Of a DNA stretch of 64,000 bases, positions 1 through 64,000 are shown piece by piece. The position numbers and the translations under genes were made by a program. This DNA comes from Candidatus Brockarchaeota archaeon (GTDB taxonomy: Archaea; Thermoproteota; EX4484-205; JAAOZP01). How positions within the stretch are numbered: position 1 is the first letter of the stretch; each line of letters opens with the position of its first letter. The stretch lies in contig JAFNJB010000053.1 of assembly GCA_017601245.1 (NCBI GenBank), forward strand, positions 16,501 through 80,500, read 5' to 3'. Under the pieces are notes generated by a model. That model made no database searches. It was not told the DNA's origin and worked only from the letters and a program-made list of their open reading frames with translations.

Positions 1-425
1 TTAACCTCCTGTAAAGCTTCTTGAATACGATTTATACGTTCCTCTTTACTCTTAACTCCATTTACTATCAAAGGTTCTTCAAGTATTCTCCTAACAGGGA
101 AAAACGGGTTAAAACTGCTGAAGGGGTCTTGATAAATCATCTGGGCTTCCCTACGGTACCATTTTAAATCTTTACCGGATAGATGAGTTATGTCTCTACC
201 ATCGTAAATTAACCTCCCGAAGGTGGGTTCTATAAGTCTTAAACATGTCTTGCCCAGGGTGGTCTTTCCACACCCTGATTCACCTACTAGAGCTAAAGAT
301 TCGCCTTTTAAGAGGTTGAAACTAACACCGTCGACAGCTTTGGCGTAAAGAGGCGTCTTAAATAACCTCTTTATCGGGAACCACACTTTTAGATTTTCTA
401 CTTGTAGTATTGTCTTATTACTCAA
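1..425 (-). CDS. ABC transporter ATP-binding protein (OppF-like), N-terminal part; the gene runs off the window edge
   Basis: The reverse-strand translation from a TTG at 425 reads SNKTILQVENLKVWF...VDGVSFNLLKGESLALVGESGCGKTTLGK (Walker A). It overlaps the stop of the upstream OppD-like gene by a few nt, which is typical of an oppDF pair. Confidence 0.75.
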   Translation of the reverse strand, partial: MSNKTILQVENLKVWFPIKRLFKTPLYAKAVDGVSFNLLKGESLALVGESGCGKTTLGKTCLRLIEPTFGRLIYDGRDITHLSGKDLKWYRREAQMIYQDPFSSFNPFFPVRRILEEPLIVNGVKSKEERINRIQEALQEV

Positions 426-1389
426 CTATATCACCCTTATATAACCAACACGCAACTTTTCCATTACTGGCAGTAAGAAGAGGTGGTTCCTCAACTCTAC
501 ATATGTCCATTGCGTAGGGGCATCTTGGATGGAACCTACATCCCGGCGGTGGATCAATAAGATCTGGAGGTGCACCCGGTATAAACTCGAGAGTTTTATC
601 GCTTCGTAACGTTGGTATGCTTGCAATGAGCTTTTGAGTATACGGATGTTTAGGCGTTGCATATATTTGTTCAGCATTCCCATATTCAACTATTTTTCCG
701 CCGTACATTACTACAACCCTGTCTGCAAGTTCGCTTGCTACAGCCAGATCATGTGTTATGAATATATAAGATAAGCCTTTTTCATTTTTAAGTCTCTTGA
801 GAAGATTAATTATGTTAGCCTGAGTTATAACATCGAGTGCTGAAGTAGGTTCGTCAAGTATGACTATTTGAGGATTGAGAACCAATGCCATTGCGATAAC
901 AACTCTTTGCTTCATGCCTCCGCTAAGTTCGTGAGGATATCGATCAGCTATAAATTCAGGCAATCGAACTAATTCCAGAGATTTTTTAGCTATGGCTAGA
1001 GCCTCCTTTTTAGAAAGCCTCTTATCATGCTCCAAAAGTGCCTCTGCTATCTGGAATCCTATCTTCAACACAGGGTTTAGAGAATTCATAGCTCCTTGGA
1101 ATACCATAGATATTTTTCTCCAAAGGATTCTTTCTCTCAAAGTCTTCTCGTCAAGCTTACTGATATCCTCATTATCCACTATAATACTGCCTTGATAAGT
1201 ATTCACGTTCCTAGGTAGAAGCCTCATTAGTGCTATCGCCATAGAGGATTTTCCACACCCTGATTCACCTACGACGGCAAGAGTTTCCCCCTTATTTAAA
1301 GCGAAACTGATATTGTCAACTGCCTTGACTACTCCTTTCTTAGTACTGTAATACAGTTTTAAGTTTTTAACCTGAAGAATCTCGCTCAA
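418..1389 (-). CDS. oligopeptide/dipeptide ABC transporter ATP-binding protein (OppD/DppD-like)
   Basis: Walker A GESGCGKS, ABC signature LSGGMKQR, Walker B ILDEPTSALD and a C-terminal oligopeptide-ABC extension, in 323 aa. Confidence 0.9.
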   Translation of the reverse strand: MSEILQVKNLKLYYSTKKGVVKAVDNISFALNKGETLAVVGESGCGKSSMAIALMRLLPRNVNTYQGSIIVDNEDISKLDEKTLRERILWRKISMVFQGAMNSLNPVLKIGFQIAEALLEHDKRLSKKEALAIAKKSLELVRLPEFIADRYPHELSGGMKQRVVIAMALVLNPQIVILDEPTSALDVITQANIINLLKRLKNEKGLSYIFITHDLAVASELADRVVVMYGGKIVEYGNAEQIYATPKHPYTQKLIASIPTLRSDKTLEFIPGAPPDLIDPPPGCRFHPRCPYAMDICRVEEPPLLTASNGKVACWLYKGDIVE

Positions 1390-1392
1390 TAC

Positions 1393-2775
1393 TCATCTCT
1401 CCCTAAGTCTCGGATTCACCACCTTATCAAGCGCTAACCCTATGAAGGCGAAAGCGATTGCCGTCATTATTATTAGCGTTGAAGGTATTAACACCCACCA
1501 CCATAATCCATGAACCACAGCACCGCCTTCAAAAGCATCGCTTATAATCTTGCCCCAAGTAGGCATTGCTGGGTCTCCAAGACCTAATAAGCTTAAGGCG
1601 GCTTCAAGAAAAACATACGAAGGAACCGACAATACTATATTGGCTACAGTATATGGTAAAAGCCTGGGTAAAATATGCAGTAACATTATCCTCTTTCTAC
1701 TAGCTCCATAAGAGACAGCAGCTTCAATATATTGTTCATTCATTACCTGAAGTGCCATGCTTCTAGCAGTTTTAGTAGCGCCTCCGAATATACTTAAAGC
1801 TACGACTATAGCTAAAAGTGTCCATATATTTATCTTGTATATGACAGATATTGTTATGAGTATCGGCAGGAAGGGAATAATCATGTAGATGTCTGTGACA
1901 CGCTGAATAATTTCGTCAACTAGACCTCCATACCACGCGCTTAAGGTTCCTAAGAGAGTTTGAATGAAGCTTGTAAGAATCGCTGCTATAAGCCCAAATG
2001 CCAATGCTACTGGTGCACCCCATACTATACCTACAAATAGGTCTCTTCTCTTACTGTCTGTGCCAGCTAGACCATAAACCCTCCCATAAACTATAAGCTT
2101 TGAATCAATAGTTGCGTTCCTACTTGTGGTTTCAGCCTCGATTTTAAACCTATAGGTGCCCCTTAAAATATTAAAACCGCCAGAAGGGTTTAAGTCGGAG
2201 AACAACAATACCTCTGGCTTGATTGTATCCGGCGGAACTGTGCCGAGCTTAGCCATAGTGTTTAACAATCCTTCTTTGACGTCCTTTCTAGTACAGAAGT
2301 AAATTGGATTAATGCCATCGTTAACTACCAATCGAGATAAATAGATTTCGACACCATTAGGCTGAATCCATTTAAGGGTTACAAGCATTCCATTACTATT
2401 GTTAACATATAGTATAGCATTTACCTCAGAGGGATAGTATTCGTAGAGATAGTCCAGCTTGGCTTCAAGCACGATATGTTTTAAGCCTGCAGTTTCAACA
2501 TAGTAATCGTATTTTGCGAAGTCCTTCTCTCCTATTATTATCGTTTCAGGCAGTTTTTTGCTCAGAAAAAAATTAATCCATGAGGGAGGAGCCAGCCTCG
2601 GATTAAACTGCCAAAACGTGATATCGTTCCATTTAGAGGAAATATCGAAAGGTACGTAAACCAAGGCTATAATTGAAAGTCCGATGATTATCGTCAATAT
2701 TAATACTCCAGTAAGACCAGGTTTTGAGCGAAATATTGCATCAAAAATATCCTTAGATCCTCCGGTTATGCTCAA
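1393..2775 (-). CDS. ABC transporter permease (OppC/DppC-like) with a large N-terminal extracytoplasmic domain
   Basis: The C-terminal half holds the permease EAA-like region (EAAVSYGASRKRIM) and multiple TM helices. About 250 aa of non-TM sequence follow TM1. It lies within the opp-like operon. Confidence 0.8.
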   Translation of the reverse strand: MSITGGSKDIFDAIFRSKPGLTGVLILTIIIGLSIIALVYVPFDISSKWNDITFWQFNPRLAPPSWINFFLSKKLPETIIIGEKDFAKYDYYVETAGLKHIVLEAKLDYLYEYYPSEVNAILYVNNSNGMLVTLKWIQPNGVEIYLSRLVVNDGINPIYFCTRKDVKEGLLNTMAKLGTVPPDTIKPEVLLFSDLNPSGGFNILRGTYRFKIEAETTSRNATIDSKLIVYGRVYGLAGTDSKRRDLFVGIVWGAPVALAFGLIAAILTSFIQTLLGTLSAWYGGLVDEIIQRVTDIYMIIPFLPILITISVIYKINIWTLLAIVVALSIFGGATKTARSMALQVMNEQYIEAAVSYGASRKRIMLLHILPRLLPYTVANIVLSVPSYVFLEAALSLLGLGDPAMPTWGKIISDAFEGGAVVHGLWWWVLIPSTLIIMTAIAFAFIGLALDKVVNPRLRER

Positions 2776-2776
2776 T

Positions 2777-3844
2777 CTAAGCTACACCCCTAATTCTTGG
2801 ATCCATAAGGCTATAAGTCAAATCTAGAACTAGTACGGTAACTACAAGGAGGTAAGCGTAAACTACAGCTAAACCTATGATTACAGGCGCGTCAAGAGCG
2901 CTTATGGCTTGACTGTAAAGACTTCCCAAACCAGGCCAGTTAAAAACGGTTTCCGTTATTATAGCGCCTTGCCATGAAGTTATTAGTGAAAGAGATATCG
3001 AGGTAACTATCGGAGGCAAGCTTGGCCTCAAAATATGGCGGCGCATAACAATTCCCTCGGGCAATCCCTTGGCCTTGGCCGTTATCACAAAATCTTCTTC
3101 GGCAATTTGAACCATCAGGTTTCTGGCTATGTATGCCCAAGCACCAAAGAGCGAGAACACCCATGTAAATAATGGAAGTGACGCATGGTAAAGTATATCC
3201 AAAAAGTATCCCAGAGGATCCTGTGGAGGGGGTACGCTTGCAATCCCGCCGAATGGTGTAAGACCGAGGTAATAGGAGAAAACCATTATAAATAGTATTC
3301 CGAAAAACCATGGTGGAATAACCTCCGTTACTATGGCAAAAATCGAGAATATTTTATCGAATAATCCTCCTGGCTTCTTAGTCATGTAAACACCTACGAG
3401 CAAACCTATAATCGAATAAAGAACTGTTCCTGTAGTAAACAATAATACGGTTATAGGAAGTCTTTCTAATATTATGTCTGCTACACGCTTAGAGCCGCTA
3501 GCGCTCGTTATGAATATAGCTCTTCCGAGGTTTAGTGTTAAAGCATCTATAAGGTAGTAGAAACTACGCTCTATGAAAGGCTTATCTAACCCTTTAGCTT
3601 TTATGGCTGATTCAAATCTCTCGTTAATAATCCTTGTCTTCTCTTCTTCTGGAAGTTGTGCCCAGCCTTGGGTTCTGGCCAAGTTAGTAGTTATATCATA
3701 CTTTATTTGCGCTGAGAGTATTTCATCTATATATCCTCCAGCATTAGCAATTACAATAGTTATGTAGGTTGCTATTATCAGCGTCCCAAATAGAAGGGTT
3801 ATTCTCTTAGCCAGGTATCTGAGTATAGACGTGGCTCCACGCAT
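2777..3844 (-). CDS. ABC transporter permease (OppB/DppB-like)
   Basis: 355 aa with 6 predicted TM helices and a permease signature region (AKAKGLPEGIVMRRHILR). It sits 1 nt after the OppC-like gene. Confidence 0.8.
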   Translation of the reverse strand: MRGATSILRYLAKRITLLFGTLIIATYITIVIANAGGYIDEILSAQIKYDITTNLARTQGWAQLPEEEKTRIINERFESAIKAKGLDKPFIERSFYYLIDALTLNLGRAIFITSASGSKRVADIILERLPITVLLFTTGTVLYSIIGLLVGVYMTKKPGGLFDKIFSIFAIVTEVIPPWFFGILFIMVFSYYLGLTPFGGIASVPPPQDPLGYFLDILYHASLPLFTWVFSLFGAWAYIARNLMVQIAEEDFVITAKAKGLPEGIVMRRHILRPSLPPIVTSISLSLITSWQGAIITETVFNWPGLGSLYSQAISALDAPVIIGLAVVYAYLLVVTVLVLDLTYSLMDPRIRGVA

Positions 3845-3924
3845 GCTTAGTAATCCCTCTTAGAATAAAAAACTAATATTTAAGTGTTAAAAAGGAAAGA
3901 AAAATGAGGAAAGAGTTTGTTCTT

Positions 3925-6537
3925 TTATTTCTTTCTGAGCAATAGGATTAATGCTACTAAAGCTAATAGGATGCTTAGTGCCGCAAGTACTATGCTGATA
4001 TTGACTATGCTCTCCATTGAATTTAATCTGTTTCTAAGTTCAGAAACGGATTCGGATAATGTTTCTATACGATTTTCGAGGGTCAAGATCTTTGTTGAAA
4101 GCTCAGCCCTTAGGCTTTCCGAGAGGCTTTCAAAGTATGAGATGGCTGGAGTTACTGTGAAGGTGTACTCGGTCAAGTATGGGAGTGCAGCTTCTTCACC
4201 TACTGCTATAAGCTTTAACGAGTATACTCCAGCAGCTAGTTTAGAAGTGTCTTCGCCCGTAAGCTCTATTTTGAAAACACCGCCACCGTAAGCTCTAGCT
4301 ATGCCAGAGGCTACTAGATTACCGGACGCGTCTGTTAAGAGGTATTTGACAGATGCCCTATCATATGGTTGACCGGCTACCTCCGAACGAAGGGAGAAGC
4401 CTGCAGCCAAGCCTGAAACCACTTTTTCAGGAGCATCAGTGACTCTTACATTAGGAATCTTAACCGTGAGCATAGTGTCCCATTTATCGGCTTTAAACGG
4501 ATATTCTCTGAAGGCTTCGAGCGTGACTTGAAGAGCAGTTGTGTCAGCTGATGCAAAGACGTAGGGACCATTACTGACCCAGAAGTGTCCCCTCGTCTTG
4601 TAGAAGGATTTGAGTGCAGACCATCTTGCAGCAGCTTCACTCGCATCGACAAAGCCTTCGAGCTCTGGTGGAATATAGTTCTCTTGAATCGTAGCTAGTA
4701 TCTCAGAAAGTATGTTTAAAGAAGAGCCTTTCGTGAAGTCCAGCTGATCTACACCCCATTCGTCAGCCATGTCTACGGACCATGCTACCTTCTTATCAAG
4801 CACCGCCTTATTTGCAAGAACCAGAAGCTCCCACGGAGTATCTGTCCAAACACTTGCCGTAGAGGCAATGTAACTTTTATCCACATGCCAGTAGTCGAGG
4901 TATACTTCGACAGTATCGTCTGATACGAATCTCAATCCCTTAAAAGTTTTGACGAAAATCGTCCTGCCCGGAGAAGCGGCCACAGGATCGTACAGAGGCG
5001 ATGTTTCTACAGTAACTTTAAAGGTTTCAGCTATACCGTATAGTATATCAGCCTTAGTTATGGGCTGTCCATGATGCCACTTGCCCCAGGTAATCTTAAA
5101 AGTCACCTTGCTTGTTGCATTTACGCCAGGGCCAACGGGCTTGAACTTCTCACTCGTAAGATCGTATTTTAAAGCATCGCTTGGAACATCCAGCTTACCG
5201 TCGGGGCCTGCTGTCTCCACGGTGAAGCTTGTCCTAATAGGTATGTATAGCCCAGTATGCGGGTGTGGAAAGACTCCAGCATCAGCCACAAGGTAGTAGA
5301 CATACACGTCGTAAAGCCAGGAGAAACCTGCTATCGGGTTAAAGCCTTCTATGAACATTGCACGATTACCCAGCTTAATGTCTCCCCCTGCTCCCGTCTT
5401 GTATCTTAGTGTTCTGAGGTACCAGAAGCTCTGACCACCGCCATACAGGTCGATCACCTTGTCCCCAAGCTTGCTAGATGCTGGAACCGGCTGAATCTGA
5501 TCGACAATCCACACATGGACACTGTCTTCCAAAGATAATTCACAGATTCGCTTTAATAATTCTATTCTTTCTTCCATTGACTTGTACTCTGCATTGTTTA
5601 ACTTGTCCAATGCTTCTCTAAGTAATGGTAAGCCTCTATACTCTTCGAAAATTGGCGCATTATCTGGAGAATAGAGGAACCAAGGATCGCTGTCATCGTA
5701 TGCCGTTATGCCGGTAAATGCCCATCCTGCTGTGTAAATGTGCCATTCACCTCTTTTCGAAGGCTCATATGAACCCCAAAGTAGGAATGCGTCACGACTT
5801 CTCTTATAGAGTCTATTCACAGTAAACCCTATTTTTTCAAGTTGGTTGGCAATGTAGTCACCAAAGTCCTTTCTTTCATCCTCAGGCCTTATTAGAAAGT
5901 TTATTGTTATCGGTTCACCCTCATAGTACCACTTGCCATCCTTATACTCTGCTCCTGCTTTAGCTAATGCTTCGAAGATTTGGCTCTTAGCCTTATCGAA
6001 ATTGTACGCGTATTTTGCCTCGAGTATTTTGGCATAGTCTACAATCCTTGAATAATCTGGAGAAACCGCTCTGAAAATCGTCCATCTGGGAACAGCCCTG
6101 CCTTTGAATATCTCGTTAACTATGTAGTTCCGGTCTATAAGCCAGTTTAAAGCTTCCCTGACTTCTCTTATGGTGAAGGGATTGAACCCTCCAGTTGTCT
6201 CGAGCGGGTTTATTAGCAGCTCATTCGCTCCACCATAGGTCTTTATGAGATCTACCTCCGCAGACTCCTCTGCCTTTTGAATGTTTTCACTCAATCTCAA
6301 GTAATAGAGCCATGCCGTCATCTCGCCTTTCTCGATCATGGGAACTACCTGCGTTTCATCAGCCTGAAGGAATATTATCACTCTGTCTGGAAATGGGCCA
6401 TATGGTACTTCGGGTGCTGCACTTAAAGGTATAATCTGCACTGTAAAGAGAACTACTAATAAAAACATTGAGGATGATAGAACTGTTTTTCTAACACATT
6501 TAACTTCTTTCATGGTCATATAGGAATTATTTATCAT
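3925..6537 (-). CDS. extracellular solute-binding protein, family 5 (OppA-like), with an N-terminal signal peptide and a C-terminal coiled-coil plus TM anchor
   Basis: 870 aa with N-terminal hydrophobic signal (LSSSMFLLVVLFTVQIIPLSAAP). The central region resembles family-5 SBPs. The C terminus has a heptad coiled coil (LRAELSTKILTLENRIETLSESVSELRNRL) followed by a TM helix and KK. It is the first gene of the opp-like operon. Confidence 0.75.
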   Translation of the reverse strand: MINNSYMTMKEVKCVRKTVLSSSMFLLVVLFTVQIIPLSAAPEVPYGPFPDRVIIFLQADETQVVPMIEKGEMTAWLYYLRLSENIQKAEESAEVDLIKTYGGANELLINPLETTGGFNPFTIREVREALNWLIDRNYIVNEIFKGRAVPRWTIFRAVSPDYSRIVDYAKILEAKYAYNFDKAKSQIFEALAKAGAEYKDGKWYYEGEPITINFLIRPEDERKDFGDYIANQLEKIGFTVNRLYKRSRDAFLLWGSYEPSKRGEWHIYTAGWAFTGITAYDDSDPWFLYSPDNAPIFEEYRGLPLLREALDKLNNAEYKSMEERIELLKRICELSLEDSVHVWIVDQIQPVPASSKLGDKVIDLYGGGQSFWYLRTLRYKTGAGGDIKLGNRAMFIEGFNPIAGFSWLYDVYVYYLVADAGVFPHPHTGLYIPIRTSFTVETAGPDGKLDVPSDALKYDLTSEKFKPVGPGVNATSKVTFKITWGKWHHGQPITKADILYGIAETFKVTVETSPLYDPVAASPGRTIFVKTFKGLRFVSDDTVEVYLDYWHVDKSYIASTASVWTDTPWELLVLANKAVLDKKVAWSVDMADEWGVDQLDFTKGSSLNILSEILATIQENYIPPELEGFVDASEAAARWSALKSFYKTRGHFWVSNGPYVFASADTTALQVTLEAFREYPFKADKWDTMLTVKIPNVRVTDAPEKVVSGLAAGFSLRSEVAGQPYDRASVKYLLTDASGNLVASGIARAYGGGVFKIELTGEDTSKLAAGVYSLKLIAVGEEAALPYLTEYTFTVTPAISYFESLSESLRAELSTKILTLENRIETLSESVSELRNRLNSMESIVNISIVLAALSILLALVALILLLRKK

Positions 6538-6626
6538 CTTAAAAAATCTTTCCTTAGAGCTATTACACGCTGTAACCGATGGTAAGCAAGACGAGTTTCA
6601 ATCATTCCCTCCATGTTCCCAGCGCT

Positions 6627-7496
6627 TTAAATTCTTAATCCATACAACGAGCCTCTTAAGGCCTCAAGCTGGTTAATTTCTACATTCAAGTATTCTGCAG
6701 TGGACTTTAAGTCCACACCAATTTTCTCAGCCTCTTTGAGCAGGTCTTTTAGATGTTTCTTCCACTCTAAGTCCCTAAGCAGGTGATGATCTAATATTAT
6801 CGTCGAGGGAAAAGCTTCCCTCATTGTTTTAACAATATTTCTAAGGCTCGCCTCCAAAGCTTCAACGGGATAGTTTATACCTAACATATAAGTTGAGGGT
6901 CCGTCTACGAAAATTACATCTGGCTTCTTGTCTATTACGAATTTGATTTGAGAATCTAATGGGAAACCCTGTACATCGCTCGTGAATAAGAAGCTTTGGG
7001 AGGAATCCTTGACTCTCAGCTCTACTACGTAGCCTAGATGATCATCAGGACCATGGGGAACAGGATGGGAGAATTCAAGGCTAGTCTCACCAAAGAAATA
7101 CTCCCTACCGTCTGCAGTAAGAACTTGTGCAGCAATGGGTCTAATCTTTTCCAGAAAAATTCTTGCCCTTGTTCTCTGGTTGAAGTTTATCATGTTTTCA
7201 GGATCCTTGACTATTACTATCCTCCCACCGTAGATCTCTTCTAGGAATCTTGTTGAACTATGATGGTCGTAATGATAATGTGTTACTACGATGACTTCAC
7301 AATCCCTTGCTACAGAAGCTATTTTCTTCCAATACTCTTCGAGGAGCTCAAGCTCTTTCCGGTGGGGTGGTAGGCCGTATCTACGAGGTGCAACGGCTGC
7401 AGCTGGGTCTATAATTAGCTTGAGGTCTCTGGTTTCAACTAGTGTCGCCATGCTTCTTACACCCATCGAGTCAGAGCATAGTGGCTCTATCTTCAA
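6627..7496 (-). CDS. metallo-beta-lactamase-fold protein (UPF0282-like)
   Basis: VTHYHYDHH matches the HxHxDH metal-binding motif of the MBL fold, in 289 aa. Confidence 0.6.
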   Translation of the reverse strand: MKIEPLCSDSMGVRSMATLVETRDLKLIIDPAAAVAPRRYGLPPHRKELELLEEYWKKIASVARDCEVIVVTHYHYDHHSSTRFLEEIYGGRIVIVKDPENMINFNQRTRARIFLEKIRPIAAQVLTADGREYFFGETSLEFSHPVPHGPDDHLGYVVELRVKDSSQSFLFTSDVQGFPLDSQIKFVIDKKPDVIFVDGPSTYMLGINYPVEALEASLRNIVKTMREAFPSTIILDHHLLRDLEWKKHLKDLLKEAEKIGVDLKSTAEYLNVEINQLEALRGSLYGLRI

Positions 7497-7577
7497 TCGT
7501 GTACATTAAATCGAAAAACAATCCCAGGATAAATATTTTCTAAAGAGGAGGTTCTAAGTGTTATCTCTTATAGATTC

Positions 7578-7877
7578 CTACTCTACTCCCTTGACCCACT
7601 TTGAGAATTCTAAAGCCTTCTTTAAAATCCCCTTCTTTATAAGAGAGCAATAAACTTCTCTCCCCTTCTTAACAGTCTTTACTAATCCGGCGTTTTCAAG
7701 AATTCTAATATGGTATGAAACAGTTGGTTGGGAAAGGTTGAATTTTTCGACTATGCCCGTTATCATCATGCTTTCGCTCTCTATTATTGAGAGTATTCTC
7801 AATCGAGTCGGGTCTGCAAGGGCCTTAAACACTTTAGCTGCTTGCTTATATTCTTCATCCTCTTTTTTAACAGACAA
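7578..7877 (-). CDS. ArsR-family winged-helix transcriptional regulator
   Basis: ADPTRLRILSII...ITGIVEKFNLSQPTVSYHIRILENAGLV is a classic ArsR/SmtB HTH, in 99 aa. Confidence 0.8.
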   Translation of the reverse strand: MSVKKEDEEYKQAAKVFKALADPTRLRILSIIESESMMITGIVEKFNLSQPTVSYHIRILENAGLVKTVKKGREVYCSLIKKGILKKALEFSKWVKGVE

Positions 7878-8008
7878 CTCACTTCGTTAATAGAATTCTA
7901 GAGATTAATATATAAATCTTTTGGAGCAAGATTGATAAAGAGAAAAGCCGTTAAAAGTATTGTTTGAAAATAAAAGTCTTAAGTTAAATATATTTTCAAA
8001 TCTATTTT

Positions 8009-9445
8009 TCAACCGCGGGCGATTTCGTCTATGAGACTACCGTTATGGTCATAAAGTTGAATCCTAACCGGCATTCTTCCTATGGCATGTGTTGCACAGC
8101 TAAGGCAAGGGTCTAAGGCGCGTACGACTGCTTCGACTTTATTGAGCATTCCCTCGTTAAGCTTTTTTCCATTCACGTATTTCTTAGCAACCTGAGCTAC
8201 GGCTTTGTTAAAAGCAATATTGTTATTTACAGTTGCGATTATAAGGTTGACCCATGTTATTCTACCCTGCTCATCAACTTTATAATGGTGGAATAATGTG
8301 CCCCTTGGTGCTTCAATAACTCCCACACCCTCTCTCTTGTTGAGAGATGCTTTCGCTTGGACTTCGGTGCTTAAGATCTCAGGATCCTGAAGCAGTTCCT
8401 TAACTTTCTCTATGCAGAAAACGATTTCTATCAAGCGTGCATAGTGGTACATGAAAGTGTTTTGGACAACTCCATTCTTTCCAAGCTTCTTGAATTCTTT
8501 GAGAAGATTATCTGCCATCTCGGTTCCGCAATGTGAAGCATTATTCAGCCTTGCTAACGGGCCTACTCTATATGCACCATCGGGATAACCTACATTCTTC
8601 AAATAGGGGAACTTCATGTAAGACCAGTCTTCAACAGCCTCGCCAATATATTCGAAATATTTAGAAGGGTCTAACTGATCCGCAACAACTTTACCCTCTG
8701 GGCTTAGAATCCTTATATTACCATCATAATGTTCAAGACCACCGTCTTTCGTCACGAGACTCATATAGTAAGTCTGGAAATCGCCGAAGTCCCTCATCTC
8801 GTTTTTAAAGTTCTCCATATTCTTATTGAAGAGTTCAATACTGTTTAAAGCGATTTCAATAGCCTTAGGCACGTCCGCAAGTATCTTGTCAACACCCTCT
8901 TTGGATAATGGTGTTTTTACTCCGCCCGGCACTATCCAATCGCTCGAGTGTATCCTCCTCCCGGAGAGTGTTTCGATTATACTCTGCCCAAACTTCCTAA
9001 GCCAAACTCCCTGTTTAGCGATCTCAGGATATTTCTCAGCTAGACCAAGGATGTTTCTCTTAGATGGTTCCGAATCCAAGCCGAGAAGGAAATCTGGAGA
9101 AGATAGGTAGAAGAAGCTTAATGCATGCGACTGGATTATCTGACCCATGTGCATAAGCCTTCGGAGAAGCTCCGCAGTCCTTGGTATTTTCACTGCTAAA
9201 AGGTCGTCGCACGCCTTGGCTGAAGCGAGCAGGTGGCTTACTGGACATATGCCACATATCCTCGATGTTATCCCTGGCATTTCATAGAAGGGTCTTCCTT
9301 CACAGAACTTTTCAAATCCTCTGAAATCGGTTACGTGAAAACGTGCATCTTTAACCATTCCCTCCTCATCTAGATGTATCGTTATCTTAGCATGGCCCTC
9401 TATCCTTGTCACGGGGCTTATAATTATCTCCCTGCTCATTTCCAA
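8009..9445 (-). CDS. hoxH: [NiFe]-hydrogenase large subunit (HoxH-like, cytoplasmic group 3)
   Basis: The N-terminal RICGICPVSH (RxCGxC) and C-terminal DPCLSCATH (DPCxxCxxH) Ni-binding motifs are present. A short C-terminal tail suits protease processing. 478 aa. Confidence 0.9.
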   Translation of the reverse strand: MEMSREIIISPVTRIEGHAKITIHLDEEGMVKDARFHVTDFRGFEKFCEGRPFYEMPGITSRICGICPVSHLLASAKACDDLLAVKIPRTAELLRRLMHMGQIIQSHALSFFYLSSPDFLLGLDSEPSKRNILGLAEKYPEIAKQGVWLRKFGQSIIETLSGRRIHSSDWIVPGGVKTPLSKEGVDKILADVPKAIEIALNSIELFNKNMENFKNEMRDFGDFQTYYMSLVTKDGGLEHYDGNIRILSPEGKVVADQLDPSKYFEYIGEAVEDWSYMKFPYLKNVGYPDGAYRVGPLARLNNASHCGTEMADNLLKEFKKLGKNGVVQNTFMYHYARLIEIVFCIEKVKELLQDPEILSTEVQAKASLNKREGVGVIEAPRGTLFHHYKVDEQGRITWVNLIIATVNNNIAFNKAVAQVAKKYVNGKKLNEGMLNKVEAVVRALDPCLSCATHAIGRMPVRIQLYDHNGSLIDEIARG

Positions 9446-9451
9446 CTCCTC

Positions 9452-9997
9452 CTAACCGTATTTAAACCTCCCTTCTAAAGGTGGGACTCTTCCCTCGAGC
9501 AACTCGTTTAAAACATAGTTTATCAAATTGGCTGGTGGTGGGCAGCCTGGAATGTAGAAGTCTACTTTGACAACCTCGTTTAAAGCCAAGACTCTTTTAA
9601 GAAGCCTAGGGACATTGGTAGGAGCGTTTTGCTTAATGGTCGCGTTCTCAACATACGCCCTCTCCAAAACCTCTTCAACGCTATTGTTTAAACTGTTTCT
9701 CAACGCGGTTACATTGCCGTTTACAGCGCAGTCTCCGAGTGCTATTAGCATTTTCGTATTCTTCCTGATTTTCTTCAAAAGTTCTAATTGTTCCTCATTA
9801 CCAACCGCTCCTTCAACCAACGTTATGTCAACGTTTTCAGGAAAATCCTTAATATCTGCAATCGGACTGTAGACGAGCTCAATCTTTCCTGCGAGCTCTA
9901 ATAGTTTCTCATCTTGATCTAAGAACGACATGTGGCAGCCAGAACAGCCGCTCAACCAGACTGTTGCAAGCCTTACCTTAGCCAATTGTCTTCTCAC
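9452..9997 (-). CDS. hoxY: [NiFe]-hydrogenase small subunit (HoxY / delta-like)
   Basis: ATVWLSGCSGCHMSFLD is the proximal-cluster motif of cytoplasmic hydrogenase small subunits. 181 aa. A GTG or TTG start overlaps the upstream stop. Confidence 0.85.
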   Translation of the reverse strand: MRRQLAKVRLATVWLSGCSGCHMSFLDQDEKLLELAGKIELVYSPIADIKDFPENVDITLVEGAVGNEEQLELLKKIRKNTKMLIALGDCAVNGNVTALRNSLNNSVEEVLERAYVENATIKQNAPTNVPRLLKRVLALNEVVKVDFYIPGCPPPANLINYVLNELLEGRVPPLEGRFKYG

Positions 9998-10682
9998 TCC
10001 TCCTGCTCGTCACGAATGAGGCGAGCTCTTTCCTCTTAGATTCCGAATGCGGCTTACCCTTAACATACAATGCGCCAACTGGGCAGACAGCAGAGCATTT
10101 CCCACAGGATGTGCATGATTCAGCAAAGCCCCATTTATCGTTTAGGTCGAAAATAACCTTGGAATTCTTCCCTCTAAGCATGAGGTCTATCGTATGCACG
10201 CCTTCAATCTCATCACAAATCCTTATGCAACGCGTGCAAAGTATGCATCTATTTGGATCGTAGGCGAACCTCTCATGTGTAAGGTCTAATTCATAATTGG
10301 TCCACTCTCTTTCAACCCTGAGGTGGTCAACTCCAAGATCGGTTGCGAGCTGCTGGAGTTCACAACTTCCGTTGGCTACGCAGACCGAGCAGACATGGGG
10401 TCTTTCCGATAGTAGTAACTCTACAGCCCACTTCCGATAGCGCTTAAGCCTTTCCGAATTTGTAATAATCTCCATCCCCTCCGCAACTGGCGTCACGCAG
10501 GATGCGAATACTCTTGGCGAGCCCTTTATCTCAACGAGGCAGACCCTACATCCTCCGAATGATGAAACCCCTTCGAGATAGCATAATGCTGGGATGTATA
10601 TGTTGTTTTCCCTAGCAACCTTAAGTATGGTATCGCCTTCTTTAGCAGTAACCTTCTTACCATCTATAGTGAGCTCTATCAT
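9978..10682 (-). CDS. hoxU: NuoG/HoxU-like iron-sulfur diaphorase subunit
   Basis: The N-terminal 2Fe-2S ferredoxin-like region (IELTIDGKKV...CYLEGVSSFGGCRVCLVEI) and 4Fe-4S CxxCxxC motifs are present. The likely start is the ATG at 10680-10682 (MIELTIDG), 2 nt after the hoxF stop. The ORF-track start at 10760 is probably too far upstream. Confidence 0.8.
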   Translation of the reverse strand: MIELTIDGKKVTAKEGDTILKVARENNIYIPALCYLEGVSSFGGCRVCLVEIKGSPRVFASCVTPVAEGMEIITNSERLKRYRKWAVELLLSERPHVCSVCVANGSCELQQLATDLGVDHLRVEREWTNYELDLTHERFAYDPNRCILCTRCIRICDEIEGVHTIDLMLRGKNSKVIFDLNDKWGFAESCTSCGKCSAVCPVGALYVKGKPHSESKRKELASFVTSRRSEKTIG

Positions 10683-10683
10683 T

Positions 10684-12336
10684 TTACTCGCCTCCCACAC
10701 CTCCGCCATTCTTAAAACACTTTCCCGCACTACACTTTTTCTCAAGGATGTGTGCAACATACTCGTCTCTGAAATACCTTAGCGTAGTAAGAGTTGGATT
10801 GGGCGCTGTCTGACCAAGGCCGCATAAACTAGCCTCCTTAATGAATTCGCAGAGCTCTTCAACTTTCTGAAGGTCTTCCAAAGACCCTTCTCCTCGCGTA
10901 AAGCCGTCTAGAATCTTATAGAGTTTGTAAAGCCCTACTCTACACGGTACACATTTTCCACAGGACTCGTCTACACAGAATTCCGTGAAGAACTTAGCCG
11001 TATCCACCATGCAGGAAGTATCGTCTAGAACAACTATACCCCCGGAGCCCATTATCGCACCGGCCTTAGTTAGAGACTCGTAGTCTATTGGAAGATCCAA
11101 CAGCTGTTCTGGTAAGAAGCCTCCAGATGGCCCACCAACCTGGACTGCCTTAAAACGCCTACCGGGTGGAACTCCTCCTCCTATCTCGAAAACAACTTCT
11201 CTAAGCGTTATGCCCATCGGGACTTCGATTAACCCCGGATTGTTAACCTTCCCGGTTAAGGAAAAGCATTTGGTGCCAGTGCAGTTTTTAGCTCCTATGC
11301 TTGCAAACCATTCACTGCCCTTAAGTAATATGACTGGAATATTTGCGAGTGTTTCAACATTGTTTATCAGCGTTGGCTTACCCCATAGGCCTGATTGCGC
11401 TGGGTAAGGTGGTCTAGGCCTAGGCATTGCCCTACGCCCCTCGATTGAAGCGAGTATTGCCGTCTCCTCACCTGCTACGAATGCCCCCGCTCCCAGCCTC
11501 AGCTCGATGTCGAAGCTGAATGCTGTTTCGAAAATCTTCTCTCCCAATAATCCCATTGACCTTGCTGCTTCAATAGCTTTCTTCAAAGTCTCAACAGCTA
11601 GCGGGTATTCGCTACGCACGTAGATGTAGCCCTTACTCGCACCCACAGCATATGCGGCTATGGCCATTCCTTCTATTATTGCATGCGGATCTGCCTCCGC
11701 CAGGGTACGGTTTGCAAAAACACCCGGATCACCCTCGTCAAGGTTAGCTATTACGTATTTCGGAGAACCCGTTGCCCTTGCAACGTATCTCCATTTAAGC
11801 CCTGTTAGAAATCCTGCTCCCCCTCTCCCCTTTAACCCGCTTAAAGCAACTTCTTCTATAACCCCTTCGGGAGTCATCCTCGTTAAGGCTTTTAGAAGAG
11901 CGTAATATCCTCCCACAGCAATATAATCCTCTATTCTCAAGGGATCTATCTTACCAGCGTTTCTCAAAACTATTCTAAGCTGCTTCTTAAAATACGCCTC
12001 GTTGCCGTACAACATGCTTTTAACAGGCCTGCCGTTAACGATATGCTCTTTAACAATCTCCTTAGCCCTATCTGGAGTAACGTTCTGATATAGATAGTCG
12101 CCTGGCTCTATTAAGACCGCAGGGGCTATTGAACATGTTCCTATGCAGCCTGTTCTGGCTACGTAACACTCTCCTTCAACTCCAAACTCCTTTACAGCAT
12201 CCTTGAACGCGCTCAATACTTTAAGTGCTCCGAATGGCATGCAACCGCTTGAACAGCAGACGTTTATCCTGTACCTGTAGGATTTGCGTGCTTCAGCCTC
12301 TTTTTGGGCTAGGCTACGTAATTCATCAGGCTTCAA
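10684..12336 (-). CDS. hoxF: NuoF/HoxF-like NAD(P)H-binding FMN iron-sulfur diaphorase subunit
   Basis: 550 aa with an N-terminal thioredoxin-like 2Fe-2S domain, a GGAGF glycine-rich NADH site, FMN-site residues, and the C-terminal 4Fe-4S motif ESCGKCVPCR. Confidence 0.85.
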   Translation of the reverse strand: MKPDELRSLAQKEAEARKSYRYRINVCCSSGCMPFGALKVLSAFKDAVKEFGVEGECYVARTGCIGTCSIAPAVLIEPGDYLYQNVTPDRAKEIVKEHIVNGRPVKSMLYGNEAYFKKQLRIVLRNAGKIDPLRIEDYIAVGGYYALLKALTRMTPEGVIEEVALSGLKGRGGAGFLTGLKWRYVARATGSPKYVIANLDEGDPGVFANRTLAEADPHAIIEGMAIAAYAVGASKGYIYVRSEYPLAVETLKKAIEAARSMGLLGEKIFETAFSFDIELRLGAGAFVAGEETAILASIEGRRAMPRPRPPYPAQSGLWGKPTLINNVETLANIPVILLKGSEWFASIGAKNCTGTKCFSLTGKVNNPGLIEVPMGITLREVVFEIGGGVPPGRRFKAVQVGGPSGGFLPEQLLDLPIDYESLTKAGAIMGSGGIVVLDDTSCMVDTAKFFTEFCVDESCGKCVPCRVGLYKLYKILDGFTRGEGSLEDLQKVEELCEFIKEASLCGLGQTAPNPTLTTLRYFRDEYVAHILEKKCSAGKCFKNGGGVGGE

Positions 12337-12842
12337 TCCTTCTCAGCCTCCATAATGGCTCTAATCTTCTTCAAAACAACTTCCGGCGTGGCTTTTCCAA
12401 TAGTTTCTCCGTCTACAATGGCGTTAGGAGCCATTGCACACGCCCCTATGCACCTGGTTACGAAAAGAGAAAGCTTCCCATCCGCGGTTGTCCCGCCTCT
12501 CTTAACGTTAAACTCTCTCTCTACTGCTAAAACGAGGTCTTCAGCACCCTTAACGTAACACGCTGTGCCCATGCATACTGTGACAACATGCGTACCCGGC
12601 TTTTTCAACTTGAAAAGATTGTAAAACGTTGCTACTCCATAAACATGGCTTGGCGGTAACCTTAGAAGCTTAGAAATATGGATCAAGAGGTCCCTGTCTA
12701 AATAACCGTAGAGTTCTTGAGCTGTATGGAGTACTTCAAGTAGAGCATCCTTCCTATACTGGTACTTCCTAATAGCTGCTTCAAGAAGCATTAAACGCCT
12801 GTCTGCCTTTAAACCGGCCTGTTGAGCTCCAGCATCAGGCAT
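12333..12842 (-). CDS. hoxE: NuoE/HoxE-like thioredoxin-fold 2Fe-2S subunit
   Basis: 169 aa with CMGTACYVKGA...CIGACAMAP, the NuoE 2Fe-2S cysteine pattern. A 4-nt overlap with hoxF follows. Confidence 0.85.
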   Translation of the reverse strand: MPDAGAQQAGLKADRRLMLLEAAIRKYQYRKDALLEVLHTAQELYGYLDRDLLIHISKLLRLPPSHVYGVATFYNLFKLKKPGTHVVTVCMGTACYVKGAEDLVLAVEREFNVKRGGTTADGKLSLFVTRCIGACAMAPNAIVDGETIGKATPEVVLKKIRAIMEAEKD

Positions 12843-12998
12843 TTCACAGCCCTCAGTTTCAATGATTAACTATATTTAAGAATTTGCTTTTCCGCGTTTT
12901 ATAAACTGAGATTCTGCTTACTATAGTACAGTGTTAAAGCTCTCTCCTCATCCACAAAAGGTTTATAAAAAGATGGAAACGAGCCATCGGGTTAGAAA
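12843..12998. promoter_or_regulatory. divergent promoter region between hoxE (minus) and hydB (plus), with TATA-like boxes
   Basis: A TTTATAAAAA box lies about 30 nt upstream of the hydB ATG (~12962-12971). TTAACTATATTTAAG (12867-12880; on the minus strand, CTTAAATATAGTTAA) lies about 30 nt upstream of the hoxE start. A further TTTTATAAA sits at ~12897-12905. Confidence 0.5.
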
Positions 12999-14027
12999 AT
13001 GGCTTTTGTGCTGAAGAAGGAGGAACTTCCCCACTTCTCTAAGCACATAATCTCCAAGGAATATGGTCTTTTCGCACCCGTTAGGAAAGAGGCTCGAAGC
13101 ATATTCAAAAGAATAGACGAGAATCAGGTTGGCGAGGTTTCTCTAGATTACATTAGGACTATCATGCCTCCTCTTAAAAGTCTCCTAATTCCTCCTAAAG
13201 AGACACTTCTGAAGATTAAAGACGGAAAGATCGAAGAAATGCTTCCGGGTCCTGAGAATAAGACTGCGATACTGGGTGTTCATCCATGTGATGTAAACGC
13301 AATGAATCTCTTGGAGAGAGTATATATGGATCGTCCCAAAGACCCCTATTTCGAAGCCAGGAGGAAGAACCTTATAATAATAGCTTTGAACTGTAGTAGT
13401 GCTGACGAGAAATGTTTCTGCACGTCATTTGGAACAGGCCCTTCTCTAGAAGAGGGCTTCGACCTAATACTTACCGACTTGGGCGATAGGTTTCTGGTTG
13501 AAGTAGGGTCGAGGAAGGGTTCAGAACTAATAGGAGACTTCTACATGCCAAAGGCTTCGAGCACAGACCTTATGGAAAAGGATGAAACAATAAGGAGGGT
13601 AAAAGGAATGATAAGGAGACATGTTAATACAGCTGGGCTCCAAAGGATAATGACCGGGGCGCTTTACAATCCTATTTGGAATGAGCTTGCAGATAGATGC
13701 ACGGGTTGCGGTGCCTGCAACATGGTTTGTCCAACGTGCTTCTGCTTCAACGTTATCGACGAGCCCGAGCTGGATTCAGGTAGCGTTTTAAGATCAAGGA
13801 CATGGGACGGTTGCCTCCTTTGGGAATACGCTGAAGTAGCATTGGGCGGGAACTTTAGAAAAGACCTCTCAGCTAGGATAAGGCAATTCGTAAACCATAA
13901 GATGAATTATTGGCTTAACCAGTATGGCGCATTGGGATGCGTAGGTTGCGGTAGATGCATAGAACAGTGTCCAGCGAAGATAGATATTACCAGTATAGTT
14001 GCTAGATTGAGAGGTGAGCTATTATGA
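12999..14027 (+). CDS. hydB: sulfhydrogenase beta subunit (HydB-like 4Fe-4S protein)
   Basis: Two ferredoxin-type motifs (CTGCGACNMVCPTC and CVGCGRCIEQCP). It is the first gene of a four-gene operon with 4-nt overlaps. Confidence 0.8.
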   Translation: MAFVLKKEELPHFSKHIISKEYGLFAPVRKEARSIFKRIDENQVGEVSLDYIRTIMPPLKSLLIPPKETLLKIKDGKIEEMLPGPENKTAILGVHPCDVNAMNLLERVYMDRPKDPYFEARRKNLIIIALNCSSADEKCFCTSFGTGPSLEEGFDLILTDLGDRFLVEVGSRKGSELIGDFYMPKASSTDLMEKDETIRRVKGMIRRHVNTAGLQRIMTGALYNPIWNELADRCTGCGACNMVCPTCFCFNVIDEPELDSGSVLRSRTWDGCLLWEYAEVALGGNFRKDLSARIRQFVNHKMNYWLNQYGALGCVGCGRCIEQCPAKIDITSIVARLRGELL

Positions 14028-14863
14028 GTAATGAATCTGAAAACCCGTATCTACCCGCCTTCGCGAAAGTAGTGGAGATTAGAGATGAGAATTCTACGAC
14101 TAAGACTTTTAAACTAAGGATGTTAAACAATAAAGCATTGAGGTTTAGACCTGGGCAATTCGACATAATATCTTACTTCGGCGTCGGAGAATCGGCATTC
14201 TCAATCTCCTCAAGCCCTGAGGAGAAGGATGTTTTCGAAAACACCATTAGGAAGGTTGGCAGAGTAACTACTGCGCTCTTTAACGTGAAGCCCGGTGACA
14301 TACTTGGAGTCAGAGGGCCATACGGCAAGCCTTGGCCTCTTGAAAGAGTGATGGGGAGCGACCTTATAATAATAGCTGGAGGAATGGGGCTGGCCCCTTT
14401 GAGACCAGTAATACACTATATTGCTAAACATAGGGATCTCTACGGTTCTGTCGACATTCTTTACGGGGCGAGGACTCCGGGAGACATGATATTCACTTAT
14501 GAGTTTGATTCTTGGAGGAATATTCCAAATACTCGTCTTTACCTGACTGTCGACTATGTTCCACCGAATACGAAGTGGGAGTATGATGTTGGTGTTGTAA
14601 CCGAGCTTTTGAAATATGTTAAACCGAGGATGCGTGATACTAACGTTTTTGTCTGCGGTCCAGAGGTCATGATGAAGTTCACTGCTCAATTGCTACTTAG
14701 AATGGGCTTCTACCCTTCAGAGATATTCCTCTCTTTAGAAAGGAGAATGAAATGTGGAATAGGGAAATGTGGACATTGTCAAATAGGATACAAGTATGTT
14801 TGCAAGGATGGTCCAGTATTCAATCTAGAGGAGATAGGGCTTCTCCCAGATGTTATTGAGTGA
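14024..14863 (+). CDS. hydG: sulfhydrogenase gamma subunit (HydG-like; ferredoxin-NADP reductase/PyrK-like with a C-terminal 2Fe-2S)
   Basis: An FAD/NAD-binding FNR-like fold (RFRPGQFDII, GGMGLAPL) plus a C-terminal CGIGKCGHCQ...C cluster motif, in 279 aa. Confidence 0.8.
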   Translation: MSNESENPYLPAFAKVVEIRDENSTTKTFKLRMLNNKALRFRPGQFDIISYFGVGESAFSISSSPEEKDVFENTIRKVGRVTTALFNVKPGDILGVRGPYGKPWPLERVMGSDLIIIAGGMGLAPLRPVIHYIAKHRDLYGSVDILYGARTPGDMIFTYEFDSWRNIPNTRLYLTVDYVPPNTKWEYDVGVVTELLKYVKPRMRDTNVFVCGPEVMMKFTAQLLLRMGFYPSEIFLSLERRMKCGIGKCGHCQIGYKYVCKDGPVFNLEEIGLLPDVIE

Positions 14864-14871
14864 GGTGTTGA

Positions 14872-15627
14872 ATGATGAATGGTAAATTGAAGGTCGGTGT
14901 ATTTAAACTCGCATCGTGTTCAGGTTGCCAAATGGTCTTAGTTCATCTAGAGGAAAGCCTATTAGAAGTATTGAAATACGTTGAATTAAAATATTTCAGA
15001 ATGGTTAGTGACGATGATCTTCCAAATGAACCCTTAGATGTGGCTATTGTTGAAGGAGCAGTAACTAATGAGGAGGAGGGGATTATGATTAAGAAGATAA
15101 GGAAAATGTCTAGGTTTCTTATTGCAGCAGGCGCATGCGCAGCCACAGGAGGATTGAATGCCATTAAGAACACCACTCCGGAGGGTGAAGTAGAGAGTAC
15201 AGTTTATTCCTCTCCTGAATACATAAGGTCTGGGAAAGCATTCGGCTTAAACGAATATGTTAACGTCGATGCATACTTATACGGCTGTCCAATAGATGGG
15301 AGGGAGTTGATCAATACGTTGATGTCGCTCGCCATACGCGTCCCACCCTACATACCTGGCATCACAGTCTGTATGGAGTGTAAGATGAACGGTAACGAAT
15401 GCATATTCCTAACAAGAGGAGAGCCGTGCCTCGGACCTGTTACGGTAGGAGGTTGTAATGCACTATGTCCTTCAAATGGTGTAACATGCGAAGGCTGTAG
15501 AGGTGTCTTGAAAGGGACTAATCCCAAGGGCTTGGAACTGGCTTGGACTAATGCGGGTGTTAGCCCAGATTTAATACGTTTAAAGCTGAGAAAATATAGT
15601 GATGTCTACAAGCTTTTGACGAGGTGA
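14872..15627 (+). CDS. hydD: [NiFe]-hydrogenase small subunit (HydD / delta-like)
   Basis: VGVFKLASCSGCQM is the proximal Fe-S motif. 251 aa with additional Cys motifs for the medial and distal clusters. Confidence 0.85.
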   Translation: MMNGKLKVGVFKLASCSGCQMVLVHLEESLLEVLKYVELKYFRMVSDDDLPNEPLDVAIVEGAVTNEEEGIMIKKIRKMSRFLIAAGACAATGGLNAIKNTTPEGEVESTVYSSPEYIRSGKAFGLNEYVNVDAYLYGCPIDGRELINTLMSLAIRVPPYIPGITVCMECKMNGNECIFLTRGEPCLGPVTVGGCNALCPSNGVTCEGCRGVLKGTNPKGLELAWTNAGVSPDLIRLKLRKYSDVYKLLTR

Positions 15628-16919
15628 TTAATATGGTTGATAGGACAATAGTTTATGATTACATAAGCAGGGTTGAGGGACAGGGATCTCTGGAAGTTAC
15701 CATTTCAAACGGTGAAGTAAAGGATGCAAAACTCCAGATATTTGAAGCTCCAAGGTTTTTCGAAGCTTTTCTAAGAGGTAGGAGGGCTCTTGAACTTCCC
15801 GAGTTGACTTCAAGAATATGTGGCATATGCCCAATTGCGCACGCCATAACGGCGGCTAAGGCTGTAGAAAATGCTCTCGAAATATCATTGGATGAGAGGA
15901 CTGTAGCATTAAGGAAGGCGCTAGCCCTATCGGGGATGATGCAGAGTCATGCTCTTCACATATACTTCCTTGCAGCACCAGACTACCTCGGCTATCCGAG
16001 TGCGATCGCAGCCTCTAAAGATTTATTGGATGTTGTGAAAAGAGGATTCAGGCTAAAGAGAATAGCAAACATGGTTTCTGAATATATAGGTGGAAGAGTA
16101 GTACACCCCGTCACGCTTACCGTAGGAGGCTTTACGAGGAGTCCGCCTGCTGAAAAACTTGACGAGATTATTAAAGCCTTAGATTCTTCTCTTCAAGATG
16201 CTTTTGAAACAATTTCTCTCGTTTCAAACTTCAAATATCCAGAATTCGAATCAGACCATATTAATATTGCGCTTTCAAACAAAGGAGAGTATGCTGTAAC
16301 CGAGGGGGTTGCTAAAACAAGCTCTGGGGAATATTTCGATGGTAGAGATTACAGGAAGTATGTGAATGAAGAGCAAGTTCCATATTCAAATACTAAAAGG
16401 TCGATTTTTCGCGGAGGAAGCTCCTTTGAAGTAGGTCCTGTTGCGCGCTTTAACCTCAACTATGACTTCTTATGCGACACAGCTAAGGAGGCTGCTGAGA
16501 AATCCGGCGTAAGGCCTCCTCTTAAAAACCCGTTTAAATCCACAATAATAAGGGCAATAGAGATAATTCAGGCAATAGAGGAGATGAAGAGCATACTTAA
16601 AGAGGGTGTAAACGTTCCTCCCCCCCAGAAACCAAAGCTCCGTCAAGGTATGGGGGCTGCTTTAACGGAGGCTCCTCGAGGGCTCTTGTATCACTCTTAT
16701 ATCCTGGACAAGGAGGGTAGGGTTTCAAAGGCGGACATAGTGACTCCGACTGCTCACAATTCTTGGAGAATAGAGAGGGACGTTTACGAACTAGTTCCTT
16801 CAATAGCTCACTTAGATGACAATTCCCTCAGAAGCCTCCTAGGCATGCTTGTAAGGTCCTACGACCCCTGCATCTCCTGCTCTGTCCACGCTTTCACTGT
16901 AAGGCTCATAAGGGAGTAG
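15624..16919 (+). CDS. hydA: [NiFe]-hydrogenase large subunit (HydA / alpha-like, group 3b-type)
   Basis: RICGICPIAH near the N terminus and DPCISCSVHA at the C terminus. 431 aa. Confidence 0.9.
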   Translation: MINMVDRTIVYDYISRVEGQGSLEVTISNGEVKDAKLQIFEAPRFFEAFLRGRRALELPELTSRICGICPIAHAITAAKAVENALEISLDERTVALRKALALSGMMQSHALHIYFLAAPDYLGYPSAIAASKDLLDVVKRGFRLKRIANMVSEYIGGRVVHPVTLTVGGFTRSPPAEKLDEIIKALDSSLQDAFETISLVSNFKYPEFESDHINIALSNKGEYAVTEGVAKTSSGEYFDGRDYRKYVNEEQVPYSNTKRSIFRGGSSFEVGPVARFNLNYDFLCDTAKEAAEKSGVRPPLKNPFKSTIIRAIEIIQAIEEMKSILKEGVNVPPPQKPKLRQGMGAALTEAPRGLLYHSYILDKEGRVSKADIVTPTAHNSWRIERDVYELVPSIAHLDDNSLRSLLGMLVRSYDPCISCSVHAFTVRLIRE

Positions 16920-17462
16920 ATAATCCTGTTCAATCGCAACGTCTTTTAAAACCCCTGAGTTTATCACAGCCTCAAGTATGGCTTTAACAACTCCATTAAC
17001 TGCCTTGAGACACTCGCCTGAAACTTTTTCGCCTAAATCGAATTTCTCAACGCCTATTCCGAGAATTTTTATATCCGTCTCTAAGGGTTTTCCAAAAGCC
17101 TCTAAGAGTAACGGAATAGGTATATCGTGCGTAGAGGCGGGTACGTAAGAATCCAGGTCTGTTGGATCTAGAATTGCCAACCTCTCTCCATTGGGGAAGG
17201 CGTCTACGATTAGAAGATGCGAGGGGTTCTTCTCAAAAGCGTAATCGATACATGAGTCGATTGAAGCCCCACATTCAATAGCTTCAAATTTTTCACTGTT
17301 GAAAGGCTTCAAGGCTCTGGCTACGAGTAGGCCAGCAGCATCATCGCTTCTCAACTCATTACCAATGCCTAAAATTATGAAAAGCCTTGCACCAATCAAC
17401 CATTTTTTTAGAAAACTCTGTAATTCTTCAATCGAACAGTAATACACGTCCGTTTTTAACAT
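16839..17462 (-). CDS. hydrogenase maturation endopeptidase (HycI/HybD family)
   Basis: ILGIGNELRSDDAAG matches the GxGNxxxxDDGxG protease motif. The ORF carries about 20 extra N-terminal aa, so the true start is uncertain. Its 3' end overlaps the hydA 3' end convergently by 81 nt. Confidence 0.75.
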   Translation of the reverse strand: MLKTDVYYCSIEELQSFLKKWLIGARLFIILGIGNELRSDDAAGLLVARALKPFNSEKFEAIECGASIDSCIDYAFEKNPSHLLIVDAFPNGERLAILDPTDLDSYVPASTHDIPIPLLLEAFGKPLETDIKILGIGVEKFDLGEKVSGECLKAVNGVVKAILEAVINSGVLKDVAIEQDYLLPYEPYSESVDRAGDAGVVGPYKHA

Positions 17463-17560
17463 TCGACATTTAAAAACATTTTGAAAATAATTTTGGAAAG
17501 AGGGAATACTAGCAGGTTGTTAGAGGGTAAAAGATATATACGTTCTTACGATTTCCTAGA

Positions 17561-17845
17561 TTGATAGAGTTGAGTGAGGAAAAGATTTACGTGGGGGATG
17601 TGAGGCATTTCTTTTCGAGGATTAGCGTTGCAGTAATCGACCTTATCGGAGAACTTAAAGTTGGCGATGAGATACTTATCCAGGGTAAGACGACCAATTT
17701 AAGACAAAGGGTTGATTCTATGGAGATAGAGCACAAGAAGGTTGAAGTGGCTCCGCCGGGGAGCTCCATAGGCTTAAAAACCGTCGACAGGGTTAGAGAG
17801 GGTGATAGGGTATACGTTATTAGGGTTTCAAGCCAAGCTCCCTAA
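17561..17845 (+). CDS. small beta-barrel protein resembling EF-Tu domain II (stand-alone)
   Basis: GELKVGDEILIQGKT...VDSMEIEHKKVEVAPPGSSIGLKTVDRVREGDRVYV follows the GTP_EFTU_D2 pattern, in 94 aa. Confidence 0.4.
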   Translation: MIELSEEKIYVGDVRHFFSRISVAVIDLIGELKVGDEILIQGKTTNLRQRVDSMEIEHKKVEVAPPGSSIGLKTVDRVREGDRVYVIRVSSQAP

Positions 17846-18791
17846 GCCTTGCTTCAATACTTAGCTTAACAGCCTCCCTGCTATTATACTTCGGCCTCCA
17901 TCCCGTTGCCTTAATCTTACTTATATCCAGGTTCATCAGCTTAACGTCGCCAACCCATCCTCTACCACCCTCCACGCCCCCGGTGAAAACCTTCTCAACG
18001 CCTCTTAGACCCATTGACTCTATTGTCATGTCGGCTATTTCAGATACGGTGATCCAGTCTTCTGAACCTATATTATAGATCTCGTAACAGAGGTCTCCGA
18101 AACTTTTTAAAACATGCATCATGGCTTCAATACAGTCTTCAATCCAAACGTAAGACTTCCTCTGAGTACCGTCTCCGAGTATTTCAAGCCTCTTCGGATT
18201 CTCCATAAGCTTGTTTATGAAATCGTATATTACACCGTGGGTAAGCCTAGGGCCAACGATGTTAGCAAGCCTAAAGGAGACTCCTCTCATCCCAAAAGTA
18301 TAGCAGTAGGAAGAGACCAGGCTTTCAGCGGCGAGTTTAGCCGCACCGTATAGGGATATTGGTTTCAACGGCCCATAGTCTTCGGGTGTTGGGAGTTTCA
18401 AAGCATCCCCATAGACTGTTGAAGAAGATGCGAAAACGAAGAATTTCGCTTTAATCTTCCTAGCGTATTCGAGAATGTTGAAAGTCGCAGCAATGTTTTC
18501 CTGGAAATGTACCGATGGTGTTGTTTCCCTAACATCCGGGTTGGCAGCCATGTGGAAAATATAATCGACGCTTTCCAATTCCCCTGTTAGGTCGATAGTC
18601 TTAGCATCTCCAATTATTATCTTGAGTTTACCGGTTTCAAAAGCCTGTTTAATATTATCAAAACTGCCCGTTGAGAAGTTGTCTAAAACGGCTACTTCCC
18701 AACCTTCCTTTAAAAGCCTGTCTACTAAATGGCTTCCGATGAATCCTGCGCCTCCAGTTACCAGTGCAGAAGGCAAAATAATCCACCTCAA
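17820..18791 (-). CDS. NAD-dependent sugar epimerase/dehydratase (UDP-glucose 4-epimerase-like)
   Basis: TGGAGFIGSHLVDRLL Rossmann motif and catalytic YGAAK (YxxxK), in 323 aa. Confidence 0.85.
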   Translation of the reverse strand: MRWIILPSALVTGGAGFIGSHLVDRLLKEGWEVAVLDNFSTGSFDNIKQAFETGKLKIIIGDAKTIDLTGELESVDYIFHMAANPDVRETTPSVHFQENIAATFNILEYARKIKAKFFVFASSSTVYGDALKLPTPEDYGPLKPISLYGAAKLAAESLVSSYCYTFGMRGVSFRLANIVGPRLTHGVIYDFINKLMENPKRLEILGDGTQRKSYVWIEDCIEAMMHVLKSFGDLCYEIYNIGSEDWITVSEIADMTIESMGLRGVEKVFTGGVEGGRGWVGDVKLMNLDISKIKATGWRPKYNSREAVKLSIEARLRELGLKP

Positions 18792-20035
18792 CTCGTCGGA
18801 ATAGATGAAACACCTTCTCCAATGCCGGTGGTAAATACGCTTGTAGCGCCAGCATCCATGAATGCTCTTTCAACCCTAGAAGCATCCTCATCTCCTCTTA
18901 CTAAAGCCAATAATGAGCCGCCCATGCCCGCACCAGATATTTTGACACCTAAAGCACCTGCCTCGAGGGCTGCGTTGCGCATTTTCTCGAGCTTCGGATG
19001 ACTGACTTCATAGAGGTCGCGTAGGAAAACATGTTGCATGTTAACTATCTCACCCAATGCTTCCAACCAGTCTCCAGTAGGTTTTAAACCCAATTCTTCT
19101 AAACTAGTCTCCCTAACCCGCCTATACTTAAGGATTTCAAGAGCTGTTTCAGTAGTCTTCTGCATTCTAAGCGTGAAGAGAATTCTGTCTGCAAGCTTAC
19201 GGGGCAGAATGTTTAGATAATTCTCCAAGTCTTCCTCTTTTAGAAGCCTCCAATCAACACTAGCGTAATCGCCGCTGAGTATTTTCCGCAATTTTTCTGG
19301 AAGTTGGGCCTCTCTTAGGATTTTAATTGCATTGTTCAACTCTTTTTGTCTAACCGGATGGATCTCGGCTGTGCTATGTCTAATACCTGAATCCGCTACT
19401 ACAAATCTAATGCCTTCTCCGTTAAACTCCTCTATGCTTAAAACCGGTTTAAACTCGATCTTTATTACTCCGCCATAAGAGGAAGAATACTGGTCTAGCC
19501 TTCCACAGGGTATTCCCATGATATCGTGTTCGGCTTCATAAGCTAGCTCAGCCAACTCCATCTTGCTTAAGCTCAAGTTAAGAAGCCTCATATACATCGC
19601 CGCTAGAGAAACATGGAGTGCTGCGCTACTCGCTAGACCGGAAGCTACAGGTATCTCGCTATCGACGTAAATCGCTAGGCCAGTAATAATCTTCCCGTAT
19701 TTTCTAGATATGAGCATGTGTAGGGAACGGAAATAGTTTCCAAACCATTTTCCCTCTCGCAACTCTACTTTACTCGATTTGAAAACATCCTCGCTTTCAA
19801 CACCCTCCCTCTCTAGGCTTAACGATTTAACCCTTACAGTATCCGGTTCGCTTATTCTTGAGCATACGGTAAAGGTTCTTTTCTCAATGGCTACGGGTAC
19901 GACGGGGAGCATTTTGTAATCCTGATGCGTATTAAGAAAGTCTACGCGGGCGGGAGCTGAGGAGAGGCAAAGTATGTTTCCATTTTCAGCTTTTGCTCTT
20001 TCACAAAGCCTTTTAGCAAGTTGATTCAACTGCAT
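18788..20035 (-). CDS. GHMP kinase, galactokinase-like
   Basis: APARVDFLNTHQDY matches the galactokinase N-terminal signature (GRVNLIGEHxDY). The GHMP ATP motif PVASGLASSAA and a C-terminal KISGAGMGGS are also present. Confidence 0.7.
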   Translation of the reverse strand: MQLNQLAKRLCERAKAENGNILCLSSAPARVDFLNTHQDYKMLPVVPVAIEKRTFTVCSRISEPDTVRVKSLSLEREGVESEDVFKSSKVELREGKWFGNYFRSLHMLISRKYGKIITGLAIYVDSEIPVASGLASSAALHVSLAAMYMRLLNLSLSKMELAELAYEAEHDIMGIPCGRLDQYSSSYGGVIKIEFKPVLSIEEFNGEGIRFVVADSGIRHSTAEIHPVRQKELNNAIKILREAQLPEKLRKILSGDYASVDWRLLKEEDLENYLNILPRKLADRILFTLRMQKTTETALEILKYRRVRETSLEELGLKPTGDWLEALGEIVNMQHVFLRDLYEVSHPKLEKMRNAALEAGALGVKISGAGMGGSLLALVRGDEDASRVERAFMDAGATSVFTTGIGEGVSSIPTS

Positions 20036-20119
20036 AAGGTTACCTGCGAGGTCTGTTTTTTAAAAAGGTTCCCAACTCTATGTAACCCTTAAATCTGGAT
20101 CGTTGCTTTTATAAATCGA

Positions 20120-21274
20120 ATGGGGAAAGTCTGCGTAATACACTATTCTGAAATAGGGTTGAAGGGCCGTAATAGGCCCTTTTTCGAGAGGAAGCTAGTT
20201 GAGAATGTAAAACGGGTTCTTAAGGGGGTTTGGGATGTTAGAATCGAGAGGCTCCAGGGTAGGCTTGTTTTCCCGGTTGATAATGCTGATCTACAGAGGA
20301 TAGTTGAAAGCGTGAAGAGTGTTTTCGGAGTCTCATGGTTTGCCTTTGCATCAGTGTCTGAGCCGACCGTCGATTCCATTAAAAAAACCGTCTTGGAAGA
20401 GGCTTCTAAAATAGTTGCTGGAGGAGATGCGTTAAAGGTTGAGGTGAAAAGGGCTGATAAGAGCTTCCCCATAACGTCGATAGAGCTCAGTAAAATCCTT
20501 GGAGAAGTTCTCGTTAAGAACCTCGGTGTTAAAATATCGTTGAAGAACCCCTCTAAGAAAATATATGTCGAAATATTAAAGAGGGAGGCCTATGTTTTCA
20601 CAGAGAGGATTAGAGGGCCCGGAGGCCTTCCAGTGGGTTCTTCCGGCAGAGTGCTTTCGCTAATATCCGGTGGTATAGATTCGCCTGTTGCATCATACCT
20701 CATGATGAAAAGAGGCTGCGAAGTTCACTATATCCACTTTCATCCTTTCTACGATAATTCTGAAGCTGAGAATTCTAAAGTTATGGAGATAGTTAGAAAG
20801 CTACTGCCCTACTCTGGTAGGACTACTGTTACTTTCATACCGTCTTACGAGTTTCAAATGGCTACGGTAAACATACCTGCTAAATACGATCTCGTTCTAT
20901 TCAGGAGATTCATGTTTAAAGTTGCTGAGAGAATTGCTGAAGCAGAAGGTGCTAAAGCCCTTGTCACAGGAGAGAGCCTTGCTCAAGTAGCGTCTCAAAC
21001 ACTTGACAACATCGTGGCGATAAGCATTGGTTTAAAGATGCCGGTCTTTAGACCCTTAATAGGCTACGATAAGGAGGAGATTATTGCATTGGCAAATAAA
21101 ATAGGGACGTACGAGCTTTCAATAAAGCCTTACAGGGATTGTTGTAGCATAATTGCAAGGCACCCTGAGACGAGGGCAAGGCCTGAAGTTGTTAAGGAAC
21201 TTGAGGATAAAATAAACATGGATTCAATAGTGGAAAAGAGCATTAAGCTTTCCTCCAGGGTTGTTGTAGAATAA
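20120..21274 (+). CDS. thiI: tRNA 4-thiouridine synthase ThiI (THUMP plus PP-loop; no rhodanese domain)
   Basis: N-terminal THUMP-like region and PP-loop LSLISGGIDSPVASY, in 384 aa. It ends without a rhodanese domain, as is typical in archaea. Confidence 0.85.
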   Translation: MGKVCVIHYSEIGLKGRNRPFFERKLVENVKRVLKGVWDVRIERLQGRLVFPVDNADLQRIVESVKSVFGVSWFAFASVSEPTVDSIKKTVLEEASKIVAGGDALKVEVKRADKSFPITSIELSKILGEVLVKNLGVKISLKNPSKKIYVEILKREAYVFTERIRGPGGLPVGSSGRVLSLISGGIDSPVASYLMMKRGCEVHYIHFHPFYDNSEAENSKVMEIVRKLLPYSGRTTVTFIPSYEFQMATVNIPAKYDLVLFRRFMFKVAERIAEAEGAKALVTGESLAQVASQTLDNIVAISIGLKMPVFRPLIGYDKEEIIALANKIGTYELSIKPYRDCCSIIARHPETRARPEVVKELEDKINMDSIVEKSIKLSSRVVVE

Positions 21275-21285
21275 GCTTACCCGGC

Positions 21286-22212
21286 TTATCTCCCAGTTAA
21301 AGAATTACGAATCATTCTCTTACCCTCTTCGAATGCTTCATGGAATTTCTCGCAGGGGAAAGAACCTATTGCAATCCTGTTATCTCCACCGCCCTTGCCG
21401 TTAAAAGCTCTGCACAGTTCTTTTAGCACCTGTGCAGCATTAATCCTCTCTTCTCCGCTTCCTATCAGTATGTTGCATGTCCCAAACCATTCCAAGCCAA
21501 TTATGTAAATAGAGTGGTTCCTACCTATTAATTCTCCAACGGTTTTCATAACGGCCTTAGTGTCAACGCCTCTAAGGATTGTTGCATAGAGTTTGGCCTC
21601 ACCCATGGATTCCTCCAACGGGGTTTTCTTAACTATTTCATCGGTGAGGGCTGAAAGCCTTTTCCTCAAATCATCATTCTCAGTCCTCATGTTCAACACT
21701 GCTTTCTCAAGGTTTCTAATGGGTGTGCCGAGTATCGAGGATATGGATAGGCATAGGGTACTCATCTTGACCGCGGTCTCTAATGCCTTCTCACCGACTT
21801 CGAAATCAATCTGATATTCACCGCCGCTTTTAGAAACATGCGTCACAAGTATCATGCCACATTCCTTAGTGTTTTCAACATGCTTCCCTGTACAGGCTGA
21901 ATAGTCAAACCCGTCGACTTCTACGACACGTACCCGTCCCTGTATCCGCTCCTCGTGTGCCCTTAAGCTGGGGAAGGCTTTCTGAGCCTCTTCTAACGAA
22001 TCGAAAAAGTGCTCTTTAACAATCCTGCCTTCCGATATGACCTTGTTAGCCATAGCTTGAGCCTTAGCAAGCTCTTCAAAGCTTAGAGAATCTACTTCCA
22101 GGAAAACCTTGCCAAAACCATCGTATACTTCAACCTTCCTAACTTTAAGGCTACCCTTAATCTTCTGTAGACTGCCCATCAATACGTGTTCCGCAGTGTG
22201 TTCCCTGCTCAA
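21286..22212 (-). CDS. alaX: alanyl-tRNA editing protein AlaX (tRNA_SAD domain)
   Basis: HTAEHVLMGSL (HxxxH) and CTGKHV (CxxxH) zinc motifs of the AlaRS editing domain. A C-terminal GKGGG-containing domain is also present. Confidence 0.75.
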   Translation of the reverse strand: MSREHTAEHVLMGSLQKIKGSLKVRKVEVYDGFGKVFLEVDSLSFEELAKAQAMANKVISEGRIVKEHFFDSLEEAQKAFPSLRAHEERIQGRVRVVEVDGFDYSACTGKHVENTKECGMILVTHVSKSGGEYQIDFEVGEKALETAVKMSTLCLSISSILGTPIRNLEKAVLNMRTENDDLRKRLSALTDEIVKKTPLEESMGEAKLYATILRGVDTKAVMKTVGELIGRNHSIYIIGLEWFGTCNILIGSGEERINAAQVLKELCRAFNGKGGGDNRIAIGSFPCEKFHEAFEEGKRMIRNSLTGR

Positions 22213-22274
22213 CGGGTATCGGTTTTTAAAAACAATGTAATCTTTAAAAGCCTTGTTGAACGAATGTCTACCAA

Positions 22275-23471
22275 GTGCTTCCGCTAATGCTTGACCCTTA
22301 TAAGGTTAGGGAAGACTTCCCGAGCATAGCTGGAGACTACATATTTATGAACAATGCTGACTCTACGGGCATTCCCATTCCCGTTCTAGAGAAAGTATTA
22401 GCCTACTATAACGAGGTTAAGAGTAGGCCGGGTTCTGAAAGTACTCCTTCACAGAAGGCCTTAGAGCTATACTTGGATGCTCGCGATGTAATCCTTAAAC
22501 ACTTTGGTATTGCCGAAGATAACATCGTGTTTTCATCTAGTAATTTCCAGAGTCTTACAGTAATCCTTCAAAGCATAGAGTTTAAGAATAATGATATCGT
22601 CTTAATTTCTTCAAATACTCAGAGCAAGATTGTAAATCTTGTCGAGGAATACCTAAGTAAGAGCAGGGGTAGGGTTGAAGTATTCGATTTCGAAACCGAG
22701 AATTTAGAAGAAAAGCTTAAGACGATTGTTAAAAAGGGTGTTAAGGTTGCTTTAATCAATCATGTTTGTGGGGCGACTGGAACAATAATTCCACTGGACA
22801 AGGTCGTACCCGTTTTAAAGGATAGGGGGGTTGTAACAATCTTGGATGCTACATACTCTGCTCAAAGAATGCGTATTAACCTACCGAAGATAGGAGTCGA
22901 CTATGCTTACTTTAAATCAGGCAATATTTTCAGTATAGAGGGAACAAGCATCCTCTATTTCTCTGAAGAGAGGGCCAATAGTATAAAGAAGACGCAGGGA
23001 TACTTACTCATAAAACGCGGTGAAGAAGAGAAGCACATAGATACTGTTGCGCTCGCAGCAGCAATAAAATACTTGAATGAGCTGGGTTTCGAGGATATTT
23101 TAAACCATGAAAGGAGCCTCGTAGATGAAATAACTAGTATCGCTAGTGGGGACGGTATTTCTTTTTACCAGCCTGCTTCCAGAGATTCTAAGACTGGAAT
23201 ATTTTCATTAACCATAAATAATCTCCCGTCTAATCTCCTACAGGTCATTTTAGAGGACCAGTTTCACATAATTGCTGAATCGGGAAGCTTCGACAGCCAG
23301 TTCCTCCTGCAAAAAACCGGTGGTAGGAATGTTCTCCGGCTATCCCCAACCATTTTCAATACCATTGAGGAGGCTAGAAGAGTCGGAGAAAAACTTGCCG
23401 AAATAAGAGAGTCGTGGAGGGGGAAAGCTGTTGAAAAGGAGGCCGGTGAAGAGGAGCAGAAGCCAGAATAG
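22275..23471 (+). CDS. class V aminotransferase-fold, NifS/IscS-like protein with apparently substituted catalytic residues (likely pseudoenzyme)
   Basis: NifS-like fold and the conserved C-terminal motif LRLSPTIFNTIEE. The SGHK PLP-lysine motif aligns to FKSGN, and the SGSACTS cysteine loop aligns to SGSFDSQ, so neither the lysine nor the cysteine is retained. Confidence 0.65.
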   Translation: MLPLMLDPYKVREDFPSIAGDYIFMNNADSTGIPIPVLEKVLAYYNEVKSRPGSESTPSQKALELYLDARDVILKHFGIAEDNIVFSSSNFQSLTVILQSIEFKNNDIVLISSNTQSKIVNLVEEYLSKSRGRVEVFDFETENLEEKLKTIVKKGVKVALINHVCGATGTIIPLDKVVPVLKDRGVVTILDATYSAQRMRINLPKIGVDYAYFKSGNIFSIEGTSILYFSEERANSIKKTQGYLLIKRGEEEKHIDTVALAAAIKYLNELGFEDILNHERSLVDEITSIASGDGISFYQPASRDSKTGIFSLTINNLPSNLLQVILEDQFHIIAESGSFDSQFLLQKTGGRNVLRLSPTIFNTIEEARRVGEKLAEIRESWRGKAVEKEAGEEEQKPE

Positions 23472-23521
23472 TATGATTAGGGGAAAGACTATTTAACCGC
23501 CTTCATACAAAATATTGCCCA

Positions 23522-24082
23522 ATGGCGAGGTATGAGTTTGCAGAGTTTAGAAAGTTGACCCCGGGGTATGATTGCGGGCTCTGTGGAAATGCTTCATGCT
23601 CCACTTTTGCACGCCGGTTGTTACTTGGAGTCAATAGCGTATCGGATTGTCCAATACTCCAAAACGAGGGTTATTCTGATAGTAAGAATAAGATTGGAGA
23701 AATGCTCAAAGACGGTGTTGTACACAGCTCCCCTTCTATAATAACGATCCCTGGCCTTAAAACTAAGTATGCTCATCCAAACTATTTCGAGGACCGCAAT
23801 GAAAGGCTTCCAACAAGGTTTCTCGATTACGATACTGCACGGTACCTCTTAGGCTTAATCTGGGATATTAAAGATGATAAGGGGGCTAGGACGGAAGTGA
23901 TTGATACCGTCTTCGGAAACTTGAGGTTCCTAATAACAACTAGCGGTAGAATATGTGTCAACATCGGTGAGCAAAGGACTGAAGAAAAGGAAATTGTACA
24001 AATACTGTATAAGGTTCTCTGGGGCGCAGTAGACTTGCTCCGCAAGGCTGAATATGCCCCAGGAACGGTTGTACACTCTTAG
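23522..24082 (+). CDS. small protein with an N-terminal putative Fe-S cluster domain (RnfB/CdhE-type C-x2-C-x4-C...C) and an unknown C-terminal domain
   Basis: YDCGLCGNASCSTFARRLLLGVNSVSDCP matches the Pfam FeS-type motif nCGaCGyxxCxxfAxAl...Cp. 186 aa. Confidence 0.5.
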   Translation: MARYEFAEFRKLTPGYDCGLCGNASCSTFARRLLLGVNSVSDCPILQNEGYSDSKNKIGEMLKDGVVHSSPSIITIPGLKTKYAHPNYFEDRNERLPTRFLDYDTARYLLGLIWDIKDDKGARTEVIDTVFGNLRFLITTSGRICVNIGEQRTEEKEIVQILYKVLWGAVDLLRKAEYAPGTVVHS

Positions 24083-24192
24083 AATACGTTGGAGGCTGTT
24101 GCCTAGACTATAGCCTACCCTCCGGACCGCAGCTGACTAAGGCACCATTCCTCCAAAGGGGCCCGCCTAGACGTATTGATGAAAATCCAGAC

Positions 24193-24744
24193 ATGATGCT
24201 CCCATCTTTACATCGGATACTTCAAGATGCTACTGGAGATTATTATGATGATTATCTTAAACAGGCTGGTGAGATACTTATGAACATTGGGATGATTATC
24301 GAAGGCTTAGGAAGTAGTCAGGCCAAGAACATATCATTACTGATATCCAAGCACAACGATTTAATGAGGAAAATAGTTAAGGAAATTGCTTCAGTAAGCA
24401 TCGAAGAGGCTTCTAGGCTTGTTGTATTAGCAGGACTTATCCTAAACCTTAAACGTGCTATCGAAGCTCTAGACGCCATATCTTTCCTTTTCGAAGGCAG
24501 TGGAGAGTCTTTAGAAGCGCAGAGGAAAAACGTTAAGGAAGCTTCTGAAATACTCCTAAAAGCCTTTGGGAATTTGAAGACGAGAAGGGAGAAGGAACTC
24601 GACGATGTCCTCTCAAGGTTTAAACTCCTAAAGATGACTCTCGGTGGCATCGATAGGATAAGGAGTAATACTATTGCCATACTTGTTTACAAAATGGCCT
24701 ATAACGGTTATTGCATAGCAAGGGTTGCCAGGGGGCTAGTATGA
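24193..24744 (+). CDS. hypothetical all-helical protein
   Basis: A 183-aa ORF with good coding appearance and no recognisable catalytic motif. The sequence looks PhoU/DUF47-like helical. Confidence 0.4.
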   Translation: MMLPSLHRILQDATGDYYDDYLKQAGEILMNIGMIIEGLGSSQAKNISLLISKHNDLMRKIVKEIASVSIEEASRLVVLAGLILNLKRAIEALDAISFLFEGSGESLEAQRKNVKEASEILLKAFGNLKTRREKELDDVLSRFKLLKMTLGGIDRIRSNTIAILVYKMAYNGYCIARVARGLV

Positions 24745-24930
24745 TTCTGGAAGAAAATGAAGCATTTTCGATTGTTTAATCAGAAAAACTCTACCTACGC
24801 CAGGTATCGTCTAGAAAGCTTCTGAAATAAAATATGGATTCTAAGAGCTTGTGGAGAAAATAAAAGAATCATTCAATTTAGTAGCTACTTGACAGTTAAT
24901 TGATAGAAAAGATCCAGAGAGTTAAAAAGG

Positions 24931-26142
24931 CTACTGTGTTTTAAGCGCTTCTACTCCAGGAAGTTTTTCACCGGAGAGATAGCTGATTAAAGCTCCTCCC
25001 GCAGTGCTTACAAAGCCTATTTTATCGTAAACACCTGCTTTTTCAAGTGCTGAAATCGAGTGTCCGCCGCCTACTACGGTGAATGCTTTCGAAGAAGTTG
25101 CAGCCTTATAGAGCTCTATCGTCCCTTTTGCAAAGGCTTCTTCTTCGAAAACTCCAACGGGTCCATTGAATACTACGGTGTTTGCATTACTGATTTCCCT
25201 AGAGTATACTCTTATTGTTTCAGAGCCAATATCTTTCAACGGGTATTCAATTGGCAGTTGCGAAACCATGTATTCAACTCTGTCACCGTTAATATCTGCA
25301 GCATAATCGTATGGTAGCATTATTCTTTGAGAATGCTTGTTGAGTATTTTAGAAGCGTTTTCCCTAAACTTATCTAGGCCCTTCTCTTCTATGAGCTTGG
25401 AATTAACGCTTCCAAGCCTGAAACCTGCAGCTTCATGGAAAACTTGGGCAATCATGCCTCCAAGTAAAACCTTGTCTGCAATTCCCCTGTCTAAAACGTT
25501 CTCGATAACTTTGAACGTCTCCTTAGCCTTCGCCCCTCCCAATACGTAGAGACAGGGCTTTGAAGGATTGTCTACGACTTTCTCGAGAGCTTTCAATTCT
25601 CTCTCCATAACTCTCCCTGCTGCTGACGGCAGTACTGCTGTAAAACCTATGATAGAAGCGTGGGCCCTGTGGGATGCGGAGAAAGCATCGTTTACAAAGA
25701 AATCTGCTAATGGGGCTAATGCTGAAACCAATGCTCCTTTCGCATGCTCCTCAGCCGTCTTAGTCTCAGTTTCCTCGTCAAGCATCCTCACATTCTCGAG
25801 TAGTAGTGCTTCGCCAGGCTTCAACTCCCTAATGGCATTTATAGCGTTGACTCCAACGATGTCGCTAACATACTTAAGGTTCTTAACATACTTTAGCATG
25901 GCCTTATAATGCCTGCTGAAATCTGTGAAATCAGGATCTCCCTTCCTGCCCTGGTGTCCGAGTATCACCACCTTAGCATTCTTTCTTAAAAGCTCGTTAA
26001 TAGTCTCGGAATGCTCTCTTATCCTAGAATCGTCTATGATCTCTAAGGTTTGAGGGTCTAGTGGAGAATTTATGTCGACCCTAAGGATGACGGTCTTGTT
26101 GTTAAAGTCAAAATCATCCAGGGTCTTGAACTTTAAAGCCAT
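24931..26142 (-). CDS. pgk: phosphoglycerate kinase
   Basis: N-terminal TVILRVDINSPLD and a C-terminal glycine-rich ATP site (VVGGGHS...STAGGALI), in 403 aa. Confidence 0.9.
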   Translation of the reverse strand: MALKFKTLDDFDFNNKTVILRVDINSPLDPQTLEIIDDSRIREHSETINELLRKNAKVVILGHQGRKGDPDFTDFSRHYKAMLKYVKNLKYVSDIVGVNAINAIRELKPGEALLLENVRMLDEETETKTAEEHAKGALVSALAPLADFFVNDAFSASHRAHASIIGFTAVLPSAAGRVMERELKALEKVVDNPSKPCLYVLGGAKAKETFKVIENVLDRGIADKVLLGGMIAQVFHEAAGFRLGSVNSKLIEEKGLDKFRENASKILNKHSQRIMLPYDYAADINGDRVEYMVSQLPIEYPLKDIGSETIRVYSREISNANTVVFNGPVGVFEEEAFAKGTIELYKAATSSKAFTVVGGGHSISALEKAGVYDKIGFVSTAGGALISYLSGEKLPGVEALKTQ

Positions 26143-26655
26143 TTTCCATCTTCTGGAAAGATGTTTGAAGACCTTTTTTAAGTTATCTATCTTATTTTTA
26201 GACGAAATTAATGGGCTCCGGTTTCAACCTTGCCTGGAAGAGACCCGTATGGTATTTTGACAAACCCTTTTTGTAAACCACATATATAGATGAAGATAAT
26301 GAGATTTAAAGCTGAACAACCAAGTATTGGCGATTGCTTTTACGGTGCTCGACTTATGCAGTATATACCAAGCCTGAAACCAGTGTGATAATGGTTCACG
26401 GAACGGGGCTGAAAGAGCTCATAGTTTTCGAAGCATGGAATGGCTTTTTCTAAGGGCTAATACAGGCGTGTCAGGGAAGTTGTCGCAGCCTATAAACTTA
26501 AGCAGGCTTAAAGAATTGAATTAAGGATGGAATCTGGCCCAGCGTTATCATTTAAAAACTCCTGAAAAAGTTTCTGCAGATTTTGAGTTAAAACGGCGTT
26601 TTATATAGTCGAAATCTTTAAAAACGAATAATCTAGACTCTTGCCCGACTGAAAA

Positions 26656-28692
26656 ATGGAGCAGGAAAAACAGGAGGTCTATAAAGAGTTTAAGGAATAT
26701 ATCATACCTCCCTCTTGGAAGGACAGGGTTTGGGATATAGAGGATTTTAAGAAGTTTCATGAAGAGACTGTTAAGGACAAGGAGTCGGTCGAGAAATGGT
26801 GGGTTAAATGGGCTGAGCAATTACCGTGGTTTAGGAAATGGAGTAGGGTTCTCGACGACAGCAACCCACCTTTCTACCGCTGGTTTGTGGGTGGAGAGAT
26901 TAACCTTGCCTATCTCTGTACGGATTGGCAGATTGAAAAAGGCAGGAAGAATAAGCTTGCAATAATATGGGAGGGGGAGCCGGTTAACGAGGCTGGCGAG
27001 CCGAAGGAAGTTAGAAAGTTTACTTACTACGATCTCTACAGGATATCTAACAGGATTGCTTCTGCACTCAGGGATAGGCTGGGTGTTAGGAAGGGTGAGA
27101 TCGTAACTCTCTACCTTCCGATGATTCCTGAACTGCCTTTCTACATGCTTGCCCTCCAGAGGATTGGTGCGAAACACAGTATTGTCTACAGTGGCTTTAG
27201 CGCCGTGGCCTTGGCTGATAGAGTTGAAGCAGCCGGGTCGAGGATAATCGTCACGGCAGACGGCCTGTACAGGAGAGGAAGGATAATAAGGCTTAAGGAA
27301 GTTGTCGATGAGGCTATAAAAATACTGGAAGAAAGAGGACACCGGGTTGAGAAGGTCATCGTAGTCAAGAGAACCGATAGGACAGACGTGCCTTTTAACG
27401 AAGCTAGGGACATATGGCATACCGATTTCTTAGCGGGTATACCTGAGAACGTCAGAGTCGATGCTATTCCTCTACCGTCTGATGATTTCTCCTACATACT
27501 CTACACGTCTGGTACGACCGGTGCTCCCAAGGGTTCTCAAGAGTCTATAGGAGGCTATGCTGTAGGCCTCTACGCAACTATGAATATGATTTTCGACGTT
27601 AAGGATGACGACATCTATTGGTGTACTGCCGACATCGGCTGGGTCACAGGGCATTCCTACATAGTTTACGGTCCATTGATGACTGGGTTAACTTCAGTAA
27701 TGTACGAGGGCGCGCCCGACTACCCCGGCCCGGATAGGTGGTGGAGTATTATAGAGAGGTATGGCGTTACCATATTCTACACGACTCCGACAGCCATAAG
27801 GATGCTTATGAAATTCCCAGACGAGCTTGTTAAGAAACATGATCTCTCTACGGTTAGGATAGCTCACTCAGTCGGTGAACCGATCAACCCTGAGGCGTTC
27901 AGGTGGTTGTATTCAAACGTGTGTCGTAACGATGCCGTTTGCTCTTCTACTTGGTGGATGACTGAGACCGGACATATATTGACGGGGCATCTCCCAGGGT
28001 TGGGTAAGATATATCCGCTTAAGCCTGGTACAAACGGATACACGCTCCCGGGCGTTAAGGCGGATGTTATTGATGAAGATGGTAACTCCTGCCCGCCGGG
28101 CGTGAGGGGGTACTTCGTCATAAAGACCCCGTGGCCTGGAATGTTGATGACGCTGTATAAAGATCCTCAGAGATACGTCGACATCTACTGGAAGAGGTGG
28201 GAGGGATGCTTCTGGACTGGCGACTATGCTGTTAAGGATCAAGACGGCTATTTCTGGATACTTGGAAGGGCTGACGACGTTATCAAGGTGGCTGGTCACA
28301 GGATAGGTACTGCAGAGGTTGAGTCTGCTATGATCATGCATCCTGCTGTTGCCGAGTCTGCATGCGTCGGCAAACCCGATGAAGTGAAGGGAGAGATACC
28401 GATGATATTCACCGTTTTGAAACACGGGTATAATGCTAGTCCAGAGCTCGAGCAGGAGTTGAAGATGCATCTGAGGAAAACAATCGGCCCCCTGGTGGCT
28501 TCAGATGCCATAATAGTCTTCATCAACGCTGTTCCAAAAACTAGGAGCGGTAAGATAATGAGAAGGCTCCTCAGAGCAGTGGTTGCGGGCAAGCCCCTGG
28601 GAGACATAACGACTTTAGAAGATGAGACTGCAGTGAAGGAAGTTGCAGAAGCATACAACATGATTAAGGAAGCGGTGGAGAAAAGGAGATAG
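26656..28692 (+). CDS. acs: acetyl-CoA synthetase (AMP-forming)
   Basis: N-terminal ACS-specific region (WWVKWAEQLPWF...GGEINLAYLCTD), AMP-binding motif YTSGTTGAPKG, YWCTADIGWVTGHSY, and a C-terminal TRSGKIMRR. 678 aa. Confidence 0.9.
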   Translation: MEQEKQEVYKEFKEYIIPPSWKDRVWDIEDFKKFHEETVKDKESVEKWWVKWAEQLPWFRKWSRVLDDSNPPFYRWFVGGEINLAYLCTDWQIEKGRKNKLAIIWEGEPVNEAGEPKEVRKFTYYDLYRISNRIASALRDRLGVRKGEIVTLYLPMIPELPFYMLALQRIGAKHSIVYSGFSAVALADRVEAAGSRIIVTADGLYRRGRIIRLKEVVDEAIKILEERGHRVEKVIVVKRTDRTDVPFNEARDIWHTDFLAGIPENVRVDAIPLPSDDFSYILYTSGTTGAPKGSQESIGGYAVGLYATMNMIFDVKDDDIYWCTADIGWVTGHSYIVYGPLMTGLTSVMYEGAPDYPGPDRWWSIIERYGVTIFYTTPTAIRMLMKFPDELVKKHDLSTVRIAHSVGEPINPEAFRWLYSNVCRNDAVCSSTWWMTETGHILTGHLPGLGKIYPLKPGTNGYTLPGVKADVIDEDGNSCPPGVRGYFVIKTPWPGMLMTLYKDPQRYVDIYWKRWEGCFWTGDYAVKDQDGYFWILGRADDVIKVAGHRIGTAEVESAMIMHPAVAESACVGKPDEVKGEIPMIFTVLKHGYNASPELEQELKMHLRKTIGPLVASDAIIVFINAVPKTRSGKIMRRLLRAVVAGKPLGDITTLEDETAVKEVAEAYNMIKEAVEKRR

Positions 28693-28923
28693 AGTCTTAT
28701 CGGAAAACCATTTTCCATCTCCTGTTTTCACAGCTTTTCCATATAAATAGTTCTTCGGTTGTTCGAATTCCTATTTTGCTCAACCCCATGCTTCTCAAAT
28801 ACTCGATTGCGAGTTGGAGGATTAGATTAGCATCGTATTTTTAAAACCGATGATCAAAGATAGCTATCATGGGAGAATATAGTTTACCGGAAAGCTTAAA
28901 GGGCCTATTGGAAAACGGAAGGG

Positions 28924-30132
28924 TTGAAGATGAGGAAGTGGCTGCTAGTCTTAATCGGATTCCTAATCAACATATGCATGGGTGCGATATACTCTTTCAG
29001 CGTCTTCAGAAAGCCTTTGGAGAAAATGTGGGGGATAAGTGCTGCGCAGAGTGGCTTGCCTTTCATGGTGTTTCTAGCGTTTTTCGCGTTGACGATGGCT
29101 GTTGCAGGGGGTTTAATCAGGAAATGGGGGCCTAGAAGGACAAGCCTATTGGGCAGTATTCTCGTCGGCCTGGGATGGGTGGGGGCTGGCTTTTCTCAGA
29201 ACATAGAATTACTGACGCTACTCTATGGAGTAATAGGTGGAGCGGGTGTCGGCATTGTTTACGGCTGTCCTATATCAGTGGCTGCGGCATGGTTCCCCCG
29301 TAGGAGTGGACTTGCCATAGGATTAACGGTCATGGGCTTCGGGCTCTCAGGGCTGGTGATGGCGCCGCTCATGGATTGGCTTATAAGAACAGTGGGGCCA
29401 TTGCAAACCTTCTTTTACCTCGGGATAACATTCCTAGCGGTTTTAACAATGCTCTCTCTGCCCCTACGTTTCCCTAAGCAGGGGGAAATTAACGAAGTGG
29501 TTTCTGTGGCAACCGTGGGCATTGAAACAGGTGTTGACATGAGGAGGAGCCAGATGGTCAGGACAATGGGCTTCTACGCCCTATGGTCGACGTATACGAT
29601 AGGATGCATGGCTGGTCTAATGGCGATAGGGATAGCCTCACCATTCGGGAAGGAAGTTGTTAAGCTCGACGATACTATGACGGCTTTTTCAATCTCCTTG
29701 TTCTCAGTTTTCAACGGCATTGGGAGACCGTTATTCGGTATGGTAACAGATAGGTTCGGCCCTAGGAAGAGTGTACTAATGTCCTTTGGGCTAGTGCTTG
29801 CTTCCTTCCTCGCATTATACTTCTTAGGAGAGGGGAATCCACTGGTATACCTAGTTTCCTTCGGTATACTTTGGCTGAATCTCGGAGGATGGCTTGCGAT
29901 GGCCCCTACTATAACAAAGATATTCTTCGGAGCCAAGTATTACTCTGAGAATTACGGGCTGGTTTTCACTGCCTACGGCGCCGGAGCTATTATAGGAACA
30001 TCGATGTCTGGGATAATAAGGGATTTGACGGGTACATACTTATCTGTGTTTCCGGTGACGACAGCATTGACTATCCTTGGCCTCATAATCGCTATTTTCG
30101 GATTAAAGCCTACTTTTAGAAACCGGTTGTAA
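28924..30132 (+). CDS. MFS transporter (oxalate/formate antiporter-like family)
   Basis: 402 aa with 12 predicted TM helices in the 6+6 MFS arrangement with a central loop. Confidence 0.8.
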   Translation: MKMRKWLLVLIGFLINICMGAIYSFSVFRKPLEKMWGISAAQSGLPFMVFLAFFALTMAVAGGLIRKWGPRRTSLLGSILVGLGWVGAGFSQNIELLTLLYGVIGGAGVGIVYGCPISVAAAWFPRRSGLAIGLTVMGFGLSGLVMAPLMDWLIRTVGPLQTFFYLGITFLAVLTMLSLPLRFPKQGEINEVVSVATVGIETGVDMRRSQMVRTMGFYALWSTYTIGCMAGLMAIGIASPFGKEVVKLDDTMTAFSISLFSVFNGIGRPLFGMVTDRFGPRKSVLMSFGLVLASFLALYFLGEGNPLVYLVSFGILWLNLGGWLAMAPTITKIFFGAKYYSENYGLVFTAYGAGAIIGTSMSGIIRDLTGTYLSVFPVTTALTILGLIIAIFGLKPTFRNRL

Positions 30133-30147
30133 AAACAGATTAATCCT

Positions 30148-31416
30148 CTAATCCCATTCGTAAGCATCCTCATTATCGTTGAAAGTATAGTGGATTTTTC
30201 TAAACCTGCTGACGAGATCCTTGACTTCCCCTCTGACAGCGTCTGCAGAATCAGGGTCTTTAACGACCTTGGCTATTAGCTTCCCTATCTGGTCCATTTC
30301 CTCCCTTCCCATGCCCAGTCTGGTAACCTCTTGTACGCCCAGCCTCACGCCACTCGCCATGGTTTCAGACTTATCTGTCGGAAGCGGAGTCATGCTTGTT
30401 ATTATATGCGCTCTTTCAAGGTTTTTAGAGACCTCCATTGCAGTACCCTCTTTAACTCTGAATATTACTTGATGCGATTTCGTAAATCCTTTATTGGCAC
30501 ATATGACATCTAAACCGTTGTTATAGAGGGATTCTGCTAGTGCTTGAGCGTTTGCAACGACGTTTCTAGCGTAATCTCTTCCGAACGCTAGGAATTCTGC
30601 GAGTGTGTATGCTAATGCTGCAACCCTGTTTATGTGATGATTATTGATCATGCTCAATGCAACCCTGTCTATGGCTTCGCCATACTGCCTCTTGCAAAGT
30701 ATTATCCCACCCTGAGGGCCGAAGAAGGTCTTATGAGTACTGCCAGTTATCACCGCAGCGCCTTCTCGTAGAGGGTCTTGAAAATTGTCTCCCGCTATTA
30801 AACCCAGTACGTGTGCTCCGTCATACACTGTAATTGCCCCAACGTTTGCAGCGGCCTCGGAAATCTCTCTCACGGGCTGTGGGAATAGGATTTCAGAAGC
30901 ACCCAGCATTACCATTTTAGGCATTACTTTAGCTATCATCTTCCTAGACTGGTCGACGTCTATATTGTATTCTTCAGCATTAAATGGCAGTGGGACCATG
31001 CTGACACCGTGATACCTGGAGACTTCTCTAAAACTACTGTGGCCCCCGTCCATAACGCTAAGCCCCATCATCGTATCCCCGGGTCTTGTAAAAGCACCTA
31101 TTGCAACCAGGTTTGCGACAGTCCCGGAGACTGGTAATGTGTTAACATGCTCAACCCTGAAAAGCTTCCTGGCTAGGAATTGGGTCAATTCCTCAAGCTT
31201 ATCTATATACTCGCATCCCCTGTACATCCTCTCATATAAGAATCCGACTGCATACCTGTGTCCCATGTCGCAGGTTAGGAGCTTTCTAACCTCCCTGCTC
31301 GTAATGTTCTCGCTTGCAATGAGGTTTAAGGAGGATCCTCTGAAAGAATGGTGGCTTCTGACTATTCCAAATACTTCCTCTGCAAGGCTTTTCTCAGACA
31401 ATATGTGCGGCTTCAA
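30148..31416 (-). CDS. glyA: serine hydroxymethyltransferase
   Basis: LNLIASENITSREV matches the SHMT LIASEN motif, and GSTHKTFFGPQGGII carries the PLP-lysine motif (THK). 422 aa. Confidence 0.9.
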   Translation of the reverse strand: MKPHILSEKSLAEEVFGIVRSHHSFRGSSLNLIASENITSREVRKLLTCDMGHRYAVGFLYERMYRGCEYIDKLEELTQFLARKLFRVEHVNTLPVSGTVANLVAIGAFTRPGDTMMGLSVMDGGHSSFREVSRYHGVSMVPLPFNAEEYNIDVDQSRKMIAKVMPKMVMLGASEILFPQPVREISEAAANVGAITVYDGAHVLGLIAGDNFQDPLREGAAVITGSTHKTFFGPQGGIILCKRQYGEAIDRVALSMINNHHINRVAALAYTLAEFLAFGRDYARNVVANAQALAESLYNNGLDVICANKGFTKSHQVIFRVKEGTAMEVSKNLERAHIITSMTPLPTDKSETMASGVRLGVQEVTRLGMGREEMDQIGKLIAKVVKDPDSADAVRGEVKDLVSRFRKIHYTFNDNEDAYEWD

Positions 31417-31491
31417 GCAATCGGTATTTAAAAAAGTTTCTCAACTTCAAGGTTTTATACATAAATATCTGAAAGGGATAAACGGTTCTTA

Positions 31492-32745
31492 ATGAAAAGG
31501 GTCGTGAGAAATAGGGTTAACCTAAGGATTGGGAAAACGCTGTTAGTAGATGGACCGGCTACTGTACAGGTTGCAGAAGGCATGGTCAATGTTATGGGGG
31601 CAGTGTTTGCTGAAGGCAGTACTCTGAAGATTAGGAGGTTTAGGAGGACTCCGTTTTACGCAGAACACTCTGACGCAAGCCTTATTGTTGACGGTAAGAA
31701 CTATCAAATAGTAGATGGTTCAACCATACCCAGCAGTTGGATAGAATGCGCCGAGAAGACGGCGGGAGACGATTCTAAATTGATAGCCATAGTAGGCGGT
31801 ACAGACTCTGGAAAAACGAGTCTAGCAACCTTCTTAGTGAACTACTATCTTAATTTCCAGGGTGAAGTCGGTATTGTTGACGGCGACCCTGGTCAAAACG
31901 ATTTAGGAGTCCCAGGGACGGTTAGTGCAGGAATCGTAAGTAAGGGTTTAAGCGACCTATGTCAGGTTAGGCCTGAGATAATAGAATTCATAGGCTTAAC
32001 GGCCCCGGAGACTGTGGCTGTAGAATTAAACGAGTCGATAGCCAGAGTCATAAGGAGGCTTATTCAAAGAGGTATTGGGAAAATAGTGTTAAACACGGAC
32101 GGATGGATTAGTCCAAGTGGATTAAAGCAAAAGGCTGATCTCATGAATATGATTAAACCATGCTCGATACTATCACTATTGGGAGAAGAGGATTACAGGC
32201 TTTTTGCAAGCGAGATAGATCGAAGTCTGAATATAATTAGGGTTGAGGCACCTCCTTACGTTAAGAGGAGGAGTAGAACTCAAAGGAGGCTTCTCAGAAT
32301 GTTGAATTATAAGAGGCATTTTGCAAAATCCAGGCTTGTTAAGAAGAGTATTAATGAAGTAATGTTCATAAATCATCCTTTCATGAACGGTGAATCTACA
32401 ACTTTACCTGAAAGCCTTAGAAAAGGCCTGGAGCCGCTTGAGGTTAAGTCTTACATGGGGAGGACCTACGTTAGAATCAGAGAGAAACTAGAAGAACCCG
32501 TAGTGACTGAAATAGAAGGGGGCAGTATCATATTACTGGGTGAGGATTGGGAGAGGGGGCTCTTAGTCGGGCTTGCTAAAGGAGGCAGTTTTCTCGGAGT
32601 CGGGATAATAGAATCCTTAACGGATAAGGAAGTTGTTATAAAAACACCGTTGGCATCAGGATTCGACTCAATAAAACTGGGAGAGATAAAACTAGACTCT
32701 ACTTTTAACGAGAAAAGCTTCCATTGGAGTCATAAAAGTAAATAA
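31492..32745 (+). CDS. Clp1/Grc3-family polynucleotide 5'-kinase-like P-loop protein
   Basis: An N-terminal beta-sandwich-like region, then Walker A IAIVGGTDSGKTS and Walker B-like IVDGDPGQ. Architecture matches archaeal Clp1 homologues. 417 aa. Confidence 0.7.
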   Translation: MKRVVRNRVNLRIGKTLLVDGPATVQVAEGMVNVMGAVFAEGSTLKIRRFRRTPFYAEHSDASLIVDGKNYQIVDGSTIPSSWIECAEKTAGDDSKLIAIVGGTDSGKTSLATFLVNYYLNFQGEVGIVDGDPGQNDLGVPGTVSAGIVSKGLSDLCQVRPEIIEFIGLTAPETVAVELNESIARVIRRLIQRGIGKIVLNTDGWISPSGLKQKADLMNMIKPCSILSLLGEEDYRLFASEIDRSLNIIRVEAPPYVKRRSRTQRRLLRMLNYKRHFAKSRLVKKSINEVMFINHPFMNGESTTLPESLRKGLEPLEVKSYMGRTYVRIREKLEEPVVTEIEGGSIILLGEDWERGLLVGLAKGGSFLGVGIIESLTDKEVVIKTPLASGFDSIKLGEIKLDSTFNEKSFHWSHKSK

Positions 32746-32785
32746 TTGAAACTAAGAGTAATCCTGTTTTCAATCACGTTTATGC

Positions 32786-33814
32786 TTAGGCTGTTAAAGC
32801 GTTCTTAAGCTCTATCAAAGACTTGTCTACAAGCTTCGTCTCTGAAACAGCTTCGGAGAGGTCGACGCTAACTATTTCGGTACCTCTCAATGCAACCATT
32901 TTGCCAAAGATTCCTTTCCTCACCAATTCTATAGCAGCATAGCCCAGTCTTGTGGCGAGAACCCTATCGAAAGCAGTCGGTGACATTCCTCTTACTATAT
33001 GGGCGGGAGCAACAGCCCTAGTCTCAAAGCCAGTTGCTTTCTCTATTTCCTTAGCTAGGAATTCCCCTATCCCGCCTAGGTATACATGTCCATATTGGTC
33101 GACTTTAGTATCCTTAGTTATCGGACCCTTATAGTCAGCTATTAAAGCCCCTTCTGCAACAACTATTGTTAAACTACCCTTCCCCTCAGCCTTCTTCTTC
33201 TTAACGAATTCTACGACATCACTTATCTTAAAGGGTTCTTCGGGTATGAGTATTAAATCAGCGCCGGCGGCAAGGCCGGAGTATAAAGCTATCCAACCCG
33301 CATGCCTACCCATTATTTCCACGACCATTATCCTATCCATTGCTTCCCCCGTCTTCTTCAAAGACTCTATTGCTTCCATAGCGGCGTTGACAGCAGTGTC
33401 GAAGCCGAAGGTATAATCTGTACCTTTAAGATCATTGTCTATTGTCTTAGGGACCCCAACGACTTTCAAACCTGCTTCATGAAGCTTCTTGGCTGCAGTA
33501 AGGGTATCGTCTCCACCTATGGCTATCAAAGCGTCTAAACCGAGCTTCTTAAAGTTCTCTATACACTTTTTCATAGTAGCCTCATCCTTAACAGGATTGG
33601 TCCTAGAGGTTTTTATTACAGTCCCCGCTTCACCGATCTTATCCTCCAGGTCTTTATAGCGTAAGGGGACAGTATCCATGTTGAGAAGCCCAGCCCAGCC
33701 GTATCTTATGCCGATGACTTCGATTCCATACTGTTCAGCCATTTTCAACACTGCTCTTATCACAGCGTTAAGCCCTGGAGCATCGCCTCCTCCCGTTAGA
33801 ACTCCCACCCTCAT
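32786..33814 (-). CDS. 6-phosphofructokinase, PFK-A family, with PPi-type signature residues
   Basis: VLTGGGDAPGLNAVIRAV, IAIGGDDT (GGDD rather than GGDG) and VPKTIDNDLKGTDYTFGF (Lys before TIDND). Both diagnostic positions are the Asp/Lys of PPi-PFKs. Confidence 0.85.
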   Translation of the reverse strand: MRVGVLTGGGDAPGLNAVIRAVLKMAEQYGIEVIGIRYGWAGLLNMDTVPLRYKDLEDKIGEAGTVIKTSRTNPVKDEATMKKCIENFKKLGLDALIAIGGDDTLTAAKKLHEAGLKVVGVPKTIDNDLKGTDYTFGFDTAVNAAMEAIESLKKTGEAMDRIMVVEIMGRHAGWIALYSGLAAGADLILIPEEPFKISDVVEFVKKKKAEGKGSLTIVVAEGALIADYKGPITKDTKVDQYGHVYLGGIGEFLAKEIEKATGFETRAVAPAHIVRGMSPTAFDRVLATRLGYAAIELVRKGIFGKMVALRGTEIVSVDLSEAVSETKLVDKSLIELKNALTA

Positions 33815-33863
33815 CCCTCATACACCTTAAAGCCTACATCCTTCTAAAAGAGGGTTTTAACTT

Positions 33864-35147
33864 TTACCTTTGGAGTATTGAAGCCTTGCAGGCCACCAGG
33901 GGGATTAAGAGCTCGTCTAGCGTCAACGACCCGTGGGCCCCTGCCTTAACGAACTCGGGCTCGGTTCTCTCTTTCAAATCATAGTGGAAGATTAGCCTCT
34001 CCTCTCCTTTCGACAATGCCACATAATCCCCTACCCTATCTGAGACACATGGATTAGCTTCCCCAAGGCCGAAAACCCCCTTTTTGAAGAGCTCTAAAGA
34101 TTCGAACAAGACGATTTCTCTAATGGCCTTACGGAAAATATTCTTGAACCCTTCAGATTCGTCCTTTACGTAGAAGTATGCCGCCCTGGATTCTCCCGCA
34201 GGTGGCATCACCAGGTGCTTGGTTATCTGCTTTAAGTCTTCCAGTTTAATCGCCTTATCGTCGCTTACTCTCGATTGGCCGTGGTCTGAAGTTATCAATA
34301 GTAGAGTCCTATCAGCGATTTTCAGGGGGACTTGGTTTATGGCTGTTTTCAAAAGCGTGAAAGTATTCAAGAGCTCCAGCTCAGCCTCTTGGCTAAAAGG
34401 CCCGTAATGGTGAGACTGAGCATCAAAACCGTCCCAGTAAGCCATTACGAAATCCGTCTTACCATCTTTCATAAGCCTGGCCAGGTTTGTTGCGAAGTCT
34501 ACAGTCGTTAAAGCTGGAACTATCTCAGAGTCTCTATAAAGTATTGTAGAGAGACCGCTATTCCTAATACCATATCTTATTAGAGTCTTAGACCTGAGCC
34601 CAGACTCCCTGAGCCTCTGGGTTAGAACCTTAACTCCCAAGAGCCTCTCGGGGCTCATGCCGAGTTCGAAAATCCTATTCCTCCTCTCATCGTTCACAGG
34701 ACTGAGAGATATCATATTAACCATTGAACTAAGCTCCTTCATGAATAAGACGTAGGCAACTATGCCGTGTTCTTGAGGTGTTAAACCAGTGTTGAAGCTT
34801 GTTAGGGCTGTTGAAGTCGTGGATGGAAATACGGAGGTTAAAACCCTGAAACACGACCCGTTTTTCAAAAACAGCTTCTCGAGGAATCCTCTAAGAGCTT
34901 CTGAGGATTTTACGAATACGTTAAAACCCATCGCGTCTATGATTATTAGTATAATCCTATCAACACCCTTGAATTCTGAGAAAACATCTTCTTTAAGAAA
35001 TCTTCCCTTAACCTTAGCTCCCATGAACTTTGCTAAGCTGTTTGATAAATTCGGAAGCGAGAACCCATCGTATTTTGGTATGAAGAGTCCTGGTGAAAGC
35101 TTCCGTAGGCGAAGCTCTTCAATAGCTTCTTCAAATATAGAAGCCAT
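33864..35147 (-). CDS. alkaline-phosphatase superfamily enzyme, nucleotide pyrophosphatase/phosphodiesterase (NPP, PF01663-like) type
   Basis: Metal site IIIIDAMGFN, nucleophile region FPSTTSTALTSFNTGLTPQEHGIV (NPP consensus FPxxTxPNHxTxxTGxxPxxHGI), and LLITSDHGQS (DHG metal site). 427 aa. Confidence 0.7.
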   Translation of the reverse strand: MASIFEEAIEELRLRKLSPGLFIPKYDGFSLPNLSNSLAKFMGAKVKGRFLKEDVFSEFKGVDRIILIIIDAMGFNVFVKSSEALRGFLEKLFLKNGSCFRVLTSVFPSTTSTALTSFNTGLTPQEHGIVAYVLFMKELSSMVNMISLSPVNDERRNRIFELGMSPERLLGVKVLTQRLRESGLRSKTLIRYGIRNSGLSTILYRDSEIVPALTTVDFATNLARLMKDGKTDFVMAYWDGFDAQSHHYGPFSQEAELELLNTFTLLKTAINQVPLKIADRTLLLITSDHGQSRVSDDKAIKLEDLKQITKHLVMPPAGESRAAYFYVKDESEGFKNIFRKAIREIVLFESLELFKKGVFGLGEANPCVSDRVGDYVALSKGEERLIFHYDLKERTEPEFVKAGAHGSLTLDELLIPLVACKASILQR

Positions 35148-35209
35148 ACGAATACTCTAAGAACCAAGTATAAAAATACTTAACCGAGCTATTTACAGGT
35201 GGAATACTA

Positions 35210-35563
35210 TTGGGGAAACTAGGGTTCACGTATCTAGAAGAGGAGGACACGCTCATTCTACATCCGCTGGAGCAAGGAGAGGCTACTGTAGTCTTACCCA
35301 AAACCGTGTTAAAGATTCTTATTGAAAAAACCGTGGAGGGTTTCAGGATCTCCATGCGGGTTGCCGGAGAAGAGAAATTTCTTAAAATGCTCATTTTAAA
35401 GGATGCTGGCCCAGCTGCCTTAAGGCTTACGGAGGATGTTGCAGCAAGACTGGGCTGTTTAAGGCTCAGTCGGGATCTTAAGGATCTGAAGATAGAGGGA
35501 TTAAAGCTATCAGTAGGTAAACTGGAATTGGACTTTATCACCGTCCCCATTAAGGATTTTTAG
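35210..35563 (+). CDS. hypothetical protein (possible duplicated swapped-hairpin/AbrB-like barrel)
   Basis: 117 aa. Two similar halves (TVVLPKTVLKILIEK... / ...LRLTEDVAARLG). Weak. Confidence 0.3.
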   Translation: MGKLGFTYLEEEDTLILHPLEQGEATVVLPKTVLKILIEKTVEGFRISMRVAGEEKFLKMLILKDAGPAALRLTEDVAARLGCLRLSRDLKDLKIEGLKLSVGKLELDFITVPIKDF

Positions 35564-35574
35564 ATTTTTGGAAA

Positions 35575-35760
35575 TCATTCAACTTCTTCAAACCAGGGCT
35601 GTTCCGGTCTTTCCCTTAACCTCTTGAACTTCTCTCTGAGTCTTTTAGTTTCCCTCATATGTTTTAATTTGGAACTTATGAGGAAGAATAGGAAGCTGAG
35701 AAATACTGCAATCATATACATGAAGAAAAAGGTTGAGAAGTCGAGTTGGGCTCTTAACAT
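35575..35760 (-). CDS. small single-TM protein with a basic/acidic tail (hypothetical)
   Basis: 61 aa with one hydrophobic helix (FFFMYMIAVFLSFLFFLISS) then a KR-rich tail. It could be spurious. Confidence 0.25.
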   Translation of the reverse strand: MLRAQLDFSTFFFMYMIAVFLSFLFFLISSKLKHMRETKRLREKFKRLRERPEQPWFEEVE

Positions 35761-35848
35761 TTTTCAAAGTTTTCCAACGCTCCTCCTATATATGTTTTTC
35801 CCGTATTTCTCGTGTTAAAGCTTTTTAAATAACCTTTCAATAGGTTGA

Positions 35849-36079
35849 TTGGCCTTGCTCAAAGCATATTTGCTAATAGTCTGCGAAGTGGGCTCAGAAA
35901 GGGACATTGAAGAAGAAATCCGAAAGGTTGAGAACGTTACTAATGTGGATGTCGTCTATGGCGAGTATGACATAATAGTAACGGTAGAGGTCAACGATAT
36001 CAAACAGCTCGACAGTGTTGTAACACAGATTAGGCGTATAAAGGGTGTTCTAAGAACTATGACACTCCTATGCGATTAG
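35849..36079 (+). CDS. stand-alone Lrp/AsnC C-terminal (RAM) domain protein
   Basis: 76 aa. AYLLIVCEVGSE...VENVTNVDVVYGEYDIIVTVEV is the RAM-domain beta-alpha-beta-beta-alpha-beta pattern. No HTH. Confidence 0.55.
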   Translation: MALLKAYLLIVCEVGSERDIEEEIRKVENVTNVDVVYGEYDIIVTVEVNDIKQLDSVVTQIRRIKGVLRTMTLLCD

Positions 36080-36441
36080 GCTATTCTCAACCCGCCTATG
36101 CTCACTCTTGAAAAGGAAGCCTTCCAAGAATCGTAGTCCTTAACTATGAAGCTCGGCTGCTCCAAAGTGTTTTCTTTAGAACGATAAATCAGCGTGACTA
36201 CTGGCCTGCTCAAGAATCCTCCCCTGCTGATCTTAACCTGGTCCAGTATGCTCAAGGGTACTTCAAGCCTTATCAATATCCTCCTATCTCTCCTACCTAC
36301 GTGTTCTTCAAAGAAGATTCTCTGATTCGTCAATACTAACGCGCCTTTTAACGGTGCTTCTAGAAAAGTCGAGCCGCCTATGAACTTGGCAGAGTCTTCA
36401 AAAATCAGAGTCTCGCCTAACGGGAGCTTTCTTTCAGACAT
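36076..36441 (-). CDS. hypothetical protein, bacterial PH/GRAM-like domain
   Basis: 121 aa. LVLTNQRIFFEE...IRLEVPLSILDQVKIS resembles the bPH/GRAM beta-sandwich pattern. Weak. Confidence 0.35.
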   Translation of the reverse strand: MSERKLPLGETLIFEDSAKFIGGSTFLEAPLKGALVLTNQRIFFEEHVGRRDRRILIRLEVPLSILDQVKISRGGFLSRPVVTLIYRSKENTLEQPSFIVKDYDSWKASFSRVSIGGLRIA

Positions 36442-36566
36442 TTCCCCATTTCGACGAGGCCATGCGACTTTTTAACCTTTAATGCCATCTTGCTTAAACT
36501 CAGGCATTTTACGTTTGAAAAAGCATATTTATTTCTATTCAGCACGAAAATAATGGTTGAAGTAGA

Positions 36567-37151
36567 TTGGGGGATAAGGAAGAGGAGACACAGCGTCTTG
36601 CCGAATTAAAACAATATCTGTCGCAGAAGAAAGAAATGCTTGAGGAGGAGCTTGAAAAGCTAAATAGCATAATCAGCGTCATAGACGACCTTCTCGCTTC
36701 AAAGAGTTTCAAGACTGGTATTGAGGTTATGAAAAAAGCTGAGGAGAAGGTTGAGGCTGAAACAGCGTTACAAAAGCTTGAACTCGTCTATAAGGGTACT
36801 AAGGTGGGTGAGATAGAGGTTTACCAGACTTATGCCAAGGTCATACCTCTTCCGGAGCTTAAGCTTAGCACAGTCACTTCTCCTTTTGAAGCGTTTTTAG
36901 TTAGAAAGGTCTTGGAGCCGATGAGGGAGAGGGATGTTGAAAGAGCTGCTAAAAACGAGCTTAGGCCAGATCAAATGTTTTCTTACGATATAATCGAAGA
37001 AGGAGGCTTGTTAAAATACATAGTAGTAAGGAATTTCAGAGATAGGATTAGGCTTAAAGAACTTGCCAACGCCGCGTCCTGGACCTTCTTTACAATGGCT
37101 TCTAAGAGGGGGAGCGTGCAAGCGGGCTTAGATGAACCTGATCAGGGTTGA
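36567..37151 (+). CDS. hypothetical protein with an N-terminal coiled coil
   Basis: 194 aa with a heptad-rich N-terminus (LAELKQYLSQKKEMLEEELEKLNSI). No recognisable motif. Confidence 0.4.
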   Translation: MGDKEEETQRLAELKQYLSQKKEMLEEELEKLNSIISVIDDLLASKSFKTGIEVMKKAEEKVEAETALQKLELVYKGTKVGEIEVYQTYAKVIPLPELKLSTVTSPFEAFLVRKVLEPMRERDVERAAKNELRPDQMFSYDIIEEGGLLKYIVVRNFRDRIRLKELANAASWTFFTMASKRGSVQAGLDEPDQG

Positions 37152-37808
37152 GAGTATTTCCTTCAGCTCGTAGGTGTTGGAGGCAATATACTTAGCTCCG
37201 GCTTCTTTCAGCTTGTCAACACCCCATAAGTTGGAGGCTATTCCAACAGGCATTACTCCGGCTTCTTTAGCTGCTACAATATCTATTGGAGAATCTCCGA
37301 TATGAACAGTTTCATCAGGAGGAGTTCCTGTAGCCTCGCATGCTTTAAGTATCAGGTCTGGGAAAGGCTTAATCCTCTCTACATCGTCTCTTGTAAAAAC
37401 ATGTTTGAAAAATATTTTTAAATTAGTCTTTTCGAGTATTACTCTAGAGGCTCTCTTGCAATTGTTAGTGCAAACAACCATGTTAACACCGGTTTTTCTC
37501 AACCACTCGAGTAATTCTACGATTCCGTTTTTAACAATCGGCTTATCCGCAGCCTCAAGCTCTAATGGCTCAATAGCTTCATATATGCTTCTCCTTAGGT
37601 TTTTTAACTGGTCTTCGCTAAGCCCTTTTCTCCGCATGAACATTATAGCTTCTTCAAGGTTTACCGATGCTGGTTTAGATTCGGAAAGTATGCTTTTTTC
37701 AACACCTTTCTCAATAAGCTTCTCGATAATCAACCTCCTAGCCAGAGGATAATTGTAATTGAATTCTATCAGCGTCCCATCTAGGTCAAAGAGTACTAAC
37801 CTAACCAT
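37128..37808 (-). CDS. HAD-superfamily hydrolase (subfamily IA, phosphoglycolate phosphatase-like)
   Basis: Motif I LVLFDLDGTL, motif III K, and motif IV GDSPIDIVAAKEAG. 226 aa. Confidence 0.8.
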   Translation of the reverse strand: MVRLVLFDLDGTLIEFNYNYPLARRLIIEKLIEKGVEKSILSESKPASVNLEEAIMFMRRKGLSEDQLKNLRRSIYEAIEPLELEAADKPIVKNGIVELLEWLRKTGVNMVVCTNNCKRASRVILEKTNLKIFFKHVFTRDDVERIKPFPDLILKACEATGTPPDETVHIGDSPIDIVAAKEAGVMPVGIASNLWGVDKLKEAGAKYIASNTYELKEILSTLIRFI

Positions 37809-37812
37809 TTTC

Positions 37813-38058
37813 CTAGGCCTTTGCCTGTTGGACTGAGAGAACTACGCGCGTATCGGTTGTAGCAATAGACTCTACGTTCCTTATCTTCAAGACTGTTTTC
37901 ATAAGCTTTTCAACATCTAGTACGTCAACCCTTATCAACAGGTCTATGTCCCCAGTCAATTCTATAACTTCCCTAACTTCCTCGATATTCAGCAGCTTCT
38001 GCATTACCTTCTCCCTGTTGAACCCTTTTGCTATTTTTGCTGTTACGAACGCTTGCAA
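37813..38058 (-). CDS. stand-alone Lrp/AsnC RAM-domain protein (paralog 1)
   Basis: 81 aa. ELTGDIDLLIRVDVLDVEKL...IRNVESIATTDTRVVL. Confidence 0.6.
   Translation of the reverse strand: MQAFVTAKIAKGFNREKVMQKLLNIEEVREVIELTGDIDLLIRVDVLDVEKLMKTVLKIRNVESIATTDTRVVLSVQQAKA
37933..37962. repeat. 30-nt exact direct repeat (copy 1 of 2; copy 2 at 38220..38249) inside the two adjacent RAM-domain genes
   Basis: TATCAACAGGTCTATGTCCCCAGTCAATTC occurs at both positions and encodes ELTGDIDLLI on the minus strand of each gene. Confidence 0.85.
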
Positions 38059-38105
38059 TTCGTAGTATATTACGAGTATTCAGATATATGTTTTTCCTTA
38101 GGTTT

Positions 38106-38339
38106 TCACTTGGAAACACGTGATAGTACTATTCGCGTATCTGTCGATTCAACACCCTTGATCTCAAGTATTTCGTCAACAATCCTCCTTAAATCTGCTT
38201 CAGAAGAAGCAGTGACCTCTATCAACAGGTCTATGTCCCCAGTCAATTCGTAAACTCTCTTAACTCCCCTTACCTGAAGAACCTTTTCAATATTCCCCTG
38301 GAAGCTGCTTGAAACCCTTACCAGTATTATCGCCTCCAA
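38106..38339 (-). CDS. stand-alone Lrp/AsnC RAM-domain protein (paralog 2)
   Basis: 77 aa. ELTGDIDLLIEVTASSEADL...IKGVESTDTRIVL. It shares a 30-nt identical DNA block with the neighbouring paralog. Confidence 0.6.
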   Translation of the reverse strand: MEAIILVRVSSSFQGNIEKVLQVRGVKRVYELTGDIDLLIEVTASSEADLRRIVDEILEIKGVESTDTRIVLSRVSK

Positions 38340-38480
38340 ACCCTATCTTAACATAGGAAAAGTGGCTTTAGATAAGTCTTTCCAAAGATTGGCTTTCTAC
38401 CTTACTCTTCAGGCGGGTGATTCCTTTATCAGTTAAGGTTAAATACACCATTGTTAGGGGGGTTTAGGAGATGAGAAGCC

Positions 38481-38891
38481 GTGTCTGAGCAATTTGTTAA
38501 GGTTAAGGACCTTAACACCAATTCTAAACACGTCAACCTTCTCGCCAAGGTGCTCTCCCTCTCAGAGGTTAAGGAGGTGCCTGCGAGATACGGTAGTTCA
38601 ACGAACAGGGTGGCGGAAGCCAGGATAGGAGATGAGACTGGCACGATACTTCTAACGCTTTGGAATGAGAACATAGACCTGGTTAAGCCGGACGATGTTA
38701 TAATGATTAAGAACGGTTATGTAAACGTGTACCGTAGGACTATGAGGCTTAACGTCGGCAAGTATGGCTCGATAGAGAAGAGCGATGCTCAAATAAGCGA
38801 GGTTAATACTTCGAACAATATGTCAGAGAGAGAGGTTGAGGGAGGGTATATTGGGAGAAGGTCCAGCCGTGGTCCTAGGAGGAGGTTTTAG
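38481..38891 (+). CDS. ssb: single-stranded DNA-binding protein (crenarchaeal-type single OB fold with RGG-like C-terminal tail)
   Basis: IGDETGTILLTLW matches the Sulfolobus SSB core (VGDETGRVKLTLW). The C-terminal GGYIGRRSSRGPRRRF tail is present. GTG start. 136 aa. Confidence 0.8.
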   Translation: MSEQFVKVKDLNTNSKHVNLLAKVLSLSEVKEVPARYGSSTNRVAEARIGDETGTILLTLWNENIDLVKPDDVIMIKNGYVNVYRRTMRLNVGKYGSIEKSDAQISEVNTSNNMSEREVEGGYIGRRSSRGPRRRF

Positions 38892-38896
38892 GGAGA

Positions 38897-39526
38897 CTAT
38901 CCTAATTCGAGTCTTCTAACAACACCGTTTGGAGATGTTTCTTCAAAAACTATCGCTTGGAAACTGTAGATTCTCGTTTTTTTATCCTGCCAGCATCCTG
39001 GCGGTAGCCCTGCTTTTATACAAGTATAGGAGAGGAAGGTTTCTGCATCCCATTTCTCCTCTACAGCAACTTGGGGGAGCAGTAGGCCGCGATTAAAACC
39101 TCTTTCAACTATTAAACCGTCCCTGCCTATCTTAATCATGCTGGGGAGCTTCTTCCTATCGTCAACGTCTATCGGCTTAGGTGGAGTAAGAACACTTACA
39201 TCTATGACTATAGAGTCTAACTCATCCAATGTGACTGGTGGGAAACGGGGGTCTTCAACTGCTGCGGCGACTGCTGCTTCAATGAGTGCAGACGCTAATG
39301 GTTTAATCGGCTCGGGGAATCCTATACACCCTCTTAACTCCCTCTGCTCACGTCCAGCGGTTCCAACGATCTTGTTTAAAGTTACAAAGACTCCACAAGG
39401 CTCGTAGAACAGTTCTTTCAAGTCAGCTGGGGGGGTATCGATAACTCCTTCTCTCAAATACTTTTCAATAGCCCTCCTAGCCATTTTAACTAATAATTCA
39501 CCCTCTTCTAACGTCAGATTCATCAA
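38897..39526 (-). CDS. AMMECR1-domain protein
   Basis: CGVFVTL...LRGCIG is the AMMECR1 signature. 209 aa. Confidence 0.85.
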   Translation of the reverse strand: MMNLTLEEGELLVKMARRAIEKYLREGVIDTPPADLKELFYEPCGVFVTLNKIVGTAGREQRELRGCIGFPEPIKPLASALIEAAVAAAVEDPRFPPVTLDELDSIVIDVSVLTPPKPIDVDDRKKLPSMIKIGRDGLIVERGFNRGLLLPQVAVEEKWDAETFLSYTCIKAGLPPGCWQDKKTRIYSFQAIVFEETSPNGVVRRLELG

Positions 39527-39573
39527 ACATTCCTTACTAAGACTCGTTAAAAAGGCTTATGAAAAGATTGTTA

Positions 39574-40689
39574 CTAGGGCCTACCCTCAATAGAGTATTT
39601 CCTAAAGATAAATACCCTGATGAATCCGGATAGTAATAGTGTAAACCAGAGCGGTGAGTAAACAAAGTATAAGAATGCCAGGTTTCTGATTCTAAGCCTA
39701 TAACCCATCTTCTTGGCGATCACATAGTATGATAATGAAAAAGCTATGAAAGATGCTAGCAAGGCTATTAGCGTCTTGGTGAAAAGCAGTAGTATTTTGA
39801 TGAATAGTCCGTATGAAATCACTGTCGTGAAGGGTAGTAGGTTGATGAAAAATGAGGATAGCATGACTATACCAAGCCATATAATCCTGTCTTCCAAGAG
39901 CGTATTCATTAAAATCGTAATTAGAAATGGTGCTAAGGATGGGAGGACTATGAATAGGAGTAGAAGTATTAGAGACGGTTTTTCAATAACTATCTTCAAC
40001 AGGTCGCGCCAATTCTCCTTAACCCATACTGCTGCCCCAATCCCCCATCTTACGCGCTGCTTGAACCATTCTCTCCAGCTGGGTGGGGCGTAATTAACTA
40101 CATGGGGGCTTGTTATGAAGTTGAATCTCAAGCCAGCTAGATAGCTTCTTATGCCAAGGTCGAAGTCGTCGGGGATTTTATACCTGAATCCACCAATCTT
40201 CTCGTATGCTCTCCTCCATATTGCAAATGCTGCACCATTCAGCCCTAAGCACCTTCCCACCTTCTCGGCTAGAGTCAAGCTGCCGTAGTTGAAGGACATA
40301 AACTCGTAGTCTATCGTCTGTGCCAGAAGGCCTTTACCACCTACTCTTTTCATTATCTCGCCTATTTCACTACTCTTCATCGATTCCACTATCCTCGAGA
40401 GGAAGTTATTCTCTACGATGGATACATCATCGTCTAAGAATATCAAAAGGTCTCCTGAAGAATGCTCAAAGGCTTCTAGGAGTGCACTAACCCTTCCCAG
40501 CCTACCGTTACGGAAGATTGCTTTCACCGGTTCCCTTTTAAGCTCTTCAGCAATTTCAGGAAAAGGATTGTCAACAACCACCAGGATCTCCTTATCCTTA
40601 TAATCGTCTTCAACAAGCTTTTTCACAAGTTCTATCAAGTACGGCGAGCCCCTGAAAGACGGGATTATTACTGAAATGCTTACAACCAT
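39574..40689 (-). CDS. family-2 glycosyltransferase with a C-terminal multi-TM domain
   Basis: N-terminal GT-A fold (VSISVIIPSFRG..., DDDV DxD motif) and about 4 C-terminal TM helices. 371 aa. Confidence 0.8.
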   Translation of the reverse strand: MVVSISVIIPSFRGSPYLIELVKKLVEDDYKDKEILVVVDNPFPEIAEELKREPVKAIFRNGRLGRVSALLEAFEHSSGDLLIFLDDDVSIVENNFLSRIVESMKSSEIGEIMKRVGGKGLLAQTIDYEFMSFNYGSLTLAEKVGRCLGLNGAAFAIWRRAYEKIGGFRYKIPDDFDLGIRSYLAGLRFNFITSPHVVNYAPPSWREWFKQRVRWGIGAAVWVKENWRDLLKIVIEKPSLILLLLFIVLPSLAPFLITILMNTLLEDRIIWLGIVMLSSFFINLLPFTTVISYGLFIKILLLFTKTLIALLASFIAFSLSYYVIAKKMGYRLRIRNLAFLYFVYSPLWFTLLLSGFIRVFIFRKYSIEGRP

Positions 40690-40832
40690 TTCTTTTTCTC
40701 AAACTTCTATGGAATCTTTTTAAGTATTTAGTTACTTAGAAACTGGTGGAAAAATTTTCCATCTGTCGGTGAAATTTTGCATTTGCACACGTCATAAATA
40801 GTTGTTTTTATTAATTTGCGACGTGGTCGAGG

Positions 40833-42191
40833 ATGATAAGAAATTTGCTTAAAATATTATCCATTGCTGCAGTGCTTTTAATCGGAATCGTCATAAGACA
40901 ATTTTTAGAATCCCTATGGCTGGTTTTAACGGGTTCGGATTCAAATGGTCTTTCAAGCCTAGTCTCACTCATTACTATGATTTTTTCTTCAATACTGCTT
41001 CTGCCTATTAAGCAAGAGAATAAAGCGGGGATTATAGGGTTGTTCAAAGAAGTCTTAATCTTCCTATTCATCTGGATTGTAACATCATTATTTGCAGCCT
41101 TCTTACATCAACCTAAGCATGCTTCAATAGGCTTCATAGCTGCGTCTTTATACTTATTCTCTAGGCTAATCATTAATCGAAGCATCGGGCATAGGATAAT
41201 GCTTGAGCTTAAAGAATACTCCAATATACCTAGGGGCAGTACTATACTCATGTCTGTTGCACCTGTCCCAAGGGTCTTCATTACACAGGGTTTTGGGTTG
41301 AGAATTATTTTAGAAATCCTAAAGGGTAATGCTGGGATTGCTAATGTAATCAATGAAGAGGTCTTTCTAAAATCGTTCAGGGAAATTAAAGTTGTTGAGC
41401 TTCAGGGAACTCTAGCATCCTTTGTAAAGGCAGTGGCGGAGAATTGGAACCGGGAAGTAGCGATATTCTGCGAAGCAAAGCTTAAGGGAAGTCTTTTCAA
41501 AATCAGAGTTAAACTCGCTTCTGACAGTACTCGGGCTATAGAAAGTATACTTAATGGATTTTCAAAACTAGATGGTATGGAAGATTTAGAATGGGCCATT
41601 GAAAAATGGTCTCTCTTAAAACCGTGTGTTAAGCCGATTAGACTAGTTGACAAAAGTGTTTTTCTACAGCCGGAAAATGTTCCCGAGCGTCTTTTTATTG
41701 TGGGAGAGTTAGAAGAAGTTGAAAAGGTTGCATTACAGGTTTGCTTTTCCCAGTTGAGAAGCAATTCGAGAATCGTCATAATCAATGGCGAGGAGGACTC
41801 TTCTTTTGAGAATAGGGTTGGGAAAATGCTTGAGGCTAAGGGTTTCAAACCCTATGGCAATGAGATTAAAACGTTCAGAACTAGTAGGGGAGCAGAGGTA
41901 ATACTTATGAGGAAAGCTGATTTGAAAGAAAGGATTGTCAACAAGTTTTTGAGAAAGCCTATTGTTGCACTATGGTTGAGAAACTTTTCAGAAGACATTC
42001 AACTGAAAGCTCCGTTGAGGGTTTTAACGTGCAACATGCCTGAGGCTAATCCGGCTTTAGAAGCGGACGGCATATTGCTCTTAAGCCCGAGCGAGAAGAT
42101 CTTGGAGTGTTTCATACCTGAGAGATACGGGCTTTCGCTTCGAGGTAGGATGGTAATGGTCTCAGCTAAGGGGGTGAGTATATTAGCATGA
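40833..42191 (+). CDS. membrane protein: 4 N-terminal TM helices plus a ~330-aa cytoplasmic domain of unknown function
   Basis: 452 aa. TM helices at roughly residues 5-25, 41-60, 67-92 and 97-119. No recognisable catalytic motif. A 4-nt overlap with the next gene follows. Confidence 0.5.
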   Translation: MIRNLLKILSIAAVLLIGIVIRQFLESLWLVLTGSDSNGLSSLVSLITMIFSSILLLPIKQENKAGIIGLFKEVLIFLFIWIVTSLFAAFLHQPKHASIGFIAASLYLFSRLIINRSIGHRIMLELKEYSNIPRGSTILMSVAPVPRVFITQGFGLRIILEILKGNAGIANVINEEVFLKSFREIKVVELQGTLASFVKAVAENWNREVAIFCEAKLKGSLFKIRVKLASDSTRAIESILNGFSKLDGMEDLEWAIEKWSLLKPCVKPIRLVDKSVFLQPENVPERLFIVGELEEVEKVALQVCFSQLRSNSRIVIINGEEDSSFENRVGKMLEAKGFKPYGNEIKTFRTSRGAEVILMRKADLKERIVNKFLRKPIVALWLRNFSEDIQLKAPLRVLTCNMPEANPALEADGILLLSPSEKILECFIPERYGLSLRGRMVMVSAKGVSILA

Positions 42192-43423
42192 AGAGCATTC
42201 GACCAAGAGTGAATGAAGCGTTCGAACTCGTGGGCAAAGTGGGAATAGCCGGATGGAATTTCAGGAGGGTCCTCGTATTCCTTCTTTCAAAGCTTCTGAA
42301 GGATTACAAGATGATACTCCTAGACCTGAGTGATGAATTCAGTTGTATTACGAGAATAAACGGGGCAAAGTATTACAACGTCTTCGAACATAGCATAAAC
42401 CCTATCAAACCGTCTTCTCAAGAGAGAGTTGAACAATATGTAGAGTCGCTAGTGGAGATAATTGATTACTGTCTTGGAGTTTTTAACATGAAGAGCATTA
42501 TTACGAAAGCTTTTATTAACAATATTTCATCGTCTGAAACTACAATACCTGAAATAATATCCAAACTGGATTTCGAGAGTCCTGAAGGAGGATTATCGAT
42601 CTACTCTCCCTTGGAACCATTTACATTCGGCACTTTAAGAAGAGTCTTCGGGAGGCGAGAAGAATTGGACTTTAACGAAGTGTTAGATACTGGTATAGTT
42701 TTCGACCTGTCGGGCCTTCCAACAGCTTCTTCAAAAGCACTGGCAGTCTTAATAGTATTGAACAAGCTCTCGCATATGGTGCCCAAACACCCCACAGTCA
42801 TAGTTATTACCTACCCCAGTATTGTTTGGCCCAAGAATAGGAGATGCGATGCAGCCAAGCTACATGTTGAACAAGTTCTCATAGACGATTTGGAGAGGAA
42901 AGGCTTCATAATGGTTTTTGCTGAAAAGATGTTTTCAGAACTGTCTGATAAGATCGTAAAAGAGCTTGATGCCATAGTTTTCTCACCTCCCTCTGAGGCT
43001 CTAGACCCTTGGAATCCCTGGGGTTTATACACTAGGCTGGAGAATGAAGTCTTAGATTATCCAGCAGTGGTTTTAAACAGGAGGGGCGAGGTCAAACCCC
43101 TCATGTTCCCCTCAAGCATCTTGTTGAAACCCTTGAGTAAGGAGGAGCGTGAAAAGCTCAAGCCTAATCTAAGAGTCTTCAAGGAATATGATAGGTTGAA
43201 AGAAATTCTCAAGGAAGACTATGAGCTTGGGCTTAGAATAATAGACATGGTTAAGGAGTTAGGTGGCAGGGCTGTTTTAAACAGGCTGGTCGAAGAAATA
43301 AGGTCGAAAATAGGGGCCGGCGGGCTTAGGGCGCTTGCCACATTGTTGAGGCACAGTTATTTGAAACAAGTTCAAGAAGGGGGTGAGCAATACCTCGTCC
43401 TTAATGGGGGTGACGGGGGATGA
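42188..43423 (+). CDS. hypothetical protein; possible P-loop-NTPase-like fold with a degenerate Walker A (HerA/FtsK- or secretion-ATPase-like)
   Basis: 411 aa. LVGKVGIAGWNFRRVLVFLLSKLL occupies a Walker-A-like position but lacks GK[ST]. It is followed by KMILLDLSDEF (acidic box), and later IVFDLSGLP...PTVIVITYP in a Walker-B-like position without D/E. No intact GxxxxGK[ST] occurs anywhere. The fold assignment is a hypothesis. Confidence 0.45.
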   Translation: MKSIRPRVNEAFELVGKVGIAGWNFRRVLVFLLSKLLKDYKMILLDLSDEFSCITRINGAKYYNVFEHSINPIKPSSQERVEQYVESLVEIIDYCLGVFNMKSIITKAFINNISSSETTIPEIISKLDFESPEGGLSIYSPLEPFTFGTLRRVFGRREELDFNEVLDTGIVFDLSGLPTASSKALAVLIVLNKLSHMVPKHPTVIVITYPSIVWPKNRRCDAAKLHVEQVLIDDLERKGFIMVFAEKMFSELSDKIVKELDAIVFSPPSEALDPWNPWGLYTRLENEVLDYPAVVLNRRGEVKPLMFPSSILLKPLSKEEREKLKPNLRVFKEYDRLKEILKEDYELGLRIIDMVKELGGRAVLNRLVEEIRSKIGAGGLRALATLLRHSYLKQVQEGGEQYLVLNGGDGG

Positions 43424-44280
43424 GGAGGATTCTCACCGGGATAAAATCGTTAGACGAGCTTACTGGAGGATTTCCCACTGGGGTTTCAAACCTGGTTTAC
43501 GGCAGTCCTGCAACGGGGAAGACAAGTCTTTCAATGACTCTCGTAGCGGAGGCTCTTAGAAATGCGAAGGATAGAGATGTTGTCATAGCTGTCTTAACTG
43601 AAGGCTGGGACATGGACCGTTTAAAAACAATATGTGCCAAGAGGAATGTTAAACAAGATGCTTTAAACAGGGTTAAGACGTATGAAGCCAATAGCTTCGG
43701 AGAGCAACATAAGGTGATAACTGAAGTAATGCCGAGAGATATTGAAGAGAACGATTGGGTCCCAACGCTGATAATCGTAGACTCTCTCGTACCACACTAC
43801 CATGCTCAATTGCTCAACACGCCTCTTCAACACTTGGCTTCTAAAGCCAGAGAATTTCAGGGAAGACTGTCTCTAGAAATAAACACTCTGGTGAAAATCT
43901 CTTCTGGATACGATTCACTATTATTAGTAAACAGCTGGCGGCGTAGTAGTGCTGGCCGAAGCTTTCAGGAGAAATGGAGGAAGGACGTCATAAACGGTAT
44001 TAATAGTAACAATGTTCTGATAGATCCTGAAGCGGGCTTTGGCTCTAGAGAATTTGATGTCATAGGTGGGCAGCATCTAGTCTACATGAGCAAGACCGTA
44101 TTAAGAATGGTTTCGACAAGCCTTGGTGAGAACATTAAGGCTGTTATCTTAGAGAAGGCTCTTTCAAGGCCGACGATGTTCTGTTGCTTGGTGAAAATAT
44201 CTGAAGCAGGTATTGAAACTCATGAGGGTAAGCCCGCTCCTGTTAGTGAAGTGATAAGAAGAGAGGTTATTGAAGACTAA
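43420..44280 (+). CDS. RecA-superfamily ATPase, KaiC/RadB/aRadC (RadA paralog)-like
   Basis: GIKSLDELTGGFPTGVSNLVYGSPATGKTS (the RadB/KaiC-type N-terminus with Walker A) and Walker B LIIVDSL. 286 aa. 4-nt overlap upstream and 1-nt overlap downstream. Confidence 0.8.
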   Translation: MRRILTGIKSLDELTGGFPTGVSNLVYGSPATGKTSLSMTLVAEALRNAKDRDVVIAVLTEGWDMDRLKTICAKRNVKQDALNRVKTYEANSFGEQHKVITEVMPRDIEENDWVPTLIIVDSLVPHYHAQLLNTPLQHLASKAREFQGRLSLEINTLVKISSGYDSLLLVNSWRRSSAGRSFQEKWRKDVINGINSNNVLIDPEAGFGSREFDVIGGQHLVYMSKTVLRMVSTSLGENIKAVILEKALSRPTMFCCLVKISEAGIETHEGKPAPVSEVIRREVIED

Positions 44281-45377
44281 TGAAAGAAAATAATTATATA
44301 CCAGTAAAACATCGTTCATTCATGCCAAAAAGGAAGATAAGAGTCGCCTTCATAGGAATAGGAAATAGTGCCTCCACCACTATACAGGGTCTGTTCTACT
44401 ATTCCTCAGGCCGTGGGGACAGTGGCTTATGGCATCCGATAGTTGGGGGATATGGTGTTGAAGATATTGAGGTGGTTGCGGCCTTAGACGTAGACAGTAG
44501 GAAGGTCGGTAAGGACTTGTCGGAAGCTCTCTTCTCAGAGCCGAATATCGTGGAAAAACGTTGCGAAATACCGAGGACTGGAGTAATCGTTGAGAAAGGA
44601 TTGTTGGAAGACGAGCTTAACCCGTATCTCGCATCTCAACTTAAAGTATTGAAGCAGGATAAGGAAGGTGTAGTTGAATACTTGAAGAAGAGCAATGTGG
44701 ATATTGTTGTTAACACGATATCCAGTGGCTTAGACAAGTCTTCGATTGCTTATGCTAATGCAGCTTGTGAAGCAGGTGCGAGCTTCGTGAATGCCACTCC
44801 TACAAGCATTGCAACAAACCCGGATATTGTTGAAGCCTTTAAGAAAAAGGGTATTGTTGTCGTTGGCGATGACTTGATGAGTCAGCTTGGGGGTACTGCT
44901 CTCCACAGGGGGCTCGTACACTTTCTTAAATCCCGGGGCATTAAGCCAATTAGAAGTTACCAGCTTGACGTGGGTGGGGGTCTAGAAACTTTAAACACTA
45001 TGTACGAAGACCTTAGAGACTTTAAGAAGCAAGTCAAGACTTCTTCTATAGCGGAAGAAATCGACGAGGGTTGGGAAGTCGTATCCGGAACAACGGATTA
45101 CGTGGATTTCCTTGGTAACAACAGGGTTACTTACTTGCAGTTCACTGCAACGGGCTTCATGGGTAGTAGTATAATCATTAACGTTAACCTGAGGTCTAAC
45201 GATGGTATGAATGCCGGTAATGTAATAATAGACGTTGTCAGAGCGGTGATGAAGGCTAGAGAAGACGGTTTAAGCGGAAATGTCAGTGATATCTCAAACT
45301 ACGGCTTTAAGAAGACGCTTGAGAAAAAGCGTATCCATGACGCAACCATGGTCTTCGAATCGAAATACTGCAAGTAG
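44280..45377 (+). CDS. myo-inositol-1-phosphate synthase
   Basis: Rossmann region IRVAFIGIGNSASTTIQG, conserved VVGDDLMSQLGGT (GDDxKSGQT-like), and length 365 aa, typical of archaeal MIPS. The start ATG overlaps the previous TAA (taATG). Confidence 0.8.
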   Translation: MKENNYIPVKHRSFMPKRKIRVAFIGIGNSASTTIQGLFYYSSGRGDSGLWHPIVGGYGVEDIEVVAALDVDSRKVGKDLSEALFSEPNIVEKRCEIPRTGVIVEKGLLEDELNPYLASQLKVLKQDKEGVVEYLKKSNVDIVVNTISSGLDKSSIAYANAACEAGASFVNATPTSIATNPDIVEAFKKKGIVVVGDDLMSQLGGTALHRGLVHFLKSRGIKPIRSYQLDVGGGLETLNTMYEDLRDFKKQVKTSSIAEEIDEGWEVVSGTTDYVDFLGNNRVTYLQFTATGFMGSSIIINVNLRSNDGMNAGNVIIDVVRAVMKAREDGLSGNVSDISNYGFKKTLEKKRIHDATMVFESKYCK

Positions 45378-45411
45378 TATACTTAGAGCATTAGTAGACT
45401 CGTGAATTGTT

Positions 45412-45921
45412 TTGAAGGGTTCCTACCTTCTTGTACTATCGGTTAAGAAGAGAATAAGGTTTAAGCCAGGGTCTCTACCCAGGGCTGAGCTGCCGGCAGG
45501 CTGTTATGTCTACGTTGGGTCAGCGAAGGGGCCGGGTGGCTTCGAGAAGAGGGTTTTAAGACATTTGAAGAAGGTTAAGAAGGCCAGGTGGCACATAGAC
45601 TACCTGACGGGGAGGAAGGATGTTGAGGTTGAAAGCGTTTTCTATACCTCGCCCAGGTATAGTGAGTCGCTGTTAATAAATTTCCTAAGCTCCTTAGGCT
45701 TCCGCAAGGTGATAAAAGGCTTTGGCACTACTGACCATCCCGGCGATTTTTCGCACCTCTTATACTCCGGAGAGGATGAGGGGAAAACGATTGATAGGAT
45801 AAAGTCTGCTATGGTTAAGAGGGGGTTTTATTTCATTCTCTTTGAAAAAGATTCTTTAAGGGGCTTTTCCAATCATACTAGGGATGTTCAAAAGGTGGGC
45901 TGGGGGAGAGTACGAGGTTGA
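45412..45921 (+). CDS. DUF123-family (GIY-YIG-like) protein
   Basis: YLLVLSVKK...GCYVYVGSAKGPGGFEKRVLRHL matches the DUF123/GIY-YIG N-terminal pattern. 169 aa. Confidence 0.55.
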   Translation: MKGSYLLVLSVKKRIRFKPGSLPRAELPAGCYVYVGSAKGPGGFEKRVLRHLKKVKKARWHIDYLTGRKDVEVESVFYTSPRYSESLLINFLSSLGFRKVIKGFGTTDHPGDFSHLLYSGEDEGKTIDRIKSAMVKRGFYFILFEKDSLRGFSNHTRDVQKVGWGRVRG

Positions 45922-46162
45922 ATTAACGCTTAAGATCCAAGAGGTCGGCGACCGCCGTCCATTCAAGGCTGTTGAGTGGGGTAACGAGTTGATTCCCCTA
46001 GAAGAGTTTCTAAAGGAGGCAAGGGAGGTTTCTCCTTCTAATCCAAAAAGGATGGTTTTCGAATCTAAGGGTGTGAAAATGAAATTGAGGATAACCGGAA
46101 TAGAGATTTTGAGACGGGGGGATAAATCCATCGACCTTAAGCTAATAGCTGAAAAGGAATAA
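45884..46162 (+). CDS. hypothetical small protein (overlaps the DUF123 3' end by 38 nt)
   Basis: 92 aa ORF with no motif. Uncertain. Confidence 0.25.
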   Translation: MFKRWAGGEYEVELTLKIQEVGDRRPFKAVEWGNELIPLEEFLKEAREVSPSNPKRMVFESKGVKMKLRITGIEILRRGDKSIDLKLIAEKE

Positions 46163-46233
46163 TTTTTCTTTCCTAGAAAACTCCGCCGATTCGAATAAAC
46201 CCTTAAGAGAATAAACGTATCTTAAAAATCGTT

Positions 46234-46740
46234 ATGGGAGAAGATTGGAGTCAGTTAGATCTGGAAAGGCTTAGAATGATAGAGATTGCGGCAAATATTC
46301 ATAGGGTTAAGATAATGATGGAGCTTTCAAAGAAGGGGGATGGTACTGTCACCTCGCTGGCGAAGAGCCTCGGTTACTCCAGGCAATTAGTAAAGCACCA
46401 CTTGGAAACTCTCAATAGGGGTGGGCTTGTCTCCAAGAGGAGGATTGGAAACATGGAGTTTTACAGCATTACTGAAGACGGGAGGACAATACTCTCCGAG
46501 ATACTTAAAATCCATCTTGAAGTTGGGAGGGGGGAGGTCGAAGTATGTAAGCCAGTTGTCAAAGAGAAGAGAACAATAAATGGAGCTGGGTATCTACCAA
46601 TAATCGCGGGAATAACCCCAGTCTTAATATCTCTCATAAAGGGGGTTTTTGAGAATCAACCCCTATGGATAATTGGAGGGCTCATCCTGGGTGTTTTACT
46701 ATATTTGATTTTTTCAAAGCTTATTAAGGTTCTAACGTAG
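46234..46740 (+). CDS. ArsR-like winged-helix regulator fused to C-terminal TM helices (membrane-tethered)
   Basis: wHTH region ([28 protein letters not shown]) followed by two hydrophobic helices ([15 protein letters not shown] and [17 protein letters not shown]). 168 aa. Confidence 0.55.
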
Positions 46741-47521
46741 TGTACATTGCACCTGCTTCTTCTCTAACGATGCTGATTAAAGCCCCCGGCTTCACCAGGT
46801 TTCCAATTATAACTCTAACACCCTTCTCGGCAGCACTAAACCCTTCTTCAACCTTTTTGAAAATACCCCCGGTTACGTCACCGGCCGTTATCGATGCTCT
46901 CAAGTTCTTAGCCATACTTCTAGTGAGTCTTGGTATTAAGCTTACGCCAGGGTCGTGCTTCGGGTCTCCAGTGAATACTCCGTCGACATCAGTGCCGTAA
47001 ATTAGTTTTATCGCATTAAGCTCGACAGCAAGACGAGCTGCAATCTGGTCTCCCGAGACTATGGTAAACCTTTTCTCAGAATAGTCCATTGCCACATCCC
47101 CGGGTAAGAGTGGTACTATACCGAGGTTGAGCATCATCCTAAGCGGCTCAGTGAAAAACTTCTCCACCTTCCCAGATGAACATGTTAAACAGCTTACGGG
47201 AGTAACTGGGACTGCTGGGACATTGTAAGATGCTAGACTTGCTAGTATTAGGTGCGTGAGCTCGTTCATCCTTAATTTTACTTTAGTTAAGCCTATTAAT
47301 TGATCTGGATGGAAAAAGCCCTCTGCAATACGGTATTCCGATGCAACGACATGGCCGTAGGAGCCTCCTCCATGTACTAGTATGAACAGGTATTCTCCAC
47401 GTAACTCGGATACTTGTCTTGAGACTTCTTCTATTGTTTGAATATTGGGTGTGAAGGGCTTGTCTTTGATTGTGATTGCGCTTCCACCAAGCTTTACAAT
47501 TACTAAAGGCCTCATTTTCAC
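46724..47521 (-). CDS. isopentenyl phosphate kinase (amino-acid-kinase family)
   Basis: [12 protein letters not shown] and [13 protein letters not shown] (the IPK HGGGSFGH motif). 265 aa. Confidence 0.8.
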
Positions 47522-48543
47522 TTATTCCGGTAAACAACGTAATCAGCTAGTTCTAATAGGGTCTTCTTAGCTTTAGAATCGGGTATAATGGACAATGATG
47601 ATTTTGCTTTCTCTGCATACAGCCATGCTTCTCTAATAGCATTCTCCCTAACACCAGTTCTCAAAAGGATCTCCAAGGCTTTTTCTAAGTCTTCTTTGGA
47701 AATTTGTTTACTCCTTAAAACATTCAAGAAGAATTGTTTCTCGTCACCGTATATTCTTTCTAAACCCTTGAGTATTAGCATGTTTCCAAGTTTATGCTCG
47801 ATTATGTCTTTCCCAATTTGCTTGCCCGTTTCAGAAGCGGAGCCAAACAAGTCTAGAAGGTCGTCGACTATTTGAAATGAAATTCCAAGGTTTAAGCCGA
47901 ATTCCCTAAACGCTTCAATAACCCTCTCTTCAGCACCGGCTTCGACCGCACCCATCATCGCACTAGCCTCGTATAAAGACGACGTTTTCCTCGTAATCAT
48001 ATTGATATAATCTTCAAAGCTGACGTTTGTCCTTCTATGATCCACCACATAGGGCTCATCTTCCCTGCCGAATTGTTCAAAGAGAACGTCAAGCCTCTCG
48101 CCTTCAACAAGCCTCATTATGTAATAGTCGACTATGGAGAGTAGCCTCTTACTATTCTCTGATTTTAAAAGTAACTCGGAAATAACCTCTCTGTATTGCA
48201 CGGCTGCGAGCAGGGCCATAGTCAGCCCGTATTTTTTCCAGAGCGTGGGTCTTCCTCTCCTAATCTCACCGTGGTCGATTATATCATCTATAATCAGAGT
48301 GTAATTGTGAACTAGTTCAATGGCTGCCGCAGCGTTCAGGGCTTTCTCAGGCACTCCACCGGCTGCTTCACAGCTTAAGAGAACTACCGCTGGCCGAATC
48401 CTCTTACCGCCAGTCTCAATAGGGTATAGGAGAACCTCTTGAAATTCTGGCGAAGCGTTTTCGGAAAGCGCCTCGTAAATAACAGGTTCGACTTCTCTAG
48501 CAATTTCATCCAGTTTCTCCAAGAGGTCCGAGTTGTTCTTCAA
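47518..48543 (-). CDS. short-chain (E)-polyprenyl diphosphate synthase (GGPP synthase-like)
   Basis: FARM LIIDDIIDHGEIRRGRPT and SARM FQIVDDLLD. 341 aa. 4-nt overlap with IPK. Confidence 0.85.
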   Translation of the reverse strand: MKNNSDLLEKLDEIAREVEPVIYEALSENASPEFQEVLLYPIETGGKRIRPAVVLLSCEAAGGVPEKALNAAAAIELVHNYTLIIDDIIDHGEIRRGRPTLWKKYGLTMALLAAVQYREVISELLLKSENSKRLLSIVDYYIMRLVEGERLDVLFEQFGREDEPYVVDHRRTNVSFEDYINMITRKTSSLYEASAMMGAVEAGAEERVIEAFREFGLNLGISFQIVDDLLDLFGSASETGKQIGKDIIEHKLGNMLILKGLERIYGDEKQFFLNVLRSKQISKEDLEKALEILLRTGVRENAIREAWLYAEKAKSSLSIIPDSKAKKTLLELADYVVYRNK

Positions 48544-48609
48544 TACGAAGATTAAGACTCCAACGCATATTTAAAGACTACTTAAGACGGTACAGCTAAG
48601 CTTTTATCA

Positions 48610-49602
48610 ATGTCGCATTATGCTAGGGGAAGAATAGTGATGAACATCGCAGTAGTAACCTCTGGAGGAGACGCTCCCGGTATGAACGCTGCTATCAGGG
48701 CTGTTGTCAGAGCCGCCTCCGGTCAAGGTTTAAGAGTAATAGGGGTTGAAAAAGGCTTCTTAGGTTTAATAGAAAACCTGTTCAGGCCCCTTACTCCGAG
48801 GGATGTTAGCGGGATAATAAACACTGGCGGTAGTATTCTAAAATCCAGCAGGTGCGATTTATTCAAGACTCCGGAGGGATTGGAAAAAGCCTCTGAGAAC
48901 CTGAAGTCTTGGAAAGTAGATTGGGTTATTGCCCTAGGCGGAGACGGGTCCATGAGGGGGGCTTTAAGTCTTAGTAAGGTGAGTGGCATACCTGTCACGG
49001 TCATAGCCTCATCGATAGATAACGATATCGCTGGAATAGATGAGACGATAGGATTTGACAGCGCAGTGAATACTGCAGTGGAAGCAATAGACAAGATTAG
49101 GGATACCGCAGTAACATACGACAGGGTTTTCATCGTTGAAGTCATGGGTAGGAATCGCGGCTTCCTGGCGCTGGAGGTTGCCTTGGCTTCAGGCGCCGAG
49201 TTCGCAGTAATACCTGAACACCGTATTTCAATAGAAGAAATTGGGAAGAGAATAAGGCAAATGGGAGAGATAGGTAAGAAGTCGAGCATAATAGTGAAGG
49301 CTGAAGGTGCCATGGGGGATCCCTTCCAAATGGCTTCACAATTAAGGAGATTAACTGGTTACGACTTAAGAGTGACTGTCTTAGGATACATCCAAAGAGG
49401 GGGCGTGCCTACTGCAAGATCCAGGAACCTCGCATGTCTATTCGGAAACCATGCTGTGAAACTGGCAATAGAAGGTAAGAAGAATAGGCTCGTGGGTCTT
49501 AAAGACGGTAAGGTAGTTGATTTGGATATTGAGGAATCATGTAGTAGCATTAAGAAAATAGACGAGGATAAATATGAATTGGTCAGCATACTGGCTGTTT
49601 GA
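48610..49602 (+). CDS. 6-phosphofructokinase, PFK-A family, with ATP-type signature residues
   Basis: VVTSGGDAPGMNAAIRAVV, IALGGDGS (GGDG), and ASSIDNDIAGIDETIGF (a small residue, not Lys, before IDND). 330 aa. Confidence 0.85.
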   Translation: MSHYARGRIVMNIAVVTSGGDAPGMNAAIRAVVRAASGQGLRVIGVEKGFLGLIENLFRPLTPRDVSGIINTGGSILKSSRCDLFKTPEGLEKASENLKSWKVDWVIALGGDGSMRGALSLSKVSGIPVTVIASSIDNDIAGIDETIGFDSAVNTAVEAIDKIRDTAVTYDRVFIVEVMGRNRGFLALEVALASGAEFAVIPEHRISIEEIGKRIRQMGEIGKKSSIIVKAEGAMGDPFQMASQLRRLTGYDLRVTVLGYIQRGGVPTARSRNLACLFGNHAVKLAIEGKKNRLVGLKDGKVVDLDIEESCSSIKKIDEDKYELVSILAV

Positions 49603-49707
49603 ATTCTTTCAACAGTTTTTTCGAATCCCTGAAAAGTACTTTTTCCTCATAAGCTAATTCGGAAAACCTATTTATATCCTATTGAAAAATCCTCCAGTAA
49701 AAAATAG

Positions 49708-51984
49708 ATGTCCAACCAGAAATCTGAAGAAGTAGTTGCCTACAGGATTAACGTAAACGGTATAGTGCAGGGCGTCGGATACAGGCCGTTCGTATACCGT
49801 ATAGCTACTGAACTCGGTTTAAACGGGTTTGTTCTTAACTCTGGGAATGGTGTTATAATCGAGGTTGAGGGCAAGCTTGACGATTGTTTAAAATTCATAG
49901 AGAGGCTTAGGACGGAGAAGCCGCCGAGAGCGATTGTTAAAAACCTGGTTTATGAAAGAATTCCCTTAAAGGGTTATGGTGAATTCAAAGTAGAGAAGAC
50001 TGTTAATGGGGAAGTGGAAACCCTTTGCCCACCCGATGTAGCGGTATGCCAAGACTGTTTAAACGAGCTTTTTAACCAAGTTGACAGGAGGTATCTGTAC
50101 CCCTTCATAAACTGTATAAACTGTGGCCCGCGTTTTACAATATTAGAGAAACTACCCTATGACAGGGTTAATACAAGCATGAAATCTTTCGAAATGTGCG
50201 GAGAATGTGTAAGGGAGTATTCCGATCCGTTGGATAGGAGGTTTAAGGCTGAGCCGAATGCATGTAGATCATGTGGCCCTAGTGTTAAGCTATATGGTAG
50301 AGACGGGTTGTTGAGAGTGTCAAACCCTATTTCGGAGGCTGCGAGACTGATAAACGAGGGCTTCATAGTTGCGGTTAAGGGCTACGGTGGATTCCACTTA
50401 GCTTGCGATGCAACCAATAGAGATGTCGTGTTAGAATTGAGAAGGAGGAAGAAGAGAGGCAATAAGCCCTTTGCAATCATGGTTAAGAATATTGAAGAGG
50501 CTGAGAGTATAGTCGAGCTCAGCGATTCTGAGAAAAAATGGCTTCTACACTATTCTGCTCCGATAATTCTCGCGAAGAAGAGAGTGCCCAATCCGGTTGT
50601 GGAAGAAGTCGCCCCCGGCATGAAGTATCTGGGCGTTTTCCTACCTTATACTCCAATACACCATATTCTCATGAGGGGGGTTAAGCCTTCTGCAATAGTC
50701 TTAACGAGCGGAAACGTTTCAGAGGAGCCGATAATCTTTAGGGATGAAGAAGCTTTTGAAAAACTTGGGAATATAGCGGATTACATATTGACGTATAACC
50801 GTAGGATAGTTAACTTTGCAGACGATTCCGTTGGGTTTGTACAAGACGATTCGTTAAGGCTAGTTAGGAGGAGCAGGGGTTTCGTACCGGAGCCTGTTGA
50901 AGTCGAATTGAATATTGACGGTGTCTTAGCAATGGGTGCTGACTTGAATAATACTTTTGCAATAGCGAAAAGGGGCAGGGTATTCCTCAGTCAGTACATG
51001 GGTGATTTGGAAAACATTTTCATCAGGAGAAGATACGTTGAGACCGTAAAGAGTTTAAAGCGGCTTCTCAATCTAGATTACAAGACCATTGCCTATGATC
51101 TGCATCCCGGATACTATTCTTCACAGATAGGGTTATCGCTGAAGGGCAATAAGATTCCCATACAGCATCACTATGCTCATATTCTTTCAGCAATGGCTGA
51201 AAACAAGATTCTAAACCAGGATGTTTTAGGCATAGCTTTCGACGGTACGGGATATGGGGATGATGGAAACCTGTGGGGCTCAGAATTCATAGTAGTCAGA
51301 AATGGGGAGTATTTCAGGAGGGGGCATTTGAAATATGTTCCAATGCCAGGTGGTGAAAAAGCGATTGTAGAACCCGTTAGGATGGCTTTCAGCTATTTAT
51401 ACGATGCGATGGGGGAAGATGCGTTGAAAATCGATATTGGAATAGGAGATAGGATAAAGACGTTTTTGAAAAAGATGATTGAAAAAGGGATCAACGTGCC
51501 GAGGACCTGCGGCTTAGGTAGATTATTCGACGCCGTATCAGCACTATTAGGAGTGTGTTTAAAGAGGACTTTTGAAGGAGAACCTGCTATTATGCTTGAA
51601 ATGGTTGCTTCCGACGGTATTGAGGAGAGCTATCCCTTCAGCATAGTTGGGGGGAGAGAATACATTGTGGATACTGCGCCAATAATACTTTCAATAATCG
51701 AAGATTTGAAGAAGAACGTTCCGGCGAGTAAGATAAGCACGCGGTTCCACGAGACTATTGTAAGGCTTACAGTTGAACTTGCTGAGACGATAAGGCTTGA
51801 AGAGGAAGTTAAGAACATTGTTTTAAGCGGGGGCGTTTTCCAAAACAGGATAATCTCGTCCAGGATTAAGAGGGCTATGGAGGAACGTGGCTTAAGAGTC
51901 TTCTGCAATAACTTAATACCTACCAACGATGGTGGAATATCTCTTGGACAGGCCGTAGCCACGGGTTTTAAGACGGGTGGTTGA
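49708..51984 (+). CDS. hypF: [NiFe]-hydrogenase maturation carbamoyltransferase HypF
   Basis: Acylphosphatase-like N-terminus (YRINVNGIVQGVGYRPFV), two CxxC zinc-finger pairs, a YrdC-like region, and a Kae1-like C-terminus. 758 aa. Confidence 0.9.
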   Translation: MSNQKSEEVVAYRINVNGIVQGVGYRPFVYRIATELGLNGFVLNSGNGVIIEVEGKLDDCLKFIERLRTEKPPRAIVKNLVYERIPLKGYGEFKVEKTVNGEVETLCPPDVAVCQDCLNELFNQVDRRYLYPFINCINCGPRFTILEKLPYDRVNTSMKSFEMCGECVREYSDPLDRRFKAEPNACRSCGPSVKLYGRDGLLRVSNPISEAARLINEGFIVAVKGYGGFHLACDATNRDVVLELRRRKKRGNKPFAIMVKNIEEAESIVELSDSEKKWLLHYSAPIILAKKRVPNPVVEEVAPGMKYLGVFLPYTPIHHILMRGVKPSAIVLTSGNVSEEPIIFRDEEAFEKLGNIADYILTYNRRIVNFADDSVGFVQDDSLRLVRRSRGFVPEPVEVELNIDGVLAMGADLNNTFAIAKRGRVFLSQYMGDLENIFIRRRYVETVKSLKRLLNLDYKTIAYDLHPGYYSSQIGLSLKGNKIPIQHHYAHILSAMAENKILNQDVLGIAFDGTGYGDDGNLWGSEFIVVRNGEYFRRGHLKYVPMPGGEKAIVEPVRMAFSYLYDAMGEDALKIDIGIGDRIKTFLKKMIEKGINVPRTCGLGRLFDAVSALLGVCLKRTFEGEPAIMLEMVASDGIEESYPFSIVGGREYIVDTAPIILSIIEDLKKNVPASKISTRFHETIVRLTVELAETIRLEEEVKNIVLSGGVFQNRIISSRIKRAMEERGLRVFCNNLIPTNDGGISLGQAVATGFKTGG

Positions 51985-52201
51985 TATGTGCCTCGGCATA
52001 CCCGGTAGAGTCGAGGAAGTAAAAGGTGATGAAGCAATAGTGTCTTTCGGAGGTGCTCGTAGAAGTGTGAGGCTGGATCTTGTCGACAATGTTTCAGTAG
52101 GAGACTACGTTATCGTCCATGCGGGGTTTGCCATACAAGTCTTAGACCAGGAGGCCGCTCTGGAAATGTTGGAGATGCTAAGGGAGATGTTTAGAGAATG
52201 A
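51977..52201 (+). CDS. hypC: hydrogenase maturation factor HypC
   Basis: N-terminal MCLGIPGRV (the MC[LI][GA][LVI]P motif). 74 aa. Confidence 0.85.
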   Translation: MVDMCLGIPGRVEEVKGDEAIVSFGGARRSVRLDLVDNVSVGDYVIVHAGFAIQVLDQEAALEMLEMLREMFRE

Positions 52202-53295
52202 GGTTCATACACGAGTATAGGGATAGGGAACTGGTTGTTAGAATAGCTGAAAAAGCTAATGAGTTTTTGGAAAGCCTTGGGAGAGAAGTCAAGATAATGG
52301 AGGTTTGTGGAACACACACAATGGCTGTTGCAAGACATGGTTTAAAAGCCCTTTTCAAAGATAGTCTCGACCTTATCTCTGGTCCAGGCTGTCCCATATG
52401 TGTTACACCGGACTCCGGCTTCTCGATGGTTTTTCAAGCAGCTGAAAAAGGCAAGGCCGTATTGGTTTTCGGGGATATGATGAGGGTCCCGTTGAACGGT
52501 AGGAGCCTGTTGAGCCTCAAAGGCGAGGGGCTCGACGTGAGAGTCATCTACTCTCCTTACGATGCTCTTAAAATAGCTGAGAGAGAACCCGGAAAAGAAT
52601 TCGTCATGGCTGGGATAGGTTTCGAAACCACTTCACCCCTCTTCGCCTCAACCATACTCCAATGCGTGAACAGAGGCATTAGAAACCTTAGGCTAATAAG
52701 CCTTTTCAAACTGATACCGCCGGCTTTAAACAAGCTCCTGGAGGCAGATGATCTTGAGATAGATGGTATGATCCTCCCAGGACATGTAAGCACGATAATA
52801 GGTATTAAACCGTACGTTGAGCTCGTTGAGAAACACAGTATCCCAGCCGTTATAGCCGGCTTCGAACCCGTTGACATCGTGGAGGCAATTTACATGATAT
52901 TGAAGCAACTAGTTGAAAACAGGAGAGAAGTCGAGAACGAGTATTCTAGGACGGTTAGGTATGAGGGGAATGTTAAGGCAATAAGAATCATGAGGGAGGT
53001 CTTTAAACCGGTTGACTCCGAATGGCGTGGCCTAGGTTTAATAGGGGAGAGCGGCCTAGCCTTAAGGAAAGAGTATGCTTATTTCGACGCTGTCGAAGAA
53101 TATGGTCTGAAACCAGTTGAAACGGTTAAGCCCAAGGGATGCTTATGCGGAGAAGTCGTCAGGGGAAGCAAGAAGCCTTTTGAGTGCAGCCTCTATAAGA
53201 AAGTATGTAGACCTGATAATCCTGTAGGTCCATGCATGGTTTCATCGGAAGGTACTTGTGCAGCTTATTTCTATGCTGATTCTGGAAACGAGTAG
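52198..53295 (+). CDS. hypD: hydrogenase maturation factor HypD
   Basis: CGTHT, GPGCPICV and C-terminal Cys motifs. 365 aa. Confidence 0.9.
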   Translation: MRFIHEYRDRELVVRIAEKANEFLESLGREVKIMEVCGTHTMAVARHGLKALFKDSLDLISGPGCPICVTPDSGFSMVFQAAEKGKAVLVFGDMMRVPLNGRSLLSLKGEGLDVRVIYSPYDALKIAEREPGKEFVMAGIGFETTSPLFASTILQCVNRGIRNLRLISLFKLIPPALNKLLEADDLEIDGMILPGHVSTIIGIKPYVELVEKHSIPAVIAGFEPVDIVEAIYMILKQLVENRREVENEYSRTVRYEGNVKAIRIMREVFKPVDSEWRGLGLIGESGLALRKEYAYFDAVEEYGLKPVETVKPKGCLCGEVVRGSKKPFECSLYKKVCRPDNPVGPCMVSSEGTCAAYFYADSGNE

Positions 53296-53331
53296 CTCGC
53301 AACGCTTTGAAAGAACGGCTTATTAAGAACA

Positions 53332-54228
53332 GTGTACTTCAAAATCGATTCGATGAAGATGGACAGTGGTTATTTAACAGCAAGCGATGGTGTAAAACTA
53401 TTCTACCAATACTGGTTGCCTGAGAAAGTTGAAAGGATACTCGTATGTATACATGGTGCTTCCAGCCACTCTGGAGAATTCGCCTACTTGGGGAATTACT
53501 TATCGTCTAAAGACGTGTTAACTTTCACCCTAGACCTGAGGTCCAATGGGCGTTCCGGAGGTGAAAGGGGAGATATCGAAGACATTAGAATTCAATTAAA
53601 CGACATAGATGAAATGGTTAATCAACTCAAGGATGAATGGCGAAAACCAATTTACATGCTAGGCCACAGTTTAGGAGCTTCGTATGCTCTATGGTATGGT
53701 TCTGAATATTATGAAAAGTTAGCTGGACTAGTACTGGTTGCTCCAGCCATAAGGCTTAAGACGGGTTTACTGGGCATTCCTGCACCACTATCCGATCTTT
53801 GGAAGTTTCCCTTATACAGCGTTTTCATGCCAAGTAAAAAGTGGGATGTTTCAAGAGGTTGGCCGCAGCGTTTTAGAGAAAGCGAAGATGGCAAGTGTAT
53901 TCTCAACGATGAGAATTGCGTGAAAGAATTTACATTCCGCTACTTAATCAACCTGAGTAAAGTAGGGGGGAGAGCGTGTTTAAAACTCGCTTCTAAAGTA
54001 AATATTCCAACTCTAATTCTTCAAGGAGTTGACGATGAGCTTGTCGAACCGAGGGGGGCTGAAGAGCTTTATGAAAAACTAATCGCCCAAGTTAAGGAAT
54101 TGAGGATTTTTGAAGGGGCTGACCATTGCTTCCACGGATTGTTCTCCCTCAGGCCTTCAATGGGAGAGTTTGAACAAGAAAAGCAGCAAATATGTCAAAC
54201 CATTTATGATTGGTTGACTAGGTTTTAA
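53332..54228 (+). CDS. alpha/beta-hydrolase (lysophospholipase/monoacylglycerol-lipase-like)
   Basis: HGASSHSGEF, nucleophile elbow GHSLGAS, and C-terminal GADH. 298 aa. Confidence 0.75.
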   Translation: MYFKIDSMKMDSGYLTASDGVKLFYQYWLPEKVERILVCIHGASSHSGEFAYLGNYLSSKDVLTFTLDLRSNGRSGGERGDIEDIRIQLNDIDEMVNQLKDEWRKPIYMLGHSLGASYALWYGSEYYEKLAGLVLVAPAIRLKTGLLGIPAPLSDLWKFPLYSVFMPSKKWDVSRGWPQRFRESEDGKCILNDENCVKEFTFRYLINLSKVGGRACLKLASKVNIPTLILQGVDDELVEPRGAEELYEKLIAQVKELRIFEGADHCFHGLFSLRPSMGEFEQEKQQICQTIYDWLTRF

Positions 54229-54404
54229 AACTAAGGCCTATTTGCGATTTTAACTCCGGAAAGATAATTTCTACAAGACAATTATTCTATTTTTTAGACA
54301 AATATTCAACGAGTTGTAATAGATGGATCTGCTAGAAAAAGCTTAATTTCTAATTAAGAGTTGAAATCTCAAACAAGGAATAGTCCTATGAGGGTTGAGA
54401 GAAA

Positions 54405-55406
54405 TTGAATGGGAGGATAGTCTTAGAACATGGTGCCGGCGGGAGGCTAATGCACGAGTTAATTAAGGAAATATCTACTAGGATAAATGTTGCAAGCAGA
54501 GGGGTTGACAAAGCTGTTTTCAGAACGCCTAATGGCAAGATCGCTTTCACAACGGATTCGTTCGTAATGAAGCCTCCTGTGATAAAGGGTTGTGACATAG
54601 GCATGCTCTCGGTAAACGGGACTGTTAACGACCTCGTCACAATGGGGGCTAAGCCGGAATATTTGAGCCTCTCACTGATAATAGAGGAAGGCTTGGAGAG
54701 AGATTTCTTAATGAGAATAATAGAAAGCATTAGAGAAGCATCTGAAAAAGCGAGAGTAAAAATAGTAACTGGAGATATTAAGGTCGTTGAGAAGGGTGGT
54801 TGCGATAAGATTTTCATAAATACTTCTGGAATCGGTAAAGTCTACCGTGGAGTTGTATCCTCAACGTTAAACGCTAAGCCTGGAGATGTTATCATAGTTA
54901 CCGGTAGTATCGGCGACCATGGTGCAGCAGTATTAGCTGCAAGAGGCGAGTTTCAGTTTGAAGTAGATGTTTCCAGCGATTGTGCTCCTTTAACAAGCGT
55001 TCTTGAAACGCTTGTTAAGAAAAAAGTGATTTTTCACACGTTGATAGACCCTACTAGGGGTGGCTTAGCCACTTCTCTCAACGAGGTTGCCGAATCCTCT
55101 AGGGTTGCAATAGAGGTTGAGGAAGAGTCCATTCCCGTGAAAGAAGAGGTTCAAGGTTTTTGCGAAGTGCTCGGCATAGAGCCTTTTTACCTAGGCTGTG
55201 AAGGTAGGCTTGTAATATTCACTCCAGAGGACTATGCAGATAGGGCAGTCAGGTCTTTGAAGAATCTTGAAGTCAGTAGAGACGCGTGTGTAATAGGAAG
55301 AGTCTTGGGCAAGTCTAAGAAGGGAGAAGTTAAGATTAAGACGAGGTCTGGCGGATTGAGGAGCCTGCCAATGCTTCAGGGAATACCTCTTCCAAGGATA
55401 TGTTGA
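54405..55406 (+). CDS. hypE: hydrogenase maturation factor HypE
   Basis: AIR-synthase-related fold with a C-terminal PRIC motif. 333 aa. Confidence 0.9.
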   Translation: MNGRIVLEHGAGGRLMHELIKEISTRINVASRGVDKAVFRTPNGKIAFTTDSFVMKPPVIKGCDIGMLSVNGTVNDLVTMGAKPEYLSLSLIIEEGLERDFLMRIIESIREASEKARVKIVTGDIKVVEKGGCDKIFINTSGIGKVYRGVVSSTLNAKPGDVIIVTGSIGDHGAAVLAARGEFQFEVDVSSDCAPLTSVLETLVKKKVIFHTLIDPTRGGLATSLNEVAESSRVAIEVEEESIPVKEEVQGFCEVLGIEPFYLGCEGRLVIFTPEDYADRAVRSLKNLEVSRDACVIGRVLGKSKKGEVKIKTRSGGLRSLPMLQGIPLPRIC

Positions 55407-55408
55407 AC

Positions 55409-56071
55409 CTAAACGTTGTAATAATAGTAATAAGTTAAAGCCTGACGCTTGCGTTTCTTTCTGAAGAACGGCGCTACTAACATGCCGGCTAGAAATCCGC
55501 CTATATGGGCCCAGTATGCAATGCCCGTGTAGCCTGGGAGCATGCTTTCTAAAAGCTGTAGGATAAACCAGAAGCCTAAGTAGACAACAGCAGGGAGCCT
55601 CACCATGAAAAAACGGTAGAAAACCCTGACTCTGGATAAGGGAAACATGACCATGTAAGCTCCCATAACCCCGGATATGGCTCCAGAAGCTCCTATAGCT
55701 GGGATTGTTGAAGAAGGGTCTATTAGAAAATGCGCAATGTCAGCAACTATTCCAAAGATTATGTAAAAAATGAAGAACTTGCCATGTCCCATCCTGTCTT
55801 CAACGTTATCGCCGAAAATGTATAGGAAAACCATGTTGCCAAAGATATGCATAATATCCGCGTGTAGGAACATTGACGTCAACATTCTGAAAAACCCCTC
55901 CAGGGGATTTGTTAGAAGAAGCCTCGGTATAAAACCGTAGCGCCGTATCATAATCTCATAAGTCCATGGGTCCGAGTATTCCAATAGGAAAACACCAAAG
56001 TTGATGCCTATTAACATATATGTGACGATGGGGTGTGTATAGCGCTCGGTCTCGTCCCCGGTTGGAAACAT
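55409..56071 (-). CDS. rhomboid-family intramembrane serine protease
   Basis: GASGAISGVMGAY (GxSG) and the downstream AHIGGFLAG His helix. 6 TM helices. 220 aa. Confidence 0.8.
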   Translation of the reverse strand: MFPTGDETERYTHPIVTYMLIGINFGVFLLEYSDPWTYEIMIRRYGFIPRLLLTNPLEGFFRMLTSMFLHADIMHIFGNMVFLYIFGDNVEDRMGHGKFFIFYIIFGIVADIAHFLIDPSSTIPAIGASGAISGVMGAYMVMFPLSRVRVFYRFFMVRLPAVVYLGFWFILQLLESMLPGYTGIAYWAHIGGFLAGMLVAPFFRKKRKRQALTYYYYYNV

Positions 56072-56167
56072 ATTTAGGAGTTAGCTTTAGACTCGTTTAT
56101 AGTTTTTAAATTTTTTAACAACAAGCTTAAAAGCATCTTTTCAAAAGCCTCACGTAACAAGCAAGCT

Positions 56168-57550
56168 TTGAGTAGTGCTGAGGAGAAGAGGATACTGAGA
56201 GCACAGCTGTTTTCTACGTGTCTAATAGGCTCGGTGATGCTTCTCGAAATCTCTGCAGGCGTCGTAACCAATAGCCTGGCAATCTTAGGCGATGGGATAC
56301 ATGCTCTTTACGATTTCATGATAACGGTGATGATTCTCGCAACCTATAAGATTAGCATCAAGCCTGCGGATGAGAGCCATACTTATGGCCATAGCAGGGT
56401 TAAGACCCTGGGTTCATTTACCAGTGGAATAGCATTACTCTACCTGGTTGCATACCTCATGTTCAGGAGCTTGAACGGGCTTGTCAACCCCTCGCGGGTG
56501 TATCTTGACGCGATAGGGTTCTTAGCCTTAGCCTATACGCTTATTGTAGACTTCGCTAGGATAACGGTTCTTTCAAAAGCATCTAAAAGTGAAACGAGTG
56601 TTAAAGCGGGTTTATTACACTCTCTCGCAGACTTCTTCGATACATTGATTGCTATTGCAGGCTTCTTCTCAGCAGGTTTCTTAAACATTGCGCAGGCTGA
56701 TGCCGTAGCCGGGCTAGTTCTATCTGCGACAATGGCTTACCTTAGCATTAAACTGCTCTATGAAACCGGATTGGAGTTGACAGATGCTGTTTCTCCAAGC
56801 ACGGTGAAGAGGATTAGGCAAATCCTAGAGGAGGAGTATGGCAGAGAAGGGGTTTCCTATCTTAACGTTAGGAGGGTCGATAGGAAGACATACGTTGACA
56901 TAGGTGCACTGGTTTCAACAGATAATAATTTCTCTAAAATGCATAAGTCTATAAGGAGGATTGAAAACAGGATTTCGGAAGACTTGGGTGGTAGTGTCGT
57001 TGTCAGGGTCCAAATGATACCTAAGGCTTCGAGTAGTCTCTACGGGCTAATAAGAGATTCTGCCTTAAGTGTAGAAGGAGTTTCAAACGTTCATGAAATA
57101 ACCTTGTCGAAATCGGGCGATGGGCTTTTAGTATCCTTACATGTAGAAGTATCCAATAATATGAGTCTTTCAGATGCGCATAAGATCGCCGACGAGATAG
57201 AGAAGAGGATTTTGGAAAATGTTGGAAACGTAGGTAGTGTAATGGTACATCTCGAAACTGTCAATCCGCCTTTAAAAATAGTTGAGACAGTAGGTTCAGG
57301 CTCTAAACTATACCAGAGCGTTAAGGATATTGTCGAAGAGGAAACTGCCCGTTTCAAAAACATTGAAGGGGTAAATAGAATACTGGTATTCCAAGATCAC
57401 TATGGTTTAAAGAGGGTTGAACTTGCAGTAAGCATGGATGGGGAGACGAGCATGATGGAAGCTCATGAAACAGTTTCACGTCTAGAAGATTCGATCAAGA
57501 AAAAACTAGGCGATGTTGAAGTAATTATTCATGCTGAACCTAAAAATTGA
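56168..57550 (+). CDS. cation diffusion facilitator (CDF) transporter with three tandem C-terminal cytoplasmic (ZT_dimer-like) repeats
   Basis: 6-TM CDF core (HALYDFMIT...LHSLADF), followed by three sequential ~60-aa segments with the CTD pattern (GVSYLNVRRV..., GVSNVHEITL..., GVNRILVFQDH...IIHAEP). 460 aa. Confidence 0.75.
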   Translation: MSSAEEKRILRAQLFSTCLIGSVMLLEISAGVVTNSLAILGDGIHALYDFMITVMILATYKISIKPADESHTYGHSRVKTLGSFTSGIALLYLVAYLMFRSLNGLVNPSRVYLDAIGFLALAYTLIVDFARITVLSKASKSETSVKAGLLHSLADFFDTLIAIAGFFSAGFLNIAQADAVAGLVLSATMAYLSIKLLYETGLELTDAVSPSTVKRIRQILEEEYGREGVSYLNVRRVDRKTYVDIGALVSTDNNFSKMHKSIRRIENRISEDLGGSVVVRVQMIPKASSSLYGLIRDSALSVEGVSNVHEITLSKSGDGLLVSLHVEVSNNMSLSDAHKIADEIEKRILENVGNVGSVMVHLETVNPPLKIVETVGSGSKLYQSVKDIVEEETARFKNIEGVNRILVFQDHYGLKRVELAVSMDGETSMMEAHETVSRLEDSIKKKLGDVEVIIHAEPKN

Positions 57551-57598
57551 TTAGGCTAAAGCTTTTATCCATCCCAGGGAATATATCCATAGGTTGAA

Positions 57599-58345
57599 AT
57601 GGTTGGAAAAAGCGTGATTATTGAAGAAGTTAAAACAGATTCTGAAAGACCGATAATACTCGAAGGGCTTCCGGATATTGGACTTGTTGGAACAATATCT
57701 CTTACTCACTACCTTGCTAAACTCGGCTTTAAGAAGACGGGTTATCTTCAAACGCAAGAATTCCCGCCTGTTTTAATAATAAGAGACGGGAAGATGAGTG
57801 ATGTCTTCGAAATATACTATAAGGACAACGTTTACATTCTGAGGTCGGAGCTTCCAATACCCCAAAGGGGGGTTTACGAGATCGTCGACGAGATTGTCAA
57901 CTGGGTAAAGTCTAAGAATCCAAGGCTTTTTCTAAGCCTGGGTGGAATACCTGACCCTTACAGGATAGATGTAAGCGACCCGAAAGTCTATGGAATACCT
58001 ACAAACGAGGAAGCGTTATCCATATTGTCCAAGATGAAGAATGTTGAATTGTTAAGCGACGGTTTCATCTTCGGTCCTAAAGCGCTCATATTGAGGAAAC
58101 TTGAGAGACTTGGGATAACCGGCTTGGGATTATTCGTCCAATCCTATCTGAATTACCCTGATCCGGGTTCGGCGGCGAAGGTTCTAACGATACTGCCACA
58201 AATAGGCCTGGAAAAGGTTGAAGTAGATTCTCTAATCGCTTCAGCCGAGGAGATAAGAATGCAGTATAGAGAGTTAATGAGGAGGACTGATGATGAGATA
58301 AGGAGAATGAGGCAAGTACAGCCTATTGCAGAACAGCTCGTGTAG
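57599..58345 (+). CDS. PAC2-family protein (proteasome assembly chaperone-like)
   Basis: ILEGLPDIGLVGTISLTHYL matches the PAC2 GxPGxGxVG motif. 248 aa. Confidence 0.7.
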   Translation: MVGKSVIIEEVKTDSERPIILEGLPDIGLVGTISLTHYLAKLGFKKTGYLQTQEFPPVLIIRDGKMSDVFEIYYKDNVYILRSELPIPQRGVYEIVDEIVNWVKSKNPRLFLSLGGIPDPYRIDVSDPKVYGIPTNEEALSILSKMKNVELLSDGFIFGPKALILRKLERLGITGLGLFVQSYLNYPDPGSAAKVLTILPQIGLEKVEVDSLIASAEEIRMQYRELMRRTDDEIRRMRQVQPIAEQLV

Positions 58346-58359
58346 GAGGTGTGGCATGA

Positions 58360-58752
58360 ATGGAGGATTTTGAAAGGATCGTGGAGGAGGCCAGGAGGCT
58401 TTTCGAAGAAGATTTTAAGAAGTATAGGGTGAGAGCAATGGGGTGTATCGAACCCCTCTACAATATCGTTGAAAGAGAGGAAGAAATAAGGATAAGCGTA
58501 GACCTTCCGGGTGTTGAAAAAGAGGATATTAAATTGACGCTTCATGAAGACTCAATAGTAGTCGAGGGCGTTTGCAAGAAAATAACTCCGACTGTTAGGA
58601 GACTGTCCGGGGGGAAACCGCTCTACTACAGTGTTAGAATACCGCTTCCAACGAAGGTTGAGGAAGACTCTGCTAGGGCAAGGTATTCCAATGGTATTCT
58701 TGAAATAATTTTGATGAAGAGGAAGCGTGGTAGGAGAATACCTATTGAATAA
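58360..58752 (+). CDS. small heat-shock protein (Hsp20/alpha-crystallin family)
   Basis: Alpha-crystallin-domain pattern (IRISVDLPGVEKEDIKLTLHEDSIVVEG) and a C-terminal I-x-I-like RIPIE. 130 aa. Confidence 0.8.
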   Translation: MEDFERIVEEARRLFEEDFKKYRVRAMGCIEPLYNIVEREEEIRISVDLPGVEKEDIKLTLHEDSIVVEGVCKKITPTVRRLSGGKPLYYSVRIPLPTKVEEDSARARYSNGILEIILMKRKRGRRIPIE

Positions 58753-60031
58753 TCCCCAGTCTTTATGGGGTAGTGAAGGCGTAGAGCTTCGGGCTGTAAG
58801 GGGTAGTCAATGCATATACTGCTTAGGCTCACGTGCTCTTTGCGGGAGAAAACAGTGCCCAATACTTTTGAGATACAGTAAGCTGCAGCCTGTCGTAAAG
58901 CTTGAAAACAAGACGGTGCTAGATGGTTCTTCTCCACCCGGGGTATTCGTGGGTAGAATCGGCTATCCAAAGGTTGGAGTCGGCCCAATGATACCGCCGT
59001 ATTTCGGAGATACTAGAATTCTAGACTATCCAGAGTCCTGGTGGAGCATAGACCTTGAGAAACTCGTCGAATATAGGTCGAGCCTGGTGAGGGGGATATT
59101 CAGAGTGAATGCTTACAGGCCCTGGGAAGCCGGTAGGCTTTTCCAGCTTACTCAAGAAATAGCTATGGCAAGCCAGCCTATTGAAGCGTATGTAGAGTTT
59201 TCAAAACCGGTCCGGGCTAGGATATTGTTGGATGAGGATGCTCAACCCTTTGGCCCCTATGGGCCTATTGAAAAGATCGAGGCTGGGAACATTAAGGTTA
59301 ACCGCTTCATTGAGAAAGCATATTACGATGAGGATTTGAAAGCATCTGATGCTATCTATTACCTTTACTCTCTTGGAGTACCTGTTTCAACAATACAGAA
59401 GGCTTTCAGCGTTGCGATGTTTGGAATAGGTAAGAAGAGGAGGCTTGTTCCCACCAGGTGGAGCATAACTGCCGTAGACAGTACGCTGGCTGAGAGAATG
59501 CTTGAGAAGATTAGAGGTAACCCGGAGGTTGACGAATATGCCGTATATGAATCTGAGCATATCGATAACAGGTTTATAGTAGTCTTAATGCCCGGGAAAT
59601 GGTCTTACGAATTCATAGAAATATTCCATCCGGGCTCGGTTTGGAATGTAGGTGGTGATGAAAAAATCGCAATAGGCTCTGATTACGAAGATATCGAGGG
59701 TAGAACAACCTATGCGAGAATAGGTGGCTGCTACTATGCTGCGAGGCTCGCAGTCGCAGAGTACCTCAATAGTATTAGAAGACAGGCTTCAGTACTTGTG
59801 TTGAGAGAAGCAGGACCAGGGTACCTCCTGCCTGCTGGAGTATGGCTGGTCAGAGAGAACGTAAGAAAGGCTCTAGCAGGCAAGCCGGTTAAGTTCGATA
59901 GTCTAGAAAATACGCTAGCATATGTTATGAGAAGGCTTAAGACACCTTGGCAACTTGTTTTGAAAGAAAGCTGGCTTTTGAAGAAAGTTAGAGAGAGGAG
60001 AAGGATTACGGAATACTTAAAAGAAAAATAA
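58727..60031 (+). CDS. archaeal Nre-family (NreA-like) DNA-repair-associated protein
   Basis: N-terminal Cys cluster (CIYCLGSRALCGRKQCP) followed by PGVFVGRIGYPKVGVGP, typical of the Nre N-domain. 434 aa. Confidence 0.6.
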   Translation: MVGEYLLNNPQSLWGSEGVELRAVRGSQCIYCLGSRALCGRKQCPILLRYSKLQPVVKLENKTVLDGSSPPGVFVGRIGYPKVGVGPMIPPYFGDTRILDYPESWWSIDLEKLVEYRSSLVRGIFRVNAYRPWEAGRLFQLTQEIAMASQPIEAYVEFSKPVRARILLDEDAQPFGPYGPIEKIEAGNIKVNRFIEKAYYDEDLKASDAIYYLYSLGVPVSTIQKAFSVAMFGIGKKRRLVPTRWSITAVDSTLAERMLEKIRGNPEVDEYAVYESEHIDNRFIVVLMPGKWSYEFIEIFHPGSVWNVGGDEKIAIGSDYEDIEGRTTYARIGGCYYAARLAVAEYLNSIRRQASVLVLREAGPGYLLPAGVWLVRENVRKALAGKPVKFDSLENTLAYVMRRLKTPWQLVLKESWLLKKVRERRRITEYLKEK

Positions 60032-60035
60032 GGGG

Positions 60036-61430
60036 GTGGGCATGGTCATGAAGCAATCGAGTAAACCCAGGGACATCTTCATCTACAACACTTTGACTAG
60101 GAGAGTTGAGAAGCTAAATCCTGTACACCCTGGGGAAGTACGGATGTATGTCTGCGGCCCCACTGTTTATGATGTTGCCCACCTGGGCCACGCTAGAGCG
60201 GAGATAGTCTACGATTCTTTCCGCAGGTTCCTGGAATATTTGGGCTACAAGGTGATAATGGTTAGAAATATTACTGATATCGACGATAAGATAATAAACA
60301 GGGCTAAGGAGGAGAATAGGCCTGCAAGCGAGATTGCTCTTCAATACACGGTTAAATACTTCATAGATACTTTGAGGCTTGGAATAAAACATCCCACTTT
60401 CAATCCTAGGGTTACTGACCATATTCCAGACATAATCAGCTTTGTAAGCAAGCTCGTGGAGAAGGGGTATGCGTATGAGTCTGGAGGAGATGTCTATTTC
60501 TCGGTGAGGAAGTACCAGGGCTATGGGGAGCTCTCAGGCCAGTCGTTGGAAAGGATTATTGCCGGTGCCAGAATCGAGCCCGGTGAGAATAAAAAGGACC
60601 CGTTAGACTTCTCCCTATGGAAATCAGCCAAGCCCGGTGAGGTCTATTGGGAAAGCCCATGGGGGAGGGGACGTCCAGGCTGGCATATAGAGTGTTCAAC
60701 GATGAGCATGAAATACCTGGGGGAGACCATCGATATTCACGCTGGTGGCATGGACTTGATATTCCCACACCATGAGAATGAGAGGGCTCAGTCCGAGGCT
60801 TTAACTGGTAAAAGGTTTGTGAACATATGGATGCACCACGGGCCTTTAACGGTTAAGGGAGAGAAAATGTCCAAATCCCTTGGTAACTACGTGACTATTG
60901 AAGAAGCTTTAAGAAGGTTCGATGCAGACACTCTCAGGTTCTACATCCTCTCTACACATTACCGTAGTCCACTAGACTACAGCGAGCAGGCTCTGGAATC
61001 AGCCAAGAAGGGGCTTGACAAAGTTAGGAAGATAATCCTCAGGATGGGCGAGGGCAATGGGGATGAGGAGGCTGGGGAACTCGAGGAAGAGGTTTTAAAC
61101 CATCTTGCAAACGATTTCAACACGCCAAGGGCTATTGCAACACTCATGGATGCTGCAAACCGGATTATTGAAGATATCAATAGGGGGAGTGTTTCAAGAA
61201 GGTTCCTAGGGGGATTTTTAAGGCTCTGGAGAATGCTCGGGTTCTTCCAGAGCGGTGTTGAGAGGGCTACGGAAAGGGAGAAGAGGCTAGTTGAAATACT
61301 GTTAGATATTAGGAGTGCAGCAAGATCATCAGGGGACTATAGGCTTGCCGACAGGATCAGGGAGGAACTCAATAAAGTTGGAGTAGTGGTTGAAGATACT
61401 TCAAAAGGTACTTTTGCATACATCCTATAG
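60036..61430 (+). CDS. cysS: cysteinyl-tRNA synthetase
   Basis: YVCGPTVYDVAHLGHAR (HIGH region), the zinc-site Cys, and KMSKSLGN. 464 aa. Confidence 0.9.
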   Translation: MGMVMKQSSKPRDIFIYNTLTRRVEKLNPVHPGEVRMYVCGPTVYDVAHLGHARAEIVYDSFRRFLEYLGYKVIMVRNITDIDDKIINRAKEENRPASEIALQYTVKYFIDTLRLGIKHPTFNPRVTDHIPDIISFVSKLVEKGYAYESGGDVYFSVRKYQGYGELSGQSLERIIAGARIEPGENKKDPLDFSLWKSAKPGEVYWESPWGRGRPGWHIECSTMSMKYLGETIDIHAGGMDLIFPHHENERAQSEALTGKRFVNIWMHHGPLTVKGEKMSKSLGNYVTIEEALRRFDADTLRFYILSTHYRSPLDYSEQALESAKKGLDKVRKIILRMGEGNGDEEAGELEEEVLNHLANDFNTPRAIATLMDAANRIIEDINRGSVSRRFLGGFLRLWRMLGFFQSGVERATEREKRLVEILLDIRSAARSSGDYRLADRIREELNKVGVVVEDTSKGTFAYIL

Positions 61431-61628
61431 GAATTGTCCTTGGGAAAAACTTAAAATAAGAGTACTGCGTAGATTTCCCAGACTCGGAAAAATGGAAAAC
61501 AAGAAAGAACTTTCAAATACGGCTCTTGGCGTAGCACTATTAGTGCCAAAGCTAGAAGACGTAAAGATTCTTTGGAGCAAGTGTAAACGGGGAGAAAAAT
61601 GCTAGGTATCAGGGTGGAGATTTGTTAG

Positions 61629-62396
61629 GTGTGGGGAAACCGGTTGAACATTTGTATTAATACTCTAAACCTTAACAAATTAGCTTCTGAAGAGGGTGGT
61701 CTAGAACAGCTTCTGGTAAAGCTAGTTGGAATGGGCTTTAAGAACGTTGAACTCGATGAGAGGAGCGTTAAAAACAGAGAGCATATTCAACAGATCTTCA
61801 ATATTTTAAGGGAGAATGGAGGTAACATAGTTGCTTTAGCCCTCAGACTAAACCTTTTGGGGGGCGATGTTAAGAGCAATGAGAAATACTTGAACGAGGT
61901 TAAAAACTGGATAAGGTTCTGCGGGGAAAACGGATGCAGGATTTTAAGATTGAAAGCTATACCCGAGAAGGGTGGGGAGTATGCTGAAAAAGATTTCAAC
62001 CTCCTTTACAGGAATCTGCTTAACCTTCTCTCAGCGGTGGAGAAGAATAATGTGAAGATCAGTATAGATACTAATGAGTCTGCTTATCTGAAATTGGAGA
62101 GGCTTATGGGTATGATTGAAGACATAGGTTCTGAAAGCATAGGATTAACTTTGAACATTAAGGATGCTAAGAATATAGACGATAAAGTTGTCGAGAAGCT
62201 CGCACCCCTAGTCAATCACGTGACCGTTAGCCAGAACAGTTTAAACAATCCTGAAAAGGGCTTTTTTAAAAAAGTGTTTAATACTCTCCGTCTAGCTTTC
62301 TACAACGGTTATGTTTCAATAGAATTCGCAAATATTGACAACGTTGAAGATTTGAGTAATTGTGTTAAACGGCTTGAAGAAATCATTTCAAACTGA
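61629..62396 (+). CDS. hypothetical protein, possibly a sugar-phosphate isomerase/epimerase (xylose-isomerase-like TIM barrel)
   Basis: 255 aa with alternating beta/alpha pattern and conserved acidic positions (NVELDE, RILRLKAIPEKGGE, SIDTNES). Weak. Confidence 0.4.
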   Translation: MWGNRLNICINTLNLNKLASEEGGLEQLLVKLVGMGFKNVELDERSVKNREHIQQIFNILRENGGNIVALALRLNLLGGDVKSNEKYLNEVKNWIRFCGENGCRILRLKAIPEKGGEYAEKDFNLLYRNLLNLLSAVEKNNVKISIDTNESAYLKLERLMGMIEDIGSESIGLTLNIKDAKNIDDKVVEKLAPLVNHVTVSQNSLNNPEKGFFKKVFNTLRLAFYNGYVSIEFANIDNVEDLSNCVKRLEEIISN

Positions 62397-62397
62397 C

Positions 62398-64000
62398 CTA
62401 GAGCTTCTTGAAGAAGAAGCCTCCGACCTCTTCAGACCCCGATTCAGGCTCCTCGTAGCTAACTTCAATCTTATGCATCCTAGTTAAATCAGACTCTAAG
62501 CCCCTTAACTTCTCGGGCAAGTATATTCTATAGTTTATTTTCTCATTCAGGGGGATGTTAAGCTTCTTTTTAAGCTTCCAAACAGCTGAATTCACATTCA
62601 TGAATAGGGTTGTCAAATCGCTGTCTATGGTTTCAACATCGTCTAGGCTTGGAAAAGACTGATTCATCACAGATTCGCCGTAAATGTTTCTAAACAAATA
62701 ATCTGTTATGAATGGTATTATTGGAGAAAGACTAATCAAACAAGTCCTTAAAACCCTGTGTAGAGTATACCACGCTGAAACAGCCTCTCCCATGCTTCCC
62801 GTTAAATAAGCCCTTGGCTTAACGGCTTCTAAATAGTGGTCTGCGAAAAAGTTCCAAATATAATTCCTCAATAGGTTAGAGGGTCCGTAAAAATCTAGGG
62901 AGTCATAGTCTTTCTTAGCCTCTTCAAGGACTCTTTTCAACTCGCTTAACGCAATCTTATCTAATAGGCAGAGCTCTGGTTTCTTTTCCACATATTCGAA
63001 TGATGATATGAACCTACTGATATTCCAGAGCTTGGTGAGAAATAGCCTCGCAGCCTTAATCTTCTCCTCCGAGAAACGGTAGTTGGAGCCGAGTTTGGCT
63101 TCGGAGGCAGCCCAGAACCTGAAAGCGTCAGCACCATATTCCTCGAGGTATTCATCTGGATAGATCACGTTCCCCTTAGATTTATGCATCGCTTCACCCT
63201 TCTCATCAAGACCGAGACCGCTTATCCTCACTTCCTTGAATGGTGGCGTGCCAACTAGCTGTATCGTCCTCAGAATCGAATAGTATAGCCAGGTCCTTAT
63301 TATCTCGTAGCCCTGCGGCCTTAGAGAACATATCCAGGACTTTCTGAAAAGCTCCTCGTTTCTCTTATATCCGGTTACGTAAAGTTGAGATATGCTGGAG
63401 TCCATCCACGTGTCTAGGACTCTAGTGTCGCCTTGGAAATCAGTCCCGCCGCATTTAGAGCATTTAGCATCATCGCCTGGTTGCTCTTTCCAAGGCCTAT
63501 AGTACCTTCCAGGTTTAGGAACGTATGGTTCCCCACATTTCTTACAATACCAGAGCGGTACTTCCGTAGCGTAGTATCTCCTCCTGGAAATGGGCCAGTC
63601 TCCTCTGATGCTGTTAATCCAATCAATAAGGATTTGCCTCATAGATTCAGGGTAGAAAATCATTTTATCAGATGCTTCTCTAACTTGCTCGACGAACTCC
63701 TCCTGCTTAAGATAGAGCTCGCTCATTTCTACAAATTCTAGTCTCGTCCGGCACCTCCAACAGACAGGTACTCTTTGAATAATATCCTCAGACTTTGCAA
63801 GTAGCCCTCTCTTTGAAAGTTCTTCTACAATCCTCTTCTTAGCTTCATCAACCCTCAGACCCTTGAGGAAGCCAGATTCCTCAGTCATGATAGCGTTCTC
63901 ATCTATAACCCTAGTGGGCTTCAGGCCTAGTTCTCTGAATAACCTTATATCGGAAGTATCTCCATAGCTGCATATCATCACAAGCCCTGTCCCGAAATCC
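62398..64000 (-). CDS. valS: valyl-tRNA synthetase, C-terminal ~530 aa (the gene continues beyond the window end)
   Basis: The reading frame is open to the window edge. DFGTGLVMICSYGD matches the archaeal ValRS editing-domain FGTG motif. DWPISRRRYYATEVPLWYC (DWxISRQ), VLDTWMDSS, KMSKS-like AMHKSKGN, and YGADAFRFW are present. Confidence 0.7.
   Translation of the reverse strand, partial: DFGTGLVMICSYGDTSDIRLFRELGLKPTRVIDENAIMTEESGFLKGLRVDEAKKRIVEELSKRGLLAKSEDIIQRVPVCWRCRTRLEFVEMSELYLKQEEFVEQVREASDKMIFYPESMRQILIDWINSIRGDWPISRRRYYATEVPLWYCKKCGEPYVPKPGRYYRPWKEQPGDDAKCSKCGGTDFQGDTRVLDTWMDSSISQLYVTGYKRNEELFRKSWICSLRPQGYEIIRTWLYYSILRTIQLVGTPPFKEVRISGLGLDEKGEAMHKSKGNVIYPDEYLEEYGADAFRFWAASEAKLGSNYRFSEEKIKAARLFLTKLWNISRFISSFEYVEKKPELCLLDKIALSELKRVLEEAKKDYDSLDFYGPSNLLRNYIWNFFADHYLEAVKPRAYLTGSMGEAVSAWYTLHRVLRTCLISLSPIIPFITDYLFRNIYGESVMNQSFPSLDDVETIDSDLTTLFMNVNSAVWKLKKKLNIPLNEKINYRIYLPEKLRGLESDLTRMHKIEVSYEEPESGSEEVGGFFFKKL

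Follow-up and report, generated by a model that had tools for sequence, protein, structure and literature searches.

Which hydrogenase is it that stands beside a group-3b operon in an archaeal genome when its gene order is that of the bacterial Hox enzymes, how did it come to be there, and with what might it exchange electrons? The window that we analysed, a stretch of 64,000 nucleotides from a Brockarchaeota archaeon, holds two divergent [NiFe]-hydrogenase operons, hoxE-F-U-Y-H (8009-12842, minus strand) and a four-subunit group-3b operon (12999-16919, plus strand), with an ArsR-type regulator gene at one end of the pair and a maturation protease gene at the other (Table 1); genes for Nre, a CLP1-type kinase and PAC2 in the window supply an archaeal context, and database proteins at 100% identity bear the names Thermoproteota or Candidatus Brockarchaeota. 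The same locus is found on 23 contigs assembled independently of one another, and its layout is unchanged in all five places displayed; an assembly artefact is therefore ruled out as the origin of the paired operons. With the exception of ferredoxin coupling, we have good confidence in what is said below about the identity and architecture of the locus and about its evolutionary status.

Table 1. Features of the paired hydrogenase locus and of the maturation genes in the same window
Feature	Coordinates	Strand	Size and basis
hoxE, NuoE-like [2Fe-2S] subunit	12333..12842	-	169 aa, 4 Cys; Pfam 2Fe-2S_thioredx 8.5e-44
hoxF, NuoF/HydB-like FMN/NAD(H) subunit	10684..12336	-	550 aa; Pfam; alignment to 7T2R_B
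hoxU, NuoG N-terminal-like Fe-S subunit	9978..10682	-	234 aa from ATG at 10682
hoxY, truncated small subunit	9452..9997	-	181 aa (177 aa from TTG at 9985); Pfam Oxidored_q6 3.2e-30
hoxH, [NiFe] large subunit	8009..9445	-	476 aa from ATG at 9439; NiFeSe_Hases 3.3e-33
Divergent promoter region	12843..12998		156 bp, between hoxE and 3b beta gene
3b beta subunit (HydB/ShyB, AsrA-like Fe-S protein)	12999..14027	+	342 aa; Pfam Fer4_22 3.2e-31
3b gamma subunit (FAD / NAD(P)-binding / [2Fe-2S])	14024..14863	+	279 aa; NCBIfam hydrogenase gamma 1.9e-71
3b delta (small) subunit	14872..15627	+	251 aa, 12 Cys; NCBIfam ShyD/HydD 5e-53
3b alpha (large) subunit	15624..16919	+	428 aa from ATG at 15633; NCBIfam HydA/ShyA 8e-81
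[NiFe] maturation endopeptidase, HycI/HybD family	16839..17462	-	207 aa; TIGR00072 73.2 bits, cutoff 47.45
ArsR/SmtB-family winged-helix regulator	7578..7877	-	99 aa, single Cys; Pfam HTH_5, HTH_20
hypF	49708..51984	+	Pfam
hypC	51977..52201	+	ORF
hypD	52198..53295	+	Pfam
hypE-like	54405..55406	+	Pfam

The initial annotation read the minus-strand genes as a HoxEFUYH-type operon, and family matches to all five subunits bear this out. HoxU passes the NCBIfam HoxU equivalog cutoff (334.6 against 333 bits), HoxE falls just under its own (220.4 against 224 bits), and HoxH, for which the NCBIfam search returned no HoxH-specific family, has a precomputed Pfam match to PF27537 "HoxH" and aligns over its full length with bacterial HoxH at 55-63% identity (Thiocapsa, Lamprocystis, Nostoc, Crocosphaera, Acidobacteriota and others; 56-59% for the Thiocapsa, Nostoc and Crocosphaera copies). 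The nickel-binding motifs RICGIC (C64, C67) and DPCLSC (C447, C450) are present in HoxH, which extends 25 residues beyond His453 at its C terminus. HoxF, with Pfam matches to Complex1_51K (1.9e-44) and NADH_4Fe-4S (2.1e-32), consists of an N-terminal thioredoxin-like [2Fe-2S] domain, an FMN domain, an SLBB domain and an N3-type [4Fe-4S] site. A diaphorase lacking its FMN/NAD residues had been named as grounds for abandoning the Hox assignment; HoxF keeps these loops, together with the GEET and GGPSG motifs, the cysteines of the N-terminal [2Fe-2S] cluster and a Phe at the F282 position. HoxY has four cysteines, sufficient for the proximal [4Fe-4S] cluster alone, whereas the 12 of the 3b delta subunit suffice for three Fe-S clusters. 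The order hoxEFUYH is identical in all of the best 80 genome loci. The group-3d enzymes of Synechocystis PCC 6803 and Thiocapsa roseopersicina also have these five genes in this order and a matching domain set, in which HoxE is present, HoxF has its N-terminal [2Fe-2S] domain, HoxY is truncated and HoxU is short. Taken at the level of sequence, the minus-strand enzyme is a genuine group-3d HoxEFUYH.

We give practically no credence to the alternative in which the large subunit belongs to an archaeal group-3c (Mvh/Vhu-type) hydrogenase whose partners have been mis-assigned. VhuA is indeed the top NCBIfam match of HoxH (438 bits) and MvhA (5ODC) scores 422 bits against it, but the VhuA score lies well under the cutoff of 800, HoxY is far shorter than the roughly 300 residues of MvhG/VhuG, no mvhD or hdr gene adjoins the hox operon, and HoxE, HoxF and HoxU share an operon with a large subunit that matches PF27537. 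The short HoxY, the identity to bacterial HoxH, the gene order across the 80 loci and the neighbor-joining (NJ) tree together refute it.

The plus-strand genes match sulfhydrogenase beta, gamma, delta and alpha models (1e-53 to 1e-81), in agreement with their earlier reading as a group-3b hydB-G-D-A operon. Subunit number, order and domains are those of the P. furiosus and T. kodakarensis sulfhydrogenases I/II (3b; 9NEZ, 5YXY): the gamma subunit has NAD_binding_1, FAD_binding_6 and DHODB_Fe-S_bind domains, and the alpha subunit, with the nickel-binding motifs RICGIC and DPCISC, aligns over its full length with its best structural match, P. furiosus sulfhydrogenase I alpha (9NEZ_D, 255 bits), followed by T. 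kodakarensis 5YXY. However, the four subunits fall far under the NCBIfam equivalog cutoffs (e.g. 272 against 880 bits; the beta subunit matches ShyB at 1.3e-73 and HydB at 1.8e-59, both under cutoff), and 3b homologs beyond the lineage reach at most 50% identity. The enzyme is a distant, lineage-specific 3b hydrogenase, and because of its distance from the Pyrococcus models an NADPH specificity may be assigned by analogy only.

Gene junctions had been described as 4-nt and 2-nt in the hox operon and as 4-nt overlaps in the hyd operon. This stands for hoxE/hoxF (4-nt overlap, TTGA) and hydB/hydG (4-nt overlap, ATGA), but hoxF/hoxU and hydG/hydD are separated by spacers of 1 and 8 nt, and hydD/hydA overlap by 4 nt only with a GTG start; the ATG start, which yields the 428-aa database form, leaves a 5-nt spacer. 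The genes hoxU and hoxY overlap by 8 nt with one choice of start and by 20 nt with the other, the hoxY/hoxH spacer is 6 or 12 nt, and the hoxU frame is open upstream to 10760, public contigs annotating 234 or 243 aa.

The initial annotation did not expect a Hox operon in an archaeon, suggested that it may have been acquired horizontally and placed beside a native sulfhydrogenase, and named phylogeny and base composition as checks; both speak against a recent import. Group 3d is mostly bacterial, and 73 of the best 80 HoxH genome loci are bacterial, as would be expected if this genome had recently acquired the operon from bacteria and inserted it next to its 3b genes. Yet the archaeal sequences fall into a single clade in the HoxH tree and likewise in the HoxF tree (NJ bootstrap 99/100 and 100/100), although these trees are weakly supported at deep nodes and do not fix the direction of any inter-domain transfer. 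The archaeal clade spans Brockarchaeota, Bathyarchaeia and Nitrososphaeria, and is deeply divergent internally: HoxH and HoxF homologs at 62-100% identity are abundant, and all named ones are archaeal (Brockarchaeota, Thermoproteota, Crenarchaeota, Bathyarchaeia, Nitrososphaeria). Further, 15 substitutions are fixed in archaeal-clade HoxF, relatives whose HoxH is 80-91% identical have an identical locus layout, and in GC, GC3 and codon usage the hox genes do not stand out from 38 other genes of the window (|z| <= 1.73). We consider a recent acquisition very unlikely. Archaeal monophyly combined with host-like composition implies that any inter-domain transfer was old and did not take place in this genome; the sequences point to old transfer or old shared inheritance, not to recent acquisition. 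The divergent 3b-3d pairing, which the initial annotation proposed to check in relatives, recurs in loci L002, L003 and L086. It is also seen in L005 and L088, but with a non-orthologous 3b operon, and in the Acidobacteriota locus L008 the two operons are paired co-directionally.

The combination of 3b and 3d hydrogenases in this lineage has already been published. De Anda 2021 (PMC8065059) reported both in hot-spring Brockarchaeota, most likely the same lineage as ours, and Loh 2021 (PMC7886697) reported hoxEFUYH clusters in Bathyarchaeia; in the parts of these papers available to us, gene order, 3b plus 3d content and membership of the archaeal clade agree with our locus, and the divergent 3b-3d arrangement and the two HoxF features discussed next are not described.

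What appears to be new is a distinctive flavin-pocket signature of archaeal HoxF, along with a Cys3His site kept in the absence of the ferredoxin domain. The window HoxF reads DPGVFANR (residues 203-210) and GAGAFVAG (282-289), and in our motif census all 131 archaeal-clade sequences have DPGV(F/Y)ANR and GAGAF(V/I)AG, whereas bacterial HoxF of the same architecture has DPGA(F/Y)MDR and GAGA(F/Y)VCG (AFMDR/FVCG in cyanobacteria and Chromatiaceae). The AFM motif diagnostic of bifurcating enzymes is VFA in all archaeal HoxF. Archaeal HoxF also retains the "Zn-hinge/B2" site of bifurcating HydB (Cys/Thr/His/Cys/Cys; C442, T480, H529, C535 and C540 in the window), which is absent from cyanobacterial and Chromatiaceae HoxF; aligned to 7T2R_B, the chain stops 10 residues past the last B2 ligand, without the C-terminal ferredoxin domain of HydB.

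The closest solved structure to HoxH, HoxF, HoxU and HoxY is the electron-bifurcating NiFe-HydABCSL of Acetomicrobium mobile (7T2R/7T30; Bfu), with 562, 696, 209 and 168 bits against 7T2R (7T2R_E, 179 aa, for HoxY), a ranking that owes something to the PDB copy containing no cyanobacterial Hox structure; 5XF9 is a further neighbor of HoxH, HoxU and HoxY, and HoxE matches HydC/NuoE-type chains best. HoxF and A. mobile HydB have the ligand sets of B1, B2 and B5 in common, as well as the GGPSG motif and a Phe of the F282 type. Even so, strict membership of the Bfu family is extremely unlikely: HydB continues for 61 residues with a 2x[4Fe-4S] domain where HoxF ends, and this domain (clusters B3/B4) is treated as invariant in Bfu enzymes (Schut 2022); HoxU (234 aa) corresponds to the 692-aa HydA only over the latter's first ~210 residues; A202 and M204 of the AFM motif are V and A in HoxF; and among the loci only L067 and L075 have true HydB-type proteins (597 aa).

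By analogy, the Hox enzyme may couple to NAD(H) and ferredoxin at once, by confurcation or bifurcation, a reading that we favor tentatively and put at somewhat short of an even chance. Synechocystis HoxEFUYH also has no ferredoxin domain, and its H2 production reportedly depends on NADH plus reduced ferredoxin (preprint 10.64898/2026.06.25.734504); the window enzyme has HoxE, the HoxF N-terminal [2Fe-2S] domain, the F282-position Phe, GGPSG and the Cys3His/B2 site. These same points weigh against a diaphorase hydrogenase of the classical group-3d kind that uses NAD(H) only, with neither bifurcation nor a ferredoxin reaction, which we nevertheless regard as a serious possibility, if a rather doubtful one. 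In its favor, Ala at the position of the AFM Met is the non-bifurcating state (Losey 2020; the Val fits neither class), HoxF is without the ferredoxin domain, and enzymes without B2-B5 are counted as non-bifurcating (Schut 2022). Extrapolation from Synechocystis is itself uncertain because archaeal HoxF keeps the Cys3His site and cyanobacterial HoxF does not.

HoxH would split or form H2 at its Ni-Fe site, and electrons would pass from the single HoxY cluster through the HoxU Fe-S chain to the FMN and NAD(H) site of HoxF, with HoxE and the HoxF N-terminal [2Fe-2S] domain as a side branch, ferredoxin-linked in the cyanobacterial homolog. The 3b alpha-beta-gamma-delta enzyme would interconvert H2 and NADP(H) via its FAD-containing gamma subunit; these nucleotide specificities are modeled on Synechocystis Hox and Pyrococcus SHI. 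The locus is best explained as encoding two soluble [NiFe]-hydrogenases, both cytoplasmic and reversible, in an archaeon from hot springs. Unlike the phototrophs carrying Synechocystis and Thiocapsa Hox, the host is an anaerobic fermenter, in which we infer a role as a redox valve between H2 and the pools of NAD(H), NADP(H) and ferredoxin.

Both operons would be transcribed divergently from the one intergenic region, where the initial annotation saw TATA-like boxes facing each way. The sequence fits: TTTATAA (12962-12968, plus strand) on the 3b side and TTAAATA (minus strand, about 12873-12879) on the hoxE side each sit about 31-37 nt from the respective start codon, and are the only invariant blocks when the region is aligned with three relatives. 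The ArsR-type protein, also noted previously, is a candidate regulator; its gene follows hoxH on the same strand after 131 bp. Homologs lie downstream of hoxH in L001 (97% identical) and L002 (90%) too, and L086 also has one. No hoxW adjoins the hox genes. The endopeptidase gene annotated after hydA is a HycI-family member scoring above the TIGR00072 cutoff, the sole HycI/HybD-type protease gene in the window, and is predicted to mature one large subunit or both. It is convergent with the 3b alpha gene, overlapping it by 81 nt at the 3' end, and adjoins the 3b operon also in L002 and L086. Elsewhere in the window, a plus-strand block of hypF, hypC, hypD and hypE-like genes (49708..55406) constitutes accessory [NiFe] maturation genes.

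We assign the minus-strand hydrogenase to group 3d, as a HoxEFUYH enzyme, because its gene order, the four cysteines of its HoxY, the PF27537 match of its HoxH, and a comparison of HoxH across 80 loci support that identity; for Brockarchaeota of hot springs, De Anda et al. (2021, PMC8065059) obtained a 3d call from HydDB. The five genes run hoxE-hoxF-hoxU-hoxY-hoxH on a single strand, an order kept almost everywhere among the 80 loci, and Pfam and NCBIfam matches back all subunit assignments in this operon and in its plus-strand neighbor. HoxU, at 334.6 bits, lies above its NCBIfam equivalog cutoff of 333, and HoxE, at 220.4 bits, slightly under its cutoff of 224. HoxH is 55–63% identical to bacterial HoxH, those of Thiocapsa and cyanobacteria among them, sits within 3d diversity in a neighbor-joining tree, and carries invariant nickel-binding motifs, RICGIC and DPCLSC (the N- and C-terminal CxxC). 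The HoxY cysteines suffice for one cluster, the proximal [4Fe-4S], compared with 12 cysteines in the 3b delta subunit. Pfam identifies in HoxF the Nuo51 FMN domain, SLBB, the NuoF [4Fe-4S] region, and an additional N-terminal thioredoxin-like [2Fe-2S] domain; together with residue alignment to chain B of 7T2R, it also places the FMN- and NAD(H)-binding loops and an N3-type [4Fe-4S] site.

The initial annotation had read the locus as a HoxEFUYH-type operon facing a 3b-like one, and the family matches bear out both enzyme classes, with every named open reading frame found at its coordinates. The gene junctions it described hold in part: 4-nt overlaps occur at hoxE/hoxF and at beta/gamma, but elsewhere there are short spacers or other overlaps. 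The alternative it raised, a group 3c (Mvh/Vhu) large subunit, fails on several counts, and group 3d stands: HoxY is 181 aa, against approximately 290–310 aa expected for a 3c small subunit, neither mvhD nor hdr occurs within 10 kb of the hox genes, and with the VhuA model the large subunit reaches 438 bits, well short of the cutoff of 800. The locus is carried on 23 independently assembled public contigs, with an identical layout in the five displayed.

Features of the two hydrogenase operons and of the associated maturation and regulatory genes
Feature	Coordinates	Strand	Description
hoxE	12842-12333	-	169 aa; Pfam 2Fe-2S_thioredx
hoxF	12336-10684	-	550 aa; Pfam Complex1_51K, NADH_4Fe-4S
hoxU	10682-9978	-	234 aa, counted from the ATG after the hoxF stop; NCBIfam HoxU
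hoxY	9997-9452	-	181 aa, 4 Cys; length comparable to the 179-189-aa small subunits of 7T2R and 5XF9
hoxH	9445-8009	-	476 aa from the ATG at 9439; PF27537 "HoxH"
3b beta	12999-14027	+	AsrA-like
3b gamma	14024-14863	+	FAD/NAD(P)/[2Fe-2S]
3b delta	14872-15627	+	12 Cys, three-cluster
3b alpha	15624-16919	+	Ni-binding
HycI-family endopeptidase	17462-16839	-	convergent to 3b alpha
ArsR-family gene	7877-7578	-	131 bp past hoxH
hypF, hypC (51977-52201), hypD, hypE-like AIR-synthase-fold gene	49708-55406		cluster 33 kb from the hydrogenase operons

The plus-strand enzyme is best described, from its family matches, as a distant member of group 3b with no ortholog-level match to the Pyrococcus enzymes. 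All four subunits are present, and beta, gamma, and delta show the domains and cysteine counts expected for the group. The NCBIfam models of the Pyrococcus sulfhydrogenases match the subunits at 1e-53 to 1e-81, but all four fail at the SHI/SHII equivalog level (180–272 bits against cutoffs of 460–880). The best solved relatives of the alpha subunit are sulfhydrogenase I of P. furiosus (9NEZ, 255 bits) and the cytosolic hydrogenase of T. kodakarensis (5YXY). Homologs of the 3b enzyme at 61–100% identity occur only in the same lineage, the next being at or below 50%. By analogy only, the enzyme may be NADP(H)-specific.

Both companions noted at the outset, an ArsR gene after hoxH and a maturation endopeptidase beside 3b alpha, are confirmed at the locus. 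Conservation of the ArsR-family protein exceeds that of HoxH (97% against 84% in L001, a related locus, at 3133–3429, and 90% against 80% in a second, L002, at 11556–11855). The protein has only one cysteine and thus does not carry the paired-cysteine metal-sensing motif; it is a plausible candidate regulator. The endopeptidase is the single maturation protease in the window and travels with the 3b operon; a search across the window for a second, hoxW-like protease found none. HoxH and 3b alpha bear C-terminal extensions of 25 and 9 residues, respectively. On the opposite strand, 81 nt of the protease gene (16839–16919) run over the 3′ end of 3b alpha. Since the protease of a related locus, L086, is 172 aa long and does not overlap 3b alpha, the final ∼35 codons of the gene in this window may be nonfunctional read-through. 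In the hyp cluster, an alpha/beta hydrolase gene sits between hypD and the hypE-like gene.

The two operons are divergent across an intergenic region of 156 bp, and this layout, protease and ArsR gene included, is conserved in relatives with HoxH 80–91% identical (L002, L003, and L086). In an alignment of four intergenic regions, nothing is invariant except two TATA-like boxes, TTTTATAAA ahead of the 3b operon and AATTCTTAAATA ahead of hoxE, each ∼31–37 nt from the start codon of its own operon, a spacing from which we infer short leaders. Other candidate elements were rejected: neither L003 nor L086 conserves a second TATA-like box, TTTATAAAA (minus strand, 12897–12905); a 5-bp inverted repeat, GATGG-N7-CCATC (12972–12988, between the 3b TATA box and ATG), considered as an operator, is not conserved in L002, L003, or L086; and a sigma-70 promoter and terminator scan was set aside as inapplicable to an archaeal host. 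The region in L002 seemed longer than it is because of an assembly gap in that record, where a stretch of N between duplicated segments interrupts the 3b beta gene (6090–6183).

In comparison with more distant loci, the pairing of 3b and 3d seems to have arisen more than once. At two loci of the Bathyarchaeia lineage (L005 and L088), a divergent 3b operon with fused beta and gamma genes adjoins hoxE, but its alpha subunit is only 38% identical to that of the window, against ∼70% for HoxH. Bacterial cases also exist: in an acidobacteriotal locus (L008, 1760–11422), a co-directional nine-gene cluster runs from 3b beta-gamma-delta-alpha directly into hoxEFUYH, and in a Hydrogenedentota contig (L042), a 3b alpha gene stands immediately upstream of hoxE. 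Five archaeal loci (L004, L006, L007, L087, and L089) have no adjacent 3b operon. Multiple origins are proposed because the Bathyarchaeia partners are dissimilar, bacteria show the pairing as well, and other archaeal loci lack it. Although not universal, such repeated pairing hints at a functional link between an NAD(H)/ferredoxin-coupled and an NADP(H)-coupled enzyme. The L088 contig (Bathyarchaeia-like) shows a nickel-related neighborhood at 10599–16071 that is absent from the window, where, downstream of hoxH, lie nadA, a NikR-like regulator gene, LarE/LarC/LarB-type genes for the nickel-pincer cofactor, and a CbiM transporter gene.

The initial annotation had considered the hox operon an unexpected, bacterial-type acquisition placed beside a native sulfhydrogenase. 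By our analysis, the operon is not a recent import into this genome. A genome scan taking one genome per species yielded a best set of 80 loci, seven archaeal and 73 bacterial. The archaeal HoxH proteins (Nitrososphaerota, Thermoproteota, Crenarchaeota, and Bathyarchaeia) are 62–91% identical to that of the window, and the bacterial ones 55–63%, from Thiocapsa, Lamprocystis, Nostoc, Crocosphaera, and many Acidobacteriota, Chloroflexota, and Verrucomicrobiota. In neighbor-joining trees, archaeal HoxH forms a single clade amid bacterial 3d sequences (99/100 bootstraps), as does archaeal HoxF (100/100); the deeper HoxF nodes are weak (57/100), so that this tree does not fix the direction of any transfer. 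Among the best 120 homologs (66–100% identity for HoxH, 72–100% for HoxF), all named ones are archaeal. In GC, GC3, and synonymous codon usage, the five hox genes give no compositional sign of transfer, falling within the spread of 38 other genes of the window (|z| ≤ 1.73). Because the archaeal clades, the exclusively archaeal named near homologs, and the host-like composition agree, the hox operon is, on this comparative evidence, an old and established component of Thermoproteota-related archaea. Nre, a CLP1-type kinase, and PAC2, all encoded in the window, mark it as archaeal; Rfam and tRNA scans gave no hit in it, neither rRNA nor tRNA genes nor any other Rfam family. Database proteins 100% identical to HoxH and 3b alpha are labeled “Thermoproteota archaeon,” that identical to HoxF “Candidatus Brockarchaeota archaeon,” and the close relatives are Chinese hot-spring MAGs, e.g. 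JZ-2 and SKYB.

According to published genome surveys of the lineage, this gene content is already known: HydDB-classified 3b and 3d hydrogenases are recorded in hot-spring Brockarchaeota, with hoxH listed in several MAGs (De Anda et al. 2021), hoxEFUYH clusters in Bathyarchaeia (Loh et al. 2021, PMC7886697), and a 3d enzyme also in a Bathyarchaeota MAG from Polar Fox Lagoon (PMC9534799). For this reason, the finding as originally stated matters little, and the locus itself adds only the head-to-head arrangement of the two operons. HoxF offers more. Work from 2022 to 2026 has put the flavin pocket of HoxF/HydB and its neighboring metal sites at the center of the debate on single-FMN bifurcation, and the archaeal HoxF clade constitutes a natural variant set (AFM replaced by VFA, two pocket cysteines lost, a hinge without a ferredoxin domain) for testing which features are required.

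The archaeal signature, DPGV(F/Y)ANR with GAGAF(V/I)AG, is found in the window, in all six archaeal genome loci, in all four further contigs, and in 120/120 database homologs, the position of the AFM motif being VFA in 130 of 131 archaeal-clade proteins and VYA in the remaining one. Bacterial HoxF/HydB of matching architecture in the comparison set read DPGA(F/Y)MDR with GAGA(F/Y)VCG, except for the L047 protein (EPGTFKDR) and three fusion proteins of ∼1,048 aa (DPGAYMNR). The F282-type Phe and GGPSG are kept in the archaeal proteins. So are the ligands of the B2/Zn-hinge site, all five of which are present in the window (C442, T480, H529, C535, and C540), with CxHCC in 119/120 archaeal homologs; these ligands are also kept in Acidobacteriota-type HoxF and are absent from the named cyanobacterial and Chromatiaceae HoxF. 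The tail past the last B2 ligand is 10 residues long in the window and 0–13 aa in 120/120 archaeal homologs. The archaeal combination of VFANR, FVAG, CTHCC, and a short tail is unique in a diverse set of 150 family representatives clustered at 50%. Fifteen differences fixed in archaeal HoxF fall at positions strongly conserved in bacteria, five of them in the FMN/NAD loops, an enrichment that is suggestive only (P = 0.003 against all positions, P = 0.07 against conserved positions). Residues 197 and 288, Cys in 98–100% of bacterial HoxF/HydB, are Ala in all archaeal sequences, a loss correlated with new cysteines fixed in archaea at residues 352 and 357. As far as our literature search showed, the signature together with the retained hinge site would be an undescribed, if modest, variant feature.

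What these features imply for electron transfer is best considered against the electron-bifurcating Bfu family (sensu Schut 2022), which includes NiFe-HydABCSL of Acetomicrobium mobile (PDB 7T2R). Its chains are the closest solved structures of HoxH, HoxF, HoxU, and HoxY, with higher scores than the Hydrogenophilus enzyme (5XF9), which does not bifurcate. Membership in the family, to which this match was a lead, was nevertheless rejected, as there is neither a ferredoxin domain nor a long HydA. HoxF ends 10 residues past C540, the last B2/Zn ligand, whereas HydB runs 61 further, and it therefore does not have the C-terminal 2x[4Fe-4S] ferredoxin domain of BfuB (sites B3 and B4); HoxU corresponds to no more than the first ∼210 residues of HydA, which is 692 aa long. 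The [2Fe-2S] sites have Pfam 2Fe-2S_thioredx matches, B5 in HoxF residues 20–97 (N-terminal cysteines conserved in 118/120 homologs) and the BfuC-type C1 in HoxE. The B2 site, with the ligand pattern Cys, Cys/Thr, His, Cys, Cys, has been described both as a penta-coordinate [2Fe-2S] cluster (Feng 2022) and as a Zn hinge (Furlan 2022). Archaeal HoxF shares with A. mobile HydB the B2/Zn ligands, the Phe, and GGPSG, but differs from it by VFA and by the absent ferredoxin domain. Cyanobacterial HoxEFUYH has the same architecture, with no ferredoxin domain in HoxF and a short HoxU, although its HoxF has AFM in place of VFA and does not keep the B2/Zn ligands.

From the conserved FMN and NAD loops, and by analogy with Synechocystis Hox, we infer that the archaeal enzyme is NAD(H)-linked. 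Whether it has a second partner is harder to judge. Three motifs, AFM, F282, and GGPSG, have served to distinguish bifurcating enzymes from those that do not bifurcate (Losey 2020; Feng 2022), and by these the archaeal HoxF is mixed: Phe and GGPSG are of bifurcating type, the Val of VFA belongs to neither class, and the Ala is the non-bifurcating state. With that Ala and the missing ferredoxin domain in mind, the enzyme might use NAD(H) alone, a reading we regard as possible but less likely than not. The architecture shared with cyanobacteria bears on the other side, as a June 2026 preprint (10.64898/2026.06.25.734504) describes cyanobacterial HoxEFUYH as bifurcating/confurcating, with H2 production requiring NADH plus reduced ferredoxin and NADPH inactive. 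Confurcation or bifurcation with ferredoxin as the second partner is accordingly a possibility that we entertain tentatively, at a little short of even chances.

Were ferredoxin involved, the enzyme could confurcate NADH and reduced ferredoxin to H2, the role held by [FeFe]-HydABC in fermentative bacteria, and the repeated pairing of Hox with an NADP(H)-linked 3b enzyme could form a couple balancing the NADH, ferredoxin, and NADPH pools via H2. In its fullest form, the proposal would make HoxEFUYH of Brockarchaeota, Bathyarchaeia, and Nitrososphaeria a distinct 3d subtype, a confurcating H2 evolver functionally coupled to its paired 3b enzyme; taken whole, we consider this unlikely. Such a subtype would be marked by a remodeled flavin/NAD pocket (VFANR/FVAG, two conserved cysteines lost) and by a Cys3His hinge/B2 site without the ferredoxin domain, and would be an architectural intermediate between Bfu-type NiFe-HydABCSL and cyanobacterial Hox. 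If it is true that these abundant sediment and hot-spring archaea confurcate via Hox, models of their fermentative H2 production, in which 3d figures at present as a simple NAD(P)H-linked valve, would change.

Several bacterial relatives show other HoxF/HydB arrangements. In two clusters from Thermotogaceae and Bipolaricaulota (L067 and L075), HoxU/Y/H-like genes occur together with a true HydB of 597 aa, which bears the C-terminal ferredoxin domain, and with extra HydC/HydB copies; these clusters look like bifurcating ones of NiFe-HydABCSL type, and their HydB proteins are the bacterial ones nearest archaeal HoxF (60–61%). In three acidobacteriotal loci (L058, L078, and L079, at about 5.0–8.7 kb), HoxF is fused to a C-terminal extension of ∼480 residues, giving 1,046–1,048 aa with CTHCC kept, and similar long forms occur among the family representatives (P0246 and P0265, 1,034 and 1,055 aa). 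Elsewhere in the window are two separate phosphofructokinase-family (PF00365) genes (32786–33814, minus strand; 48610–49602, plus strand), a phosphoglycerate kinase gene (24931–26142), and an AMP-forming acetyl-CoA synthetase gene (26656–28692). At 40833–44280, co-directional open reading frames of 452 and 411 aa without a Pfam match are followed by a KaiC/RadA-like ATPase gene and then by an inositol-1-phosphate synthase gene.

Follow-up and report, generated by a model that had tools for sequence, protein, structure and literature searches.

A maintained SufS-type pseudo-desulfurase of Brockarchaeota and its Fe-S-domain neighbor gene with a candidate -1 frameshift

INTRODUCTION

Archaea offer precedents for desulfurase homologs without desulfurase chemistry. 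Two IscS proteins, that of Archaeoglobus fulgidus (PDB 4eb5/4eb7) and IscS1 of Methanosarcina acetivorans, have lost the PLP lysine along with desulfurase activity and persist as structural partners in Fe-S biogenesis; through the catalytic Cys, which they keep, they ligate a [2Fe-2S] cluster on the adjacent IscU (PMC7585200). Archaea without desulfurases use sulfide as their sulfur source (PMC12192291). A further precedent concerns gene expression: the sole experimentally proven cellular -1 programmed frameshift in Archaea is that of Sulfolobus solfataricus fucA1 (PMC8037382, PMC8211752), in which two overlapping ORFs, the downstream one in the -1 frame, yield one protein.

Here, we analyze a SufS-type gene in a 64-kb window of Brockarchaeota DNA (the whole stretch that was analyzed) together with its neighbors. 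Like the A. fulgidus protein and Methanosarcina acetivorans IscS1, its product is an archaeal homolog from sulfide-rich anaerobes in which the PLP lysine is lost. However, those two proteins are of type I with the Cys kept, whereas the present one is of type II with no conserved Cys; its PLP site is far more dismantled than that of Lys-less IscS, and its neighbor is a PF04060 protein, not IscU.

RESULTS

A complete SufS-type fold in a protein family confined to Brockarchaeota

The ORF at 22275..23471 on the plus strand is present as described in the initial annotation, with a listed start at GTG 22275, 12 nt before ATG 22287. Because all homologs begin with MLDPYK and the gene call by JGI is likewise 394 amino acids long, the true start is probably ATG 22287, with a predicted product of 394 aa (M1 in the numbering used here). 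The divergent intergenic region between this gene and alaX, which spans 74 nt, contains a TATA-like box that we regard as a putative promoter element.

22287..23471, plus strand: gene for a 394-aa pseudo-desulfurase of the SufS type with a class V aminotransferase fold, from Pfam, PDB, Foldseek, orthologs, and dN/dS
22243..22249, plus strand: TATA-like box TTTAAAA, read from the sequence, ~40 nt upstream of ATG 22287

The class V aminotransferase/cysteine desulfurase fold first proposed for this protein is borne out: Pfam PF00266 (Aminotran_5) matched residues 23-369 on profile positions 1-370, i.e., its full length (E = 2.4e-36), and an AF2 model (pLDDT 85.5) gave Foldseek TM scores of 0.81 to 0.83 to SufS structures at ~20% identity. 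The initial annotation had taken IscS/NifS for comparison, but the proper reference is SufS (type II), as the top NCBIfam match was sufS (TIGR01979) with 123 bits versus 38 bits for the IscS models. Similarly, the closest solved structure in a PDB search was 5b7s, a cysteine desulfurase from Thermococcus onnurineus (E = 1.7e-23, versus E = 1.2e-7 for A. fulgidus IscS, 4eb5). The fold is of the SufS type (type II) and complete over its full length, while all NCBIfam desulfurase models scored far under their own cutoffs, TIGR01979 included (cutoff 475.1).

We found 25 orthologs at 56 to 88% identity, every one starting with MLDPYK. Among 1.84 billion representatives, the whole family formed one 50%-identity cluster at 698 bits, with the next full-length match at 124 bits; it is a single isolated clade. 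Its members come from 16 GTDB species, all Brockarchaeota/Thermoproteota MAGs and several of them named Ca. Brockarchaeota, and the pseudo-desulfurase is restricted to Brockarchaeota hot-spring archaea. Databases label the protein as "aminotransferase class V-fold PLP-dependent enzyme" or "cysteine desulfurase/selenocysteine lyase". Our literature searches for a SufS-type pseudo-desulfurase found no report, and the Brockarchaeota paper mentions neither desulfurase, sufS, iscS, nor sufB in its main text and 18 supplementary files.

Loss of the catalytic and cofactor-binding residues

Residues were compared between the clade and the 139 to 148 nearest outgroup cluster representatives, which located the following positions:

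22914..22925, plus strand: K210-S-G-N213 replacing the S-x-H-K PLP motif (alignment to outgroup)
23289..23294, plus strand: F335-D336 replacing the His-Cys of the persulfide loop (alignment to outgroup)
22620..22622, plus strand: Q112 replacing the PLP-stacking His of E-H-H (outgroup H 0.98, clade Q 0.92)
22770..22772, plus strand: G162 replacing the O3'-binding Asn (outgroup N 0.94, clade G 0.96)
22854..22856, plus strand: Y190 replacing the O3'-binding Gln of D-x-x-Q (outgroup Q 0.96, clade Y invariant)
22845..22847, plus strand: D187, kept, the counterpart of the Asp by which genuine enzymes bind the pyridine N (outgroup D 147/148, clade D invariant)
23337..23339, plus strand: R351, kept, the counterpart of the Arg by which genuine enzymes bind the substrate alpha-carboxylate (outgroup R 143/148, clade R invariant)

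The initial annotation had aligned FKSGN with the S-x-H-K motif and ESGSFDSQ with the persulfide-Cys loop, and had found the PLP lysine and the cysteine missing; both alignments hold against the outgroup set. The Schiff-base column carries Lys in 141/148 outgroup sequences and Asn (N213) throughout the clade, the His before it (141/148) is Gly, and the phosphate-binding Ser (119/148) is Lys or Arg at position 210. In the persulfide loop, the Cys (141/148) is replaced by Asp in the clade and by Gly in its most divergent member (P0024/L003/L004), and the His (113/148) by an invariant F335. The orthologs, which the initial annotation had proposed to compare, share the loss: all 22 genomic copies lack the Lys and the Cys, with catalytic-site substitutions identical in state across these copies (at the Cys position, Asp or Gly).

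The erosion extends well beyond these two residues. Of the residues and loops that bind PLP, namely the stacking His, the O3' ligands Asn and Gln, the N1 ligand Asp, the phosphate loop, and the EAGTP loop, the Asp alone is kept: ~21 residues with the GGG/(F)EAGTP motifs, including the trans-subunit (F)EAGTP loop, are deleted in the clade, and the phosphate loop is variable (columns 83, 87, and 91). Genuine relatives have 50 columns with a conservation of 80% or more, and 27 of these carry a different residue here. Hence, the protein shares with Bacillus subtilis and Escherichia coli SufS and T. onnurineus Csd (5b7s) the full-length fold, the pyridine-N Asp, the carboxylate Arg, and the C-terminal R-x-S...F/Y-N-T motif, but differs from them in lacking the Lys, the persulfide Cys, the stacking His, the O3' Asn/Gln, and the GGG/(F)EAGTP segment. 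The pseudo-desulfurase family has no conserved Cys column, and two members contain no Cys at all. As the Lys, most PLP ligands, and the persulfide Cys are gone and no cysteine is conserved, the alignment shows a protein that would be catalytically dead and unable to make, carry, or hand over sulfur.

Might the protein have remained a PLP enzyme by way of a displaced lysine and a non-cysteine nucleophile? K210 precedes the canonical position by three residues, and 22/22 genomic copies have Lys there; four further lysines (K45, K153, K178, and K243) are invariant in the clade, and the pyridine-N partner D187 is kept. Yet 3 of the 25 cluster representatives (P0015, P0016, and P0020) have Arg in place of K210 in the FKSG motif, which rules it out as a substitute Schiff-base lysine, and no Cys column is conserved that could provide another persulfide site. 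Given that both the stacking His and the His preceding the Lys are lost, along with the O3' Asn and Gln and the trans-subunit loop, that the phosphate loop is variable, and that the sufS score of 123 bits stays well under the cutoff of 475 bits, we consider a displaced-lysine enzyme extremely improbable.

The pattern of replacement leaves more room for a repurposed pocket, i.e., a non-PLP ligand-binding or newly catalytic protein that senses an amino acid or anionic metabolite or passes it to the redox-active [4Fe-4S] partner described below. R351 and D187 are kept, the ring-proximal replacements are invariant or nearly so (conservation in the clade of 1.00 for Y190, N213, and F335, 0.92 for Q112, and 0.96 for G162 and D336), and K/R210 occupies the old phosphate-binding Ser position. 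On the other hand, the replaced columns overall are no more conserved than background (fraction conserved at 0.9 or above, 0.48 versus 0.44), the variable phosphate-loop columns and the deleted EAGTP loop point to heavy remodeling, and D187 and R351 may have been kept for structure. We rate such a repurposing as unlikely.

Degenerate SufS-like proteins also occur in the outgroup, where P0046 lacks the HK and the Arg, and P0048 and P0067 lack the Cys. As no comparable FeS-protein neighbor is present at the P0046, P0048, and P0067 loci, these degenerations are independent events.

Maintenance under purifying selection

The gene has been preserved as a coding sequence. Its 22 genomic copies, which are independent assemblies from several hot springs, contain no stops and give a dN/dS of 0.108 (thiI, 0.082; alaX, 0.117), and the alignment has 98 invariant columns. 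The protein evolves somewhat faster than its neighbors (56 to 86% identity versus 87 to 94% for PGK), as a decaying pseudogene or an assembly or sequencing artifact might; however, with a dN/dS like that of housekeeping neighbors and intact, identically substituted copies in 22 independent assemblies, this explanation has a negligible probability and a sequencing error is ruled out. Since dN/dS is ~0.11 and all 22 copies are intact, the pseudo-desulfurase is a maintained pseudoenzyme under purifying selection, neither a pseudogene nor a sequencing error. The proposed descent of a pseudoenzyme from a cysteine desulfurase is thus strongly supported, with both catalytic residues and most PLP ligands gone.

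Separation from thiI

The initial annotation had further suggested that the protein serves as a sulfur-relay scaffold or regulator for ThiI. As it stated, the distance to thiI is two genes; the same spacing is seen in most loci, and a Pfam search found no rhodanese domain in the local ThiI. This ThiI has an invariant Cys pair "DCC" (C341/C342), which we take to be the counterpart of the persulfide-acceptor Cys of bacterial ThiI, and no CxxC, such that it plausibly needs a sulfur donor; in Bacillus, thiI is paired with a dedicated desulfurase, NifZ. Nonetheless, persulfide transfer is impossible for a protein family with no conserved cysteine and two Cys-free orthologs. The gene arrangement likewise argues against a relay: thiI and alaX are convergent, and alaX and the pseudo-desulfurase gene are divergent, leaving no shared transcript, and since alaX intervenes on the opposite strand, thiI is a separate transcription unit. 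Moreover, loci L001 and L002 have two extra genes (1445 and 251 aa) between thiI and alaX, with the downstream partners still attached, and thiI and PGK are displaced from the neighborhood in some loci. Because the whole 15-kb region is syntenic across the clade, the proximity of thiI carries little information in any case. While the pseudoenzyme part of the earlier interpretation stands, the link to ThiI is unsupported and, in our estimate, very improbable.

Other components of sulfur mobilization were not seen either. A tblastn search of the 64-kb window found no second, genuine desulfurase (a weak match at 30.7 to 31.2 kb is SHMT). Scans of the window for tRNA genes and Rfam families gave no hits. 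SufE, SufU, and SufBCD genes were not found near the pseudo-desulfurase gene, and IscU was absent from every locus examined.

A downstream Fe-S-domain gene with a candidate -1 frameshift

Two ORFs follow the pseudo-desulfurase gene, an FeS-domain ORF and a helical one that we call g3:

23522..24082, plus strand: frame-0 partner ORF, with an N-terminal PF04060 [4Fe-4S] domain and a highly conserved domain without a known family (Pfam, orthologs)
24193..24744, plus strand: helical C-terminal part, g3 (clade-only homologs, present in 19/19 loci, dN/dS 0.112)

These are the constantly linked genes, absent from the initial annotation: the FeS ORF is found downstream in 20/20 loci and g3 in 19/19. 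As synteny is high overall in the clade, adjacency alone is weak evidence; in addition, all three families show the same clade-restricted distribution.

The FeS ORF matches PF04060 with 36 bits (cutoff 23; E = 5.7e-9), as do 17/17 members of its family, and all 22 copies preserve the four cysteines of its C-x2-C-x4-C-x16-C motif (C18, C21, C26, and C43). It has 17 orthologs at 65 to 94% identity, in this clade only, with a dN/dS of 0.098. PF04060 proteins such as the CoFeSP large subunit (AcsC/CdhE) and RnfB provide the best, though weak, matches, in that the N-terminal 45 residues of the partner carry the motif; beyond the cluster domain, it has neither the TIM-barrel/corrinoid domain of CoFeSP nor the ferredoxin domains of RnfB. 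g3 has one invariant Cys, in YNGYC near its C terminus, no Pfam match, and homologs solely in this clade. In searches of the FeS protein, g3, and their 407-aa fusion against PDB, Pfam, and NCBIfam, the PF04060 domain was the sole recognized part, and an AF2 model of the FeS-domain protein was of low confidence (pLDDT 38.5).

Judged from reading frames and substitution patterns, the FeS ORF and g3 appear to be one gene (23522..24744) joined by a conserved -1 frameshift; g3 would then probably supply the C-terminal half of the fusion product, which is 407 aa long.

24056..24064, plus strand: candidate -1 slip site GCC CCA GGA, with tRNA-Pro re-pairing from CCA to CCC (frame switch of selection, conservation)
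24061..24192, plus strand: -1-frame "linker" coding region, annotated as intergenic, with three conserved Cys (open in 17/17 distinct loci)

The -1 relation between the frames holds in 20/20 clean loci (offset 2), with an ORF overlap of 31 or 55 nt. In the window, the -1 frame opens at 24052, immediately 3' of a TGA at 24049-24051, and the ~50 nt before the slip site are near-invariant, wobble positions included. Selection switches frame at the junction, as pN/pS in the overlap after it is 0.059 in the -1 frame versus 1.52 in frame 0. Across the 87-nt linker, the -1 frame has a pN/pS of 0.26 and no stops; over the overlap and the linker, the other frames have 1.5 to 2.1 and contain stops. The linker translates to RNGCTLLEYVGGCCLDY...LTKAPFLQRGP..., and the predicted junction peptide of the fusion reads ...AEYAPR/NGCTLLEYVGGCCLDY.... 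In 11 loci, the downstream -1 ORF has no in-frame ATG, GTG, or TTG. No uninterrupted homolog of the fusion was found.

The slip site departs from the canonical X XXY YYZ heptamer, C CCA being the sole re-pairing option. A "hungry codon" as the cause of the frameshift was rejected, because the A-site codons GGA and AGA are common. A candidate 8-bp hairpin downstream showed only C-G/U-G changes, and its support as a stimulatory RNA structure was not significant (covariation term -0.51, single-sequence z-score 0.95). Like fucA1, the partner gene has two overlapping ORFs that would give one protein, the second of them being read in the -1 frame. In contrast, fucA1 has a canonical A-AAA-AAT heptamer and is limited to few strains, with uninterrupted relatives, whereas the partner gene is split in all 20 loci of a phylum-level clade and has the non-canonical candidate C CCA.

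DISCUSSION

We propose that the maintained, dead SufS descendant acts as a non-catalytic docking or stabilizing subunit for the downstream Fe-S protein, an overall explanation that we hold tentatively, at a little under an even chance. The constant order, orientation, and spacing of the genes suggest that the pseudo-desulfurase gene has a promoter of its own and is co-expressed with the gene downstream, whose product would be a [4Fe-4S]-domain protein to which the apparent -1 frameshift adds a Cys-rich linker and a helical domain. The role of a docking or stabilizing subunit, which we infer to be the most likely one, could reuse the face by which genuine desulfurases bind their acceptor proteins, while sulfur would be drawn from environmental sulfide and not from cysteine. 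The near-invariant Asp at the old Cys site and the Lys/Arg at the old phosphate-Ser site are candidate contacts to a metal centre of the partner or to an anionic ligand.

The docking role has a precedent in A. fulgidus, whose IscS persists without the Lys as a structural partner of IscU. Some observations weigh against it: the A. fulgidus precedent works via a retained Cys that is missing here; the non-FeS domains of the partner have no recognizable family; and the fixed Q112, G162, Y190, N213, F335, and D336 would also fit a repurposed ligand pocket instead of a pure scaffold.

A bolder proposal is that of a two-gene Brockarchaeota module, in which a SufS-fold non-catalytic subunit is combined with a ~407-aa multi-cysteine [4Fe-4S] protein whose synthesis needs an obligatory, phylum-wide -1 frameshift at C CCA. 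We consider this full version possible but rather unlikely. If true, it would represent a new Fe-S or redox system, and its -1 frameshift would be the first cellular one in Archaea with deep conservation, given that the proven fucA1 case is limited to few strains. The downstream gene is, at any rate, a testable candidate for conserved programmed frameshifting in Archaea.

For the family, our findings extend dead desulfurases from type I, with an IscS that lacks the Lys alone, to type II without a cofactor site or a conserved cysteine. For the organisms, metabolic reconstructions of Brockarchaeota that rely on database labels would credit them with a cysteine-desulfurase activity that the pseudo-desulfurase cannot have. 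Its maintenance raises the question of what value a SufS scaffold holds, without its chemistry, in sulfide-rich anaerobes.

A SufS-type homolog confined to one archaeal clade

We confirmed the ORF of the nifS-like gene, here pseudo-SufS, at 22275..23471 (+). Its start is most likely ATG 22287, because all 25 orthologs begin with MLDPYK, the gene predicted by JGI on the source contig has 394 aa, and a TATA-like TTTAAAA lies upstream at 22243-22249. Residues are counted from the Met of this ATG (Met = 1; adding 4 converts to the 398-aa version). The genes discussed are:

20120-21274: thiI
22275..23471 (+): pseudo-SufS
23522..24082 (+): FeS ORF, with a PF04060 [4Fe-4S] domain
24193..24744 (+): g3, a helical ORF

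Pseudo-SufS matched Pfam Aminotran_5 along its entire length (E=2.4e-36), its top solved relative was the SufS-type cysteine desulfurase 5b7s of Thermococcus onnurineus (E=1.7e-23), and its AF2 model (pLDDT 85.5) aligned with B. subtilis SufS, E. coli SufS and 5b7s at TM 0.81-0.83 and ~20% identity. Every NCBIfam desulfurase model scored it far under cutoff, the nearest being sufS (123 bits vs a 475-bit cutoff). The initial annotation had affiliated the protein with IscS/NifS; NCBIfam and the structural relatives place it instead with the type II (SufS-like) homologs.

With a word-indexed search we obtained 25 close relatives; all come from Thermoproteota/Brockarchaeota MAGs, at 56-88% identity, and the next matches were at only ~21%. 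When 1.84 billion cluster representatives were searched exhaustively with a profile, the family again proved isolated in sequence space: it formed one 50%-identity cluster (698 bits), with the next full-length match at 124 bits. Carriers include 16 GTDB species representatives, several named Candidatus Brockarchaeota, and the window contig itself derives from Jinze hot-spring sediment (JGI 3300000866).

Loss of the active site in a maintained gene

We aligned the clade with the 139-148 nearest SufS-like outgroup representatives and compared columns whose functional roles we take to be established from SufS structures.

Active-site columns in the outgroup and in the pseudo-SufS clade
Schiff-base Lys: K in 141/148; invariant N213
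His preceding the Schiff-base Lys: H in 141/148; G212
Phosphate-binding Ser of S-x-H-K: S; K210 (Arg in P0015, P0016, P0020)
Persulfide Cys: C in 141/148; D336 (Gly in the most divergent member)
His preceding the persulfide Cys: H; F335
PLP-stacking His: H; Q112
O3'-binding Asn: N; G162
O3'-binding Gln: Q; Y190

In addition, ~21 residues with the GGG and (F)EAGTP motifs were deleted in the clade, and of the 50 columns with conservation of 80% or more among genuine relatives, 27 were replaced; D187 (pyridine-N Asp) and R351 (substrate-carboxylate Arg) were kept. Judged by these residues, the comparison showed pseudo-SufS to lack a PLP site, and residual PLP chemistry is very improbable. The loss of the PLP Lys and the persulfide Cys that had been noted for the single protein thus holds for its orthologs, and is wider than first stated. 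The K of FKSG was rejected as the Schiff-base Lys, since this position is Arg in three cluster representatives, as was a substitute Cys elsewhere, since no alignment column has Cys as the clade-majority residue and two orthologs contain none at all. Sequencing error was likewise rejected, as all 22 independent genomic copies show the identical residue state. Among the 148 nearest representatives, a few outgroup proteins have degenerated independently: in P0046 the His-Lys pair and the carboxylate Arg are missing and the Cys is kept, and P0048 and P0067 lack the Cys. Neighbourhoods of such proteins (L024, L025; radical SAM and CCG/LUD genes) are unrelated to the pseudo-SufS locus.

We found pseudo-SufS to be under purifying selection. 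By the Nei-Gojobori method, on unsaturated pairs only, its dN/dS was 0.108, with 0.082 for thiI, 0.117 for alaX, 0.098 for the FeS ORF, 0.112 for g3 and 0.042 for PGK. Because of this low dN/dS and the absence of stop codons from all copies, 'pseudoenzyme', the reading already proposed, is apt and 'pseudogene' is not; a decaying gene or an artefact has almost nothing to recommend it. The main rival to the role that we propose below holds that the active site became a repurposed ligand pocket. In its favor, the residues that took over the ring-proximal positions are fixed in the clade and R351/D187 are kept. Against it, conservation across all replaced columns together does not exceed background, and the phosphate site shows drift; we consider this rival unlikely.

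A constant Fe-S partner and an unsupported link to ThiI

Across 21 fetched loci, pseudo-SufS, the FeS ORF and g3 follow one another on the same strand at constant spacing, with the PF04060 ORF present in 20/20 loci long enough and g3 in 19/19. Both families are confined to the same clade, and pseudo-SufS is constantly linked to the FeS gene. Since synteny is high throughout the clade, adjacency as such is only modest evidence for or against partnership. SufBC, IscU, SufE/SufU and a second desulfurase were all absent from the window.

The initial annotation had also suggested a sulfur-relay scaffold or regulator close to thiI. ThiI does lack a rhodanese domain, as had been stated, and also CxxC; its invariant Cys are C5, C200 and C341/C342 (the 'DCC'). 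It presumably resembles the persulfide-acceptor type more than the [4Fe-4S]-type archaeal ThiI, and may well require a sulfur donor. Pseudo-SufS is, however, incapable of donating a persulfide because it has no conserved Cys. The two genes also lie in different transcripts, because alaX converges with thiI on one side and diverges from pseudo-SufS on the other, and in L001/L002 two genes lie between thiI and alaX, with pseudo-SufS still next to its downstream partners. Hence, while the observation and the pseudoenzyme reading stood, the relay to ThiI is scarcely credible. The inserted genes (L001/L002 1309-6449; GCA_038850585.1, GCA_038829445.1) encode a 1445-aa protein without a Pfam match and a 251-aa protein.

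Elsewhere in the window, homology to the L005/L023 gene tables placed [NiFe]-hydrogenase subunit genes and a HycI-like maturation protease upstream (12999-17462), and hypF-hypC-hypD with a hypE-like (AIRS) gene downstream (49708-55406). Three stand-alone AsnC_trans_reg (ligand-binding) domain proteins of 74-81 aa surround a HAD hydrolase gene at ~36000-37900 (L022 5476-7960). At 10566-10865 and 13154-13706 in L005 (Ca. Brockarchaeota QC4_43 MAG), downstream of the cluster, a local duplication or rearrangement seems to have left remnants: a PGK fragment of 99 aa and two short Aminotran_5 fragments (117 and 85 aa), beside a GHL15 glycoside-hydrolase gene and before the intact PGK.

An apparent -1 frameshift in the partner gene

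Read in the g3 frame, the 110 'intergenic' nt that precede g3 lack stops, and this opening extends back to 24052, within the 3' end of the FeS ORF; it encodes the conserved peptide (I/V)CP(R/K)NGCTLLEY(V/A)GGCCL(D/E)Y..P.G..LT(K/R)AP(F/I)LQRGP.... In 20/20 clean loci g3 lies in the -1 frame with respect to the FeS ORF, and this frame opens at the same TGA each time; no ATG, GTG or TTG occurs anywhere in it in 11 loci, annotated start included (ILPSL there). The junction aligns without indels, and ~50 nt on its 5' side are nearly invariant, wobble positions included. Coding selection changes frame at the junction, GCC CCA GGA: pN/pS is 0.28 for the FeS body in frame 0, 0.059 in frame -1 vs 1.52 in frame 0 for the 39 nt after GAACGG, and 0.26 in frame -1 for the 87-nt linker, which has zero stops in that frame (17 sequences) and is stop-rich in the others. 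FeS ORF and g3 therefore have the appearance of a single gene whose two parts a conserved -1 frameshift would join (junction 24049-24192; L001-L021), and the partner gene appears to need this frameshift. The predicted 407-aa fusion would combine a 4-Cys cluster domain, three conserved linker Cys and one invariant C-terminal Cys, and has no recognisable family besides PF04060; no uninterrupted fused homolog occurred among the matches (110-227 aa).

The sole position allowing tRNA re-pairing is C CCA (24058-24061). The junction has no canonical slippery heptamer, a candidate hairpin 9 nt downstream of C CCA is statistically unsupported, and a rare-codon cause was rejected, as the codons that follow are not rare. 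The frame-0 tail of the FeS ORF varies across all members, which would fit a departure of most ribosomes from frame 0 before this point. A TAG at 24080-24082 trims the tail 8 codons early in the window and likewise in its two closest relatives (L007 6514, L008 7789); other members have a sense codon, then NTLEDAA. The sole proven cellular -1 PRF in Archaea is S. solfataricus fucA1 (PMC8037382, PMC8211752).

Proposed role

We tentatively favor pseudo-SufS as a non-catalytic subunit that would dock or stabilise its Fe-S partner, a reading that is plausible though short of probable, with D336 and K/R210 as candidate contact residues. A precedent is the Lys-less IscS of A. fulgidus, which is inactive as a desulfurase and supports the cluster on IscU (PMC7585200); pseudo-SufS would similarly be an inactive desulfurase homolog serving as a structural Fe-S partner, but differs in lacking any Cys ligand. 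Such a role would suit a sulfide-rich habitat in which sulfide takes the place of cysteine as the sulfur source (PMC12192291).

We found no literature description of a SufS-type desulfurase homolog without both Lys and Cys; the Brockarchaeota description does not mention the gene, and databases label it a PLP enzyme or desulfurase. The locus gains somewhat in interest from the conserved frameshift that the partner gene appears to have, and pseudo-SufS adds to the known dead desulfurases retained in anaerobic archaea.

Follow-up and report, generated by a model that had tools for sequence, protein, structure and literature searches.

The pyrophosphate-dependent phosphofructokinase (PPi-PFK) of Thermoproteus tenax (TTX_1277), reportedly the subject of work by Siebers et al. 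in 1998, is an archaeal, group III, 'short' PPi-PFK-A. Presumably it also is a member of the TIGR02483 subfamily, as is the gene designated here as ORF1. Both enzymes are archaeal and of minimal size (337 aa in T. tenax, 342 aa for ORF1). The T. tenax enzyme is non-allosteric and reversible (PMC12203962, PMC12965863), and it possesses an aspartate, D102, at the position of Gly104 (PMC11609450), as too does ORF1 in the form of Asp103. In T. tenax this PPi-PFK is coupled with PPDK, the usual partner in PPi-based glycolysis, which in Brockarchaeota is undetected (PMC8065059 supplement). For T. tenax, an ATP-type PFK-A partner is not reported in the sources used, whereas ORF1 has such a partner, i.e., ORF2.

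Also an archaeal PFK-A, and deposited as pyrophosphate-dependent, is the enzyme of Ca. Prometheoarchaeum syntrophicum (9cir/9cis/9cit, released in 2025). Among PPi-type structures, 9cir is the best match to the ORF1 model (TM 0.89-0.92, 38-40 % identity), with phmmer E-values of 1e-61 versus ORF1 and 3e-32 versus ORF2. The 9cir chain nevertheless is longer than ORF1, consisting of 424 aa with extra segments, and by sequence it is outscored, versus ORF1, by the PFK of Bacillus stearothermophilus (BsPFK). More generally, reviews describe from Archaea only PPi-PFK-A, ATP-PFK-B, and ADP-PFK-B, with the archaeal PFK types of Table 3 of a 2025 Biol Rev review including no ATP-PFK-A (PMC12965863). 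The ATP-PFK of Desulfurococcus, which the original prediction had taken to be a PFK-A, is in fact a PFK-B, that is, of the ribokinase superfamily (PMC12965863).

Bacteria are known that possess both donor types. Amycolatopsis methanolica thus has two PFK isoenzymes, for ATP and for PPi (AMETH_4515 / AMETH_4897), which are 35.4 % identical (PMC5640789), this being a group III PPi-PFK along with a separate ATP-PFK, while ORF1 and ORF2 are 35 % identical as proteins. A. methanolica is a RuMP methylotroph as well, and the RuMP pathway is predicted also for Brockarchaeota (PMC8065059 supplement). It is a bacterium, however, and its ATP-PFK resides within an HGT-acquired RuMP cluster (PMC5640789). 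Clostridium (Acetivibrio) thermocellum similarly has ATP- and PPi-PFK isoenzymes (Cthe_1261 and Cthe_0347), both of which are expressed (PMC10339645). Its PfkA is a PEP-inhibited ATP enzyme found alongside a PPi-PFK, which may be compared with ORF2 plus ORF1, and there the same donor rules (positions 104 and 108) and the same 220-230 insertion are seen as with ORF1 (PMC10339645). The C. thermocellum Pfp, on the other hand, belongs to another, longer PFK-A group than does ORF1, and its bacterial host displays a PPDK-linked PPi glycolysis. The novelty that the original prediction implied, in describing PPi- and ATP-type enzymes as each coming from a different organism, consequently is not sustained. 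The underlying biochemistry, the rule by which signature residues indicate the donor, PPi-PFKs from Archaea, and organisms with two PFKs all are already established. Since precedents exist for either enzyme type and for their coexistence, the finding described here is sound but incremental, adding detail on one lineage and no new mechanism.

As residue numbering reference, BsPFK (3pfk/6pfk) is used here, with correspondences taken from phmmer alignment. By that numbering, Asp at 104 plays a role in donor choice (PMC12203962, PMC11609450, PMC10339645), PKTIDXD represents a PPi signature (PMC12203962), and an insertion at 220-230 is a feature of PPi-PFKs (PMC10339645). The group III subfamily has seen more than one donor switch, includes the S. 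coelicolor ATP-PFK, and is sister to the ADP-PFK-As. As overall similarity within group III cannot decide the donor, the donor call made here rests on signature residues.

ORF1 and its donor-signature residues

The window, by which is meant the whole of the 64,000-nucleotide stretch analysed, comes from an uncultured hot-spring archaeon of the Brockarchaeota. ORF1 is located on its minus strand (32786..33814; 342 aa, ATG start) and encodes a PFK-A of the group III or 'PFK_mixed' subfamily, a predicted PPi-dependent 6-phosphofructokinase (EC 2.7.1.90). Membership in the PFK-A superfamily is seen as a full-length PFK domain scoring above gathering, with Pfam PF00365 matched over model positions 1-277/277 at 351 bits (cut-off 30.9). 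The top NCBIfam model is TIGR02483, PFK_mixed, which is matched over 1-325/325 at 425.0 bits, i.e., 5.5 bits short of its cut-off of 430.55. The AF2 model of the protein has a pLDDT of 93.8. In a bootstrapped NJ tree of 135 sequences, ORF1 falls within a Lys124-bearing group III clade (96 % bootstrap), with the ORF2 family and BsPFK outside, and together with its Bathyarchaeia homologues it forms a clade of 100 % bootstrap, all members having Asp104 and Lys124.

ORF1 residues 2-223 align gaplessly with BsPFK chain residues 3-224. Asp103, as found within the translated GGDD motif (33506..33517, minus strand), is thereby at position Gly104, and Lys123, the PPi-binding lysine of the translated PKTIDND motif (33431..33451, minus strand), is at position Gly124. 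An offset from these positions, which would have undone the original prediction of a PFK-A with PPi-type residues at the diagnostic sites, thus does not exist: Asp103 and Lys123 coincide exactly with Gly104 and Gly124, and that prediction of what is a full-length PFK-A is borne out. Thr124, Asp126, and Asp128 in turn correspond to catalytic Thr125, Asp127, and Asp129, while position 108 is occupied by alanine (Ala107).

Conservation of these residues was assessed among 123 homologues (63-100 % identity) from Brockarchaeota and Bathyarchaeia. Asp104 and Lys124 both are kept in 123/123, from which it follows that the pattern is not one of chance. Position 108 is Val in 106/123 and Ala in 17/123; T125, D127, D129, R162, M169, G170, R171, E222, R243, and H249 do not vary; and R252 is present in all but one (122/123). 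At the allosteric site, R154 and K213 vary across the 123, and the substitution E187D is invariant. E187 is the residue which governs PEP/ADP control, with E187D abolishing PEP sensitivity (PMC10339645). All 11 top-scoring single-domain representatives of 50 % clusters, as found upon searching with ORF1, have D-V-K at 104/108/124.

Relative to ATP-type PFKs, ORF1 carries as well a 25-residue insertion at the 220-230 site, LIADYKGPITKDTKVDQYGHVYLGG (residues 224-248; 33071..33145, minus strand), a predicted beta-hairpin for which the AF2 model shows strands at 236-238 and 244-246. The alignment with BsPFK is interrupted there (223/249), that with ORF2 shows a 23-residue gap, and the site as a whole is spanned by 31 residues in ORF1 versus 8 in ORF2. 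An insertion of about 30 aa here is common to all Lys124-group representatives and is missing from GGG-type enzymes as well as from ORF2. Four of the four published PPi hallmarks consequently are present in ORF1: Asp104, a non-glycine at 108, Lys124, and the 220-230 insertion, the second and the last of which the original prediction had left unnamed. Lys124 on its own is non-discriminating, since 46 of 102 representatives have Gly104 together with Lys124; one of this kind, with G-I-K, shares 49 % identity with ORF1.

Among the matches listed in a contig search, actinomycete GGDD-type enzymes, including from Pseudonocardiaceae, are 53-58 % identical to ORF1, and none is from Thermoproteus, though the patterns employed favour GGDD enzymes, so that these are organism names rather than an unbiased distribution.

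Reversibility and the metabolism of the lineage

Regarding donor specificity, in vivo reversibility, allostery, and division of labour, I infer from these sequences that ORF1 quite probably is a reversible, non-allosteric PPi-PFK and ORF2 a regulated ATP-PFK. As a minimal-size group III PFK-A, ORF1 would catalyse F6P + PPi <-> FBP + Pi. Asp103 would occupy what in ATP enzymes is the alpha-phosphate/ribose pocket, thereby excluding ATP and fixing the register in which PPi binds; Ala107, for which most relatives have Val, would replace the second of the cleft-opening glycines; Lys123 would form a salt bridge with PPi; and the inserted beta-hairpin would complete the site, with catalytic and F6P-binding residues intact. 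Because the PPi reaction operates close to equilibrium and the allosteric site has lost much of its residue pattern, ORF1 most likely is both unregulated and bidirectional. An ability to link glycolysis to either ATP or PPi, as originally proposed, is reasonable given a PPi-type ORF1 and an ATP-type ORF2. To describe the step as irreversible, however, is mistaken for PPi-PFK, the reaction of which is reversible, and for that reason the likely consequence is bidirectionality, i.e., glycolysis as well as gluconeogenesis, beyond mere choice of donor.

The description paper of the Brockarchaeota lists K21071 (ATP/PPi PFK) along with K00850 (pfkA), leaving the donor unassigned (PMC8065059 supplement), and nothing specific on donor assignment for Brockarchaeota or Bathyarchaeota PFKs was found in the literature searched. 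In the same lineage, FBP aldolase/phosphatase is seen in 1/15 MAGs, the membrane PPase HppA is reported, and soluble PPase, a potential drain on PPi, is found in several MAGs (PMC8065059 supplement). The soluble PPase, like the undetected PPDK, counts against a PPi-linked ORF1. The lineage probably is fermentative or methylotrophic. Within it, ORF1 would serve glycolysis and, given that near absence of FBP aldolase/phosphatase, the gluconeogenic FBP-to-F6P step as well. It is possible, and is put forward here tentatively, that in Brockarchaeota and Bathyarchaeia an allosterically gated ATP-PFK-A of bacterial style runs in parallel to an ungated, reversible PPi-PFK that replaces the missing FBPase. 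If so, then both the direction of the upper EMP pathway and its ATP yield would depend on which paralogue carries the flux, and for these two groups it could no longer be held, as it currently is, that PFK escapes allosteric control in archaeal glycolysis.

ORF1 might instead be PPi-dependent but act mainly in pentose-phosphate metabolism, phosphorylating S7P or dephosphorylating SBP so as to bypass transaldolase, with glycolytic flux left to ORF2. Cellulolytic clostridia offer precedents for such a role of PPi-PFK, as do Entamoeba and Ca. Liberibacter. The C. thermocellum Pfp, for example, uses S7P as well as F6P, a function in which ATP-PFK cannot replace it (PMC10339645), and a bifunctional PPi-PFK is reported from a transaldolase-less Liberibacter. 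Consistent with this as well, transaldolase (K00616) is found in only 3/15 Brockarchaeota MAGs, a non-oxidative pentose-phosphate pathway having been drawn nonetheless (PMC8065059 supplement). Incompleteness of MAGs can, however, explain an absence of transaldolase, the characterised S7P-active enzymes are of other PFK-A groups, and there is no known sequence determinant of S7P use, the alignment in the C. thermocellum paper being inconclusive (PMC10339645). An S7P role moreover is compatible with, rather than exclusive of, a role involving F6P and FBP. That ORF1 serves mainly in this manner therefore is judged unlikely.

The ATP-type paralogue and database names

The ORF2 reading frame (48610..49602, plus strand) is 330 aa long, and is predicted to encode an ATP-dependent and allosterically regulated group I PFK-A. 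As nearly all of its homologues are of about 320 aa, the true start probably is Met11, at 48640, which would yield 320 aa. Like ORF1 it belongs to the PFK-A superfamily (PF00365, 325 bits, model 1-276/277; cut-off 30.9), it scores above cut-off with NF002872 (360.8 bits versus 253), and its alignment with BsPFK residues 3-316 is single and contiguous (282 bits). The original prediction was of an ATP-type paralogue at 15 kb distance. That stands as to ORF2's presence and its Gly104, which is Gly113 of a GGDG motif (48937..48948, plus strand) in which Gly117 is at position 108. At position 124 the ASSIDND motif (49006..49026, plus strand) supplies Ser134 rather than the canonical glycine, with Ser135 then at position 125.

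Among 121 homologues of ORF2, which are 72-100 % identical across approximately 24 Brockarchaeota clusters and 52-58 % identical in many Bathyarchaeia, Gly104 is found in 120 and Gly108 in 119. All 121 share D127, D129, R162, E222, R243, and R252, and 115 have R171, while either Thr or Ser is found at position 125. Position 124 always carries a small residue (103 with Ala, 18 with Ser), and never Lys. The effector-site residues R21, R25, R154, and K213 are found in 121/121 and E187 in 118/121, while position 211 varies. ORF2 thereby shares with the group I PfkA of B. stearothermophilus and E. coli Gly104, Gly108, R21, R25, R154, E187, and K213, but differs from these in Ser124, in Ser125, in Tyr249, in the non-conservation of R211, and in being archaeal. 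The ATP-PFK of A. methanolica, by comparison, is of a 50-kDa group rather than of the group I to which ORF2 belongs. With Gly104, Gly108, a small residue at 124, and no insertion, ORF2 would represent a classical group I ATP-PFK-A, and, because R21, R25, R154, K213, and E187 are kept, it probably provides an irreversible, allosterically gated glycolytic route. Given that no archaeal ATP-dependent PFK-A has been characterised, ORF2 is the less-precedented gene of the pair. If ATP-dependent, then ORF2-type enzymes would be the first such PFK-As from Archaea.

From a different perspective, ORF2 might be a paralogue in decay or one put to another use, with a different sugar phosphate as substrate or a different donor, rather than a regulated ATP-PFK. 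It is non-canonical at 124, at 125, at 211, and at 249, where Tyr replaces His (as it does in 72/121 homologues), Ala or Ser stands in for Gly124 in all 121, and against TIGR02482 (PFKA_ATP) it reaches 343.9 bits, below the equivalog cut-off of 371.35. These substitutions, however, are conservative, i.e., a small residue at 124 and Ser for Thr at 125. The ORF itself is intact and its family well conserved in both archaeal groups, and the catalytic residues along with the glycines of the ATP cleft are retained. Decay or re-purposing thus is decidedly unlikely, and a regulated ATP-PFK remains the preferred reading of ORF2.

With regard to ORF1, NCBI and JGI names for it and for its Bathyarchaeia relatives are "6-phosphofructokinase" and, for many, "ATP-dependent 6-phosphofructokinase". 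Taken at their word, such names would have ORF1 use a nucleotide as donor despite its signature, whether ATP or, as with the cyanobacterial ADP-PFK-As, ADP. The PGAP name derives from a match to NF002872 (399 bits, above the cut-off of 253), and the subfamily does contain users of ATP and of ADP at similar overall identity. InterPro and NCBI family names nonetheless are known to mix donors (PMC12203962), and all characterised ATP- and ADP-PFK-As have Gly104, whereas Asp104 presents a steric and electrostatic block of the alpha-phosphate site. In Entamoeba, substitution of that Asp with Gly turns a preference for PPi into one for ATP (PMC12203962, PMC11609450, PMC10339645). Nor does either gene bear the ADP-PFK-A signature, i.e., Gly104 kept with Gly108 changed to Ile (Shen et al. 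2024), ORF1 having Asp104/Ala108 and ORF2 Gly104/Gly108. A nucleotide donor for ORF1 is, as a consequence, highly unlikely, and the "ATP-dependent" label is predicted, from these residues, to be a mislabel. Should ORF1-type enzymes indeed use PPi, then, for two widespread groups of uncultured archaea, metabolism as now reconstructed would show too low a glycolytic yield, by 1 ATP per glucose, and would lack also an FBPase-free gluconeogenic route. Bathyarchaeia, it may be added, are a very abundant sediment lineage.

Gene order and neighbouring genes

ORF1 and ORF2 are found 15 kb apart on the same contig. Independent assemblies place the ORF1 locus on 22 contigs, and in a diverged relative an ORF1-type gene (P0007) and an ORF2-type gene (P0146), differing at the protein level by 11 % and 26 %, respectively, likewise are separated by about 15 kb on one contig, with gene order identical. 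Going by record names, the two types are found together as well in one Bathyarchaeia MAG, B63 (P0099 and P0198). That ORF1 and ORF2 might come from different organisms, with the window a chimera of assembly or binning, is an idea that stems only from its metagenomic origin, no evidence in favour having been found, and is effectively refuted by the contiguity of the window, by the 22 contigs from independent samples, by the unchanged pair in the diverged relative, and by GC content that is uniform over the window (0.442 and 0.445 in the bins of the pair).

Neither ORF1 nor ORF2 lies within a sugar-metabolism operon. Upstream of ORF1, across a 49-bp gap, is an AlkP-superfamily 'Phosphodiest' gene which is adjacent in all Brockarchaeota loci. 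A functional operon consisting of the two was rejected, as Bathyarchaeia have CTP synthase upstream instead. Two further ORFs were considered as candidates for PPDK or membrane H+-PPase, which together would have made of the window an island of PPi-based glycolysis, but both proved to be other proteins: that of 870 aa (3925-6537) is an ABC solute-binding protein and that of 678 aa (26656-28692) an AMP-forming acetyl-CoA synthetase. The latter (26656..28692, plus strand; TIGR02188, 852.5 bits, cut-off 724.95) is a PPi-producing enzyme encoded 4 kb from ORF1 and syntenic in loci L001-L010, its tie to ORF1 being one of proximity only. A phosphoglycerate kinase gene (24931..26142, minus strand; Pfam PGK, 389 bits), 6.6 kb from ORF1, is syntenic across all of the Brockarchaeota loci examined (L001-L008).

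Donor residues of the two phosphofructokinases

The window carries two full-length PFK-A genes, both found exactly where the original prediction had placed them: ORF1 (32786-33814, minus strand, 342 aa; Pfam PF00365, 351 bits) and ORF2 (48610-49602, plus strand, 330 aa; 325 bits), each covering the whole Pfam model. NCBI already lists the two proteins, as MBO3769853.1 and MBO3769875.1, under the name 'ATP-dependent 6-phosphofructokinase' in MAGs of 'Candidatus Brockarchaeota archaeon' / Thermoproteota. ORF1 owes that name to its passing the broader subfamily model NF002872, so called; among NCBIfam models it scores best with TIGR02483 'PFK_mixed', over whose full length it reaches 425 bits, 5.5 bits below cut-off. 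Such family names mix both donors, according to a 2025 superfamily review (PMC12203962). The ORF1 locus is seen on 22 independently assembled contigs, Jinze hot-spring sediment being among the sources. GC content varies little along the window, from 0.40 to 0.48, and is 0.442 and 0.445 in the bins that contain the PFK genes. ORF2 has in-frame ATGs at 48610, where the deposited 330-aa protein starts, and at 48640; as nearly all homologues are of about 320 aa, which fits the latter, Met11 is probably the true start. A TTTAAA box is present near 48571, by the ORF2 start region (48610-48642).

In ATP-dependent PFK-As the motif is GGDG and in PPi-dependent ones GGDD, whose Asp sits where ATP would place its alpha-phosphate and fixes the register of PPi; PPi enzymes also show PKTIDXD, with a Lys that forms a salt bridge to PPi (PMC12203962). 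The T. tenax enzyme has the GGDD Asp as D102, and replacing this Asp with Gly turns the Entamoeba enzyme from preferring PPi to preferring ATP (PMC11609450). At position 108, a residue larger than Gly shuts the adenine/ribose cleft, and in PPi enzymes a beta-hairpin is inserted between residues 220 and 230 (PMC10339645). Ile108 with retained Gly104, a signature proposed in 2024, is that of ADP-dependent PFK-As (PMC11609450). Numbering here is that of Bacillus stearothermophilus PFK (BsPFK), i.e., the E. coli convention.

Translation of ORF1 gives GGDD (33506-33517, minus strand) and PKTIDND (33431-33451, minus strand). As its phmmer alignment to BsPFK is gapless over residues 2-223, with Asp103 on Gly104 and Lys123 on Gly124, these motifs are in true register, and the PPi-type Asp and Lys, checked for an offset, show none. 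ORF1 thus displays all four PPi features: Asp104, Ala108 and Lys124, together with 25 inserted residues (224-248) in which an AlphaFold2 model (pLDDT 93.8) predicts two strands (236-238 and 244-246). ORF2, which covers BsPFK residues 3-316 as one uninterrupted alignment, gives GGDG (48937-48948, plus strand) and ASSIDND (49006-49026, plus strand), and has the ATP features: glycines at 104 and 108 and a small residue at 124, with the insertion absent. Its description as an ATP-type paralogue therefore holds at positions 104 and 108, but position 124 is Ser, departing from the textbook Gly. That ORF1 is PPi-dependent and ORF2 ATP-dependent is, as a joint prediction, likely.

Conservation and relatives

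These residues were followed through 244 retrieved homologues aligned to BsPFK. The ORF1 family (n=123; 63-100 % identity, Brockarchaeota and Bathyarchaeia) has Asp104 and Lys124 throughout (123/123 each), Val (106) or Ala (17) at position 108, and invariant T125, D127, D129, R162, M169, G170, R171, E222, R243 and H249, with R252 in 122. The ORF2 family (n=121) has Gly104 in 120 and Gly108 in 119; position 124 is occupied by Ala (103) or Ser (18) and in no member by Lys, and His249 is Tyr in 72. We take R21, R25, R154, E187 and K213 to be the effector site, after the Evans-laboratory structures. That assignment also rests on PMC10339645. Every member of the ORF2 family has R21, R25, R154 and K213, while 118 of 121 retain E187; actual allosteric regulation at these residues is a prediction. 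In the ORF1 family E187 is Asp in all 123, a change which in E. coli PfkA (E187D) abolishes PEP sensitivity (PMC10339645), R25 is Lys in 97, and positions 154 and 213 vary; residues that bind allosteric effectors in bacterial enzymes have, as judged from the alignment, drifted here.

When 1.84 billion 50 %-cluster representatives were searched exhaustively, 102 single-domain relatives emerged. The 11 best-scoring (46-52 % identity) are all D-V-K at positions 104-108-124. Remoter ones are mixed (46 G-x-K, 31 D-x-K, 6 D-x-Q and 6 GGG, of 102), and 17 of the 46 G-x-K are G-I-K, the ADP signature. One of the latter is 49 % identical to ORF1, so it is the signature, rather than overall identity, that must decide the donor. 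Such Gly104-Ile108-Lys124 relatives (these 17 of 102, and L024, a locus of bacterium isolate Yes70-20) are 40-49 % identical to ORF1, which suggests that ADP-type PFK-A may extend beyond cyanobacteria and alphaproteobacteria. A variant with Asp104 and Gln124 (D-V-Q or D-A-Q: P0269, P0318, P0322, P0335, P0354, P0313) found no mention in the PFK literature examined. The top-scoring representatives P0245, P0246 and P0250, proteins of 730-2620 aa with multiple PFK-like stretches, as many as 6, may have arisen by fusion or tandem duplication or be artefacts of gene calling.

A neighbor-joining tree (135 sequences, 331 columns, 100 bootstrap replicates) unites ORF1 with Brockarchaeota and Bathyarchaeia in a 100 % clade, Asp/Lys throughout, nested in a 96 % clade of Lys124- and insertion-bearing enzymes within which deeper branching lacks resolution; the ORF2 family and BsPFK fall outside. 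Four Asp104/Gln124 representatives adjoin the archaeal clade with weak support. Among the matches listed from species-representative genomes, the GGDD enzymes from outside Archaea that come nearest are of Actinomycetota (53-58 % identical to ORF1), Acidobacteriota and Omnitrophota, with Methanomicrobiales and Thermoplasmata also carrying GGDD enzymes. The Actinomycetota include Pseudonocardiaceae, the family of A. methanolica, source of a characterised PPi-PFK. Among solved structures, a PPi-PFK from an Asgard archaeon, Ca. Prometheoarchaeum syntrophicum (9cir), fits the ORF1 model at TM 0.89-0.92 with 38-40 % identity; its sequence is much nearer to ORF1 (E 1e-61) than to ORF2 (3e-32).

Pairing, precedent and proposed roles

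Archaeal PPi-PFK-A has been known since 1998, from T. tenax. A crystal structure of one now exists (9cir). ATP- and PPi-PFK isoenzymes also coexist in C. thermocellum (PMC10339645) and in A. methanolica, where they are 35.4 % identical and the ATP-PFK gene lies within a RuMP cluster (PMC5640789). As both archaeal PPi-PFK-A and isoenzyme pairs are thus documented, the finding is, on good support, a functional re-annotation within known enzyme types; the original prediction stands as observation, its interpretation being supported only in part. Its placing of a Desulfurococcus ATP-PFK in the PFK-A type is contradicted by a 2025 Biol Rev review, which classes that enzyme as PFK-B and has no archaeal ATP-PFK-A in its Table 3 (PMC12965863). 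ORF2, as a predicted and apparently allosteric archaeal ATP-type PFK-A, would be the modestly novel angle. In Brockarchaeota MAGs K21071 is seen in most and K00850 in one (PMC8065059 supplement).

ORF1 and ORF2, at 35 % identity, are ancient members of separate subfamilies rather than products of recent duplication. Both families are widespread in Bathyarchaeia, with Bathyarchaeota MAG B63 holding one PFK of each type, by name. The diverged relative GCA_038827035.1 has both types on one contig, about 15 kb apart in the same gene order (89 % identity for the ORF1-type gene, 74 % for the ORF2-type), and another relative has matching flanks. The gene neighbourhoods reveal no sugar-metabolism operon around either. 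ORF1 neighbours a Clp1-like kinase gene and an AlkP-superfamily gene, an adjacency that is lineage-specific only: the latter (33864-35147, minus strand, 427 aa; PF01663 Phosphodiest, with no NCBIfam assignment and no evident signal peptide) is separated from the start of ORF1 by 49 bp in all Brockarchaeota loci, and Bathyarchaeia lack it at this upstream position. Phosphoglycerate kinase and AMP-forming (PPi-releasing) acetyl-CoA synthetase genes lie 4-7 kb from ORF1, a proximity that does not by itself establish a link. On one side ORF2 borders GGPP synthase and isopentenyl-phosphate kinase genes, on the other hyp genes.

ORF1 would be a reversible, non-allosteric PPi-PFK, akin to the T. tenax and Dictyoglomus enzymes of minimal size (337 and 345 aa; PMC12203962), and would serve glycolysis and gluconeogenesis alike (cf. 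PMC12965863, PMC10339645); ORF2, effector site intact, would be an ATP-PFK providing an irreversible, regulated glycolytic step. A gluconeogenic need is supported by FBP aldolase/phosphatase being in only 1 of 15 Brockarchaeota MAGs, while a full 'PPi glycolysis' is weakened since PPDK was not detected and soluble PPase occurs in several; membrane PPase HppA is also reported (PMC8065059 supplement). As an alternative or additional role, ORF1 might phosphorylate S7P in a pentose-phosphate pathway poor in transaldolase, an enzyme detected in 3 of 15 MAGs (PMC8065059 supplement); C. thermocellum offers a precedent (PMC10339645). That this is the main role of ORF1 we consider improbable.

Other gene clusters in the window

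Two adjoining, divergently oriented [NiFe]-hydrogenase clusters occupy 8009-17462. The first (8009-12842, minus strand; large and small subunits, NuoE/F/G-like diaphorase subunits) is predicted to be a Hox-type or bifurcating hydrogenase. Its neighbour (12999-16919, plus strand; Fer4_22 protein, FAD/NAD-binding subunit, small and large subunits) is predicted to be sulfhydrogenase-like, and is followed by a HycI-like maturation protease (16839-17462). Hydrogenase maturation genes lie directly downstream of ORF2 (49708-55406), i.e., HypF (49708-51984), HypD (52198-53295) and a HypE-like AIR-synthase-family protein (54405-55406); in the relative at locus L011, an ABC-transporter cassette sits between PFK gene and HypF. 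At 40833-44280, three genes whose stop and start codons overlap encode proteins of 452 and 411 aa, neither with a Pfam or NCBIfam match, and then a 286-aa KaiC/RadA-like ATPase, a trio kept in every Brockarchaeota locus retrieved (L001-L003, L008, L011). At 17820-20035 a GHMP kinase that resembles galactokinase but scores under the NCBIfam cut-offs for galactokinase and mevalonate kinase alike adjoins an NAD-dependent sugar epimerase, a pair which may provide a Leloir-type sugar entry route within the window.
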